DNA of 59,399 bases, filler included, from Sphacelaria rigidula (GCA_964200075.2; 6 parts of 6 records of this genome joined end to end with filler, not necessarily neighbours in it); one strand, 5' to 3'. Numbered from the whole stretch's first letter, positions 1 to 59,399 are shown. The notes: generated from the sequence alone by a model not told the origin. Made by a program: numbers and translations.

Positions 1-539
1 ATAAGGGGCTCCTAACAATTCTAATCTCAGAAATTATTTCTGTACCCCTACCGTAGCATCACTCTGAGGTGGCGTCGCAGATGATACGCCCCGAAAAAAA
101 CATGAAGTATGAGCGAATACTTATGACGTAATGTACTCTTCTTAATTCGGGACGGAGGAAGTGTACACCAAAACCTTTTCGCCAGATTGAGAGTGAGCAC
201 CATAATTCTCTCTATCTCCCAACTTTATCAAACTTTCATCTTACGTGGGGGCTTTCTCCCCTGTACCTGTGTCATGTGCTTACAGCTACACGTCGATTAC
301 CTACTCAGGGGGTATCGGAGGCTTCAGTGGCAAGCTACTACGGAAAGCATGTAAGGCCTGGAGGGGCATTTCGGCAGTGAAATTGTTTCAGGCATTGATT
401 TACCATTTATGGGAATCTGAATTTTTAGAACCCCGTGCTTGACGAGGCCAATGCAATGAAAATGTGCACTGGATTCATCCCATTGCGAAGAGCTTTTATT
501 CCGGCCGCTCCTCGGCTGGCTCGGCAAAGTATTGAGGCC

Positions 540-724
540 GTGCCTTGGAACATCATTTTCCGATCGAAAAAGTGCGATGGAAAACAAGAATTCCGATCCG
601 ATGGACAGGTCGTGATTTCAACTATCTTCAACATAAATTACGATGGTTGAAATCCCGACCCATCAGATCTGACTTTTCGTTTTCCACTGCACGTTTTCGA
701 TCGAAAAATCATGTGCTAAGACAC
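540..724. repeat. Foldback/palindromic MITE-like hairpin (~85-bp arms)
   Basis: cattttccgatcgaaaaagtgc...ggtcgtgatttcaactatc is mirrored by gatggttgaaatcccgacc...gcacgttttcgatcgaaaaat. Confidence 0.75.
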
Positions 725-1498
725 CCCCTTATTCCCCAAGAGATAACAGTCGATGGATGGATAAGGATTTCCGATTCTGTGGGTTCTAACACTCTTTAAC
801 CAAATATTGACTCTCAATATGGCGAAGATGTCATTACACGCACCAGGTAAAAGCAAAGGAACATTTCAAGAATCTCCTGATAACACACATCCAGCTGCAT
901 GCCTTCTTGCAGCTGCTCTTTCCAGGAAAATATCATACACTTGTACCAAAATTGCCACAACGACCCCATTTTCTGTTTTATATGCCATTTCCACAAAAAC
1001 CAAACGACGGACACCCCCATTTTACCGGCTCTCACCACACCAACTTACGAATATGTCAAGGCATGACGCTGAACATCATTACCATTTTTCACCCTCTCAG
1101 GGGGCCTAGAGTTCCAGGCAGGGGTATCACCACTAGCCGGATTCCCCCGCCCCCCCCACCGATCACAAGCACACGATAACATCCCTCCTTCACCACACTC
1201 AGGTCCCGTGTACATCACGAACCACGGGATTGCATGCCCGCGCCCCACGTTTTACTTCGTGCTAGCTCAAACCGTACGGTATCGCGCACAGCTTCGACGA
1301 CGCGGACGAATAAAGAAAGGGGACGTGCATCAGTCACGCATGATTCGAATCTACGTTGCTTCATTATCAAACCGCAAACAGGGGGTGCGCATTTCTTAAA
1401 ACGTGCTCTCCACACTCTTCTACTATGACCGCACAAAGGCCTGCCGACGTGCCAGTCACACTGTGGTTGTATGTATCCCGGTAAAAGCCGTCAGTCAG

Positions 1499-1699
1499 TC
1501 AACCTTGATTGAATCTACGTTCCGCAGCGTCCGCTGCAAGCTTTCGCTTGTGTGCATTGGCGCAGTCTGTCGTGCAGTAGGTGAATTCAAATCTCCTGAA
1601 AGCTTTCTTCTCGATCAAACCCTTGCCGCAGGAGTCGCAGTGGCCCTTGGCTGCCAATCCTCGCGCTTTCCTCTCCTCTGCTTCGGCCTTTTCCTTCGC
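1499..1699 (-). CDS. ANKZF1: ANKZF1 exon 5 (Vms1-associated treble clef) with stop
   Basis: TTTTAG|GCG acceptor; GHCDSCGKGLIEKKAFRRFEFTYCTTDCANAHKRKLAADAAERRFNQG*. Confidence 0.9.
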   Translation of the reverse strand, partial: AKEKAEAEERKARGLAAKGHCDSCGKGLIEKKAFRRFEFTYCTTDCANAHKRKLAADAAERRFNQG

Positions 1700-4600
1700 C
1701 TAAAACGCGTCACGACAACAGAACGCGGTGTTGAAGGGCGAACCGGTGAATCGGTGTCGATGAAGCAATCGCGCAGAAAAGTCTACGCCCCCCGTGATCA
1801 TCCTTGGCACGAGAAGAAAAACAAATGCCGCGTACCGGGGCGAGGTAACGGTACCATATAGCCTTACAAAAAAGGCGGGGAAAACGTGCGTGCGGTCGGA
1901 AAGCACCCAAGCGGCGGCTGACCCCGCTGCCTACTCCTTAATGAAACACGGTAGAGAATACACATATCAAATCACCGCTCTGGTTCTAGGAACTTTTTTA
2001 AAACTCAGGGCTGCATTTCTTGAACAATATATACATACACATAGCTACGTATCTTCCAATGCAGACCTCACGCTTTACACCGTCCGCTAGTATATAATTA
2101 GGCGGGCCTTTGCCCTGTCAACGTGAATATGTAACGATATACGTCATGCAGTGAGTCAGTACCTTGCGCTGTCGCTCGCGCTCTTCGGCGTTGGCTTTCT
2201 CCTCCTTCTTGCGCTGCTTTGCACGCTTTCGCTTTTCCTTTTCCTTCTCTTTAAGCTTCTCCTTCTTTCGCTGCTCTAGCTCCTGCAAATATGGGGACGC
2301 AACAACAATCGCGAATGCTCGCGCGAGTGAAAATCAACCTTTTGTTGATCGTTTACCGAAAAAACTCACTCTGGATGGACCACTCCGGATGAGCCAGTCA
2401 CTCGCAGAGCCCACGACACGCGACCCTTCTCACAAGAAAAGCGACGACGGTGTGTGAAACACTCTTCCGGCGGGGAAACGAAAACCACACGCTTTGAAAT
2501 GCACCACCACCGACGACCAGAGCACGCATGCCGCGCAAGTGGATGGGGAGAGGAAGGGTTTCCTGTTGCCAAATACTGCAGGTGGCTCCTGCTACACGAG
2601 GCAAGACCTCGACGACATATCGTGACTTCGACGACCCTGCAAGGCATATACCACAATCGAACGCACCTCTGTCAACGGCTCGGGAACCCTCCCTGTGGCC
2701 CAGTCCCATCGTTCCGGCTGTGCAGCTCGCGCTCGCCGAAAGGCATCTCGAGTTTCTTTGTTAGCCGCTAGCAGGTAAGGCACCCTGCCCCGCACGTCTT
2801 CCGCTAGCGGGCTAGCACCACGCTCAAGCAATGTCGCGATCACTGCCGAGTGCCCACCTTCAGAAGCCACGTGCAGCGGAGACAGAAGCCTTTCAAGCCC
2901 ATCAGGACGATTGATGACCTCTCCGACCGTCCACCCTACCATGCTACCGTCCCCCGTGCCAACCTGGCCTGGTATTGGAGCACCTTCGTCGTCGACTGTG
3001 GGTGGCACCGGCAATGCTACACCCCCGCTGCCCGTACCCTCGTTGTTGTTCGTCAATTCTAGACGGTCCAAGAGGGCTACGACAGCTGTCACGTCGCCTT
3101 GCTCGCATGCCTCGATGAGCTCTTCCGAGGGCGGGCATGGGTCCGATTCCACAGCGTCCGCTGCTGTTCCTCCTGCAGTTCCCACTGCCCTCGTCCCTGA
3201 ATCGCTTTCACTTGCAAGTCCACTATCATCTCGGGCTACGCTCATTGAGGTGGGCTTGGGCGACTCCCTATCAAGTTCACCCACGCCTTCTTTGTTGCTG
3301 GCGCCTGGTGTGGCCGTTACTCTGCTGTCTTCGACATCGGCAGTCGCGGCTTCCGTGAAAGCAATGGACGTGATTTTCGTGTGCACCGCCACGACCTCCT
3401 CAAAAACCGGCCTGCCTACGGCGAACGGAATCGGTCGGAGGCGGTGGTCTTTCCTATCGAAGGGGGCGTCCTTGCCTTCGAACAAGAGCGCTCGCATGTT
3501 CTTCGGCACAGAAGTTAGGACCACGCAGCACGCCTGAACACGAGGATTGAGGTGCGGGGAGATTCAAACACACAGGGGGTTAGAGGGGGAATTGCAACTG
3601 GCGGCCGGTGGCTCCGTAAATGGATCCTGCGGCTGGCTGGACGAATAACTCCAGCTTGCAAGAATCATAACCAATTCCCCATAGCCAGCCCCCCTCGACA
3701 GCAAAGTAGGAAATCGAGCACCCAAAATCCCTTGTTTGTTGAGGACCGGCTCCCTGGTTGAACAAATGTTCAGGGCGAATAAGAGAAAACGAGCTACAAT
3801 AAATATTGCGGTGAGCTAACTACTTCACCGTCAGGGTCGACGGACCAGTTCATACTGCGGCGGCACTAGATAATGTCCACCTTGAGCGGCTCCTGCCAAT
3901 CCTTCAACAGTGCCCTCGCATCCTCTCGTAAAGATTGCTCTCCGTAGCGGCGAAGGGTTGCTCCTGCTGACTGTGCCTTTCTACCGCCGCTGTCGTAGGA
4001 GGATTGAGACCCACCGCGTTTGGCCCGAATTGTATACCTGCTTGGCATGCGCCAAATCGGATGGTACGTGGTTGGAGTTCAATGAGGGTGGAGAAATGGG
4101 AAAGCATATAGACCGAGCGGTTTCCGGATGCTCACCAGTAGCTGATTGTCCAGCGTCGTGGCGCTGAGGGCAAAAAGGTAACTCGACAATCCAGCCCTTT
4201 CAAACTGTTCTGAATAAAAAAAAACGAATTTCTGACCCAATTTCTACCCAATCTCCGCATGCTTCAAATCGTAGTAACCACCATCAGCTGGATAATCTAA
4301 GAGGAAATATAGATTTGAAAGCGGCTACTACGGGATCGAGTTTTGCCCCAACCGTGGTACTATATTTCGGTGATGTGGGGCTTTGGTGTCGTCGGGTTTC
4401 CACTGATGATATGCACAAAAGACCCAGAATGTATTCTCACGGTTTCCCTCATATATGTCGTAGAAAAGCGCACATCTCAGGGGTCCCAGAAGGGCATGTG
4501 GCTCCCCAGGACCCTGGGACCCCGCAGAACTGGCGGAAGAGAAAAACCTCGAGATACCTCATTCATACAAAGTTTTGCAATGTTCAATGTTCCACCGTAA

Positions 4601-6570
4601 ATGCGTCCAAAATTTCAGAGTCTCACTCCAAGAATCGGAGTGAACATTTGCGGACGAGGGAATTTTGGGTCATGAGCGTGAACCAGCCTGTAAACAACCT
4701 ACAGTTATCATTGCGGTATGCTCGGGTGTCAAACAGAATTTCATACCTCTGGGTGACTGACAATTACAAGTCTATATCGACAAAGGGGGTGTTGACAGTT
4801 GTAAATCGAAGTAAATAGGCTGCCAGACGTATTCAGACTTCTACACATGAGGTTGGCTCACTCGTTGATATTTCTGGACTTAAAGCAAGGATGTACTCTA
4901 CTTTTCGAGGTATTGGTAAAGTATCAGTTGACCGTGGATCAGAAACATGTCAGTGAGGCGGCTGAGTTTCGGGGTTTCCTGGGAACCGCGCCGCACCCTG
5001 TATTTTGTAGGAGGGGATTACTGTAAGAGAAGACTAGTTCACGCAACCAGCTGTCCATTCATGTTGGGTCACGCCCGCCGCTGATGCAGCGGCTTGTAGG
5101 GACTTCTCTCTGCTTCGATAAGGGATTTTCGCCGATGTGTAAACAATATAAATGAGGGCAAAACAATGGGGGCAGGGACAGGTCTGGTGCCTGGACTGAG
5201 AGATATTCCCCCCCTTGCCCCGAGTGGAAAAAGCCTTCAGGTTACAATAACGCATCAGGGAGTGGTGGACATCGTTGTTTATTGAGTAGTACGGTGTTGC
5301 CGCGCCCCGGTGGTGTAATGGTCCGACTGCCGCCATTGGGGTGGAGAGAACGAGGGTTAGATTCCCGATGCGTTTGGGTTTTTCTTCGTCATGTCTGATT
5401 TCCACCGTGGAAAGCATGAGAACGTCAGTAAACAGAGTAGTCAACTGAGTTCGTTTGACGTGAGTTGACGCGGTGCGGGAGTGCTGACCCAATCCGCGAG
5501 ACCAAAATGCAAGTCGGGGGAGAGACGGGCTGATCCCTTGAGACTATGCACTCATCCCGAGGAAGGAGAGGGGTTCAAAGTGCGACAAAAAAAAAAGTGT
5601 CGCCTGGCCACGCAGTACTTCAACTATAACAACTAGCTCACCGTTTCAAGACCTTATGGCATACCACCGACTGCCCTTCGAACACCGCCGCAGCAAATTT
5701 GCCGCTTTGCACGATCAACACCGCCCACAGCCGATTATTCGCGCCCTCCGCCTCCTCTCCCAGCAGAGCGTCCAGCCGCTCCCAGGGATCGCTGCCCCTC
5801 TCCATGCCAAGCGCAGCAGAGCTCAGGGAAAAACACCAAGTGGAGCCCGTAGGCGTGAATACCAGCCTTGGTCCTTCGTGTAGGCCGAAGTCGACCTTGA
5901 CGTTTCCTCGCGTGGGCGGGGCGTCCCCCCGTATTGCTCCATCACCGACCCCAGGCGCCGTTCTTGACACCGTTTCCTCAATCTCGTCTACCGAAGCTGC
6001 GCGCGCCAAAGCTAGGCCGTCGGCGATGTCTCCTTCGTCGAAAGTGTCCGCAACCTCAGTTGTCACTCCAACTGTTGATCGCTCCGTTTCGCTGTCACTA
6101 CCACTATCAGAATCTTCTTGTGAATCTTTATCCCCACCATCATCACCCGCAAAGTTTCCCTCGCCTGCCGTGCCCTGCACAAAAGCCCTTGTGTCCAGCT
6201 CCTGTTGCAATATAGGACGCTGGCCCGAAAGCTGCCTCCGTAAGTTAGTCATGTGGAGCTTGGACTTGAAGTGGGCCAGCTGTGCTGGCCTGTCATCAAA
6301 GGATAGACCGCAGCGCAAGCACGTCAGGCCACGCTTGCTTCCCGCACTCTCTGCGGTAGCAGCAGCTGCTGGCGTGCCAACAGCGGACGGCCCGTTCTTT
6401 GTAGGAGAGGCAGGCGAGAGACGTCCCAGCAAGCCGGGCGGAATGTCAAATATGGAGAGAACCACCTTGTCCTGCTGCGGTCTGTTGGAACGTCCTCCTG
6501 CGGCCCTGGCGTCTATAAAAGGCTTGAGCAAAGCATCGAGCTCTGACAACCCCACGGAAGAGCTCGCCAT
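1499..6570 (-). CDS. ANKZF1: ANKZF1/Vms1 peptidyl-tRNA nuclease (ribosome quality control); join 6570-5642, 4037-3881, 3533-2667, 2282-2163, 1699-1499; ~757 aa
   Basis: Five phase-compatible GT-AG exons (929+157+867+120+201 = 2274 nt) ending in TGA. Domain order: C2H2 finger (CLRC...HFKSKLH), VLRF1 domain (SGKFAAAVF; RYTIRAKRGGSQ...SAGATLRRYGE), ankyrin repeats (SPLHVASEGGH), coiled coil, C-terminal treble clef (CDSC...YCTTDC). ATG at 6570 is the preferred start but is not proven. Confidence 0.92.
2163..2282 (-). CDS. ANKZF1: ANKZF1 exon 4 (K/E/R coiled coil)
   Basis: TGCAG|GAG ... AAG|GTACTG, 120 nt, ELEQRKKEKLKEKEKEKRKRAKQRKKEEK. Confidence 0.88.
2667..3533 (-). CDS. ANKZF1: ANKZF1 exon 3 (end of VLRF1, ankyrin repeats)
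   Basis: TTCAG|GCG acceptor, GAG|GTGCGT donor; RLRPIPFAVGRP, SPLHVA, PERWDW..GRVPEPLT. Confidence 0.9.
3881..4037 (-). CDS. ANKZF1: ANKZF1 exon 2 (catalytic GGSQ loop)
   Basis: CAG|G acceptor, AAG|GTGGAC donor; YTIRAKRGGSQSSYDSGGRKAQSAGATLRRYGEQ. Confidence 0.9.
5642..6570 (-). CDS. ANKZF1: ANKZF1 exon 1 (C2H2 finger, acidic linker, start of VLRF1 domain)
   Basis: Lies within ORF 5638..6840; donor CG|GTGAGC, phase 2. Confidence 0.88.
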
Positions 6571-6895
6571 AACACAGGCAATGGTCATGCAACAAGCTAT
6601 TCGAGGATGTGCTGTGTGTAAAGCACGCGAGCACTCCTTCTGCAGCAGCTGGGTCAGCACAGAACCACCAGGAAAATGGAGAACCGGCGGCGGGTTCCCA
6701 CCTTTTTTAGTTCTGTTTCCCAACCGGTACAAGATTCGCCGCGTGTCCTTGGCCCACATAGCACATACAGCAGTACAACGCACCATACCACTCGAACACT
6801 CGAACGCACACGACAGGAATGGCTCCGCTGTAGCGTCCAAGTCGACTGCGGAACTGTTCTTCGTTTGTACAATTTCCTCGAACGCACACGTAAAG

Positions 6896-7097
6896 CCGGT
6901 CGCCCCGGCGGTTCAGTTGGTAACCTTGATACCTTCTGACGGTGGGGTCGGGGGTTCAAATCTCGGAGCGATCTGGGATTTTTCATCACACCACCGCCGG
7001 TCGCCCCGGTGGCTCAGTTGGTAATCTCGAAACCTTCTGACGGTTGAGTAGGAGTAGGGGGGTTTAATTCCTGGAACGATCTAGGATTTTTCTCACA
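6896..7097 (+). ncRNA. Two tandem tRNA-derived units (SINE head or tRNA pseudogenes), ~100 bp each
   Basis: Each unit has GCCCCGG, an A-box (CGGTTCAGTTGG / TGGCTCAGTTGG), a B-box-like motif (GGTTCAAATCT / GGTTTAATTCC) and a T5 run; no complete cloverleaf. Confidence 0.6.
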
Positions 7098-9615
7098 TGC
7101 CCAACAGTGGAGAGCGACTATGTCGTGGGTACACAAAATCCCTCCCAGCGGTCGACGAGGGAAAGGGACTGCTGAACCCCTCTCGCGATAGAAAATAAAG
7201 GCAAGCACCGCAGAAGGAAGGTGGGGTACTAAAAACAAACAAGAAAGAAAAAACTCCTCAGGGCCTCGACTCTCGAGTTCGTTGCTTTTGTTCGTGGCGT
7301 TCCTCGTGTTTAGTCCGCCCCAATTCTGCACAGGTGGGAACAAGACAGGAGCACAGCAGTTCAGGCACTGTCCAGCGCAGATCAAGCCGTGTTGATCGAG
7401 GGCTCGAATGCAGCGCAGCGCAGCGACAATAACTATATAGAAATGATGTGTGGGCAGCGCCTGTTCGTACTACGGAGACGAACCAGCCAACAGACACACA
7501 CCATCAACTTTTCAACTGTCACTGTGCAGACAGCACAGCGTGCCGACCAACATAAGTTGAACTTTCCATCGAGGCGAACAGAAGGACAACGAAGCACGTC
7601 GAAGGTTCTGATAGTAGAGGTTTTATTTCAACAACTGTACAGCACCTCGAATCGGTCTCGTCGTGGACTTCGTGGGCGTACGTACTATACCGCCTGTACT
7701 CCTTGTCGCCGATACCCTCTTCTTCATAATACTAGCACAGGTCATTGAGGGTGACCACCACAATCTTGCACCAGTCTCAGTGCCGCAGGCAGCACTCCAA
7801 ATTTCGTGATTTCCGCCTCGCCTGGGACAAGCTCCGAGGGGAGAGAGGACGACGAGAGAGGGACCCTGCTTCCCCTCATCGCTGAAGAATATTCGCGGAA
7901 CAATCTTGTGGCTATTTTCGAATGCCATGAGAGCGTGACCGTTCCGGGCTTTTCCGAACCGTTGTGAACCATTCTAGTTCAGACAAACGTAGTATACACT
8001 CGCATGAATACTGTAGAACCAATCGTTGTCCCTCTGTGTATGCTGACCATCAAAGCTATTACAATAAGCGTGTCAAGCTTATCATCAGAGCAAACCTGGA
8101 AATTTCCAGGGCACGTAATCGGATGCGATGGTGCTTGCGCAATTCCTCAGCTCTGGATCGCGGATTTGAAGGCTGCAAAAGAGATATGCGCAACAGGCAA
8201 TGAAGGTGATTCCCGGCTGCTACTACTTCGTTTTTTTCTTCTTCCAGGCCGCTGCTACTGCTGCGCCAACAACATCGCGCCCAACGCCCATTCCTTCTTT
8301 GATTCTTAGCAGCGACGACCGAGAACCTTTATCATTTTATAAAGCAAATTGCCTGGCGTCCACTTGCTCTCTCAAAGCAACCGCCGATTGCATAGTAGAG
8401 GACATTTCCCCCCAGAAATTTCGCGTGTGCAACACCTTCGCCCAGTATAGCCTCGCATGGCCTACAGACTTCTGATTGTATAGTACATATCGCCTACTGC
8501 GCGAGTTCTGGTATATAAACCGGCCACGACATGAACACGGTGCCGGTCCACCAACCAATTCCCCGGTGGCACAAAAGAGGATGACCGGTGCCCACCACGG
8601 GTCGATCACGCGGTCGGAACATTTTTTTGCTGTAAAATACTCGTATAACACACGCCTGTGCGCCTGGCGACGTGCTCCGCAGTGTACCTCGAATCAATCA
8701 ATTTATGAGCATACCGCGAAAAATAAGTGGCTGGCTTGTGCAGTATAGTAAGTACTTCAAGCTATGTTCCGAGTATTCTTCTTCTGGCCGTTCGGTGAAG
8801 TCTTGATCCTATCACGTGTACCGTTGCGTAGTGCCTTCTGCCAGCGGCTTGTAGTCGCGGAGAAAAGTTTCGGGCGGGCGAAGTAGACTTCATGTGAAAA
8901 CATTTGTCTGCATAAAATGTCGACGTTCCGGTCTACTATCGAATCAAGTAAGAGTAATAGCTGCTTTCATCGTGTATAGCCAAACAATTTTGCGGCACTG
9001 TTCGCCGTGCATCGTACATGCAAACCTGCCGGGACACGGGTGACGACGTATCGTTCGAGCTTCGTACGGCAAAGCACGGTACAGCACACTCTGCTATGAG
9101 TTTTTTGCCTGGCGTGAAGTGCAAGAAATGACGGGATTAATGCCGAGAAATATGATGGAAAATGGCGAGAATGGATCAGCCCTTGGGGGCTTCCCCCCGC
9201 CGAACTGCCCCTTCCTTCCTCTCGTGGAGAGCTTTGCAAACCCGCACTTGATTCATTTCTTCGAAACGCGCACCTTCTTGAAAAAGCTACCTCACACAAC
9301 TACGCCGTAACACACGGGTTGGGGCAGTTTCAGGTACTGTGTGTCCTAGGTGAGAGCATTTTCAAACTGCACGCCATCATAACGGTTTGTGATGGAGCAT
9401 ACCTCCCTTCCCCGCAAGGCCATGTATTTCTCAACCTCGATATCATTGTTGGGATGCAATATTCACACGCTCTGAAGAGTCTCCCACCCGAAATATCTTA
9501 CAGACACCATGTTTCCGTTTACACAACGTTCGGTAGCACGCGGCGGGCGTACTTATCGAGATGCTGAGGGTTCGGAACAAGGGTGCCTGAATACGGACCC
9601 CCCCCTCCCCCCCCC

Positions 9616-9818
9616 ATGGTGGGACACCCATGAGGCAGTGCGTAAGGCGTGGCTGTCTCTGGGAGTGGTCATCCCAGAAAATGAAGTAACCCATTGGAGG
9701 CTGTCATTCGAATCCACATAATCAGTAGGCTTCGGGCCGAACAATCTTAGCAGGATGCAGCTCACCCTTCATGCGACTCGCCGAACACGCCACAGCGCTT
9801 CACGCTTGGTGATTGATT
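9616..9818 (+). mobile_element. 5'-truncated copy of the C-tailed non-autonomous retroposon
   Basis: Matches 59074-59279; begins right after a C-run and is cut by the scaffold end. Confidence 0.8.
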
Positions 9819-9918
9819 NNNNNNNNNNNNNNNNNNNNNNNNNNNNNNNNNNNNNNNNNNNNTTAATTAATTAANNNNNNNNNNNNNNNNNNNNNNNNNN
9901 NNNNNNNNNNNNNNNNNN
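9819..9918. other. Artificial 100-bp scaffold linker (N44-TTAATTAATTAA-N44); also at 19737-19836, 29654-29753, 39570-39669, 49485-49584
   Basis: Identical linker with stops in all six frames, separating pieces sorted by length. Confidence 0.97.
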
Positions 9919-10008
9919 TTCGGGGTGGTTCTTCTCGGCTTTGTAGGGATGCGAGGTCAGTGGTCTGATGACTATGGCAAGCATGATCATGAGTACACCC
10001 CCCCCCCT
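9919..10008 (+). mobile_element. 3' end of the C-tailed retroposon
   Basis: ggctttgtagggatgcgaggtcagtggtc...catgagtacaCCCCCCCCCC. Confidence 0.8.
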
Positions 10009-10879
10009 TTACCTCGAATGTCCAGTAGCAGGTACTTTTGTACTAGTTTCGATTTCTTAGCTGGCGTGCAGTTGTATTGCAATCATGGCTGCATTCGTAG
10101 CGGAGTGGTGAATGTGAGACCAGCCATCGACAACATCAATGGTGGTCCATTTTTCCTGGGTCAGGGATTTGTACTTGGGCCAGGGATTGGGTACAGATGA
10201 CCGGATGCAGGTACTATTGAAGTGAACAGTCATTGCTTACATATGGCGAGTGATGCTACGGTGGAGATTGCACTTTTAGCAAAAAGGGTTCGCGGGGTTG
10301 CTCGGGGCGTTCGAGGGGCCATTTTGTGAATAGGCATAATTTTTGCTTGAAAAAAACTGAAAATGATGCCGATTCACGAAAAGACTCCTGCGTGCAAACA
10401 CCGTGTTTCTGGGAGTCCGGTCCCCAAGGGGTTAGGGTGGCACCGCAAGCCCCATAAATTTGTACTCCGAAAGAAGGAGAGCCCGAGAATCAAAAGTGCA
10501 ACTCCTACCGTAGCATTGCTCTGGAGGGGAATAAGAGCATGGTTATCTCCCGGGGGTGACGTGTAATGGCAATGACGCACGACAGCCCCGTCATACGCAC
10601 CATAGCGAGTCATACATCTCGGTGCGTAGCGCACACGTAGTTTGGACGAGGGGCGTGCGTCGAATTATCCCTGTGTTTTTCATGTTCGCAGCAACTAGGC
10701 ATCCCTTCTCGATTCCCATCCTTTTTGGCTCTCGATTTGTGGGTCTTCAGTTCAGATATAGCATAATATAGTGGATGGTGCGTGGTCTTCAACATCTTTT
10801 TCGTCTTGCCTTTTGCCCTTGACCGGCGGAGCAGAGTTTCTTTACAACGCACGTGGTGCAAGGCGTATTTGTGCCTCTT

Positions 10880-12338
10880 ATGCGATTATGCTCGCGTGTG
10901 ACGCATTGAGAACCGAGTACTTATGGGGTTAGCTTATGCACGTCGCTTATCATTTGATTTTGAGATCCAAAAGAGTGTGCTTTTGGGGATGGATATGATT
11001 GACATTGATGTTCTTGAGTGCACTATAACCACGGCACACAGAGAGATTGGGTTGGCAAGGGCACGGACGGGCGGCAGCCAGGGAAACGCCCTCGTTCCCG
11101 CCGTCGCTAGCGGCAGCGGAGGAAGCGCGGGCGCCCAAAACGGACGACAATCGTGGGGATCGAGGCACCGTCAACAACATACGGAGGTATTATGTAAGTA
11201 CCATAATACCAACCACCGCGATGACTCTTACTGTCCTGCTCGTCGTGGGCAACACCAACATCAAGAGAGTCGCGGTGGTGAGGGGGTGGAATACCCGATC
11301 ATGCCAGCATCAATAGCATGCGGAGACGTTCGGAGGCCACGGGGTCACTGGTGAATGGACGGCAGCAACTGCAGTTGCAGGCGCAACCACAGCAGGAGCG
11401 AAATGGAAGGAGAGGACCGGGGCGTGGCTCCAGCCCAAGGTATGGTGACTCTGGACGGGGTGGTATATATTTCGACGCACCTCCCTGTGGTCAGCTTCTG
11501 TACTATGAATCACCGCCGGGGGGGTGCGACTATTCAGATTACCCAGTGAGTTTGTACCAACCGTTCGGGAATGAGCCTCCCATTCATCACGCTTATCCCA
11601 GAAAACGTTGCACGAGGTGTGGGGAGCTTAGGCACACGCACACATACTGTCCATGGTGTGTGGTGGATCGACCGCAGACCCAACCCACCTAGATAATGTC
11701 CCTCATCATCTCATCATGCATCACGCCGTGCAACACGCCTCTCGACCTCCACCTTGGCCACACTCGTACGGTGAGGCCAATGCTTTGTAATCATACGGTG
11801 AGCCCCACAACAACTGAAGCGACGACACCCACTGGTACGGCCCGGAAGAGGACGGATGCACTTGGGAGGGAAGCATCAGCAACTTCAACAGAACAGACTT
11901 CGCCCATTGCGTGCACTTGCCCAACCCAGCACAGTAAAGTACAGTCAGTCACAACTCCAACAGCCACTTCAACAGCAACTACAACAGCAAATCACCGATG
12001 CCGTTAACACCACCAACACCTGCGTATTAGGGCACACGCAGGTGTAGACAGTGTTCATATAGCAGTACAACACTGTGTGTGTTTGCGTGTGCGTCTGTTT
12101 GTGTGTGTTGTCGTCCCATTTATTCTGAACGCCAGTCTACACCTTTTGACTACAAAAACATGCATTGTCTCCTCCTATCTATGCTTTCGCAGCAGTCCTG
12201 GTACTTTCGGGGCAGGGCTAACGTGTCTTGAGCGGCGTTTGGTCCTGAATGCATGTCACATCGTGGCAACTTTACCCCCTCTTTTACTCCATGCGCTGCT
12301 ACTCTACCGTGAATATATTCGATTTGTTTTCATCAGCA
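10880..12338 (+). mobile_element. Degenerate LTR-retroelement gag remnant with a possible downstream LTR (12043-12338)
   Basis: YARRLSFDFEIQK..., G/Q-rich linker, perfect CX2CX4HX4C knuckle (CTRCGELRHTHTYC) near 11610-11650; a TG...CA-bounded segment follows. No pol seen. Confidence 0.6.
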
Positions 12339-12521
12339 GCTGAATACAACGGTATGGAATAGTCAGCGTATCATCGTTCAATACCGACCACAGTCTACAT
12401 TCAGGGCAAGAGTAGCACACCTCGAGCGTGCTTTGATCTTGCACGCATCTCGCATCATCTCAACTAGACCTTTTTTACTCTCTCTACACTGCTGGTCCTA
12501 CTTTACTCCAAACTCCAGTGC

Positions 12522-13260
12522 AACTGAACATGATGCGTATTCAATCTCTTAGTAAATATAATGCCGAATACGCAAATGAAGAGCGGTCAAGACACATGAT
12601 ACCTCCGAGTGTCGGAGGGTCCGTTGAAACTGAGGAATTAGAAACACATGAAAAGAAATGCATCGCATCGCCATAGCACCATGCAGAACTCTACGTGGAG
12701 AGTGGATGCACTCGAAGCCTAAGCAGAAATAGAACGCGTTCTAATTACAGCGAATGCGAGCGAAATGTCTACTGAAAGGTATCCGCGAGAACGTCGTCTA
12801 AGATCAAGTAAAGACAAAATGCGGGCTTCAGAGCGCTTGACAGCAGTATGACACCTGTGTGCAAGGAAGGAATTTGAAGGGAAACATGAGGGATGGCGTT
12901 GGACTGAACATGATGCCCAGCCAATCTCCGAGTGAAAACCATGCCCATCCCACAAGTGATGAGCAGTCGAGACAGAGTAAACCAACGAGTGTCGGAGGGT
13001 CCGTTGAGACGTTTGGAAACGAAACATATTCTAAAAAATGCATCGCAACGCCAACACGCCACGCAGAACTCACCACGGGAAGCAAACGCATTCCAACCTC
13101 AAGTGGAAGCAAAACACCCTGAAGCCCAGCGGAATGCCGTCAAAATGTCTACCGCGAGGTATCAACGAAAAACACTCGGTCTAAAATCAAGTAAAGACGA
13201 AATGCTGGCTTCTGGCGCTTGACAGTGATATGACATCTGCCTGCATGGAATAGATTTGCG
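12522..13260 (+). repeat. Two diverged tandem copies of a ~380-bp unit
   Basis: actgaacatgatgc (12523/12903), cgagtgtcggagggtccgttga (12605/12986), atcaagtaaagac and gcgcttgacag recur at ~380-bp spacing. Confidence 0.8.
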
Positions 13261-15040
13261 GCGAATGATTATTTCTACTATTGCTACAAGAGTTTTGGCG
13301 CTTAGCGCCACCGCTCAAATCGAGCGCTTCCAAGGCAAAGGATATAATGGAGTGTTTGGCACTGAAGATATAATGTGCAGATAATTTAAGTTTTTAGAGA
13401 AAAAATGGAATCCTAGAAAGAGGATGTGTGTAGATTGGTGATTGCACAGCGGGCGTAGAACTGCCCGTGAAGCGAAATGAGACAACGTGCTCGCCAAATA
13501 ATTAACCCCATCTAGTTAAAAAAGTTACCTGCCAGCAGGGCTCCGCGCCCGCGGGCTGCGCAACTTGATTCAAATAGAGGGCTCTTATCTGCTTTGGAGC
13601 CATGGCCTGCATAATGCCTCGGAATTAAAATAAAAAGTCAAGTACATTGATCTGCGCAGCCAATCAGATCGCGCAGAGGAGGGGGGTATGGCACAAAGAT
13701 ATCGCGGTGTGGTTGAATTGGTGGTGCAGCCGTGTGAGCTGAAGGGGCGGGTGGGTAGCGATTTTGCTCTGTTTCGATACATGCATCACTAACGCATCCA
13801 CTGCAGGCAACATATCGGCAACGCACCGAACAATAGAGTAAGCTACTGTACGGATAGTCCCCGATTACCCCTCGTACGGCCTTCTTAGACGGTGTGTGTA
13901 TCGGCACCGGCAGTTGTACTGTTGGGGTCAAGTGCGGTCGCCGGCTTCTGGCAATCATCGCTGTTATTGAAAAAATATTGATGGATGTTTACAGTAGATA
14001 GTTACCGGTCGACGGCGCCGGTTCGAAGGGAGAAACAGATGTTGTCTGTAGCTTGGACCGCCATACATGCGCGGGCAATATCAGCTTGTTCACTTTACGA
14101 GGTTGTTGCTTGGCATGGCAGCGAGGGACGAGCTTGCATAAAACCGCTTGCTGTTGTGCAACGAACAATCTCTCCAAAAAGGCCTGTTTTGATGATTCCA
14201 TACCAAGTTTCGTCGGCATACGTGGTTTGGCGAATTGTGCCAATTCATCAAGAATTGTTACTGTACTCTCTGCGAGCATTGTAGCCCACGTTTTCAAACT
14301 TCCGTGAGCCCCGTTTGACTCTTGACCGGACGCGTTTTGTCGAATAGTCCACAAAAACGGTTTCTCAAGTGACTCAAAAAAGTTCCCTGGGAGAGACCTC
14401 GACTGTTTTTGGGGCTGTGTACTGTTGTTTTAGAAAACATTCACCCGGCAAATAATCAAAGTGGGCGTACGAAAAGGTTGGAAAGGGCGCTGGAACCCTC
14501 TCGCAAAAGTACAGGAAGACCTTTCGAGGTGCCACAATCCGCGAAGCCTCGAACTACTACTACTGTACTCCGGACAAAATTGGCGCTGAATACCCAAATA
14601 AAACATCTACCAGTACTACATACGATAGTTTTGGAGAAATTGTGTCCCCCGGTGAAATTCCGTTTGAGTTTGCGCGCAACGATTTTGTGACCGTTGTCAC
14701 TGCACATCAACCGTGCCGATACAGATAGTAGTTCTTGTATTACGAGTGTTTTTTCAGTGCCAAAATACGATGCACATCCGGCGATAGCACCCACCACCGG
14801 AACAACAGCACCCACCACCTACATAAACGGTGAAAAACATCTGAGACAGAAGCAAACAGCACCACCAAGTATAAATTCGGCAAGGCATTCGCTCCATCTT
14901 GAGAGAAAAATTCACGCCAGAGCTTGTCACAACGAGTAACGGTAGATCAAGTTACTATACCTGTTGCCCATATTACGCTTGACCGCGAGCATAGGTGGTC
15001 ATGTGTTGAACCAGCACCAATTTTACTTGAAAAATGACTG

Positions 15041-15408
15041 CATAGAAAAACATGTTCGCGAGATTTGGAACGAGTTTTTTCGGAAAGGAAGTATTTCGGT
15101 GATTGACACCAAGATGGTCTAATCGTCCGAAACGGCCGTCACCCCCCTAACAGCCCGTGATCTGACGGGAATTATGGTGCAAAAAGAGTTGAAATATACT
15201 TGGCCAGTACAGTTACAAAAGCACATTGTAGCCGTATCTCATGGAAGGTGTCACCGCTTTTTAATACGATTGCGCTGAATTCCCATTAGATCACGGGCTG
15301 GGTGACGTCGGCCGTTTCGGGCGATTAGACCGCCCTGGTGTTTATGACAAAAAAACTCCCGTTCCGAGAACAAAAGCCGTTCCTAATCTCACGAACATGT
15401 TGCTATAG
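15041..15408. repeat. Foldback element, ~130-bp inverted arms around a ~105-bp spacer
   Basis: ggtctaatcgtccgaaacggccg...cagcccgtgatct versus agatcacgggctg...cggccgtttcgggcgattagacc. Confidence 0.8.
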
Positions 15409-15849
15409 CCAGATGACCTACCCGGGCGGTCGAAGGGCTAAGCGATTCCGTTCATGCCATGGTTTGTGGCTGAACTCTTCGTACATGGAAAGGTATGCCT
15501 CATATGTTCGGCACCAAATGAAGATTTTGTCGCCCGTGTGACCCAGGGAACGACTGATGGTTTACATAATGTAATTCTAAGGGAAGGGTTTCATTATTTA
15601 CCAGTTGGATGTTTGAACATGGTACGTCACTGCACTGTTTGCACCTGCGTATCTACTGTAGTACTGTACGGCTTTTACTTCATCTCACTGTGTACTGTCC
15701 CCCAGAGCGCGATGACCACGTGTTGCTTGGTGCACTCAGATATAGATGTGTGAAGCATTGTGCTGGTGCGTGTGTCGTGTTAATAGCGGTATCTCAAACT
15801 CGGCTCCCGGTATCGTGGATTATTTACTGGCTCTGAGTTTTGTACTATT

Positions 15850-16800
15850 TTTTCAAGTGGAAATGATCGTGATTCATATGAGGACCTGACCTGGCGGTGA
15901 AAGGGTCTCATTATCTGATGAATCGCCATCACTTTCACTTGAAAAAATAGGACGAAACAAACCAAGATACCGGCAGCCGTGGTTGAGATACCTCTAGTAC
16001 TCCGGATCTGTTGAATCGTCAATGGTCCAGATGGCCTACCCTGGCAGTCGCGGGGACAAACCCTAACCCTTAGACCGCGAGGGGAAGCCATCTATTGAAT
16101 CGGCATCATTTGCACCAAAACAATTTCATGAGAGGCGTCGATTCAACAGATCGCCTGCGGTCGCAGTCAGAGGATTCACCGTTTGACTGAGAGGGTAGGT
16201 CATCTGGATTATACATACTTTTTCAGGTGAAATTGGTACCGATTCAGCAGATGACATACTCTCGCCGTCAAAGGGTTAACCGTTTCACAGCGATGGTAGT
16301 TCATCCTGGGTCGTATACGGTCGTATACAGTGGCACAGCAGATAAGCGATTGCAATATTGTGGAGAACAAATCGTTGTCAACGTGCCCGGCGCCGCGCAG
16401 TTCTGCCTACCACGGCTCTCCAACGACGGAAGCCGAGAACCCTTCGACGGGAAAGATAGTCTACATATTTAATCAACATAATTGACACCTGCAAAATAAG
16501 ATGCGCGGTGCCGATTCGACACATTACGTACGATTGCGGTCAAAGGGTTAACCGTTTGACTGCGAGGGTAGTTTATCTGGATTCATACATACTTTTTTTC
16601 GGATGAAATTGTCACCGATTCAACAGATGACGTACTCTCGCCGTCAAAGGGTTGACCGTTTCACAGCGACAGTAGCTCATCCTGGGCCAATACAGCCATA
16701 CACAGCGGCACAGCAGATAGACGACTGAAATGATGTGCAAAACAGATCGTTGTCAACGTGCGCAGCGTCGCGCACTTCGGCCGACCACGGCTATTCGACT
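15850..16800. repeat. Modular repeat: ~100-bp subunit in direct and inverted copies inside a ~370-bp duplication
   Basis: cgattcaacagat...aagggttaaccgttt recurs near 16139, 16240, 16511, 16616; inverted atctgttgaatcg near 16006 and 16090. Confidence 0.7.
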
Positions 16801-17444
16801 ACGGAAAACCCGAGAAACGGAAAATTCTAACAGTTTGGCCTGCCCAATCGGTAGAGAGAAGGACCGGTACATGCCGTCAACGACGGTAGTTCCTTTGAGA
16901 CCCTTAGGGCTGAAAAGGCTTCTACTGATCCTAAATTTATAAAATGTCTTCTCCGTGCGGACATCATTACGAAGCTCCGAACCACGCACTTATTTTCCTG
17001 AATTGACTCGCAGCCGCGCTGCGCGAAAAGACCACCCCAACGCTCTTCTAACAGCAATCGACACGCCCTCATCAAGTTTCTGCTTCATTGGTGCTCATGG
17101 CGTCGTGTTACGCTTCTGTCTCTGGGCGCACTCGAGAACACCCCCAATTCGATCCCTTTTGAGCAGAGCGAATCTTGGTTGAACTTCTCAGACTTGACTG
17201 TCCCCATTTCAATCGAGGCACTTTTGGACGTTGGAGGCATCACACGCAGCAACCGGCTCTCCGAATCACTTTAAACATCCTCAAGAAGGATCAGCTTCAT
17301 TGCTGCTTTCTTCGTTGTCTTCGGTTGTGCGTGCTGACGTCGTCCGTGGCTGAAGTGGAGGGGGTGTTCAAGTACGTGATCGACTTCCCGTTTTCATTGC
17401 CAGCTGGGCTAGCCTAAAAGCGGATTTGCAGTTTGCAGTCGAAT

Positions 17445-17705
17445 TCCCAATTTTGTACGTAGAGTTGGACAGTGAAATTTGGTGTGAACAATCAACAGAG
17501 CATGAAAAAGAAGCCGTGTGCGGGATCCAATTGTTTTTTTGTTGATTTAACGGCATTTTAATTGCACCTTGAAACTGATAATTGCCCTCAACTCATGGGA
17601 AAATAAAACTTTGGAACCCCATACACAGCTTTTTACCATACCCTGTTGATTGCCCATACCAAATTTCACTGTCCAACTGGAAGTATAAAATTGAGAATTC
17701 GCCTT
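17445..17705. repeat. Foldback MITE-like element
   Basis: agttggacagtgaaatttggt versus accaaatttcactgtccaact; caatcaacag versus ctgttgattg. Confidence 0.78.
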
Positions 17706-19677
17706 TTAAGATCGGGCCGGCGAAAAATGGAAGAGTATTTTTTGCAGGCCGTTTTCCGGCCCACGTTTGGTGTTTGTGTTTTGAAACTTTGTGCGGCACC
17801 TCGCTAGGTCATGGTGAATCAAGAGAATGGATCGGGTTGATTTTGATTGTTTCCTGCTGGTTTAGGGCGTTTTAGTATGGTCACGACTATTTTTTTACGA
17901 GAACGCTCGAACTTCCCCCCCCCCCCCTCAAAAAAAATGAAGGCCCATTTTTTCGCATTCAGCATACCTCTGTCGTTCTCCATGCTATATTTCAAGGCAA
18001 AATTTTGAAAATTGAGCTAAAACCTTGAGACAGGGCCCAAGGGCAATGTCCATTTCTCCTCAAAACTCCCCTAAAAATACGAAAACAAAATTGAAAAAAG
18101 CAAGAAGCTGTTTTTTGTTTTCCATAGTGCACTAGCGGTTCTCCGTACCAAATTTCATAGCACAACTCTCAAAAACTGAGACGCGATATCCAGATTCAGC
18201 GCATTTTGTGCCTCTGCTCGTATTATATCGATTTGAGTATGGAACCTTATGTGCGCCATATCTCGAGATAGATTGCGAATTGGGTGAAGATCAGGGTATC
18301 TATCGTCTTCCCGTGCTGCAGGGAAGGTCCACACCAAAAATCATCATCATCCGCTGAATGCATCGTTCGGGGTTTCATATGGATGTTAATGTGGACGCTA
18401 TTTCCGTACGGCATAGGAGTTACTAGACATGGGGTTTAATCAACCAGAAAAAATTACCCAGATTTTTGAGCAGATCAGCACCCTCCCTCGATTACACGAT
18501 CAATACGATATGTTGTTCATGGCCCAAGTCGTCTACGTCGATGGGATATTGCTTTGAGAGCTTAAATCCTGTTTTAGGCTGGCCTAGCTCATAAGTTGTG
18601 AAGCTTTGCGTAGGGATAGAGGAGGGAGCAACCACGAACCGTGATTGACTTCCCGATTCATTAACTCGTGAAGCTGTGCATACGGATAGAGGAGAGAGCA
18701 ACCACGAACCGGCCAGGAAATCGATGCCAACATATATTGAGGTGGGTCCTCCCGTTAGACGGTGTAGAACTACAGACATTGCCAACAACACTGCTGCCGA
18801 ATGCGAGCTTTTTCGTGTGCAGAGTATGTGTACTTGTATCGATGTATTTTCTGTAGTGAATTTGCCAAGTACAAGAACCTACTGTGTTCGCGACGGAGTT
18901 TGACAAGCGGATACGAAGTGTTGACGCGTTACCCTGGTGTGATGGTAATATGTTATGCTGCACTGCGCTACTATCTGTGTGTATCATAACAGACGGTACT
19001 ATACTATCCTACCCTCTGCTGTCGCTGTACTTGAAGGGCGATGAAGGGCACTGCACTCGTGAACTCTTGTCGCACACTGCGCACTATTCTCGCAATACCG
19101 ACGGTATCGTCATGTATTACCACACGGCATTACCGCGTACTGTGATTGTGGAGTGTACTCCACTGCATTATACCCTAGGGTACCACGGTACGACGCTGCT
19201 CTTGAAAAATGAGTCACTGGCTTTCTGTTCTTCGGCTTCATTGTGACACCACATCCCTACAGAAAATGATCCTCTGTGTACAGAAAAATTTCGACAAATG
19301 TGTGAAACCATGACACATACAGGCGTACACACGAATCTGAGTTTCGCGAATTTGAGTCCCCCAGATTTGGCACAGATTGGGGTCACGCCAGATTCGGAAG
19401 TGTCTGCCATACAAGTTGGTCTTACGCCTCAGATTTAGAAAAAGTGGGCTGCCGAATAAAAAAACGACGCGGGATCGGTCATAATGAAAGGCGTGGGTGG
19501 ATTCTTATTTCCCCCTAAATGAGGGAAAATACGTTTTTCGCACAGAAAAAGGCTCACACAGTTTTTTTTTTTTTAATTTCTTTTGAGCACTCCACCTTCC
19601 GTTTGCGGTGCCTACCTTTCTACTCACCGAGAGGAGGATTCATTGGTCCCTCCCCTCGTTGACCTTCTCCCCACACC

Positions 19678-19736
19678 TCTAGACTCTTGGGTTGGCGTCG
19701 AGTGGCAACGGCGCTGTAAAACAAGCCACCAAAACC
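19678..19736 (+). mobile_element. 5' head of another LINE copy, cut by the scaffold end
   Basis: ctagactcttgggttggcgtcgagtggcaacggcgctgtaaaacaagccacc is nearly identical to 31414-31465; preceded by a C-rich tract. Confidence 0.7.
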
Positions 19737-19836
19737 NNNNNNNNNNNNNNNNNNNNNNNNNNNNNNNNNNNNNNNNNNNNTTAATTAATTAANNNNNNNN
19801 NNNNNNNNNNNNNNNNNNNNNNNNNNNNNNNNNNNN

Positions 19837-22055
19837 AATTTGCTACTAGAGTAGAAACTCACACAATGCAAGCAGCCAGGCTGTGCATATTTCCAACAGA
19901 CAACGTCCAGAACGTCGAGGACATCCGGGAGTGGCACATGGCCAACAAGATCCTGTTCCACTTCCTGTTCTTGAGTACGGCAGGACCGGCAGCAAGCTTT
20001 CTCCTAAAGTACAAACCGAGACCAGGCATTCTGCCAAACGGCATCGCCGCTTGGAATGGTCTGGTGGGAACATACAAGAACCCTTCACGCCAGCGGTGTC
20101 GAATTATGGCAAAAAGGCTGTCTAACATGAGAATGCAGCAAGGTCAAGACCCGGAGTCTTCTGCAACGCGCTGTTTTCGTTGCGAGATGAAATGGCGGAG
20201 ATGGCTCGAGTGATTACGGGCGACGAGATACTGAACATCATCCTGGATGAGCTGACGGACGAGTGCGCCCAGAGTCAAGTGCTTGTGGAATCGCAAGACA
20301 ATTTCAATCTTGAAGACGCCATGTTCACCATGATGAGGAACATGCTCGCAAACTGTGTCGTAGAAAACGGGCGTTCGCGTGCAGCGAAGGGTCGCACCTG
20401 GGTGATGGCCGCCACAACGGCAAAATACTGCAACTACTGCAAAAAGCCTGGTCATGACATCAATAACTGCTTTAAGCGAAACAACAAGAAGAGCACAAGA
20501 AACAACGGAGGGGGCTGAAGTAACTGGTGGTGCTTCTTGCACAAAACCGGTCTTCACGACATTTCGACCTGCAAGGCGCAACAACACTGGGGCAACGATC
20601 CTGACGATCAGCGGCAACGAGGGCAGCGCGGCCGAGGACCACGTCACAACAGACGACCACGGCAGCAAGGACAATCCCGCTCCAGCGATAGCGGACAAGG
20701 GCGCTTCAGCAACAGCGGACAAGGCCGCTTCAACAACAACAGTGGACACAAGCCGAGCTCAACAATGCAACTGGCGCGCCGGCGACTTCAGCATTACCTG
20801 CTACAGCGACGTCTCCTACGCATCTGGACCATCAAGCAAATCCATCACCAGATCAATGGTTTTTCTGAGTAGAGGGCTCATTCACTTCGACGGTCAAGTT
20901 CAGTGCATAACCGCGCAATCGGCATCGGAGGCGGAGCTCATCGCAATGAACAGCATCGCCAAGCCCGGGCTCTACTTCTCTTCTATGCTGGGGGAGCTAG
21001 GATGGTCACGGCAATGCACCTTCACCCTGTATGCGGACAACCGGAGCTCCCTGACCCTAGCTTCGGAGGCGAACTTTAGCCAGAGGTCGCGGCACATCGC
21101 CGTCCGCTTCGCCGCACTCCGCGAATGGATCCGTCAAGGCATCATCAAGCTAAACTTCATTCCAGGCCGCCACATGTTGGCCGACCTTTGCACCAAGTAC
21201 TGCGTCCACGAGGTACAAGACAGCCTCATGCGGCAAATCCTCCAGGTCAAGTAAAGACGCCAAAACTCAAGGATCAGGCTCCCCACCATCGCCATGGGAA
21301 AGTCCGGGCGGAATCTTCTGTACATCTCGTCCGGAGTAGCAACCTCAGAAGATTTGTGCATACTTTCTGCATTTCCTGAGTAGCTCAATATCTAGGCTAA
21401 CATTGTTGACTTCTTGTAGACAGCATTCTTGCGTTCTTTTCATTTTCTGCATCTGCCGTACATGCTACAGAAGGAAGCGTGAGAGATCTTTGTTCGATCT
21501 CTGTTGGTCGCAAGTGGGAGTAAAATCTTTTGCGTAAGTGTTTTTTGCATCACGATATTCCTCATTGGGGTTACTTTCCCTTGAGATGACTTTCCATTGA
21601 AGGGGGGTGTTGGAATATTAAATGTCAGTCATTGGTAACGACTATCTATCGTGGGTCATCGTAAACAAGTAAGAAATCATTTGAGTTCCAGGAATAGTCT
21701 GCGGTATATTCTGCGGTACATTATGCTTCCAGAACAAGTTGTCGGGGGATTCATCGGGAGTTATTGGTTGTAATACCCCCCGAGTGTTTTAGACGTGTGG
21801 AAGTTCTGGAAGTTCATTAGCTGATCGGTAGGCTCGCACACTTGGTGCTCGCCCACCTGATCATTCCTTCTCTACTACTTTTCTTCTCATACTCTTCTCT
21901 TTCATGAGTTAGAGTCTTCGGCCACATAAGCGCCAAGTTCAACATCTCTATTCTCAAGCCAAGTGACTTGACCGTCACTCTCTGCACCTCTGCATAAACT
22001 GCAGAAGACAGTTGCCACATCGGCATACCATCAAGAGTGAAGCCATATTCTTTCA
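19837..22055 (+). mobile_element. Copia element B, 3' part: frameshifted gag, RNase H, PPT and 3' LTR; PR/IN/RT absent
   Basis: gag homologous to element A gag (LFHFLFLSTAGPAAS...GQDPE; CNYCKKPGHDINNC); copia RNase H (YSD..., SEAELIAM, ADNRSS, RSRHI, LADLCTK) ending at 21254; PPT GAAGGGGGG at 21599-21607. Confidence 0.9.
21608..22055 (+). repeat. 3' LTR of copia B
   Basis: TGTTGG...TTTCA, follows the PPT; ~95% similar by eye to 29143-29593. Confidence 0.92.
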
Positions 22056-22056
22056 C

Positions 22057-22592
22057 TGAAGACCTAGGTGGTCACGAATCAAAGGCACCTGTTGGCTTAT
22101 GTGGTCGCGAAGCGAGACTGATAACCTGTTGGAAATTGTTCGCTGGCACGGCACTGTCTCAATGGACAGTTAAGCGGAGGCTTGTACTGTAGCGATAAAG
22201 CTACTTGCGAGGAGCAGTCAAGTGAAAACCAAGATGGTGTAGTTCGGCTCGTTTGGCCTAAAATATCAAACAGCCTCTTTTGCAAGAGAGAGCTGTTGAA
22301 GCAAAAACTGGGTTGCTGGGGGGAGTGAGAAGCGGTGGCAAGCGAGAGCGAGCCTCGACACTTTCCACTCCCTGGAGAAAAGCCAATGCTGTACGCAAAC
22401 CAAAAGATCTCATGACGTACCCTAATGTTCCAATGAAAACGGTACAGTGAAACGACACATACGTCGTTTACAGTTTCACCTGAACCGTACCAAACAACAT
22501 TCAAGTCGTGCCGCTTATACAGTACAGTATCTTGCAGCGGCGATTTCAATCACACACAACGAACTTAGACTGCCCCGTCTAAATTTGTAACA
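22057..22592 (-). repeat. LTR of copia A
   Basis: TGTTACAAA... directly after the PPT; ends ...GTCTTCA, matching the TTCA remnant before the PBS at 29142-29139. Confidence 0.8.
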
Positions 22593-24194
22593 CCTCCCCG
22601 TGAGTGAGATGTCGCTATCAAAGAAAGATAGTGCACCTGACATGTTATGTGTCGCAAGCGAATATAATCAGTCGAATTATGTAGTACTGACAGTACACAA
22701 AGTCAATCGTCGAGATACACACTCGTACTTTGTACAACTCATGTGTCTGTACTGTATCGAAAAATGACTTCATCAACACCAATTGAGAAAAGAAACTAGT
22801 CACTGTTACAATCTCCGCTCACATGCCCATGTATTTGCATGTGCGTCAGACTTCCGCGAGCTACAAAAGAAATGAGCAAACAAAAACAATTGTGCGGTAA
22901 CATCAAACCGCGAAAGTTTTCATCATGTGACGATGTAGCAATCAACGATAACTTACAGATGCCAAATATGTCTCCCGACTCTTTCCCCCCCCCCGAAATA
23001 AAACACCCTTCCCAAAAGGGAGAAAAAACGGGCAAAGTAGGCAAGGACGGAAAGAACATCTAGAGGTCGTTGCACGCATTGTTCCTACATCGTGTTTTCT
23101 GGACATTGTATCATAAATGCAGGAATCTGCAATTTGTGGTTTTAGCGTGCTCCTCTGGACCTTGGAAAAATGTACTCGAATAACACAGACGATCAAGACA
23201 AATTCACCTACCGCAGGTAAGTTTTCCGCGCGTTCTATATAATGTACGAGTATACTGGTATCTTAAACCTACTTGGGTTCTTTCACTCGATCACATTTTT
23301 TAAGAGGAAAATGAAATCAAGTTCTTCAAACTCCAGTGACCGCATTTGGGTCTCTATAGTAGATTGTTGGTCGATTCGGACGAGAAATCAACCGGATCTC
23401 ATAAAATCTGTTAATCAGAGCGTCGTATATCCTCCTCAACAGAAGGAGATCGAATTCCAACGGGCATTCTATGTGCCATGCTTAGGCTAATAAATTAAAA
23501 ATCCTAACATCACTAAAACAAGCAAGTTATTGTGTAGATACAGCTGTGGTAGGCTCATAAAAAGATTAAGAATACTGGGGTACTCTCGAACATCGGTGAA
23601 CCCGTACATCCTGAGCGTGTCCACCATACGTGCACGATCCTTGGTTTGCTGTCCTGGGATAAGATGTCCAGAACGATAGAAGCTCGGGCTCCCCAGTCGA
23701 TGTAGATCGTCGCGCGTCCTTGGACACGTAGTGGCTGATTACTCAGGTGGGCCCGTGCATTGGGCGTCACCCCGTGTTGTGACCTCTGGCGGTGCGTAGT
23801 GCGGTGTATGCGACCATTGGTTGCTGAGTTTTGTGCGACGTGTTCGCGCGTATTCCTGGTTCCGTTGTTGTGGGTGTGGTTGTGGTAGCTCATAATGGTG
23901 GTGAGTGGTGAAGGTAGAGGATGCTGAAGGTTGGATTTTGGAAAATATTGGGGTTGAGAAATGGATTGGTGTGGTGCCCTCGGGATGGTCGAGATGTCGC
24001 TTGGGTGATGACACTCGAAAAAGTTAGGTAGTCGAAGTTGAGCGTTGAAGATGATGATAGTAGTTGAGCGTTGGCAATGATGATCGAGGTCTTAGCGTGG
24101 ACAATGATGATCGAGTTTGAGCGTCGACGAAGATGATCGAAGTTAAGCGTTTGCGATAATGCTGAAGATAAATATCCTGCCCGATTAATATCCA

Positions 24195-27100
24195 TTATCT
24201 CCCAAATTCGGTTATAGCCTTCAGCAGTCTCTGATGTACAATTTTATCAAAGCTTTTGGTGAGAAGATCCGCTAATTGTTCTAAAGATCGTACATAGCTC
24301 ATCCTTAGTTATCCGGCTCGAATCATATCCTTTAAATTAAATAATCGTATCGCCAGGTGTTTCGACCTGGTGCTGAAGTTGGCGTTCGAAGACAGATGAA
24401 GTGCGCCTTGTGAATCCGAGTAGATAGTCGCGGGCTCAATAGATGACCATCCAAGCTCTCGTATCAGATTGAATATATACGTTCCGAATTTGCCACATTT
24501 CGAAACGGCGATTAACTCCGCTTCTGTCGTTGAAGTAGCTGTTATACGTTGTAAGCTCGAAGTGAAATCAACTAGTCCGTTAGCCAGTAGTAATAACGTT
24601 CCCGTTGTTGATCGCATTTTCCCCTGAAGCCCGGCATTACCATAGCTAGCGTCACTAAATCCCTTTTAAACCAGATTCTTATTGGAGGTTGAGTACATTA
24701 GCGGAAGATCGAGTTTTCCCTTCAGATACCGAAATATCCGTTTAACTGCTTCTAAGTTTTGACTACTCGGGCTGCTCATGTGGCGTGCTACCTGGGAGAC
24801 ACTTAATGCGATGTCGAATCTTGTGCTCTGAGCCAGAAAGATGAGGCTCCCAACTGTCGCTTGGTACTTAGTTTTCTCTGACGGTTCCGGAAAGGTGTCT
24901 TCAGGCACGTCGTCGACGAGCTGAGTTGGTGTTCCCGGTGTGTGAACTGGATTGGATGACTCCATGCTGAATTTCTTCAGCATTCATTCTACGTACCTAT
25001 GCTGTGACAACTTGAGAGTTCCTCGCGCTTCGTCCCTGATGACTTCTATACCGAAAATATGAGAAACTGGCCCTAGCTCGGAGATCGAGAATCTTGATTT
25101 CAGTGCATCCTGAACCTGTTGCAGTATACTGATTGACGGTCCTGCCATCAAGACATCATCTACATACAGAGTAAGCATCACATATCCCTCATGGGATCCT
25201 TTTGTGTAGACACATGGGTCACTTGCTGTGGCCAAAAAAAAACATTTTCCGTAGCTCCGTATCCATTATAACGTTCCACCGGTTTGGACTCTGGCGCAGT
25301 CCATAGAGCGCGCTTAAGACGCACCACTTGTGGTTCTCCTGTCGTTGGGTCGAACGTCTCGAAGCCAGGCGGTTGTCTCCAGAATACTGTTTCCTGTAGC
25401 TTGCCGTTGAAGAAAGCAGTTTGTACGTCGAGAGCAAAAATAGGCCAATTTTTCGCAGTAGCAATCGCCAATAACAATCGCTAACTTTCTAACCTGCACA
25501 CTGGAGCGAAAGTACTCCCGCAGTTGAGTCCATGCCTCTGAGACCAACCTTGAACCACCAACCGGGCTTTTAAACGCCCGTCGGCTTTGACCTCAAAGAC
25601 CCACCTTGTACCGATAGTGTTGTTGCTGGGAGAGAGCTGGCCGGGATGATATCGGCTGCTTCATGATGTTTTATGCTTGAAGTTCGTCCAGTATGGCTGC
25701 TTTCCATTTCTTCGCATATGGTGAGCTCGATGCCTGTCGATAGTTGGTAGGTGCTGAAATTGACGTGGGCGGTGTAACCTGTTCAACTCCGACGGTGTCT
25801 ATGTAGTGACATACCGTTTCCAGTGTTGCTGCAGCATGTTGACCCCCAGAAGACATGAAAGCTAGTCGCTTTAGCTCACGGGCTTGCCATTTGATAACGG
25901 ATCCAGGAGGATGATGATTGGGACCACCGGCTGAACGCAACCTCCTTTGGGCGATAGGCGGCGCTGTAGTCGGTGAGTCGTCCTCCGTGGTACCGTCCTG
26001 TAGCTGAGCTACACCATCGTGAATATTTATGTTGAAGTTGTTGGTGTCGTCATGTTGTTCCTGATCAACTGCAGATACGTCGGGTTCCTGGATATCCAAT
26101 GTCGAAAACTCTTCATCACTGTAAGGAGCCCCTGTTACTTGTTCGATGAAAGTAACGTTTCTGGAGCTGGATATGTTCCCCGAGTAGCGGTTGTAAATGC
26201 GGTACGACGGACTATCGGAATCATACCCTACTAGCACTCTTTCCCAAGCCTTTTCTTCTAACTTACTGTGACGACGCTCCCTGTGCACAAACGGCCTCGA
26301 GCCGATTGTCCGCAAGGATGATAGCTTCGGTTGCTTAAGAAACATCCGAAAATATGGTGTATCGCCGCCGATGCTCGTGTGCGGTAGGCGGTTGATTAAG
26401 AAGACCGCAGTTGCAGAAAATTCTCCCCAAAACAATTCGGCAAATTCGATTCGTTCAGGAGACAACGTGCAACGCTCAAGATACTCCGCCCGTCTCTTTC
26501 ACTGGTACCATTCTGCTGAGGAGTATATGGGCTGGTGAACTCTTGACGGATACCCGTAGTGTTGCAGTACCTCTTAAAATAGTCCGCGATATATTCACCC
26601 CCACGGTCTGACCGCAGACGGTGTACACGGAGTCCGAAAGGAATAGCCAACTCTTGGATGAACCTGCAGAGCGTAGTTAGGGTCTCATCCTTCGTTTTGA
26701 TGAAGTAGACTACCTTGAAACTCGAGAAGTGATCCCTAAAACTTTGCCATGCAACGGTAGCCCCCCTGCGTCATGGGCGTAATCGGTCCTGTTAGGCCAG
26801 TGCTGACCAGTTGCAGTCGTTCCGGAATATTCGTCGAGTCTACGATCTTTGGGTGGTACTGCTGTACACTTTTATTAAGCTTTCACGTTACACAAGGTGA
26901 CAGTGACCCCTCAAAGTTCACACCTGATTCGGGAGTATTCAGTAGACGGCGCATGACCTGCTCCGCTGGGTGTTCAAGTCGCCTATGCCAAATGTCTGCT
27001 CCTGTCGTGGTAGACAAAGCTGTCGGTCCTGCTCCCGCTGTGGCAGACATGGCTGCTGAAACTCGCGGGATGTCGTGGTGAATGGTTTCTTCAAAAACGG

Positions 27101-28986
27101 CTGACCCGATGCCTTTAGATTCTCCTGACATAATTGTAGCTGTAAGTGCTGAGATGTTATCAATATTACCCGGTTTCCGAGAAACTCTCACGCTGATGTA
27201 CTGTGAGGCTCCGTTGCTGTCACTGTTGATTGGCACTTTAAACTTTCCAAGGTGAATATGGGACTCGTGAGAAAATGTAGTCGAAGCCCCCTCCGCAAGA
27301 GCTTGCACGGGGGAGAATAAATTCTTCCCCATACCTGGGACAATCACGGCTGGGAGCCGAACAGAACGTTGGTACCCCTCAGAGTCAATGACCACGGTGT
27401 TCAGAACTTCTTTTGCTGTACCATGCAGTCGATGGCGTCCCGCTGTTAAAATAGTCATCGGGGAATCGAGTTTGACCACCTCGACCATTTCACGTTTGAT
27501 ATCGGGTAGCCACTGATCATCCAGAAAGTGTCCAGTGCTTCCGCTATCCACTGTCAACTGAAAAGAATTTGATCGGATGTATCAGTGATATATGAACCAG
27601 AACGAAAAGAAAACCCCAAACAGTTTGGTGGTGAAGATGAATCCATCACTGTTGCAGCTGTTGATGAAGAAGTTTGTAGACCGTTGTTGTTCGATGGTGC
27701 GGTTGTAGAAGCTGGATCGGCGACGGCTGTGTTGGCTTGGCGTTGATGTCCGTTGGAGTTGTTGCTGCCGATGTTGCTGTTGTGGTTGCTCCTACTGTTG
27801 TTGTTGCTGCTATTGTCACGGTTGTTATTTCGATGGCGGGGGTTTCTACGACGATAATGGTTATTTTTGTTGTTTCCAGCGTTGTTGGTCGCATTCCCGC
27901 GGTTCTGTTGAGATCTACACTCAGTGTCGTCATGCTTGTCAGTATGATGGAAACTGCACAATTTTACAGGCATGTTCCCATTGCTCTGGCCTGATGTCCT
28001 GGCCTCCCGCAGGTGTAGCAATTTCCACGGAATTTCTGGGGTTGATCCAAAGATTTCGACAGTGATATCACCAGCAGTGATGAATCGCGACTATGCTATT
28101 TTCCGGAGGTATATCTCCGGGGCACGCGATTAGCATACATAGTTCGCATTGTTGTTTCGATGCTCTGAATACTGAGATCTGGATCACGCTCCGCATTGTA
28201 CTTGATGAGGTCATACTCGCTTGTTAAACCTTCGATCACTATGTCAGTCAGCCTTTCTTCGGAAATGGCCTCGCCAATGTTGTCCAGTTCGTCCCGAAGC
28301 TGATACGCTTTGCTCAAGAAAGTATCAGGGTCTTGCCCTGGTGACATAGAGACGTTGTTGAGTTCTCTCATCAACATCCTCATTCTCTGCTTCGAAGAAT
28401 TTTGATCCCTGGAAATCAAAGCTCCCCATGCGCATTTGCCGTGTGGTCTCTCTGAACCCCTCGGCTGGAGTCGCAACAAATCACTCGCTGCAGGACCAGT
28501 TGTAGACAGGTACAAAACGTGGAACAATCGTTGACTGCACCGGTCCCAACTCTCTATCTCAAGCGTGTTAGAAATCTGCCTTACATGTGACACCACGCTT
28601 GGAGAACGAGATTGTTGTGTAGAATGATGCTCTTCTTCAGTGGGTCCAGTCCCGTCCACCGCTGCGATCGTCTCGTCCCCAGTGGTTGCCTCCACCGAAA
28701 AGAAATGCGGTCGAACGGACGACTGCTGGCGGGTGGTTTGAGAATGAGTTTTGGGAGGGCTAAGTCTTGTGGCAGCAGGTTGTAGCAGATGTACCTCAGA
28801 AAAATCTTCTTCGAGTGCCGCAGGGCGTTCGATCCCGTTGAGGATATGCGCAATCCCCGGATGAGTTAAAGAAATGATAGCGCGCGTAGAGCGCATCCGC
28901 TCGACGAATTTTGTTCCGTCGAACTTGTTGATGCTCTTGATGAACGGAGTTACAGATTGCTCTCCCGACATATTCACCTGCCTCAC
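24195..28986 (-). pseudogene. Disrupted copia gag-pol polyprotein
   Basis: Consecutive ORF fragments in PR-IN-RT-RH order, diagnostic of Ty1/copia. Confidence 0.93.
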
Positions 28987-29142
28987 GTTACATTTAATAA
29001 AACGTTCTCTTCACACCTGCAGATCTTTGGGAAAGATCAGGGTTCTTGGAATCTTCATTGTCGCTGCTGTGGCGACCTTGATGTGACACCTCCTCGCTCG
29101 TGCTGACCAATGTTACCTCGATCCGCAGGCTGATGACCTGAA

Positions 29143-29653
29143 TGTTAGAATATTAAATGTCAGTCAATGGTAACGACTACTATCTATCGTAAGCTATCGC
29201 AAACAAGTAAGAAATCATTTTGAGTTCCAGGAATAGTCTGCGGTATATTCTGCGGTACATTATGCTTCCGGAACAATTGTCGGGGGACTAATCGGGAGTC
29301 ATTGGTTGTAATACCCCCCGAGTGTTTTAGACGTGTGGAAGTTCTGGAAGTTCATTAGCTGATCGGTAGGCTCGCACACTTGTTGCTCGCCCACCTGATC
29401 ATTCCTTCTCTACTACTTTTCTTCTCATACTCTTCTCTTCCACGAGTTAGAGTCTTCGGCCACATAAGTACCGAGTTCAACATCTCTATTCTCAAGCCAA
29501 GTGACTTGACCGTCACTCTCTGCACCTCTGCATAAACTGCAGAAGACAGTTGCCACATCGGCATACCATCAAGAGTGAAGCCATATTCCTTCAGGTTATG
29601 AGCGAGCTTCATCAATAAGCAGAGGAAGGGAGTCATCCTACGATAGGGGGGGG
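29143..29653 (+). mobile_element. Copia B 5' LTR (29143-29593), PBS and start of leader
   Basis: TGTTAG...CTTCA followed by copia-type PBS GGTTATGAGC. Confidence 0.92.
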
Positions 29654-29753
29654 NNNNNNNNNNNNNNNNNNNNNNNNNNNNNNNNNNNNNNNNNNNNTTA
29701 ATTAATTAANNNNNNNNNNNNNNNNNNNNNNNNNNNNNNNNNNNNNNNNNNNN

Positions 29754-30613
29754 GTGATGTCTTCAGCGAGTCGCATGAAGGGTGAGCTGCATCTTGCTAA
29801 GATTGTTCGGCACGAAGCTTACTGGCTATCTTGAACGTAACAAGGGATCATTAAAAATGAGGTTGAACACTCAAATGGGGTTGAAGTCGACTTCCGGAAA
29901 GTCACATATTACGTGAAACTGTTTCCCAAAATCAACGAACTGAAGATTTTCATTATCTGTCGAACTTCCCCTAGCTTCCCTTGTCGCGCATTATTACTCA
30001 GGTACCTAGAGCCATTATGTATCTCTTTTCGTCCATTCGAAACGGCTCTCACCAGGTGAGGAGAGTCATTTTTCATCGGATTCACTCTTCTCGGGAAAAT
30101 ATTGTGCCAGAGTAATTTCGAGTCCTGGGAATATTCGCAAGGGGTAAGGAGTTTCCCACCTATGATATTTCCTATTTTCATATCTGCCAAACGTTTCCAG
30201 TAACGGGAATTCTGTTCCGAAACATCAACGGCGGCACTTTATTTCTCATACGAGTATCCTTTCCTTGATCGTTTCGAGAGAGTTCGAAAAGCTCAGGGAC
30301 AACTTTTGATCAAACCCGATGGTAGCGGACGAATACACCCTCTCACCTCATGAAGGCCGTTTCAAAAGTACGAAAAGATGCATATATATATATATATATA
30401 TAGTTTGAGACACCAGAGAAACAATGTGCGACAAGACCAGCTAGGGGAAGTTTTAACAGACACGTGAAATCTTCAGTTGGTTGTTTTTGACAAAACTGCT
30501 TCACGTAAAGTGTGACTTCGGAAGGCGACTTCACTCTTATTTGAGTGTTCAACCTCATTTTCCAGGACCTTTTGTATGTGGATGACAGTTTCCAATGAGT
30601 TGCTTCATTTTCT
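29754..30613 (-). mobile_element. C-tailed retroposon fragment split by a MITE
   Basis: 29754-29839 and 30575-30613 are contiguous parts of the element; a G-run lies at its 5' side. Confidence 0.75.
29840..30574. mobile_element. MITE with ~170-bp TIRs and TA flanks (Tc1/mariner-like)
   Basis: aaaatgaggttgaacactcaaat...acttcccctagct is mirrored at 30405-30574; TA at 29838-39 and 30575-76. Confidence 0.78.
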
Positions 30614-31769
30614 AGCGCGCGCGCGGGGGGGGGGGGGGGTGGGCACATTTTTGGTTCATAACAGTCGTTGGAGCAGGAGGGGGGGGGGGGGGGGGAGAGA
30701 GTGGTGGGAGGGGACAAAANNNNNNNNNNGTGTGGTGTGGTTTTTTTTCATATCTTGCACACCAGCCCGCAGAGCCCTGCGGCCGGGGTGCGCCCTCACG
30801 ATTGGCGTACCGGGTGCAAAAAACAAAATACCTTGTAGCACACCGGCGAACCGGTGGTACGACAGCCCAGTGCGAAATAGTGATGGTGATGTTTATTTTC
30901 TTTTGCATTTCGTTCGTTTTGTGCTCTTTCAAGGATGTATCGAGAAATGTGAAGGAACGTATCTGCTCACGAGTATTTTCTGTACGCCGCGAACGGGTAA
31001 AGGTCGACAATACAAGGAGAACTGCAGTAGCCTCCATTCGCATCGCTCTCTCGTGCCCATCCAATCGCAATTCGCCCTCCAATCAATGGAGGCAGCCATG
31101 TGAAAACCTCGCACTTGAAACGGGTGCTCCTAGCGGCCGCCACTGGTCGTGTTTCACTGGCACCCGCATTGCTGTCGCACTTGGTGTCCGATAACGGGAG
31201 GGTGGTTTGCGAAACGTGAATATATGGTTCACCGCAGTCCGCACCGGGCTACGAGGACGGGGGGTGCTACACCAAAAAAAATTACGGTATTTGTGCTTGT
31301 CCACTCAAATTGAACGACGACTTTTTTACCTACTGAGGACAGTTGTCATTGGTTAGCCAAAACAAAACCCTGGTACAACGAAACGATAAACAACCCCCCG
31401 CTCGCTCCCACCCCTAGAATCTTGGGCTGGCGTCGAGTGGCAACGGCGCTGTGAAACAAGCCACCAGAACCTAGATATAAAATGTACAGTCACTGTAACC
31501 ATACCATCGACCGCCACTAGACAAAACAAAGTCGCGGACCGACGGACACAACAGACATGCAAAAACCCAAATAACCGTTGTTTCACCTCCCCGGAAGCAC
31601 ACAAGATGGATATAGACATGATATAACAAAGTTTCCCTTTTGTTTCAACTTCTTCCTTTTTCCTTCCTTATTCTCTGTGTTTTTCTTTTTCTTTCTCGTC
31701 TCTTTCTTTTTCCTTTTCCTCTTTCTCTACAGATTTTTCCCGTCCTTGTTTTTTTTTGTTTTTCTCCAC

Positions 31770-32502
31770 TACCATAGCACAGCACGGGTATAGACGTAAA
31801 ATAGAGAAGCCAATCGTATTTTACGTTTAACCTACCATAACGCAGCTCGGACATAGACATGAAATAGATAAGCTAACCCTCCTGATTCTTTGACCTACCA
31901 TGACAAAGCCCGGGGATGTACATACAATAAAGAAGCCAACCACCCTTTTTCTTTAACTTACAATGACACAGCACGGACATAAGCATAGATCAAAGAAGTT
32001 AGCCCTCCTGTTTCTTTAACCTACCATGATACAGCCCGGACATGGACATATAACACAGCACGGACATGGGCATGGTATAGAGAAGCTATCCGTTCTTTTT
32101 CGTTAACCTACCATAACAAAGCCCGGATAAAGACATGGAATGAAGCAGCTGACCCTCCTGTTTCTTTAACCTACCATAACACAGCGCGGACATGGGCGTT
32201 GAATAGAGAAGCACGCCTGCTTTTTTTTTAGCCTACCTAACACAGCGCGGATACAGACATGAATGGGAAAAGCTAACCCTCCTTTTCCTTTGACCTACCA
32301 TAACACAGCCCGGACATAGACATGAATTGAAAAAACTAACCCTCACTTTTCCTTAATCTACCATAACACAGCCCGGACATAGACATGAAAGCAGCTAAAG
32401 CATCCTTATTCTTCAACCTATCATAACACAGCCCGGATAAAAACATGAAATGAAGAAGCTAACCCTCCTTTTTCTCTACCCTGCCATGAGACAGGCCGGA
32501 CA
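31770..32502 (+). repeat. Tandem array of ~12 diverged ~62-bp units
   Basis: Approximate consensus TTTAACCTACCATAACACAGCCCGGACATAGACATGAAATAGAGAAGCTAACCCTCCTKTTTC; unit starts near 31770, 31830, 31893, 31955, 32018, 32105, 32168, 32231, 32292, 32355, 32415, 32478. Confidence 0.93.
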
Positions 32503-35500
32503 TAATAGCGAGAAAAAACATAATATCTGCTTCCCTATATCGAGACGTGAAATATCCGAGAATCTTCCCCCTATATCATAATAAAGGTAAGACAAGAACC
32601 AACCCAAAACCTAGACATGTAAGTGATAGCGTACAGGTTGACCACCTTACATGCAAATCGAGAATACAAAATACATTATAAGTACGGATAAGTTAGGGTC
32701 ACCACCCCTTCCATCTTAAATTCACAACATGGAGATTGGGGTCTCGTGGTGAGATACCCGTGAAACCTTACCGGTTTCCAGTGGGCGGTGGAAAAATCTG
32801 GTCAGCCATTTTCCTAAAATCTCCGATGTTAGGCGCAAAAGCTGATGAAGGGAAGGGGTGGATAATGCATGACATACACGCCAAGACCTACTGCACTCGA
32901 GAAACAAATGCCTCACCAATTATCGACCACATGACCTAAGAGAAGGAGCACCAAGTGGTACGTAGACTTCCTAGAGATCTTGAAGAATAGAAGCTGGTAC
33001 AAAGTGTGGGGGAATCGTTGGCCAAGCTCTCGGCAGCGAAGGTCTACTCGAAAGCATCAGTGGAGTAGCGACCCATAGTGAAACGTAGACGGAGGGATGA
33101 ATGATGTACGGGACATCCCGATGTGAGTAAGACCCTGTGTTATGCAACCCGCCCTTAAACCTTACACGGTGAAAATGACCTCACTGGAGGAAAGTAACCA
33201 GTACAGCAGCAGGGCAAGAAGATACAAGATACGATCGTGGGACGCCTGAATGCTTTACCATGAAGATCGCCTGGCACAAACGTGGGACACTAGTGTCAAA
33301 GGTGTTGAACTTGACTTCAGGCTACGAGCCCGTATTGGAGGCATTGTTTGTTGTCGCTAAGCCAGCAAAAGAACTAAAAAACATCAGACTCCCAACAAGT
33401 ACTAGAATCGGTATATCCTAGTCCCTTGACTACATCCCACCACAATAATCAAAACGAACAAGTTGGAGCACTCTCGAAAACGATCGAGAGAGAAACGGTA
33501 AGGAAGGGCGTATGGAGAGGTAAAGGGTGGGCGGGTAAAGGACTAGTAGTGCTGGTATTCGGAGTCCGTAGCGATATGACGAGAATAGAGTTTAAAGGTG
33601 ATTGCAATGGAGTTCGGTTATACTGTTTGGCAACAGGAAAAGTAAAGCGGGAGGGGGAACACCTCCGAGTCACGCTACACCAGAGCGCAAGCAAGGAGTG
33701 GGAAAGGATAGAGACAAGTAAGGTGTTAGCATGGGTTAGAAGGGTAGGATGGGGATTATGCATAGTTTATGGAATAACAAACCTAAGACATGGTGCACGG
33801 GTAAACGGAGGCAAGGGGGGACAGGAACAGTAAGTGCCCGGAAAGGGAATCGGGGGACATGGCGGCCTGAAGCAAATTGACAAAGACCAAACCGGAACCG
33901 GGAAGCAAGATCAGGCAAAGAGAAGAAGAAGTAAAAGCGACGAGGAGAGAACAGTAGACAAGAGGAGAGCAGAAATGATTCGGAAAGGAAGTTGAGAATA
34001 GGATCGTGGAACGTGTGTCGATTCGGCACACACAGGCAAGCGCAAAAGACTAGAGATAGCGCAACCAGTAAGAAACCGCGACCTAGATATAGTAGGAACC
34101 CAAGAGTCATGGGAGAAAGAGGAGGCGGGAATAGAGGGCAAAGTTGAGGAATACGCATGTAAAGGGGAAAAGGGGAAGGGACAGAAGGACAAGAGCAGGG
34201 GAGCGGGAGGAGTAGGATTCTTAGTCAAGGAATACCTGTGTGACATTATAGCGTGATCGATCCCACGAAATTCGACAGAAACATATGGATAAGGGTACCA
34301 GGAGAGCGGGGAACAAAGGACTCCTTCGTAGGGAATATCTACATGCCCCCAGAATCGAAGATTAGGGTGAAAGATACACAGCGTAGGTTTGGAGAGATAA
34401 AAGCAGATAATAACATAAGTATAAAAGGCAAGGAGAAGTAATGTCAGTGGGAGATGTTAATGCAAGGGTAGGAAGAGCAGGCTAACCGGGTGATATCATT
34501 GGGCAATATGGGGAAGATAAGAAGAACACGAATGGGGTAGAAATACTGAGGTTCCTTGAGCATAACGAGATGAAGACACTGAACGATAGAGCACAAAAGC
34601 TAGAGGCGCAATAGACATTGACTAGAAGATGCAAAGACGAGAGAGAATGCTCCGTTCTCGACTATATAGTGGCAGAGCATGGAAGTAGTGAAGAAATAAT
34701 AGTACATGTATGCCCGGAGGACGCGGGAACCACAGATCATTGCCTAATATGGACAAATAGCCAACGGACGAGAGAAACAAAAAATAGGCGGGGTAGGAAG
34801 TTGTACAAAAGGAGAACTGATGAAGTAGATATGGAAGAAAAATAGCAAGAGTTCCAAGAAGAGATGGCCAAGAATGCAGTGAAATTTCTCGAGCTGTTGG
34901 AACGCGTAGTAGGTGCAGTTGATACCCAAATGGAAAGAAACTGGGCAGGAGCGAAGATTATAGAAGGATGGGAGCAGTGGGTCAAGAACACAGGGTGTAA
35001 ATTCATAGGGAATGTACTGATCGTATGCAACAAAGCAGTAAGATGGTGGGATAAGGAAGTAGAAGAGGCTACTTCGATGTATAAGGATAAGGAGAGAGGC
35101 CCACGCGAGATGGATGTCGGGTAAAACTACGACAGGATGGGAGGAGCATACTTGAGCTCGAAATGAAGTACAAAATATGGTACAGCAGAAAAATAAGGGA
35201 GTATTAGACGATGTAGTGAATGAAACAAATGAAGATTTCCATGGCGGGATGAAACAAATGTGGGTAGGGACAAAAGGGGTAACGGGAAACCAGGCAGGAA
35301 AAGGATAGCCACACTCTGGGCACAGAACGGCAAAATGGTCAGTAGTTTCGAAGGGGAAGAGAGAAGAAGTACTAGCTCTAGTAGAGCACTACCGTAAACT
35401 AGGAAGGCCAAAAACTAACACCAAATTCGACAAGGAATTCGAAAAAAGAATCAACGAGTGGGTAGAAGCAAATGTGGAGACGTCGAAACGGCGGGATAGT

Positions 35501-36236
35501 GGCTCGAAAGAATTGTAGAGAGAGTTTACCAGAGATGAAGTAAAGGAGTGCGTAGCTATACTCAAGAACAGAAAGGCAGCAGGGGCAGACTTAACAGTGA
35601 ATGGATTTCCAAAGTACGGGGGAGAGGGAATGAGCACCATGATGGCTATGCCGTACAACTGGATCTGGGAAAACAAGTACACACCCAAGAGGTGGAGAGA
35701 AGGAGTAATAGCCAACCTTTTCAAAAAAGAAGACAAGGCTGGCCCGAGAAATAACGGAGGGATAACGCACTATACTGAGCACGGTAGGGAAAACATTTCT
35801 CAAGATTCTGAACGATAGAGTAGGAGCGGTGCTAGAAAAAGGGAGGAAAAAACAGCGAGGGAGAAGCAGGATTTAGACCAAACCGTAGTTGTGTAGACCA
35901 TGTGTACACGCCACATGAGATTATTCAGGGTGGGAAAGACACCGGCCTGACAGCGTACTGTTTCTTCCTGGGCGTGCAAAAGGCATATTACACAGTAATA
36001 CTATGGAGAAATGGGTTGTGGAAAACGTCGTTGGAAGTTGGGATCAGAGGAAAGATTCGGAGAAAAGAAGACAGAATGTGCCCAAAGTGTCATGATGCTA
36101 GATGGGGAAATACGGTAGAGTTCAAATGGAAGTGGGGAGAAGAAAGGCTGCCGATCATACACCAGTATACATACATCGGCCTAGAAATCACAAGAAACTG
36201 TCGTCGGAATGCACACATGAATAAAGTAATAGAAAA

Positions 36237-36667
36237 GAATACGAGATGTTACAAATTGAGAATGGATCTTTCATTAGGGATGAAAACCCGGAGAATTAAA
36301 ATCTTCGTATTAACACCAAATCTTCGAAGTATGTTTCCATTTCTTTACTTGCTAGTGGCTATTGACAACTACTACACGCTATACAAATTTGGATTTCGAT
36401 AACCGAAATGTCGAGGTCCTACATGAAAAGCCAATGTTGGCGTCCGATCGGACACCCAAAATCCCCCACAGTTGGTGTTTTCCCTAGCACCCCGACATTT
36501 CGGTATCCAAATCTAAATTTGTATGGCGTGTGGCAGTTGTCGAAAGTTACCAGCAAATTAAAAAATGGAAGCATACGTGAAGATTTGGTGTGGATACGAA
36601 GCTTCTAATTCTCCGGGTTTTCATCCCTAACAAAAGTTCCCTCCTCAATTTGTAAAATCCCGTGTTC
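36237..36667. mobile_element. Foldback MITE (~200-bp arms) inserted in the LINE
   Basis: ttagggatgaaaacccggagaatta versus taattctccgggttttcatccctaa; ccgaaatgtcg versus cgacatttcgg; LINE reading resumes after it. Confidence 0.85.
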
Positions 36668-36691
36668 AAGGCACAGATAGATAAGATGGAC

Positions 36692-36954
36692 AACAACGTT
36701 CTCGTGATATTGAGAGCAGAGCGGGGATCAAGAATGGCTTTGATCCCTTGCTTTAACCTAGCCGATTTTTCATTCCGTGTGTGCTTTTCTTCACCGTGTA
36801 CTTCCAGCTACACGTCGGTATCCTACTCTCGATAACAAGGAAAGAATATCGGACCTCGTGGAGGGGCATTTCGGAACTGACACGGTTCGTTGACTTACTG
36901 ACAGTTTTTAACTCTCAATCGTATCCTCTACCCCAAATCTTACAAAATATTGTG
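36692..36954. mobile_element. 263-bp insertion in the LINE with GGAC duplication and imperfect TIRs
   Basis: Removal restores K-M-D-V-I-L-R-D-S-H-L-D; GGAC at 36688-91 and 36955-58. Confidence 0.7.
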
Positions 36955-38977
36955 GGACGTGATCCTCAGAGACTCGCACCTAGATACTAGGATTAAGATA
37001 CGCATCCTGATGAATGTGATTGTGCCAAAGCTGGAATATGCAGGAGAAGTATGAGAGGGCAACGGGAAGTTGGTGAAGAAGTTGGAAGCAGTAGATATGG
37101 TGGCAGATGAGAAAATACTTGGACGCTCGAAAACGACAAGTAACACAACATTGAGAGCAGAGTCGGGCATGTACTCACTTAGAATAGATTTATGAGAAAA
37201 TTGCGATGGCTACATAGCGTAAAGAACATGCAGAGAAAAAGAGTCAGCTAAGGCTGTGTGGGAGAAAATGACGAAAGGGCAAACTGGAAAAAGGTGGGAT
37301 AGAGAAGTCCAGAAAGTATGGAAGGAGATGGGACGAAACCAAGACGAACTACTGTCGAGAGGTGGAGGCGCGGGGTACAAGACAAAAGTAAGAGATATGA
37401 TACAAATAAGGGCAAGAGAAAGTAGACGAGGAAGAAAACCCGAAGATGTACAGGGGGGTGAGAGAGGGGATAAGGATGAAAACATATATATCTGCATGGC
37501 CCCGTGGACGCGTCGAAAAAAATAAAACTGCGATTTCGGGTGGGAGACGTGGACCTGCCAGAAAGAAGGAAGAGTTACCCCAGTCGTCTAGAGGAGGAGG
37601 AAGTAGATGCACACAATCACCCCATGTGGCAAAGCACCAGAAACCAGAACTCATATAATGGCAAGATGTGAGCTATACACGGAGGAACGGGACGTTGCTC
37701 GAGGGAAAATACGGGACGTGAATGAAGGTGACATGAAATCGTTTGATGCATTGAACAACAGTAGCGAGAAAACGATGGCTATACTAGGAGATAGATGGTG
37801 GCCATAGACGGTGAACCAGGACGGGGACAAGAAATGTGAAAAAAAACGTGTAGTGTATCGAAAAAACGTAATGATCACCTCAATGTTGGAGGTGTCTCTC
37901 TCACTAGGAGCGGGAACGGTGCTCCATCTTGAAAGCGATGCGTGGTCAATGGTCAAACGACGAAGGCAGGCAACATATGAGTACACCCCTCCCGCGCGCG
38001 CACTGCCCCTGGTGAAAAAAATCTTATCGTAGTACTGACCTAAACCTATTGCAGGATACATTTTTAGTGCATCCGACCAAATACATGAAAGATGCTCAAG
38101 GTAAGATGCACACCCTGGAGCACCCTAAGTTATCAGGGTACTTGAAGTACGCAGGACTCTGCAGTACGCAGTATAAACAGCCGGAAATACACAATATTCT
38201 AGGGTAAGCACGGTATCGACACCCCGAACCACCCTCCTCTGTCCCCTACTTCACCCCGAACACCTCCGACACATGAGCTACCAATAAATTCATCACTGGT
38301 ATCGTATTCGCTGTCTGTCGTCTGTCGTGGCATACGTTGAACCTAAAAATGGTGCATGGGGTAGGGTGCGTATCGTTTTGTATCCTGGGGTACCAGTATG
38401 TGCAATATCAAGTATTCGAGGGTACGAACGGTATCGAGTGCCGATAATACTCACTCCAGGGGACGCACGGGATCGACAGCCAAAAACACTCACTATCATA
38501 CGGTATACCCAGGGTATCAATTGTCGAAAATAATCAAGCATTCCGAAGTACCCACGGTATCGAGACGTTCAAGTCCTCTCATATGTGCCCTACTCCACCC
38601 TAAGCACCTTTGAAACACACCCCCTACACAGCAGCGACGGTATCCTTCCGGATCCAATACAAAGCGATACAGTTGACATACACGAAGCTGAAGTGGGCAC
38701 TCAACCCCACGTACTAAACGACAACGTGTGCTTCAACGAGCGCTTGCCGGGTCCTCCACAACATAGTATCTACTCTTGACCCGTTGTGTGCACCTGTACC
38801 AACGAGGGGGGGCAAACAGATCGTTCCGCACGCTTCAAAAATGTACTTTACATGGAATCGAGGATTAAGGAGAAGTGAAAACAATCGGAATTTGCTCCCA
38901 ACACCAGGCTACACAAAAACAAGATTGCATAAAAAGATTGAAACTACTAGTAAGCACGATAGGAGATGGGGCTGTAG

Positions 38978-39124
38978 TTAGTCCACATCCTCGTCTTCGC
39001 TATTAACCAAGGGTAGATGGCGAGCGCCGCGCCTTGCATGAGCAACCCTACTAGACCCTGGCGGCGACGCAGAACCCAGATCTGCGGCGATCTCCTCCAG
39101 TGTTTTCCCGCGGGTTTCCGGCAC
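38978..39124 (-). CDS. Last exon of an MFS sugar-porter family transporter
   Basis: AAG|GTG acceptor; VPETRGKTLEEI matches the sugar-porter PETKG C-terminal motif; TAA stop. Upstream exons lie beyond the scaffold end. Confidence 0.82.
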   Translation of the reverse strand: MPETRGKTLEEIAADLGSASPPGSSRVAHARRGARHLPLVNSEDEDVD

Positions 39125-39513
39125 CTTGTACAGCGTGATCGTACGCGGGAGAAGCCAGGTCAAGCATCGCGGGGGGGATATCAGCACAATTATCAAACGC
39201 TGCGCGTGTAGCATTAAAGTAACTGTTAACCCCTGGGAGAGATGACAGGAGGTCCTCCGACGTACATCGCAAGAGTCTTGAGCATAGATCAAGGCTATCC
39301 GTGAGACTTCTTCTGGGATCTACATCAGACTCTCCCTGCCTTTGCCTCGCTACAGCACACGTTCGGAAGGTGACCAAAACGCAGGCTTTCAAAGCCAGAA
39401 GATAACCACACACGCAAGCTCGGACGGTAAAGAGCTATCGAGACAAACGACATTCCAGTCCTACTCTCGCACATCCGAAATAGTACATGAAACCATCATG
39501 CGATCAGACAGAG

Positions 39514-39521
39514 GACACACA

Positions 39522-39555
<34 letters not shown>
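39514..39555. repeat. (CA)n microsatellite
   Basis: Direct reading. Confidence 0.9.
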
Positions 39556-39558
<3 letters not shown>

Positions 39559-40039
39559 GCACATGGGGGNNNNNNNNNNNNNNNNNNNNNNNNNNNNNNN
39601 NNNNNNNNNNNNNTTAATTAATTAANNNNNNNNNNNNNNNNNNNNNNNNNNNNNNNNNNNNNNNNNNNNACTGGCGATTGCCTTGGGCTTTTTCGCCTGC
39701 CACGACTCATTATATCTAGGATTCAAAGATACTTGAATCCGCTGCACACTTTCCACAAAAACACTGTTTGGAATATAGAGTGACTCATGGGCTTACGGGC
39801 TGATTTGTCATCGACAGTCCTGCCATGTCTCAATCCAGATTCTGACTCTTGAAAAGTTTCCCTTGATCGGGTCCGTCCCATCGCATTTGTGGAAATGTAT
39901 TCATCAGTCATTGCACTGAAGCCGAACAATGGTGTTTGACGGCCAGAAACACCCTCCCGATGACCAGGTATGTACTCGTATCGCCTGATGACACCACCTG
40001 ACACCAACGCTTTTGCTATCGAACTTTCGACTTCGGAAT

Positions 40040-40239
40040 AGAACCGGTTCACCGGAAAAACCGGTAAAACCAGCGTAATAACGTCTCTTTTTCCCGGTTA
40101 AACCGGTTTTCCGTTAACCGGTTTAACCGGGTCAAAAAACCTCCGGAGTTTTTTTTTCGTTACCGTTACCGGTTAACGCCTGTGGGGGTTTCCAAGAACC
40201 GGTTATAACCGGTTCTTTGTCTGCCGGTGCCCACCTCTA
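40040..40239. mobile_element. Terminal fragment of a hAT-like element with AACCGGTT subterminal repeats
   Basis: Dense accggt/ccggtt motifs ending GCCCACCTCTA; partner end not found. Confidence 0.5.
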
Positions 40240-41747
40240 GATTTCACCCACAAATGGCGCTACCGCTGAACACGCGGGGGGCGTCGTTCGAACGCATCCA
40301 CCCTGCCAATCCTTCAGCTTCATGACCCCTCCCTCCCCCCATCCCCTTTGCTGGGAATGATACCCCGTCACAGAGAATTCTTAGCTGACAGGGGGTGTTA
40401 TCCAAAGTTTGAGTTATTTGTGGCCGAACAGTGATCTATCTTGACACCTGACCGGTACCAATTCAAAACCAACAAAAGCTGGTAGTACCTTGTGTTTTTC
40501 TTGATGAGACTACAAACCCCCCGAGGAAAAGTACACGCAAGAGTTGCGTCCTGCCGTCAGGGTCCGTCAGATCCCAATGACGATACCCCTCAACACGTGG
40601 GGGGAATCGTTTGAACGTTTTCACCTTACCTTGCTGCCTTATGGCACCTCCCGCTCCCCCTCGTCTTTCGCGGAGATGATCAACGCATCCTCTCCCCGAA
40701 CACATGCACTCTGGAAGCTGGTGTTATCCGAAGTGTTAGCCTTTTGCGGTCGGGAAACAATGAATCTGAACACGTGATCGGTATCAAAAGAAAGCGAACT
40801 GTACAATCTACCCTAACTAATGGCACCTTCCGGTTCTCTCGACGAGACTAAATACATACTTCGAAGAATCTTATTCCGTCCCCTGAATAGGTACGCGATG
40901 GGGTCATGACCGTCAGGGCCCGTCGAATACGAATGTGTAATGTGGAGAAGGCTATATTTTGTTCAGGAATCGAACAGTTCACTCATCGACCAAGTGCGCG
41001 CTCACTGGTTCAATGGTCAAATATCCGCTTGTGGAACAAAAGGTCGGGAGTTCTCGTCTCTAGACGATCGATTGTTGGAGGAAATTGAAATGTGAAGAGT
41101 GAACCTTGCGACGGGGAAGGGCCCCCAGAGATCATTGATGTGTCATTCCGGGACGGACCACACAGCATATTTTTTGTTCAAGAAGCGAGCAGTTCTCATA
41201 CTGAACACGTGAGCGCTCACTGGTTCAATGGGCAAACGGTTTGCTTCCTGAACACGCTCCTGAAGGCGAGTGAGCGGTCACTAATAGGTATACACCTCAC
41301 TTGCTGATTCCAGACTACCGTACCTTCCCCCCTCCTCCCCGAGTCATGCAAGATTATGAGTACACCCACTCCCGCACGATTAGGTGAACATATCTTCTCC
41401 ACAGCCCTCATCAGGGGGGTGTTATCTGACGCATCAATCGTTTGCCGGCGGACTACATGATGCTTCGAAAGGCATGAGAGGTACGATCAAAACATCGATA
41501 CCCTTACTAAGTTTCCCTAAAATAGTGAGGGGCACCACCGTCCATTTGCGACAGACCACGACGGTGGATACCACCCCTGGGGACAGCTATTTTCATTTCC
41601 CGGGAAACCTATGGGCCAACCTCCATATGAGACTCCACCAATGCTTGGAAGATGTTTCGAATTTTGATGATCTCTTGAGTGTACTGAAGCGGCCGAACAA
41701 AAGCTGGGCACCATAAGCCAGCATGTTGATCTAGATTCAGATGAATT

Positions 41748-42006
41748 CAAGGGTCGGACGAATTAATGATTCGTCCGGAAATTACTTAATTATAGTGTAA
41801 TCGAGTCGAACAGTACGAATCAATCCTTGAACTTTGTTTTCAGCGTTGCAAACCCAGGTACGCGCAGCCCGGGCACGTGTAGTGGCGCAAAAGTTGCGTG
41901 GAGACCTGTTTGACCAGCGGTCAACTTTTTTCTATCTTTCGAGGAGTTAGGCCTAAGAAATCGTGGATTTGGTCATTCGAACCGGCGATGATTCATCCGA
42001 ACCGTG
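41748..42006. mobile_element. 259-bp MITE with 8-bp TSD (GATGAATT/GATGAACT)
   Basis: Homologous to 57208-57466; short imperfect TIRs. Confidence 0.82.
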
Positions 42007-42182
42007 GATGAACTGGTCGGGACCCATCGGTCTTAGTGCTGAAACTTCACCTGGTTGCGTTTTCATAACCTGTCTTCAAAACCACGAATTAGTAACATCA
42101 AATGAACAACGAACATTTTCCCGCCAGAGGAGGGTAAATATCGCCAAAGACACCTCGGATTTGGTGTCTGCTCAATATTTTC

Positions 42183-42581
42183 TAGAGCTCGGAAGTGGTT
42201 TGTCTAACCATTTACCAGTTGGATGGTTACACGTAGCGCTCTCATTAACCAGTTGAATGGTACGTAATGGTTTGGTAATCGAGCGGCGCAGACGCGAGCC
42301 AAAAAGCCCCCCCCGGCAGAGGGGGGCCCGCCGGAGGCGCGCCCGGAGGGCCCCGCTGGAGGCCCCGTGCCGGAGGCACGTTTTTACGCGATTTGGCTTC
42401 ACTAGAGCTAAAAAATACGGTAAATTTGGACTATTTTCAAGGGCTGTATATAACATACGTAGCCGGCAACGGTAAATAATGGTCTTGAACCATTACCCAA
42501 TTTTTTCATATAACCATGACCATTATTATTACCATTATAATGATAATCGCCAGTTATAACTGATACCATTTCCGAGCTCTA
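42183..42581. mobile_element. hAT-type MITE, internally deleted copy
   Basis: TIR TAGAGCTCGGAARTGG; TSD ATATTTTC/ATATCTTC; homologous to 56072-56718. Confidence 0.9.
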
Positions 42582-43924
42582 ATATCTTCAGTCGTGATAC
42601 GTGTCATTCTTCTCGGTTTTAGTCAGAATTGCGCCCGCTAGACTTCAACCTTGACTGTGGAACGGAAGTGCTCCCAGGTGAAATGGGGTTTCATTTTTGT
42701 CCAAATCACCCGACGAGTAATGAAACAACGTAACTTCCGCAGATCGATATCGCCTGCCGCAAGAGTCGGCCTAATGCCCTCGGCCCGAAGAGTCCATGTT
42801 CTTCAGGGATAGACCAGTGTCGTTTGGCGCGTGCTGACGCACCGTGTTGTGATTTAACACAGAGTTTGATGCTGGTCTTGAGATACTAGGGCATGTCGAC
42901 TAACCGAGTACTTTTGACCCCGTGACTGCGGGTCGGGTCATCCGTTGAACTGGCATCCTTTCCATTTGAAAAATGATCGAGGCCCTGATGACCCGGACCG
43001 TGACATGCCTAACAAATTATGTTCCTCTCTCTGCACAGTAAGGAGCGTCATAGACGCACGGATAGACACGAGAGTAGTAGTGAAACAAAGCAATGCTCAA
43101 ATTACGTACGGTCTAGGGGGGCAGGGTTTGGTAATGTTGAAGTATCCCCACCTCCCGCCCCTCACCTCCCGCGGGAAGGCATCCTCCATCACCGTCGTTG
43201 AATGTGATGTTTCCTACCGTGCCGCGTGTACAATCATCTGCCCTCGGGAATCCTTGCAATCCTCGATCCTAGAAGAGAGGCGAAGGGGCACCCAGTTTCC
43301 TGATTGGCCGGAAAACAAGCTCACAAATCTGATTGGCCAATATCCTGGCCGGTTAACCCTTTTGAGAGTGGAGTGGACTAACTGGGGGTGGGGTTCATGT
43401 GTGAATTGAATCGTCGTCATTTTCACTTGAAAACGACTGCAAATGATGCCGATTCACAAGTGGCCCCTGCTTGCATGCAAACCAGGGAATCACCCCTGGT
43501 TAGTGGGAGTCAAGTCTCACAAGTGTCGATGTTGATGTTTATTCCCTCCAATTCTGAAGGACGGCACTTCGAGACGACACGCCGGGAATCGTAATCTTCT
43601 TACTCAGACGCTCTGGTACTGTTCGGACAGTTGCCGGTTTCAGGAGCAGAGAATCTTTTCATCAAGCAGGCAGGTTATTTTTGGAAGCTGACGTCATCAC
43701 GCCCAGGCCAATCGACATTCGCAAAAAGTGCACCACGTACCGCATCTATTGTAATGTGTTTCCATCGCAAAAGACAACGGATTCGATACTGTACGCGATA
43801 TATTTTTTGTCGATGCAATCTTGTGTCCAGGATGTGAACGTCATCCATATCCAAAAGTCCCTCCGCTCCGAGGGGCCTTGGTGGCGTCAGCCGTCGACCA
43901 AGGATTATCAGCCAATCAAATTTC

Positions 43925-45379
43925 CAAGGTTGTGTTCTGTAGGGTACGGTTTGCTGTATACCCGGGGTAATTTGCCGGGTATTTACCGTACCCGACAGCT
44001 CTGTGACTTCTGCAAGACTTTCATACCGGTACCCGACAGTTCTGTCATCTCTGTAAGACTTTCATACCCTTACCCGATAGTTCTGTGAGTTCTGTAAGAC
44101 TCCCGTATCTTTATCGGAAGGCACGGGTATGCTCTTGAAAAAATACCCGATTGCCGCTACCGGTTTTCTGTAAGCCTCCCATTCTGTACCCGACAAGTCC
44201 CGTAATTTCTGTAAGACTTTCATCCAGTACCGGTACCCGACAGTTCTGCTAGCTCTGTAAGCCTCCCATACTCATACCCGGGGTTAGGGTATACCGCTAT
44301 AGATATACCTTGGGGATGTACGGATATGGGTTCAATCCGAACACAACCTCATGACCTGAATATGTACCTCCCATCGATCAACCCACCCAGCCCCTTCATT
44401 CAAAACTGCACACCAACAATAATTCAATATTGAAAACTTTTTGTGTTTGGGATCTGATGGGATTCAAGGTACCGCTTGAGTGGAGAAACGAAACATGACC
44501 AGCATTGCAGACCGTCAGGATGGATCACCCCCAGACTCGAGTGGTGGCTCGGGCGGGGGCGGTTCATCTGCGCCACCAGGGAATCAAGGAGCAAGACGCG
44601 CGTCATCGACGTTGATGGTGGTTGTGTCATGGTCGTCAAAGCCCAGGCCGTTGTCGACATGTACCGCACAGACTTTGAGCTGCCACCGAAAGTCGTCAAG
44701 GCCGTCGGCGGTTTTGTCGCGTGCCGAAGGGCCTCCAGAGAACGGTCAGCCGTCAAATGCTCCTAGGTCCCACCATAGGGGTGATGGCAACACCAAGGTC
44801 GTGTTTTGTAGGGCACGGTTTTCTGTATACTCGGAGTATTTTGCCGGGTATTCACCGTCCCCGACAGTTCTGTAAAATCTGTAAGATTTCCATACCGGTA
44901 CCCGACAGTTCTGTGATATCTGTGAGACCTTCATACCCGTACCCGATAGTTCTGTGAGTTCTGTAAGACTCCCGTACCGTGACCGGGGGGCACGGGGGAT
45001 ATGCTCTTGAGAAGATACCCGGTTGCGGGTAGGGTTTTCTGTGCAACCTTCATACCTTACCCGACAGTTTCTGTGAGTTCTGCAAGCCTCCCATACCCTT
45101 ACCCGACAGTTCTGTGAGTTCTGTACGGAACGTTACCCTAACCCGAGGGGCGGGTATGCCCTAAAAGAGATACCCGATTGCCGGTAACGGTTTCCTGTAA
45201 GCCCCCCATACCGTACCCGACAAGTCCTGTGATTTCTGTAAGAATTTCATCCAGTACTGGTACCCGACAGTTCTGTAAACTCTGTAAGATTTTCATACCG
45301 GTACCCGACAGTTCTGTAAACTCTGCAAGGAATCTCATACCCTACAGAACCTACCCGTATCTTACAGAACACAACCTTG
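43925..45379. mobile_element. Composite hAT-like element: two GTACCCGACAGTTCTGT-rich modules around a ~440-bp insert
   Basis: TIR CAAGGTTGTGTTCTGTA; outer 8-bp TSD CAAATTTC/CAAATGTC; inner termini near 44350 and 44794. Confidence 0.8.
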
Positions 45380-45509
45380 CAAATGTCTTCCTTCATCTTG
45401 TTGGCTAATTAAAAAACTGCGTGCTACTTTTCTATTATCTCTGCTGTGCAAGCTACGAGTGCTATATTTGGTAAAAAGTAGAAGGTTCAGACAGTATACG
45501 TCATTGTGT

Positions 45510-47592
45510 CTAAAAGACGCTGGAAAACATGCAGAGCGCCAGGCCTGTCCTGCACCGACCCTTCGAGCGCCTGCAGGTGAAGACCTGAGTGTCAGACTCG
45601 TCTTCCAAGCGAACAAGACGCCGATAGAGGCACACTCGGGCGGTCAAAAAGACCTGTTGTATTCCTGTTTTCTCTCCTTGTGCTTCGTCCTGTGAGGTAA
45701 ATCCTTCGTTCCTGTTGAACTCCCCACGAAACAAGCTCAGACGTCGACAAATAGGCATACCATCGGACCGCTCAATCCGTCGCCAGATACAGCATCTTAT
45801 TAAAGTTGTATCAGTAGCACATCCTCTCGGTTGCATTGCTCGACTTAAATCGGCACTATTTCACCTTGTTTTCCAAGTGTAAACGGTACCGATTCTACAA
45901 GATCACCTACCCTCGCGGTGGAAGAGTTAACCCTTTTGAGACCTGAGGGGACTAGCCGGGAGTGAGCACCCGCCGTACATCGGCATAGTTTTCACTAGAA
46001 AACGACTGAAGATTATGACTATTCACAGTTGGACCCTGCTGCGTGCAGACCAGCTCCTCAAAAGGGGTAACCCGTAGACAGCGAGCGTCGCCTCCGAACA
46101 GTTTCAAACGCTGACAGTCCAGGGACATCCGGGGGTTTCCAGGGGGCGGATAGGGTGGTTTTCGACAGGGGGTGGGGGCCCGTTCGCAGAACAGCTGAAA
46201 AGCTCACCAAGTCAAAGATGTGTTTCCGGAAGTCTTCCATGTAAAATTCTGAGCCAGGAAAGAGGCCCGAGAGGAGCGGAGTGGCCATTCTGACCAATCA
46301 CGGTTATCAAAATGGTCACTGTGTTCCCCTACATGTGGACTACAGGTGGACTCCTGCGTTGTCTAGACGTGTCTATATTTTTGATCGTGACAATTCAACC
46401 ATGGATAACAGGGAGCAAGTAACGTTTTTCAATCTGCCCGTGGACTATGCTGCCTGCCTGACCCTTAATGTGTTGCCAGCCCAGCTTCTCCCTGTCTGTA
46501 TAGTGTTGTTGTGGAAGACTAAGCAGAGACATCAGTAGCATGCAGTACACTTTGTTCAGTGGAGAGCGATGACACGTTGCCTCCTTCTTGCCATTGTATC
46601 CAGCGAAGACATGCAGCACACGCTCTGACTCTGTACGCAATCGACTGCAGGGTGAAAGCGGGTCAGGCGTTCCCAGGGACTATTTTCTACATAGTTGCCC
46701 AAAATTCGCATGCTTATGAAAAAAGTCGTTTTGTGTAATGAGAAAAGAGCTGTTCTGGATCTCAAATGTGGCATGGTCCATCTATCTTAGTCCACGGGGG
46801 GGGGGGGGTCGTAGTCCAACGGTTAATGGGACATTGAAAAATGACCATTGCGAGAGACAACAATACGTTGCATCGTACGTCGCATTGAAACGCTGTGCCT
46901 CGCAACGCGAACCGTACGTCTCGACACCCTCTACACTGCGCTGGAGACAACAAGAATGGTGCGATAAACAGGCAGGAAAGAAAGTAGAACGAAGGTTGGG
47001 AAACGTCTTGTTTTCTTCAGGGTCAGGCTCATGACAATAAACTAATCGTCGCACATTTGTTTATTTCGGACGAATCCAGCCGTGGTCGCTAGATAGACGT
47101 GCACGACGTCAACAAAACGGACACACTCGGTAAAACTCTAGAAAGGGAAAATATTCAAAGGAGGATGTGTCATCTATTCTAAGGACCGATTGCGTAACAT
47201 TCCCGATACCTACCTATTGTTATTTTGTTTCCGCCGAGCCGCTTGCTGCTTGTGAACACTCGAGAAGGTTGTACATTTTTCGAAAAATATGTTCAACGAA
47301 GGCGCCCACTACTATAATGAGGAACGTGAATATGGGCCGAGGCTTAATGTCTCAGATATTTTCTTATTTGCCTGGTTATTTTTTGTGGGATATTTCTCAT
47401 CAGCCGCAGCTTCCTCTTCCTTATTTCTTGCTGTTGAACAGCGCTAATAGGGGGCATCCGGGGTCTTCTTGAAGCACGCATGAAACAACGTGCTGTAGCC
47501 CCCGAAGCGGTTCCCGATCTCACACGCTACCCAGCGAAGGTACTTCGCGTGTGTGTACGCATTGAGGATGTTTTTCACGTGCACAGCAAATA
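45510..47592 (-). CDS. Tentative spliced gene or pseudogene of unknown function (exons 47592-47478, 46644-46576, 46289-46208, 45689-45510)
   Basis: Four CAG acceptors and three GT donors with matching phases (2, 2, 0) give a stop-free peptide; two donors are weak and no family was recognised. Confidence 0.4.
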
Positions 47593-48854
47593 CTGCGAGA
47601 AAAATGGAGCATAACAGTGCATGTCGCATATTTTTTCGTCTTGATTGGTGCCAAAAGTCTGTTTGGTGGAGCAGCGAAATTATTCTTCTAATCTACTCGT
47701 GGCCAGAAGGGGCAATCTTCTTTTTCGGGCGTTTATTATCTTGTGACAGCTTTCAATATCTCCTCCATGGTCTTGAAAGGCAAATCTTCTCGTTTTCTCA
47801 TAAATTGAGGCTCAATTTCTCAGCGTTCTTGGCAGCGGGTGCCTCATGTAGGGGAACTTACCTCAAACGGAGGGACCTCCTTGTTACTTCTCCAATTCGA
47901 TGGTTGGGAGACGAATCTTTACCCTAATCCCTCGTCTAACGCCATGTCCCTTAGTCCCCCGTCTACCGTTCCGTGTACGGTTTCGTGAACCAGCCAGCCA
48001 ACGGAAGGCAGCCCCGAAGCACGCCTGGCCAAATCACCTAAAGTCCTAGGACTTCGAAATCGGAATGCAAGAATCATATTGCCGGTGCTGTTTGTTGCGC
48101 GCAAACCCGCTGTATAACCACCGTTGTTGCAAAAATCAAGTAGTGTGTATGAGTATGCGTTTGCCAAATGCGAAGAAAATATTCAGAAAGAACGGTGGAG
48201 AGAAAATTGCGTCATTTTTCTGCCCACAACATACCCTGACAATTCCGTGTCTGCAGTCTCAGACGGTGAAGGTATTATGTGTATTTGTTGCGAATGGGTC
48301 ATTTCGGCCTGCGCAGAGCACGTAGCCAGGATCAGAGTTAAGAGAGAGTATCCCGAGAAACGAGGCTGAACAGAAAAAATGAGTCTCAACCCTGGAACAG
48401 TGCTTTCCCTACGCTGAGAATAGATATGCCAAAGGATTTTTTTTGTCGGCCTAATCTCCCTCGACCGTGTGGAAGCTGTTTACCGCCTTTGATCGACTAT
48501 GTAAGCCCACAGCGCTGAGCGGAAGAGTGTCATTATACCCTGGTTTTGGGGTCACGAATTTTCATGTATTCAGCGCTTCCGCTTCACGCTGGGGACTTAC
48601 CAAGTCGGTGAAAGGCACTGTAAGAGTTTCCACGCGATCGGCGGCCATTAGACTGACAACCGTCATCGGGTATAACTATTTTTCGTGAAGGAAAAACACT
48701 GCGTATAGGTTCAGACTCATTTTTTGCTCAACTTTATTTGTCAGGATTCTCTCTTAGTTGCTCTTCTTACTTCGCTTGGTCTGGACACGAGGCGAAAGGC
48801 AGAAGAGTTTTCGGCGACTATCGCGCTCATTCTCCCCATCCCCCCCCTACTATA

Positions 48855-49484
48855 CCTGGTCCGGCGAAAACCCGGCGTGCCCCGTCCCGGCTTTGTAGGG
48901 GGGACCCCTATGGGGGTTGGCGTCGATTGGCGATGTCGCTGTAAAACACGCCACTCACTGCGTAAGCTAGGCAACCAGGTTACCTTTTTTTTGCGCGCTT
49001 GCGTTTTTGAGGTTACCATAGTGGTGGCCGAGCTTGATCATATTATGTGGCGTGGGAGAACCTCAACTTCGCGTAAAGGGGGTGATCGTACCACGTAGTG
49101 TTTGTATGGTGAGTCACCCATGATGCAGTGTGGAAAACGTGACTGACTCTGAAAGTGACGATACTCGAAAAAGAAGCAGCTCATTGGAGGCTTTCATCCA
49201 AATGCAAGATAATCAGTAGGCTTCGGACCGAACAACCTTAGCAGGACGCAGGTCACTCTTCATTCGAATCGCCGAACACACCACGGCGCTTTGGGTTGAT
49301 GATTGACTGCGAGTTTGGTCCGGCGAAAACCCGGCGTGCTCTGTTCCGACCTTGTAGGGATGCGAGGTCAGTGGTCATATGACTATGACATGCATGATCA
49401 TGAGTAACCCCCCCCACCCATGAGGCAGTGTATAAGCTATGGCTGTCTCTAGAAGTGGCGATACCAGATAATAAAGCAACTCAT
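48855..49484 (+). mobile_element. Tandem cluster of the C-tailed retroposon (fragment, full copy 48908-49415, fragment)
   Basis: The full copy aligns end to end with 58873-59399; units are separated by C-runs. Confidence 0.88.
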
Positions 49485-49584
49485 NNNNNNNNNNNNNNNN
49501 NNNNNNNNNNNNNNNNNNNNNNNNNNNNTTAATTAATTAANNNNNNNNNNNNNNNNNNNNNNNNNNNNNNNNNNNNNNNNNNNN

Positions 49585-49678
49585 GTTTACGTGCCCTGTG
49601 GAGCGTCCTGTGCTACGCTGGAAAACACTGTACAGTAAAACTCCCGCCAGAAACACTGCGCAGGGCACGTAAACCCTG
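49585..49678. repeat. Tiny inverted-repeat element
   Basis: GTTTACGTGCCCTG / CAGGGCACGTAAAC, ending CCCTG. Confidence 0.6.
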
Positions 49679-51624
49679 TAAACCCCCTCCACAGGGTGCT
49701 ATCCGTCCACGTGTGTCGTGGCCACACGCATCACGTCTACGCTGCAGTTGTCGCAGTACCGTGGCGCGTTCAAACCGCGGTTTGATCTGCGTTGGGCATT
49801 GCCGGAGCTGCTGCTCTACTGATGTATTCCGGTTTGTACAGAATTGGGGTGGGAACACAGTTCAATCTATACAAAGTTAAGAAAAGTCACGTGATGGCAG
49901 TGTAGCCGTTATGTCTTCTTTGGGTGCTCTTTTTCAGGTGTAAAACTCCTCGATTTTGATTTTGTGTTGTAAGACATGTTCTTGCGATCCGAAGAGTTGC
50001 CAGTGTACTAAGTATCTGGTATTTTCAAACGTCCTGAAGAACAGCAACAGCCATAGGTGCCAGCCAGGCGGTCGATAATGGTATATGATATTTAGGTTCA
50101 ACGGCAGGTGGGCTTGAAGCTTGAACTGCGGATCACAACGTAAAACAAGAATCAACCAACCCCAACAGTTTTTTACTCAATTAAGCATCTACGGCGAATT
50201 CCGTCTGAGAACGCAAACGACACTTTTTACGATAGCCCCCCCCCAAAACCAGCTCGAAAGTGTCACGAAATAAATGGCCATACAGCACCCAATGTGTGGG
50301 TCCAGGCTGCATGAAGCGCCTCATATTGGCAACGTTGGCTAGAACNNNNNNNNNNTCGTTGTGCTCGGCTGTTCCCATTTCGATTTACGTAAAGATTTTG
50401 CCTCCCATAACAATGCACTTTTGGGGGGGGGGGGCTATCGTAGGAGGTGTCAAACTCGATTGTCGCCTGCAGCAGATGATAGTTGCTCGGAAGACATATG
50501 ATTAGCTAACGATATCACCTTGCCTGCACATAGATTTATCAAGTGGCGTGAGACTCGTCCGGTAGGCAGCTGCGGTCAGGTTTTGAGAGTCGATTGGTCA
50601 AGGAGTGACCCATCGGTATAAAGACCATTACAGGATCGTACTTTATTTATAGGGTCTCTGAGCTGAGATCGGCTTTTGAGAGTCAATCGATAAAGGAGTG
50701 ACCCGTGTCAACAAAATGACGCGCCATTTATCCACTTCCGCGGACAAAGGCCCAATCTTCTATCGGAGCTTGAAAATAATTGCGTATCACACTGCGTGTG
50801 TAGCTCGCGGTTTTGCTCTACTTCTATGACGACCACCACCGTCCCAGTTTAGACTTGCCCCCCTCTCCGCTCAACCTGTTAAGAACGCCTTCTCGGTATA
50901 ATAAAGAACTTCGGGGAAGAACGGTTATTTTGTGTTGGCAAAAATTTTGTGGGTGTATACATCTAGCTGACTCGACCGTTTCGGGAGCTCGTTTATGTTT
51001 CCACAAAGCCCCGATGAGTTTGGGGCTCCCTGGCGTTGTTGTGTGAAAAATGAAACGGCGTCCCCAAACTGTCCAGTTGGTGAGACAGTCACTCTCAAAA
51101 AGGGGAATGAAAGCATTGTCCTCTCTGGCCATTCTTTGCTCAAAGAAAGACGAGGGGGTGAGGATGCCGCGATTGGAGCACCCTGGAGCACCGTCGCGAT
51201 GATTGAGTCGCCATCATCAGCAGGGAACAACTGGAGGTCAACGGACATATATTTGTTTGCCAGCACCCATCGAGTAGTTTAGTGTTCCTTGTGGTTGAAG
51301 GACGGCAATTGTTACGACTTCCTAATTTTGGAAACTGTTTGCGTATGGATCGTATGTGGAGGATTGGGGCTCATGCGCCGACAAGACATTTCGGGTCGTG
51401 GGAAGTCGTGACAGAGTGGTGCTTTGCACCCTCCTCTTCCACGCGTTTCCCTCACCTCTCGTCTCCCAATTTCTTCCGTGCGGATAGTGATGATGATACT
51501 TGAAACGAATCTTCACATTTTGAGTCTGACCGTAAAATCGGCGTCAAAGCGCAATTAGCGCAGTACAGTACACGACAAATGTTCATCATGGAGTAGACCC
51601 TGTGCATCGCATGGACCATTGAAC

Positions 51625-52390
51625 TAGGGGCCCTTGTTAATGAAGGGGATGATCCCCGTTTCCACAATCCCCTTTTGACAGGAGATTGGCCCCATAACGA
51701 ACAGTCCCGAGTCCTATCGACAAGCAGTTTTGTACAGATTGGAACCCAAATCTGCACGCAGGTTCAGAAATGTGGCGGGTCTGGAAGTGGTCGTTAGTCC
51801 AAGCAGGTCCAAGGTCTGTGAAATGCTGCAGACATCACGCAACAAGGCAACACAGCACCTACACTCAGCCCCGAAAAAACAAGGATAGATACCCACCACT
51901 CACGCGCATTAGTTTCACCGCTGGCCCTTGCTAATCTACACACGACAGTCTTTGTTTGACGGGAATCCGTTTTGTATTGGACGAATGACGGCCGCGTGCG
52001 TGTCGGAAACAACCGAAAACATGTCGTTGCTCACCGCTTTGTAAGGGTGTGCTGCGCGCGCGTCTCACAGATTTGAGCAAGGTGACCCACAACGTGCACA
52101 GCTGATGAGCAGCTCCGGCTTCAACTGTGTGTTTTTGATTTGAGGGGCCACCAAGCTCATCAGGTTCAGCTGCGATTGTGTTGGGTTGTGTGGTAAGCCT
52201 TTGCATGTGCCCCTGTCAACGGGACATATATGTTCCCCTTCGGGGGTGCACAGAAGAGGGGATCTCTGTGCACGTTGAGGGGATTTTCTTTTTTTGGAGG
52301 GGGTGGTGGTATCGCAGCGACCAATCACCGGTCATTTTCAGAAAGGGGATTTTGAAAAGGGGATTATCCCCTTCGTTACGAAGGGCTCTA
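51625..52390. mobile_element. Old MITE with ~70-bp diverged TIRs
   Basis: taggggcccttgttaatgaaggggatgatcccc versus ggggattatccccttcgttacgaagggctcta; no TSD found. Confidence 0.6.
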
Positions 52391-53094
52391 ACCAAACGCT
52401 TGCGGGCGCGTGGATCAACAGCGTAAGAGTTGTTGTACACTCTTTTTTGGCGAAAGAAATTACGAGAAAAAACATGCTTGTGTAGACTTGATTGATTGTC
52501 GCTCTCGAAATGACCTCCCAGGGATCCAACCGTGGTCACATGATACACGTACCCAAGGAGAACAAAACCGAAACACTCGCTGAAGATAAAGAAGGAACAG
52601 AAAAAGTCGAACAGAACGACACAGTAGACTTAAAGCGTAAAACGAAAAATACCGACAAAAGGCAAAGCACAGAAAGAAATGGCCAATCTAGAACAGAGGA
52701 AAAGGAAAAGAAAAGGAAAAGAAAAGGAAAGGAAAGCAAGAAAAAAAGACGAAAGAGTATGCCCAATATTTCACTGTATTTTGTTTATTCCCTGAGCTAC
52801 TATATCACGTACGCACGTACGTGTTCCCGATTCGTATACTGTTTTTCTCCCCTCTCCTCGATTGTTCCACCACCGTCCCCCATACACTTATCCGAAAAAA
52901 GGCACTATTCGTCCGAACGAAGACGCGTCTTTATCCATGGGGAAAAGAAATGTCGGCGTATCAAATAAATACGAGCATTCATCCAAAAAGGAAGCGCGTC
53001 TGATCCCAGACGGAACGGCGTGCTATCCTGAACGACAAGCACGTTCTACCCCAGAAGGAGGCACACTGTTGTTGATCGCTACAGGAAGCGCGGT

Positions 53095-53190
53095 TCACCC
53101 AAGGAGGAACCACACGTTGCGCGACTGTGCCGCTGCCTGCCGTACAGCTCGCCTCTCATCGTCCAGAGGGATCCGAAGTCTACGTGTAAC
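53095..53190 (-). CDS. MMS19: MMS19 (cytosolic Fe-S assembly) terminal exon
   Basis: AACAG|GTT acceptor; VTRRLRIPLDDERRAVRQAAAQSRNVWFLLG* matches the LDDxxRxVR...RxxW C-terminus of MMS19. Confidence 0.92.
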   Translation of the reverse strand, partial: VTRRLRIPLDDERRAVRQAAAQSRNVWFLLG

Positions 53191-53854
53191 CTGTTTAAAT
53201 TGAGCAACAACAAAAAAAACGCGCACGCGCATACACAGTAAAAAAAGAAAAAGGCGCCCTCATCTAAAACGAAAGAATAAAGCGGTAAATAGGTGACGAG
53301 AACGGGAGTGCACGCTTGTAGGCAAAGGGGGGAAACCGTTCATGTCTCCTCCTGAGCGAGTCGAGTTCTCAGAAATCCTGCCGAGGTAGCATTTATTTTA
53401 TACGGTGTAGGTGTGCGTGTTCTGCGCCCAACATTCAGTGGATTGCCCTTCTGGGTACTAGTACGTCAGTACTTCTTGGAATGTGTTGATGACGGGTTTT
53501 TTTTCCTTCACATGGTTTCAAGGCGATCATATCAACAGAGGGTAGGTGTGACGATCAAATAGCCAGCGACTGAGAAACAGGCAGTTGTGATTCGTTCATT
53601 CAGGAATAGCGCATCGGGGCGTGTTAGCAGCATCGCAAGGTGTTTCCTATACTATGATTAAGTAATTATATCAGGCTCACATGACAAGGGTGTCGTGTTC
53701 GAAACGAAGCTGGGTCCCTACCAGGGCATTCATTCCTCGATTCCAGTTGATATTGCAATAACCATCACTTTCCTGTGTGCTCTCTCTCATCATTTGGTTT
53801 AAGAGTAGCGGAAACTCACGAAACAACTCACGTCTTCACGCTCCCATCCCCCCC

Positions 53855-54058
53855 GCAAGATTTCTAGTACGCTTCGAGCAGAACAATCTCAGCAGAATGC
53901 AGCTCACCCTCGCGGAACACATGACGGCGCTTCGCGCTTGGTGATTGATTGCGAGCCTGGCCCGGCGAAAACTCGGCGTGCTCCGCCCCGGCTTTGTAGG
54001 GATGCCAGGTCACATGCCTCACGACTATGGCATGCAAGATCATGTGTACATCCCCCCC
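53855..54058 (+). mobile_element. 5'-truncated C-tailed retroposon in the last MMS19 intron
   Basis: Matches the 3' ~200 bp of the family; C-runs on both sides. Confidence 0.85.
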
Positions 54059-55395
54059 GTAAACAGAAAAAAAGCCCAGACCGTTCAATACACCAACACC
54101 AACAAGCAGCTGGTATCAGGTTTCCAACAGTACACGACGACACCAAAGCGCAGCGATGGCAGAGACTGCCGCTCCTCCGTGCCCCCTCCAGCCACGGCTA
54201 GCAGCAGCCTGATCGGCGGCACAATCGGCCCGCAACCAACCACCGCACACAAACTGGTGCGAGCGTAGATTCGGCTGCAGCACAGCTGTCCGCATATACC
54301 CTGACGGTCCTGTACTGTGCCGTCCCTTTCTGTACCCTCGTTATGGGCTTGACTCAAGAGTACCCTATCAGGACATGTCAGTGCTGACCTGGCATCGAGC
54401 TGTGAGTCACGTCTGTCGGTGACAGGGTCAGGTGCAGATGGGTACACATGATGGTATAGTACTGTCCTATCCCGTACGGTGCAGTGGCGTGCTGTGCTGT
54501 CCCACGCTCTACCACCGCTGCACTGTACTACTGTACTTCTGACTGTGACCGGCTTGGGGTATATGCATGGACTACACCTTTTTTCGAGCATGCACGGTTG
54601 ATACTGGTTCGTGTGCTTGATACACTCTCTGCACAGAAAACCACCAAGCGAAAGCAGACTTTTCCGTTGCTAGTTTACCTGGGACCCGAAAAAGGGGTCA
54701 CGTTACGACGTACACCCAAGTATCGTCCGGCATCCGTGAACACGATTTGGCTCTTGCCAGATAAACAGCTTATTGCACCGAGAGAAGAAAACAAGTGTTG
54801 GCCATACATTTTTTATATATGTAATATATTTATATAAAATGCCAGAAAATAAAGGAGCCACGGGTCCATGCAGTACTGTAAAATCGACGAATTAGGCCGT
54901 TCTGATTCGGGTTTTCACCGAGGGAGAGGGATATGGACGCCGTCGAGACATGCTTTCACATTAAGTGGCTTCAGAACTTGCTTGTCGCCCTCGATGCGTC
55001 GAAGTATACCTCCAAAGTTTCTGGTAGTTTTTCACGTACATCATGACCCGAAACTTCATTCGTTTTTATCTTGCTCGTCAAAGAAATACAAATATATGTA
55101 TACATAATATGCATATATAACCGCGCGACAATGACGTCAAAATAAGTCTCCTTGCTCATCCCCCTCTCCGTCTGATAAACTCGACGCTTGCGCCACTGTG
55201 CGACGTACACCCAGCGATTATTTTACCGCGCCGCCTCAAGCGATCCTCGAACTACGGCCCTCGTGGTTGCTATTCAGCCGAGTAGCGTTCCTTCTCAAAA
55301 GGCTACCCCTAGGTGAGGTCGGGCCAGGTACTATGACGCTATAAACACACAACCCCCAAATCCCTCAACACTGTGCAGTACGGTACAGTACACAC

Positions 55396-55671
55396 CTGAC
55401 TCTTGAAGGGATGTAGACGAGAATACGGCAGTGCCGACAGAGCCGTCAAACATTCCACCGCCCGATACCTCGACAGAGCTCCCACCCGCCCCTCCTTTTC
55501 GCCTCGTCCTTCCGCGTCCTCGTCCTCGGTGCCAACAACATTTCGTCGCCGCCGGTGACCTTTCCGCCTCCCACCGTTCGTGGCTTCCCCTCCCTCGGCC
55601 AGGGACAAAAGCAAAGGTATGACCGACGAAACGTGTTCTCCAAACATACTCAGGAAGTCCTTCGATAGCAC
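55396..55671 (-). CDS. MMS19: MMS19 penultimate exon
   Basis: TGCAG|GTG ... CAG|GTGTGT, 276 nt; EHVSSVIPLLLSL...RYRAVECLTALSALPYSRLHPFKSQ; phase 0 joins the terminal exon. Confidence 0.92.
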
Positions 55672-55761
55672 CTGCATCACGTTGCGATCCATTCGAGGGG
55701 TCATACAGCGGAATCGACGGGGTTGGGATCGAGAGTTCGGCGCCGGGGAGCGCGCGCCGGG

Positions 55762-56800
55762 AGGAGGGGGGGGGAAGGTAGTCATGATCATGCATGCCAT
55801 AGTCATAAGACCATTGACCTCGCATCCCTACAAAGCTGGGACGGAGCACGCCGGGTTTTCGCTGCGCCAGGTTCGTAATCAATCACCAAGCGCGAGGCGC
55901 CGTGATGTGTTCGGCGAGTCGTCGCATGAAGGGTGAGTTGCATCCTGCCAAGATTGTTCGGCTCGAGGTGTATTGATTATCTTGCATGTGGGTGACAATC
56001 TAGGATGAGTTGCTTCATTTTTCTGGTGTTGCCACTTTCAGATTCCTCCACGGGTTACACACAGCCTCAAGTAGAGCTCGGGAATGGTTTGTCTAACCAT
56101 TAACCAGTTGAATGGTGACGCGTAGCGTACTCATTAACCAGTTAAATAGTACATAATGGTTTGTTTATCGAGCGGTGCAGCCGCGAGCCAAAAGCCCTCC
56201 TCGGCAGAGGGGGGCCCGCCGGAGGCGCTGTGCCGGAGGCACGTTTTTACGCGATTTGGCTTCACTAGAGCTGAAAAATACGTGAAATTTGGGCCACTTT
56301 CGAGCCATGCTATAAAAGGGGTTGCACTTTTTGTTTCTGGGTCACTTTTTTGTAGAAGCCCAAATATATAGGGCTTGCTGTGCAATCCAAATATCCGGGG
56401 ACCGGACATGAAGATGTACGCAGAGGCCTTTTCGTGAATTGGTATCATTTTCAGTCTTTTTTAAGTAAAGGTGATACCGATTCTCAGAATGACCCGTCCA
56501 ACACCCCGAGAAACATTTTCGCTAAAAACGTGCACGTCTACCGTAGCATAGCTCTTTCCAAGAGCTATATGTAGCCTATGTAGCCGGTAACGACTTACAA
56601 AGCCGGTAACGGTAAATAATGGTTTGAAACCATTGTTAAAAATTTTCATATTACCATCATCATTAGTATCATTATAATGATAATGGCCAGTTATAACTGG
56701 TACCATTTCCGAGCTCTAGCCTCAAGGGTGTCTCACCAGTTCACCACTACGTAGCATGATCATCCCGATTACGAGGGTTGGGGGGCGCACGCACGGGGAA
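55762..56800 (-). mobile_element. C-tailed retroposon copy interrupted by a hAT MITE
   Basis: 55762-56071 plus 56719-~56790; G-runs on both flanks. Confidence 0.85.
56072..56718. mobile_element. hAT-type MITE, 647 bp
   Basis: TIR TAGAGCTCGGRAATGG; perfect 8-bp TSD GCCTCAAG. Confidence 0.93.
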
Positions 56801-57207
56801 AGGCGGGCGGGGGAGGGGGGGGGCGAGGGGAAGGCACAGTGAATGGCGACGAATGTCAGTACCACCTCAGAAAGGACGATATCTTGCCACTATTAATGTT
56901 GTTTTCCCTCATGTCTATTATTTTTGCAATGAATCATGTAAGCACTCTGTTCCCCTTCTCCTGAATGATCTATTCTTCGTCAATTCCCCCTCCGTTCCTC
57001 CAGCGAGTGTTTTTGTTTCATTTCTTTTTTCCTTGCGTGCGTACGAAAGTCTACCTTTCCACAACGGCTGGATATTTGAGGCGGATCACTCCATGTACGA
57101 CAACTATTGAAGTGATCGAATGAGTTCATCATACATCTTGACCATAGAATGTATGTAGATAGCACATAGAGTATTGGCAAATAAGCAGCGGTATGTCGAC
57201 AAGGCTG

Positions 57208-57466
57208 TAACGGTCGGACCGAATGAATGATTTGTCCGGAAATTACTTGATTTTGGTGTAGTTGATCCGTACCATAAGAATCAATCCTTAGGCTTTGTTT
57301 TCAGCGTTGCAACCCAGGTACGCGCAGCCCAGGCGCGTGGAATGGCGCAAAAGTTGCGTGAAGGCCTGTTTGACCGGCGGTCGACTTTTTTCTCTCTTTC
57401 GATCAATCAGGCCTAAGAAATCGCGGATTTGGTGATTCGAATCGGCGATGATTCGTCCGAAGCGTG
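57208..57466. mobile_element. 259-bp MITE with perfect 8-bp TSD CAAGGCTG
   Basis: Homologous to 41748-42006. Confidence 0.88.
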
Positions 57467-58767
57467 CAAGGCTGGGAAGCTTTGTCCTCTTGTACGGTTT
57501 TTCAACGAGGGAGAGGATCGCTGGAGGGATGGGAGGCGTACTCATTTGTTGCTTGTCTTGGTATCGTTTGACAATTCACCACGTATTCCTTGAGAGACAA
57601 AGCACCGTTCCTACTGCTAATAGAGACACCTCCGATATTTAGGTGCCCATTACGTTTTTCCCGTACACTACACAAAACCTTTCACATATCCTATCCTCGT
57701 CCTGGTTCGCCCTCTGTGGCCATCATCTATCCCCTAGTATAGCCACCGTTTTCTCTCCAATGCCACTTTGTTTCAGTGAATGTCGTCAACTCATGAATTG
57801 AAGAAAAAAAAATCTTCAGGCCTGCAAATAATTTTTCGGAAGTATGCCCCTTTTATTGTCCATATCAAAACATTTTAGGGTCCACCTCTAAAAATTGGGG
57901 AGAGAATGAGGCTGCAAACTACGAATCCGCTTCTAGACTGGCCCAGCTCGTAGTGCTGGTCTTAAATGAAAATGGATGCAACAGCGAGGATCGGAGGACA
58001 TTCGATAGTATAGTCTACGTCATCGGATTCAGGCGTTTTCCCTCCAATCTGGAATCCTGTCGGTGCCCATCTTTGTCTCCGAGCCGCAAACTGCAAATCC
58101 CGCAACGGTCTGATGTTGTCGCGCTGTTCGGGTGGTGTGTGTCGGCAAAATTTCCACACATATTCGTTGGATCTTCGTGAGCTCCGGTACACAAGCGCCC
58201 TGTATGCATCGTTGGATCTTCCGGGTCCTTGGTCCAAATAGCCGGGGGCTACAGTCCCTTGGCCGTTGGGTTTCCGCCTTTCTTGGTGGGGTGAAATTTA
58301 ACCAAAAATGGCTATGGTTGTGACTGCTTAGCGTATCTTATGCTGAGCCGGCGGTACGGTCACCACTTAACAAAAAAGGGTAGGAGTTGACTTTTCAGGA
58401 GAGGGCAGAGTGGACCCTACTGGTTTGTTTACAAAAAAGGGTACTCTCACAGACTCTGATTTTCGGCGCCGTAGTTCGGCCTAGAACACTTGTAAAAATG
58501 AAAAAAATGGTCGGTCATGTTGCCCAGACACCTTGGGTGTGGGGCTGAGGCGCTGGAACGTATTTTCGAGGTGTTCAGCCCGCGTGCAGCGCCGCGCCCC
58601 AAAGCGAAAAAAAAGTAACCCCTTTTTGTTTCAAAAACACCAGGGTGTACCTTTTTTCGTCTATTGAACATTCTTCAAAATTACGAAAGAGCAAGTGGCC
58701 ATCGGCGAATTCTCCGTTGAGAATAGCCGAGATATGCACAAAACACTAATACCCCTCTCCCTCCCTC

Positions 58768-59399
58768 CGTCCGGCGAAGACCCCGCGTACTCCGTCCCGG
58801 CTTTGTAGGGATGCGAAGTCAATGTTCATATAACTACGGTTTGCAATATCATGAGTACATCCCCTCCCCCCCACTATGAGTCTGGCGTCGGTTGGCGATG
58901 ACGCTGTGAAATACTCCACTCACTGCGTAAGCTGGGCAACGAGGTTACCGATCGTTTTGCGCGCTTGCGTTTTTTTGCGGTAAACGTGATGGTGGTCGAG
59001 CTAGATCATGTTGTGCGGGGTGGGAGGGCCTTAACTCCGCGCAAAGGCGATGATCGTACTACGTAGTGTTAAAATGGTGAGACACCCATGAGGCAGTGCA
59101 TAAGCCATGACTCTCACTGGAAGTGGCAATACCAGAAAATGAACCAACTCATTCGAAGCTGTCATCCACATATGTAAAATAATTAGAACGCTTCGAGCCG
59201 ACCAATGTTAGAAGGATGCGGATCACCCTTCATGCGACTCGCCGAATACATCACGGCGCTTCGCGCTTGGTGATTGATTGCGAGGCTAGTCCGGCGAAAG
59301 CCCGACGTGCTCCATCCCGGCTTTGTAGGGATGCGAGGTCAGTGGTCATAAGACGATGGCATGAAATGTCATGAGTACACTCCCCCCCCCCCCCCCCCC
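58768..59399 (+). mobile_element. Tandem C-tailed retroposon: 3' fragment (58768-58872) plus full copy (58873-59399) ending in poly(C)
   Basis: Head ggcgtcggttggcgatgacgctgtgaaa; tail catgagtacactCCCC... running to the scaffold end. Confidence 0.9.

Follow-up and report, generated by a model that had tools for sequence, protein, structure and literature searches.

A decayed LINE, probably of the Ectocarpus RTE-X kind, and a ~500-bp partner with the same two ends and C-rich flanks

The LINE copy and its intact homologue

The DNA analyzed here (the window, 59,399 nt in all) is non-contiguous, consisting of six blocks of 9815-9818 bp each with N44-TTAATTAATTAA-N44 linkers between them. It carries one long LINE copy, a family of ~500-bp repeats, and a host gene whose best relatives are from Ectocarpus spp.; the coordinates of the LINE and repeat features are collected in Table 1. 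The ends of blocks truncate the LINE-type head at 19674-19736, the short copy that reaches 59399, and a further four copies. Six to seven of the 12 block ends lie inside this LINE/short-element repeat family, which explains the assembly breaks at these positions.

Table 1. Positions of LINE and short-element features, counted from the first nucleotide of the window
Feature	Position	Strand	Evidence or remark
LINE 5' head	31409-31471	+	Core 31424-31464 common to short element; BLAST, alignment, Smith-Waterman vs shuffles
Presumed long LINE 5' untranslated region	31472-33497	+	Upstream of protein similarity
T/C-rich low-complexity stretch in leader	about 31630-31760	+	
Tandem array of 63-bp units in leader	31769-32504	+	TRF, self-BLAST
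Decayed single ORF	33498-37980	+	P0001 tblastn, collinear
APE-type endonuclease region of ORF	about 34000-34675	+	Mapped via P0001
Reverse transcriptase region of ORF	about 35735-36190	+	Core missing; mapped via P0001
Internal deletion site, ~98 codons	36105-36115	+	Removes P0001 aa 865-962, including FADD catalytic motif
Foreign insertion within ORF, ~0.7 kb	36277-36955	.	P0001 collinearity gap between 36276 and 36956
3' module common to LINE and short element	37919-37985	+	Last ~20 ORF codons, stop codon, 5 nt (GTACA)
LINE 3' C run	37986-37993	+	Only CCCCTCCC
Second LINE-type head	19674-19736	+	BLAST; cut by its block end
Second, 5'-truncated LINE 3' end, 220 bp	57535-57755	-	Ends ...AATGAGTACG, then CCTCCCATCCC; BLAST 78% to 37766-37987, tblastn
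Full-length short element A	48914-49415	+	C8 end
45-bp tail fragment before element A	48856-48900	+	
5'-truncated copy after element A	49415-49484	+	
Full-length short element B	58880-59399	+	C run of at least 18 (59382-59399), cut by window end
103-bp tail-only copy directly upstream of element B	58769-58872	+	
5'-truncated short copy	53855-54058	+	CATCCCCCCCG on each side
5'-truncated short copy	55766-56773	-	Interrupted by ~650-bp TIR element (56070-56719)
~24-bp mini-copy, last tail bases	41347-41370	+	Within C-rich tract; motif scan
Short-element fragment	30572-30615	-	Minus-strand 5' junction preceded by C15, then GCGCGCGCG
Two short-element pieces	9616-9818 and 9919-10007	+	Either side of linker, in different blocks; single-copy status not implied
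Short-element fragment	29754-29833	-	Cut by block start

The LINE copy is ~6.6 kb long, or ~6.2 kb once an insertion and a deletion have been corrected for. In the tandem array of its leader, TRF finds a period of 63 in two adjoining stretches, 31826-32050 (3.6 copies) and 32050-32504 (7.3 copies). The coding part was delimited with P0001, an intact 1360-aa endonuclease and reverse transcriptase protein (from an ORF of about 4.1 kb), aa 1-1359 of which are collinear with 33498-37974 in alternating frames by tblastn against the window, with no protein match upstream of 33498. The decayed ORF also has an N-terminal region and a C-terminal Cys/His motif, and its TGA stop codon lies at 37978-37980. 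The copy carries frameshifts, a deletion in the reverse transcriptase core, and a ~0.7-kb insertion, and no plus-strand ORF in it exceeds 188 aa. The deletion is seen from the tblastn pieces, as that covering aa 527-864 ends at 36112 and the next, covering aa 963-1017, begins at 36109; at the insertion, an inverted self-BLAST match marks a foldback (36237-36667) whose halves are 77% complementary. Self-BLAST found neither LTRs nor TIRs between the ends of the LINE, and a tblastn search of the window with pieces of the ORF, the LINE itself excluded, returned 3'-end matches only.

Because the LINE's own translation gives no significant Pfam match, its domains were assigned by homology to P0001. 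The latter matches Exo_endo_phos at aa 170-392 (E 3.4e-12) and RVT_1 (E 9.8e-31), and contains the FADD catalytic motif; the three read-through frames of the LINE matched no Pfam family, and eight ORF fragments gave Exo_endo_phos at E 0.23, which is below the cut-off, and one other match, SUR7 (E 0.41). A 99-aa reverse transcriptase fragment of the LINE is 70% identical to P0001 (E 1.6e-31, in a search giving two hits out of 33 candidates). The named close relatives of P0001 are all from Ectocarpus sp. CCAP 1310/34 (P0004, 57%; P0006, 71% over 57% of the query), and those in the PDB are L1 ORF2p and R2 only (E 6.6e-21 and 8.8e-20, respectively). The element thus has the features of the LINE class, namely a reverse transcriptase domain with an apurinic-type endonuclease N-terminal to it (both through homology to P0001), no terminal repeats, and 5'-truncated copies; the variable target-site duplications of the class would here lie within the C-rich flanks on both sides. 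The single collinear EN-RT ORF with its minimal 3' untranslated region is a feature of RTE-X elements and, taken together with the likeness to the annotation notes on RTEX elements of Ectocarpus, points to RTE-X as the probable group.

The short element and the two ends in common

The short element was described as abundant in the earlier note, and the window indeed holds two full-length copies, nine partial or 5'-truncated copies, and one 24-bp mini-copy. Its layout comprises a ~40-nt head, a ~370-bp middle, and a ~75-nt tail. Head-to-tail neighbors occur at 48856-49484 and at 58769-59399, and the tail-only units at 48856 and 58769 begin at most 3 nt apart in element position; perhaps such a ~100-nt unit is the smallest form able to move, or else the full element is ~610 bp long and has this unit as its terminal direct repeat. 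With respect to the definition of a SINE in the strict sense, the 3' end is copied from a partner LINE, but the head is not of the Pol III type: a tRNA, 5S, or 7SL head was rejected, as Rfam gave no match at the gathering threshold in the whole window and none in 48850-49430 even with E allowed up to 10, and ARAGORN found no tRNA genes.

Segments of both full-length short copies were aligned to LINE 31409-37993 by the Smith-Waterman method, with 100 dinucleotide shuffles for each comparison. The two heads match 31424-31464 (score 47; shuffle mean 20.2, sd 1.9) and 31427-31464 (score 36; shuffle mean 20.6, sd 2.5), and the two tails match 37920-37993 (score 49) and 37919-37993 (score 58), against shuffles of about 21.7 (sd 2.2); none of these four scores was equalled in any of the 100 shuffles. 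The middles, in contrast, scored 24 and 24, whereas their shuffles averaged 24.7 and 24.2 and reached the observed values in 67 and 63 of 100 cases, and since these scores are at the level of the shuffles, we regard the middles as unrelated to the LINE. The similarities of head and tail and the unrelated middles that had been claimed previously are thus all found where they had been placed.

BLAST gives the same picture for the individual copies. At the 5' end, 31409-31471 is 92% identical to 19674-19736 over 63 bp, 31424-31464 is 83% identical to 48914-48954 over 41 bp (E 4e-6), and 48914-48954 is 88% identical to 19689-19729 (E 8e-9). The head span proposed in the earlier note, 31424-31465, therefore describes the core common to the short element, but similarity between the LINE-type heads begins farther upstream, at 31409. 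At the 3' end, 37934-37993 is 79% identical to 9945-10005 over 61 bp (E 1e-6). The frame-1 read-through of the LINE has the C-terminus ...GAPSXKRCVVNGQTTKAGNIX, compared with ...GAPSRKGCVVNGQMTKASNK in P0001, and the stop codon stands 5 nt upstream of the C run. The terminal motif CATGAGTACACCCC, with up to three mismatches, was found 12 times in comparison to 4.6 expected, a number reached in 0 of 100 shuffles.

Head, repeat array, and ORF appear as one element in the single copy 31409-37993, as the other LINE-type head (19674-19736) stops after 63 bp at a block end. It is conceivable that 31409-32504, with the head and the 63-bp array, is foreign, the head belonging to a different non-autonomous element that a 5'-truncated LINE lies next to or inside, and that only the 3' end is common to LINE and short element. 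Such an arrangement would suit the joining of head and ORF in one copy only, the lack of protein similarity upstream of 33498, and the age of a LINE copy that already contains one foreign insertion; moreover, the entry "divergent 5' end" for RTEX-1b_Ec32 in the Ectocarpus annotation (PMC12477816, Genome Biol 2025, entries of Supplementary Material 3) suggests that 5' ends are exchangeable in this group. We consider it improbable, however, as there is no C-rich junction or tail motif within 31472-33497, compared to 8 of 12 5' junctions of the family with C-rich tracts, and as the 92% identity of the second head extends over bases that are missing from the short element. The Ectocarpus curators, furthermore, independently saw homology at this end, describing that of RTEX-N1 as "weak homology to 5' of RTEX-2_Ec32", and their consensus lengths of 5.5-5.9 kb for RTEX-1/2, minus an ORF the size of P0001, give leaders of 1.4-1.8 kb if the ORFs are similar (entries in PMC12477816). 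From the one copy and these consensus lengths, we infer that the leader 31472-33497 is part of the LINE.

The position of both modules at the extreme ends of the LINE, with their order kept, would also be expected if the short element had arisen from the LINE simply by internal deletion, as RIME did from ingi, and were not a composite with a foreign body. This is very unlikely in view of the ~370-bp middle, which has no similarity to any part of the present LINE on either strand, although it could derive from the leader of a different, unseen LINE subfamily. Overall, these comparisons support the structural reading offered earlier, in which a LINE of autonomous type and its non-autonomous partner of ~500 bp have a ~40-nt head and a ~75-nt tail in common.

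Within the head core 31424-31464, a possible 8-bp stem (TGGCGTCG...CGNCGCTG) is predicted. RNAalifold gives -10.3 kcal/mol for four head sequences, with both sides changed in 2 of 12 pairs, and a consensus fold of eight tail sequences gives -4.6 kcal/mol, with both sides changed in 1 of 12 pairs; with so few sequences and so little covariation, we make no claim of a conserved RNA structure in either module. A known ribozyme of the HDV-like or hammerhead type in the head was rejected, since Rfam, searched with E up to 10, returned no match for 31380-31780 or for 48850-49430, the simple hairpin alone being predicted.

C-rich tracts at the junctions

C-rich tracts are found at 8 of the 12 5' junctions and at 7 of the 8 3' junctions, whereas only 0.88% of background positions lie in such tracts. 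The strict test for C-richness failed at the four remaining 5' junctions, one of which, that of the LINE fragment at 57755, is without any C tract. As the tracts stand at both junctions, the oligo(C) must be at least partly target site or duplication, although exact TSDs are unreadable inside C homopolymers. The C-homopolymer tail of the earlier note is hence correct insofar as there is a C run at the 3' end, but to call it a tail is incomplete, given the C-rich tracts at the 5' junctions, which the earlier note does not mention.

A further step would be to take the C run as target in its entirety: the LINE would home to C/G tracts, its RNA would end in ...GTACA without a C tail, and "oligo(C)-tailed" would be a misnomer. 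We think this possible but rather doubtful. It agrees with the presence of C-rich tracts on both sides of copies, with the 24-bp mini-copy that splits a C-rich tract, with the same CATCCCCCCCG flanks on both sides of 53855-54058, and with the curators' entries of the TSD as "C-rich" and, for RTEX-2, "(C)n termini/TSD" (PMC12477816, same entries). The same curators, however, write "(C)n 3'" for RTEX-1 (PMC12477816, same entries), and the 3' runs in the window are often longer and purer than those at the 5' side (at least 18 C at 59382-59399; C10 in another 3' run, at 9998-10007). The head-to-tail pairs joined by a C run, likewise, also fit template jumps between C-ended RNAs. The genomic sequence taken by itself is compatible with either reading. 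A candidate second C-tailed family ending in TACGATAG was rejected, since an alignment of six C/G-run flanks showed no family.

Known systems and a possible mechanism

In the trypanosome pairs Ingi/RIME and L1Tc/NARTc, a non-autonomous partner shares the 5' and 3' ends of its LINE, and RIME derives from its LINE by deletion alone and has a tail rich in A; the present pair differs in that its middle is unrelated to the LINE and its ends are C-rich. In stringent-type pairs such as UnaL2/UnaSINE1, or RTE/Bov-B with their SINEs, the partner carries a copy of its LINE's 3' end, the 3' untranslated region is very short, and a short terminal repeat replaces poly(A). Here, in contrast, the terminal repeat consists of single C units, no tRNA, 5S, or 7SL head is found in the partner, and a 5' module is also common to both elements. 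General background on stringent-type LINE/SINE pairs is given in PMC5786205 and PMC3747384.

Much fuller likenesses exist among the Ectocarpus entries of PMC12477816, where RTEX-1 and RTEX-2 are annotated as "single EN-RT ORF; (C)n 3'" with a "C-rich" TSD. According to these entries, RTEX-1_Ec32 and RTEX-2_Ec32 share with the present LINE the single EN-RT ORF, the (C)n at the 3' end, and the C-rich TSD; they are likewise elements of a few kb that have long leaders, are often 5'-truncated, and reach high copy numbers. The present LINE is longer (~6.6 kb, corrected ~6.2 kb, compared to 5.5-5.9 kb) and has the 63-bp leader array. The non-autonomous RTEX-N1 is 604-607 bp long, has more than 6000 copies, is the most abundant family in the Ectocarpus genome, and "can be present in tandem"; the curators found no origin for its head (PMC12477816). 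Like the present short element, RTEX-N1_Ec32 (and RTEX-N2_Ec32) is without a recognizable Pol III head, and its copies occur in tandem and have C-rich flanks. The last 60 bp of RTEX-N1 are 83% identical to RTEX-1/RTEX-2 (PMC12477816), close to the 61 bp at 79% found here, and the 5' homology is weak in both cases. The short element differs in its length of ~500 bp, reaching 613 bp only when the upstream 103-bp fragment at 58769-58872 is counted.

With these likenesses, we consider it probable that 31409-37993 is one dead, roughly full-length APE-type non-LTR retrotransposon of the Ectocarpus RTE-X (RTEX-1/RTEX-2) kind, and that the ~500-bp repeats, as the non-autonomous partner of this LINE, correspond to RTEX-N1. 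Orthology to RTEX-1, RTEX-2, and RTEX-N1 is suggested by matching annotation features, the elements being likened by description. A C-ended RTE-X LINE with a partner is an already catalogued kind of system, of which the present elements are a new member. The earlier note, which knew of no description and had named prior cataloguing of the family as grounds for rejecting its proposal, is overtaken in this respect, as the same kind of system, though at the level of the system only, was curated in Ectocarpus in 2025 (PMC12477816, Supplementary Material 3 entries). Elsewhere, the poly-C run in PMC9942856 belongs to the TIR of a DNA transposon, RTE-X tails are not described in PMC4421812 or PMC5753468, a brown-algal 3D-genome preprint (bioRxiv 10.64898/2025.12.07.692804) has no mention of RTE-X, and a literature search on C-tailed non-LTR elements gave no relevant paper on poly-C tails and target sites.

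The mechanism that we infer, conditional in all its steps, would begin with an intact master copy making one EN-RT protein. This protein would recognize the ~75-nt 3' module, which in the LINE is the end of its own ORF followed by GTACA, and the partner, carrying a copy of this module, would be mobilized in trans. The endonuclease would nick C/G homopolymer tracts, and the G run of the nicked strand would pair with 3'-terminal C residues of the RNA, leading to target-primed reverse transcription. Staggered cleavage of the second strand would then leave C-rich tracts on both sides, and frequent early termination would yield the 5'-truncated copies. As every insertion would add a C tract, later copies could settle head-to-tail beside earlier ones. 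The ~40-nt head would be a second borrowed cis module, for which a function as promoter or 5'-end signal is a guess.

We tentatively put forward, as an idea less likely to be right than wrong, that the partner parasitizes two cis signals of the LINE (a ~40-nt 5' hairpin module and a ~75-nt coding 3' end), and that the family creates its own landing sites. Each insertion would provide a fresh C tract, preferred both by the endonuclease and for priming, which would give rise to head-to-tail arrays. This two-signal and landing-site reading is absent from the Ectocarpus annotation notes, as far as the entries in PMC12477816 extend.

The host gene in the window is 47-81% identical per exon to its counterparts in Ectocarpus spp.; the host is a brown alga or a close relative of that group, distinct from the Ectocarpus species that have named proteins. 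The same system is seen here in another genome, fairly distant from Ectocarpus, and the use of C tracts and the partnership through both ends are therefore probably old in the lineage. The concrete junctions with C on both sides bear on how a LINE employs a C homopolymer in the role that poly(A) has for L1.

Shared Ends of the Two Elements and Decay of the LINE

When the long element and its flanks (31380-38020) were used as a BLAST query against the window, its head (31409-31471) was found again at 19674-19736 (92%, 63 bp, cut by the block end), 31424-31464 matched the head of the short element at 48914-48954 (83%, 41 bp), and the last 60 bp of the LINE (37934-37993) matched a short-element tail at 9945-10005 (79%). 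We also aligned both full-length short copies (48914-49415 and 58880-59399) to the LINE by Smith-Waterman, with 100 dinucleotide shuffles per query, and both match it precisely at its two ends. Their heads align to 31424-31464 (score 47) and 31427-31464 (36), compared with shuffle scores of 20.2 (sd 1.9) and 20.6 (sd 2.5), and their tails to 37920-37993 (49) and 37919-37993 (58), compared with ~21.7 (sd 2.2); in all four cases, 0/100 shuffles score as high. The ~370-bp middles score 24 each (shuffle means 24.7 and 24.2, with 24 reached by 67/100 and 63/100 shuffles), and are thus unrelated to the LINE. The common head and tail blocks are displayed in alignments A1 and A2. The short element is abundant, with two full-length and nine partial copies in the window, as well as a 24-bp mini-copy. 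The earlier note had proposed an autonomous/non-autonomous pair with similar heads and tails, unrelated middles and an abundant short partner, and this structural reading is essentially right.

No plus-strand ORF longer than 188 aa is left in the long element, Pfam returned no families on its three read-through frames, and the single domain-related match on eight fragments was Exo_endo_phos (E 0.23, below its cut-off). A 99-aa fragment (35519-35818) matches an intact 1360-aa EN-RT homologue, P0001, at 70% identity (E 1.6e-31; 2 hits among 33 candidates). Pfam places Exo_endo_phos (aa 170-392, E 3.4e-12) and RVT_1 (aa 740-989, E 9.8e-31) in P0001, which also has an FADD motif and, at its C-terminus, a Cys/His motif. 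Among solved structures, human L1 ORF2p and R2 proteins come closest to P0001, through the RT only. In tblastn, P0001 aa 1-1359 are collinear with 33498-37974 in alternating frames, the RT core (residues 865-962) is absent at ~36110, and ~0.7 kb of foreign DNA (36277-36955) interrupts the ORF. The long element is therefore a dead single-ORF EN-RT LINE. The insertion holds a ~430-bp foldback with 77% complementary halves, of which no second copy was found in the window. With P0001 residues 560-1360 as query, 138 of 7213 candidate proteins were retrieved at E ≤1e-20; in the best 120 of these 138, the only named close relatives are from Ectocarpus sp. CCAP 1310/34 (P0004, 57%; P0005, 47%; and P0006, 71% over 57% of the query).

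The ORF extends almost to the LINE end, with the frame ...GAPSXKRCVVNGQTTKAGNI-stop compared with ...GAPSRKGCVVNGQMTKASNK in P0001, and the 3' terminus reads TGA (37978-37980), GTACA and then CCCCTCCC. The tail common to the short element thus corresponds to the last ~20 codons of the LINE ORF. At the other end, ~2.1 kb separates the head from the first protein similarity, and neither a C-rich junction nor the tail motif was seen inside this leader. The head is joined to leader and ORF in one copy, the sole other head ending at a block edge after 63 bp. Indirect support for the leader as a putative part of the LINE comes from Ectocarpus RTEX, where consensus lengths of 5.5-5.9 kb, set against the ~4.1-kb P0001 ORF, imply leaders of similar size if the ORFs are equally long.

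C-Rich Junctions and the Nature of the Short Element

We scored a junction as C-rich when an 8-nt window with at least 7 C lay within 20 nt of it in element orientation. This holds for 8/12 5' junctions and 7/8 3' junctions, compared with a background rate of 0.88% when every position on either strand is scored. Three of the four failing 5' junctions are still visibly C-rich, the LINE fragment at 57755 being without any C tract. CATCCCCCCCG flanks the copy at 53855-54058 on either side, the mini-copy (41347-41370) is set within CCTTCCCCCCTCCTCCCC...CCCACTCCC, and other copies abut via a C run (48856-48900, 48914-49415 and 49415-49484; 58769-58872 and 58880-59399). The C-homopolymer tail of the earlier note is therefore borne out at the 3' ends, but it is not confined to them, and the C run is more aptly termed a C-rich end and target than simply a tail.

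The simplest reading is that target-primed reverse transcription would occur at C/G homopolymer tracts, where a putative C-ended RNA would anneal through its 3'-terminal C residues to the G run on the nicked strand, and staggered cleavage would leave C-rich duplications. In L1, T runs pair analogously with poly(A). The window holds 26 C or G homopolymer runs of at least 7 in 59 kb, e.g., 17915-17927 (C13), 22985-22994 (C10), 46796-46808 (G13) and 30679-30695 (G17). Around half touch recognized LINE or partner copies, and the unassigned remainder may represent vacant targets or the termini of different C-ended families. At three junctions of the family, the C run directly abuts a short (GC)n stretch (GCGCGCGC), which may represent target preference or untemplated addition.

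Rfam returned no family at its gathering threshold anywhere in the window, and none in the short element or LINE head at E up to 10; ARAGORN found no tRNA genes. These results rule out a classical Pol III SINE for the short element and, at E up to 10, a known ribozyme for the common head. The head alignment of four sequences predicts a hairpin with no meaningful covariation, and the tail alignment gives weak consensus structure only. A tail-only fragment precedes both full-length short copies, and the starts of the two fragments agree to within 3 nt in element coordinates (n=2). These two cases could represent a ~100-nt terminal direct repeat or minimal tail unit, or could alternatively come from recurrent stops at the CCGGCGAAAACCCGG hairpin. 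With the fragment counted in, 58769-59381 measures 613 bp and approaches the length of RTEX-N1 (604-607 bp).

Other Features of the Window

The 59,399-base window is made up of six separate blocks, whose gradually decreasing lengths suggest small unplaced scaffolds ordered by size and then joined. The candidate LINE lies entirely within block 4 (29754-39569), and neighbors across linkers carry no meaning for adjacency. Six to seven of the 12 block ends fall inside LINE/partner copies (9818, 9919, 19736, possibly 29653, 29754, 49484 and 59399), and the repeat apparently breaks the assembly.

Features of the window, with positions along the whole stretch
Feature	Position	Strand	Remarks
Six blocks			9818, 9818, 9817, 9816, 9815, 9815 bp, in descending length
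Five 100-base linkers	9819-9918; 19737-19836; 29654-29753; 39570-39669; 49485-49584		N44-TTAATTAATTAA-N44
Array in putative LINE leader	31769-32504		63-bp units; the leader also has a T/C-rich stretch
Foldback	36237-36667		within LINE ORF insertion
Second LINE 3' end	57535-57755	minus	5'-truncated
(GC)n, LINE 3' flank	37994-38001
(GC)n, 5' flank	30616-30624		of 30615(-)
(GC)n, 3' flank	55745-55753		of 55766(-)
Host gene	6540-1502	minus	block 1; four exons; VLRF1 (bVLRF1 Pfam) and ankyrin repeats
~650-bp element	56070-56719	minus	terminal inverted repeats (TAGAGCTCGGRAATGGT...); inside short copy 55766-56773
Copia-type LTR remains	25671-29010	minus	Pfam Retrotran_gag_2, gag_pre-integrs, SH3_retrovirus
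Copia-type remains	19860-21254	plus	gag-like ORF, by eye only
ORF	52492-52968	plus	weak POP1 C-terminal domain match
Inverted pair	50225-50249; 50418-50446		TACGATAG, C9 and AAAA; complement with G12

Proteins of 718-729 aa from three Ectocarpus species align collinearly with the VLRF1/ankyrin gene (46-81% identity per exon). Together with the named relatives of P0001, this places the window in a brown alga or near relative other than these Ectocarpus species. The ~650-bp element, which has an 8-bp direct duplication (CTTGAGGC) at its flanks as hAT elements do, resembles a small non-autonomous DNA transposon. The POP1 match has an E of 6.5e-5, just below the Pfam cut-off, and its ORF may be a host exon. 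The inverted pair brackets ~170 bp holding an N10 gap, and a similar CCTACGATAG followed by G8 closes block 3 (29636-29653); possible sources of the pair are a TIR element, a further C-ended family and an assembly artefact. No family was apparent when six such C/G-run flanks were aligned.

Relation to the RTEX Families of Ectocarpus

The earlier note knew of no description of such a system, a claim that does not stand, as every feature is already listed for Ectocarpus in the RTEX annotations of its TE landscape (PMC12477816, Genome Biol 2025). There, RTEX-N1_Ec32 is the most abundant family (~600 bp, non-autonomous, >6000 copies); its 3' end is conserved with RTEX-1 and RTEX-2, and its authors left the origin of the 5' region undetermined. 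RTEX-1a_Ec32 is annotated as "single EN-RT ORF; (C)n 3'" (5867 bp, TSD "C-rich"), RTEX-1b (5511 bp) by a "divergent 5' end", RTEX-2_Ec32 (5582 bp) by "(C)n termini/TSD", and RTEX-N2 (188 bp) by the same 3' tail (PMC12477816). As the "Repbase synonym" column is blank for the RTEX rows, this paper seems to be the first curated description of the Ectocarpus families. A full-length "RTEX-1" was also reconstructed in Saccharina japonica (PMC4421812). The pair in the window resembles Ectocarpus RTEX in its C end, ~60-bp common 3' end at ~80%, weak 5' homology, lack of a known head, tandem copies and C-rich flanks, a likeness to RTEX-1/2/N1/N2 drawn from their published annotations. The window adds a decayed member of a known system from another brown-algal genome.
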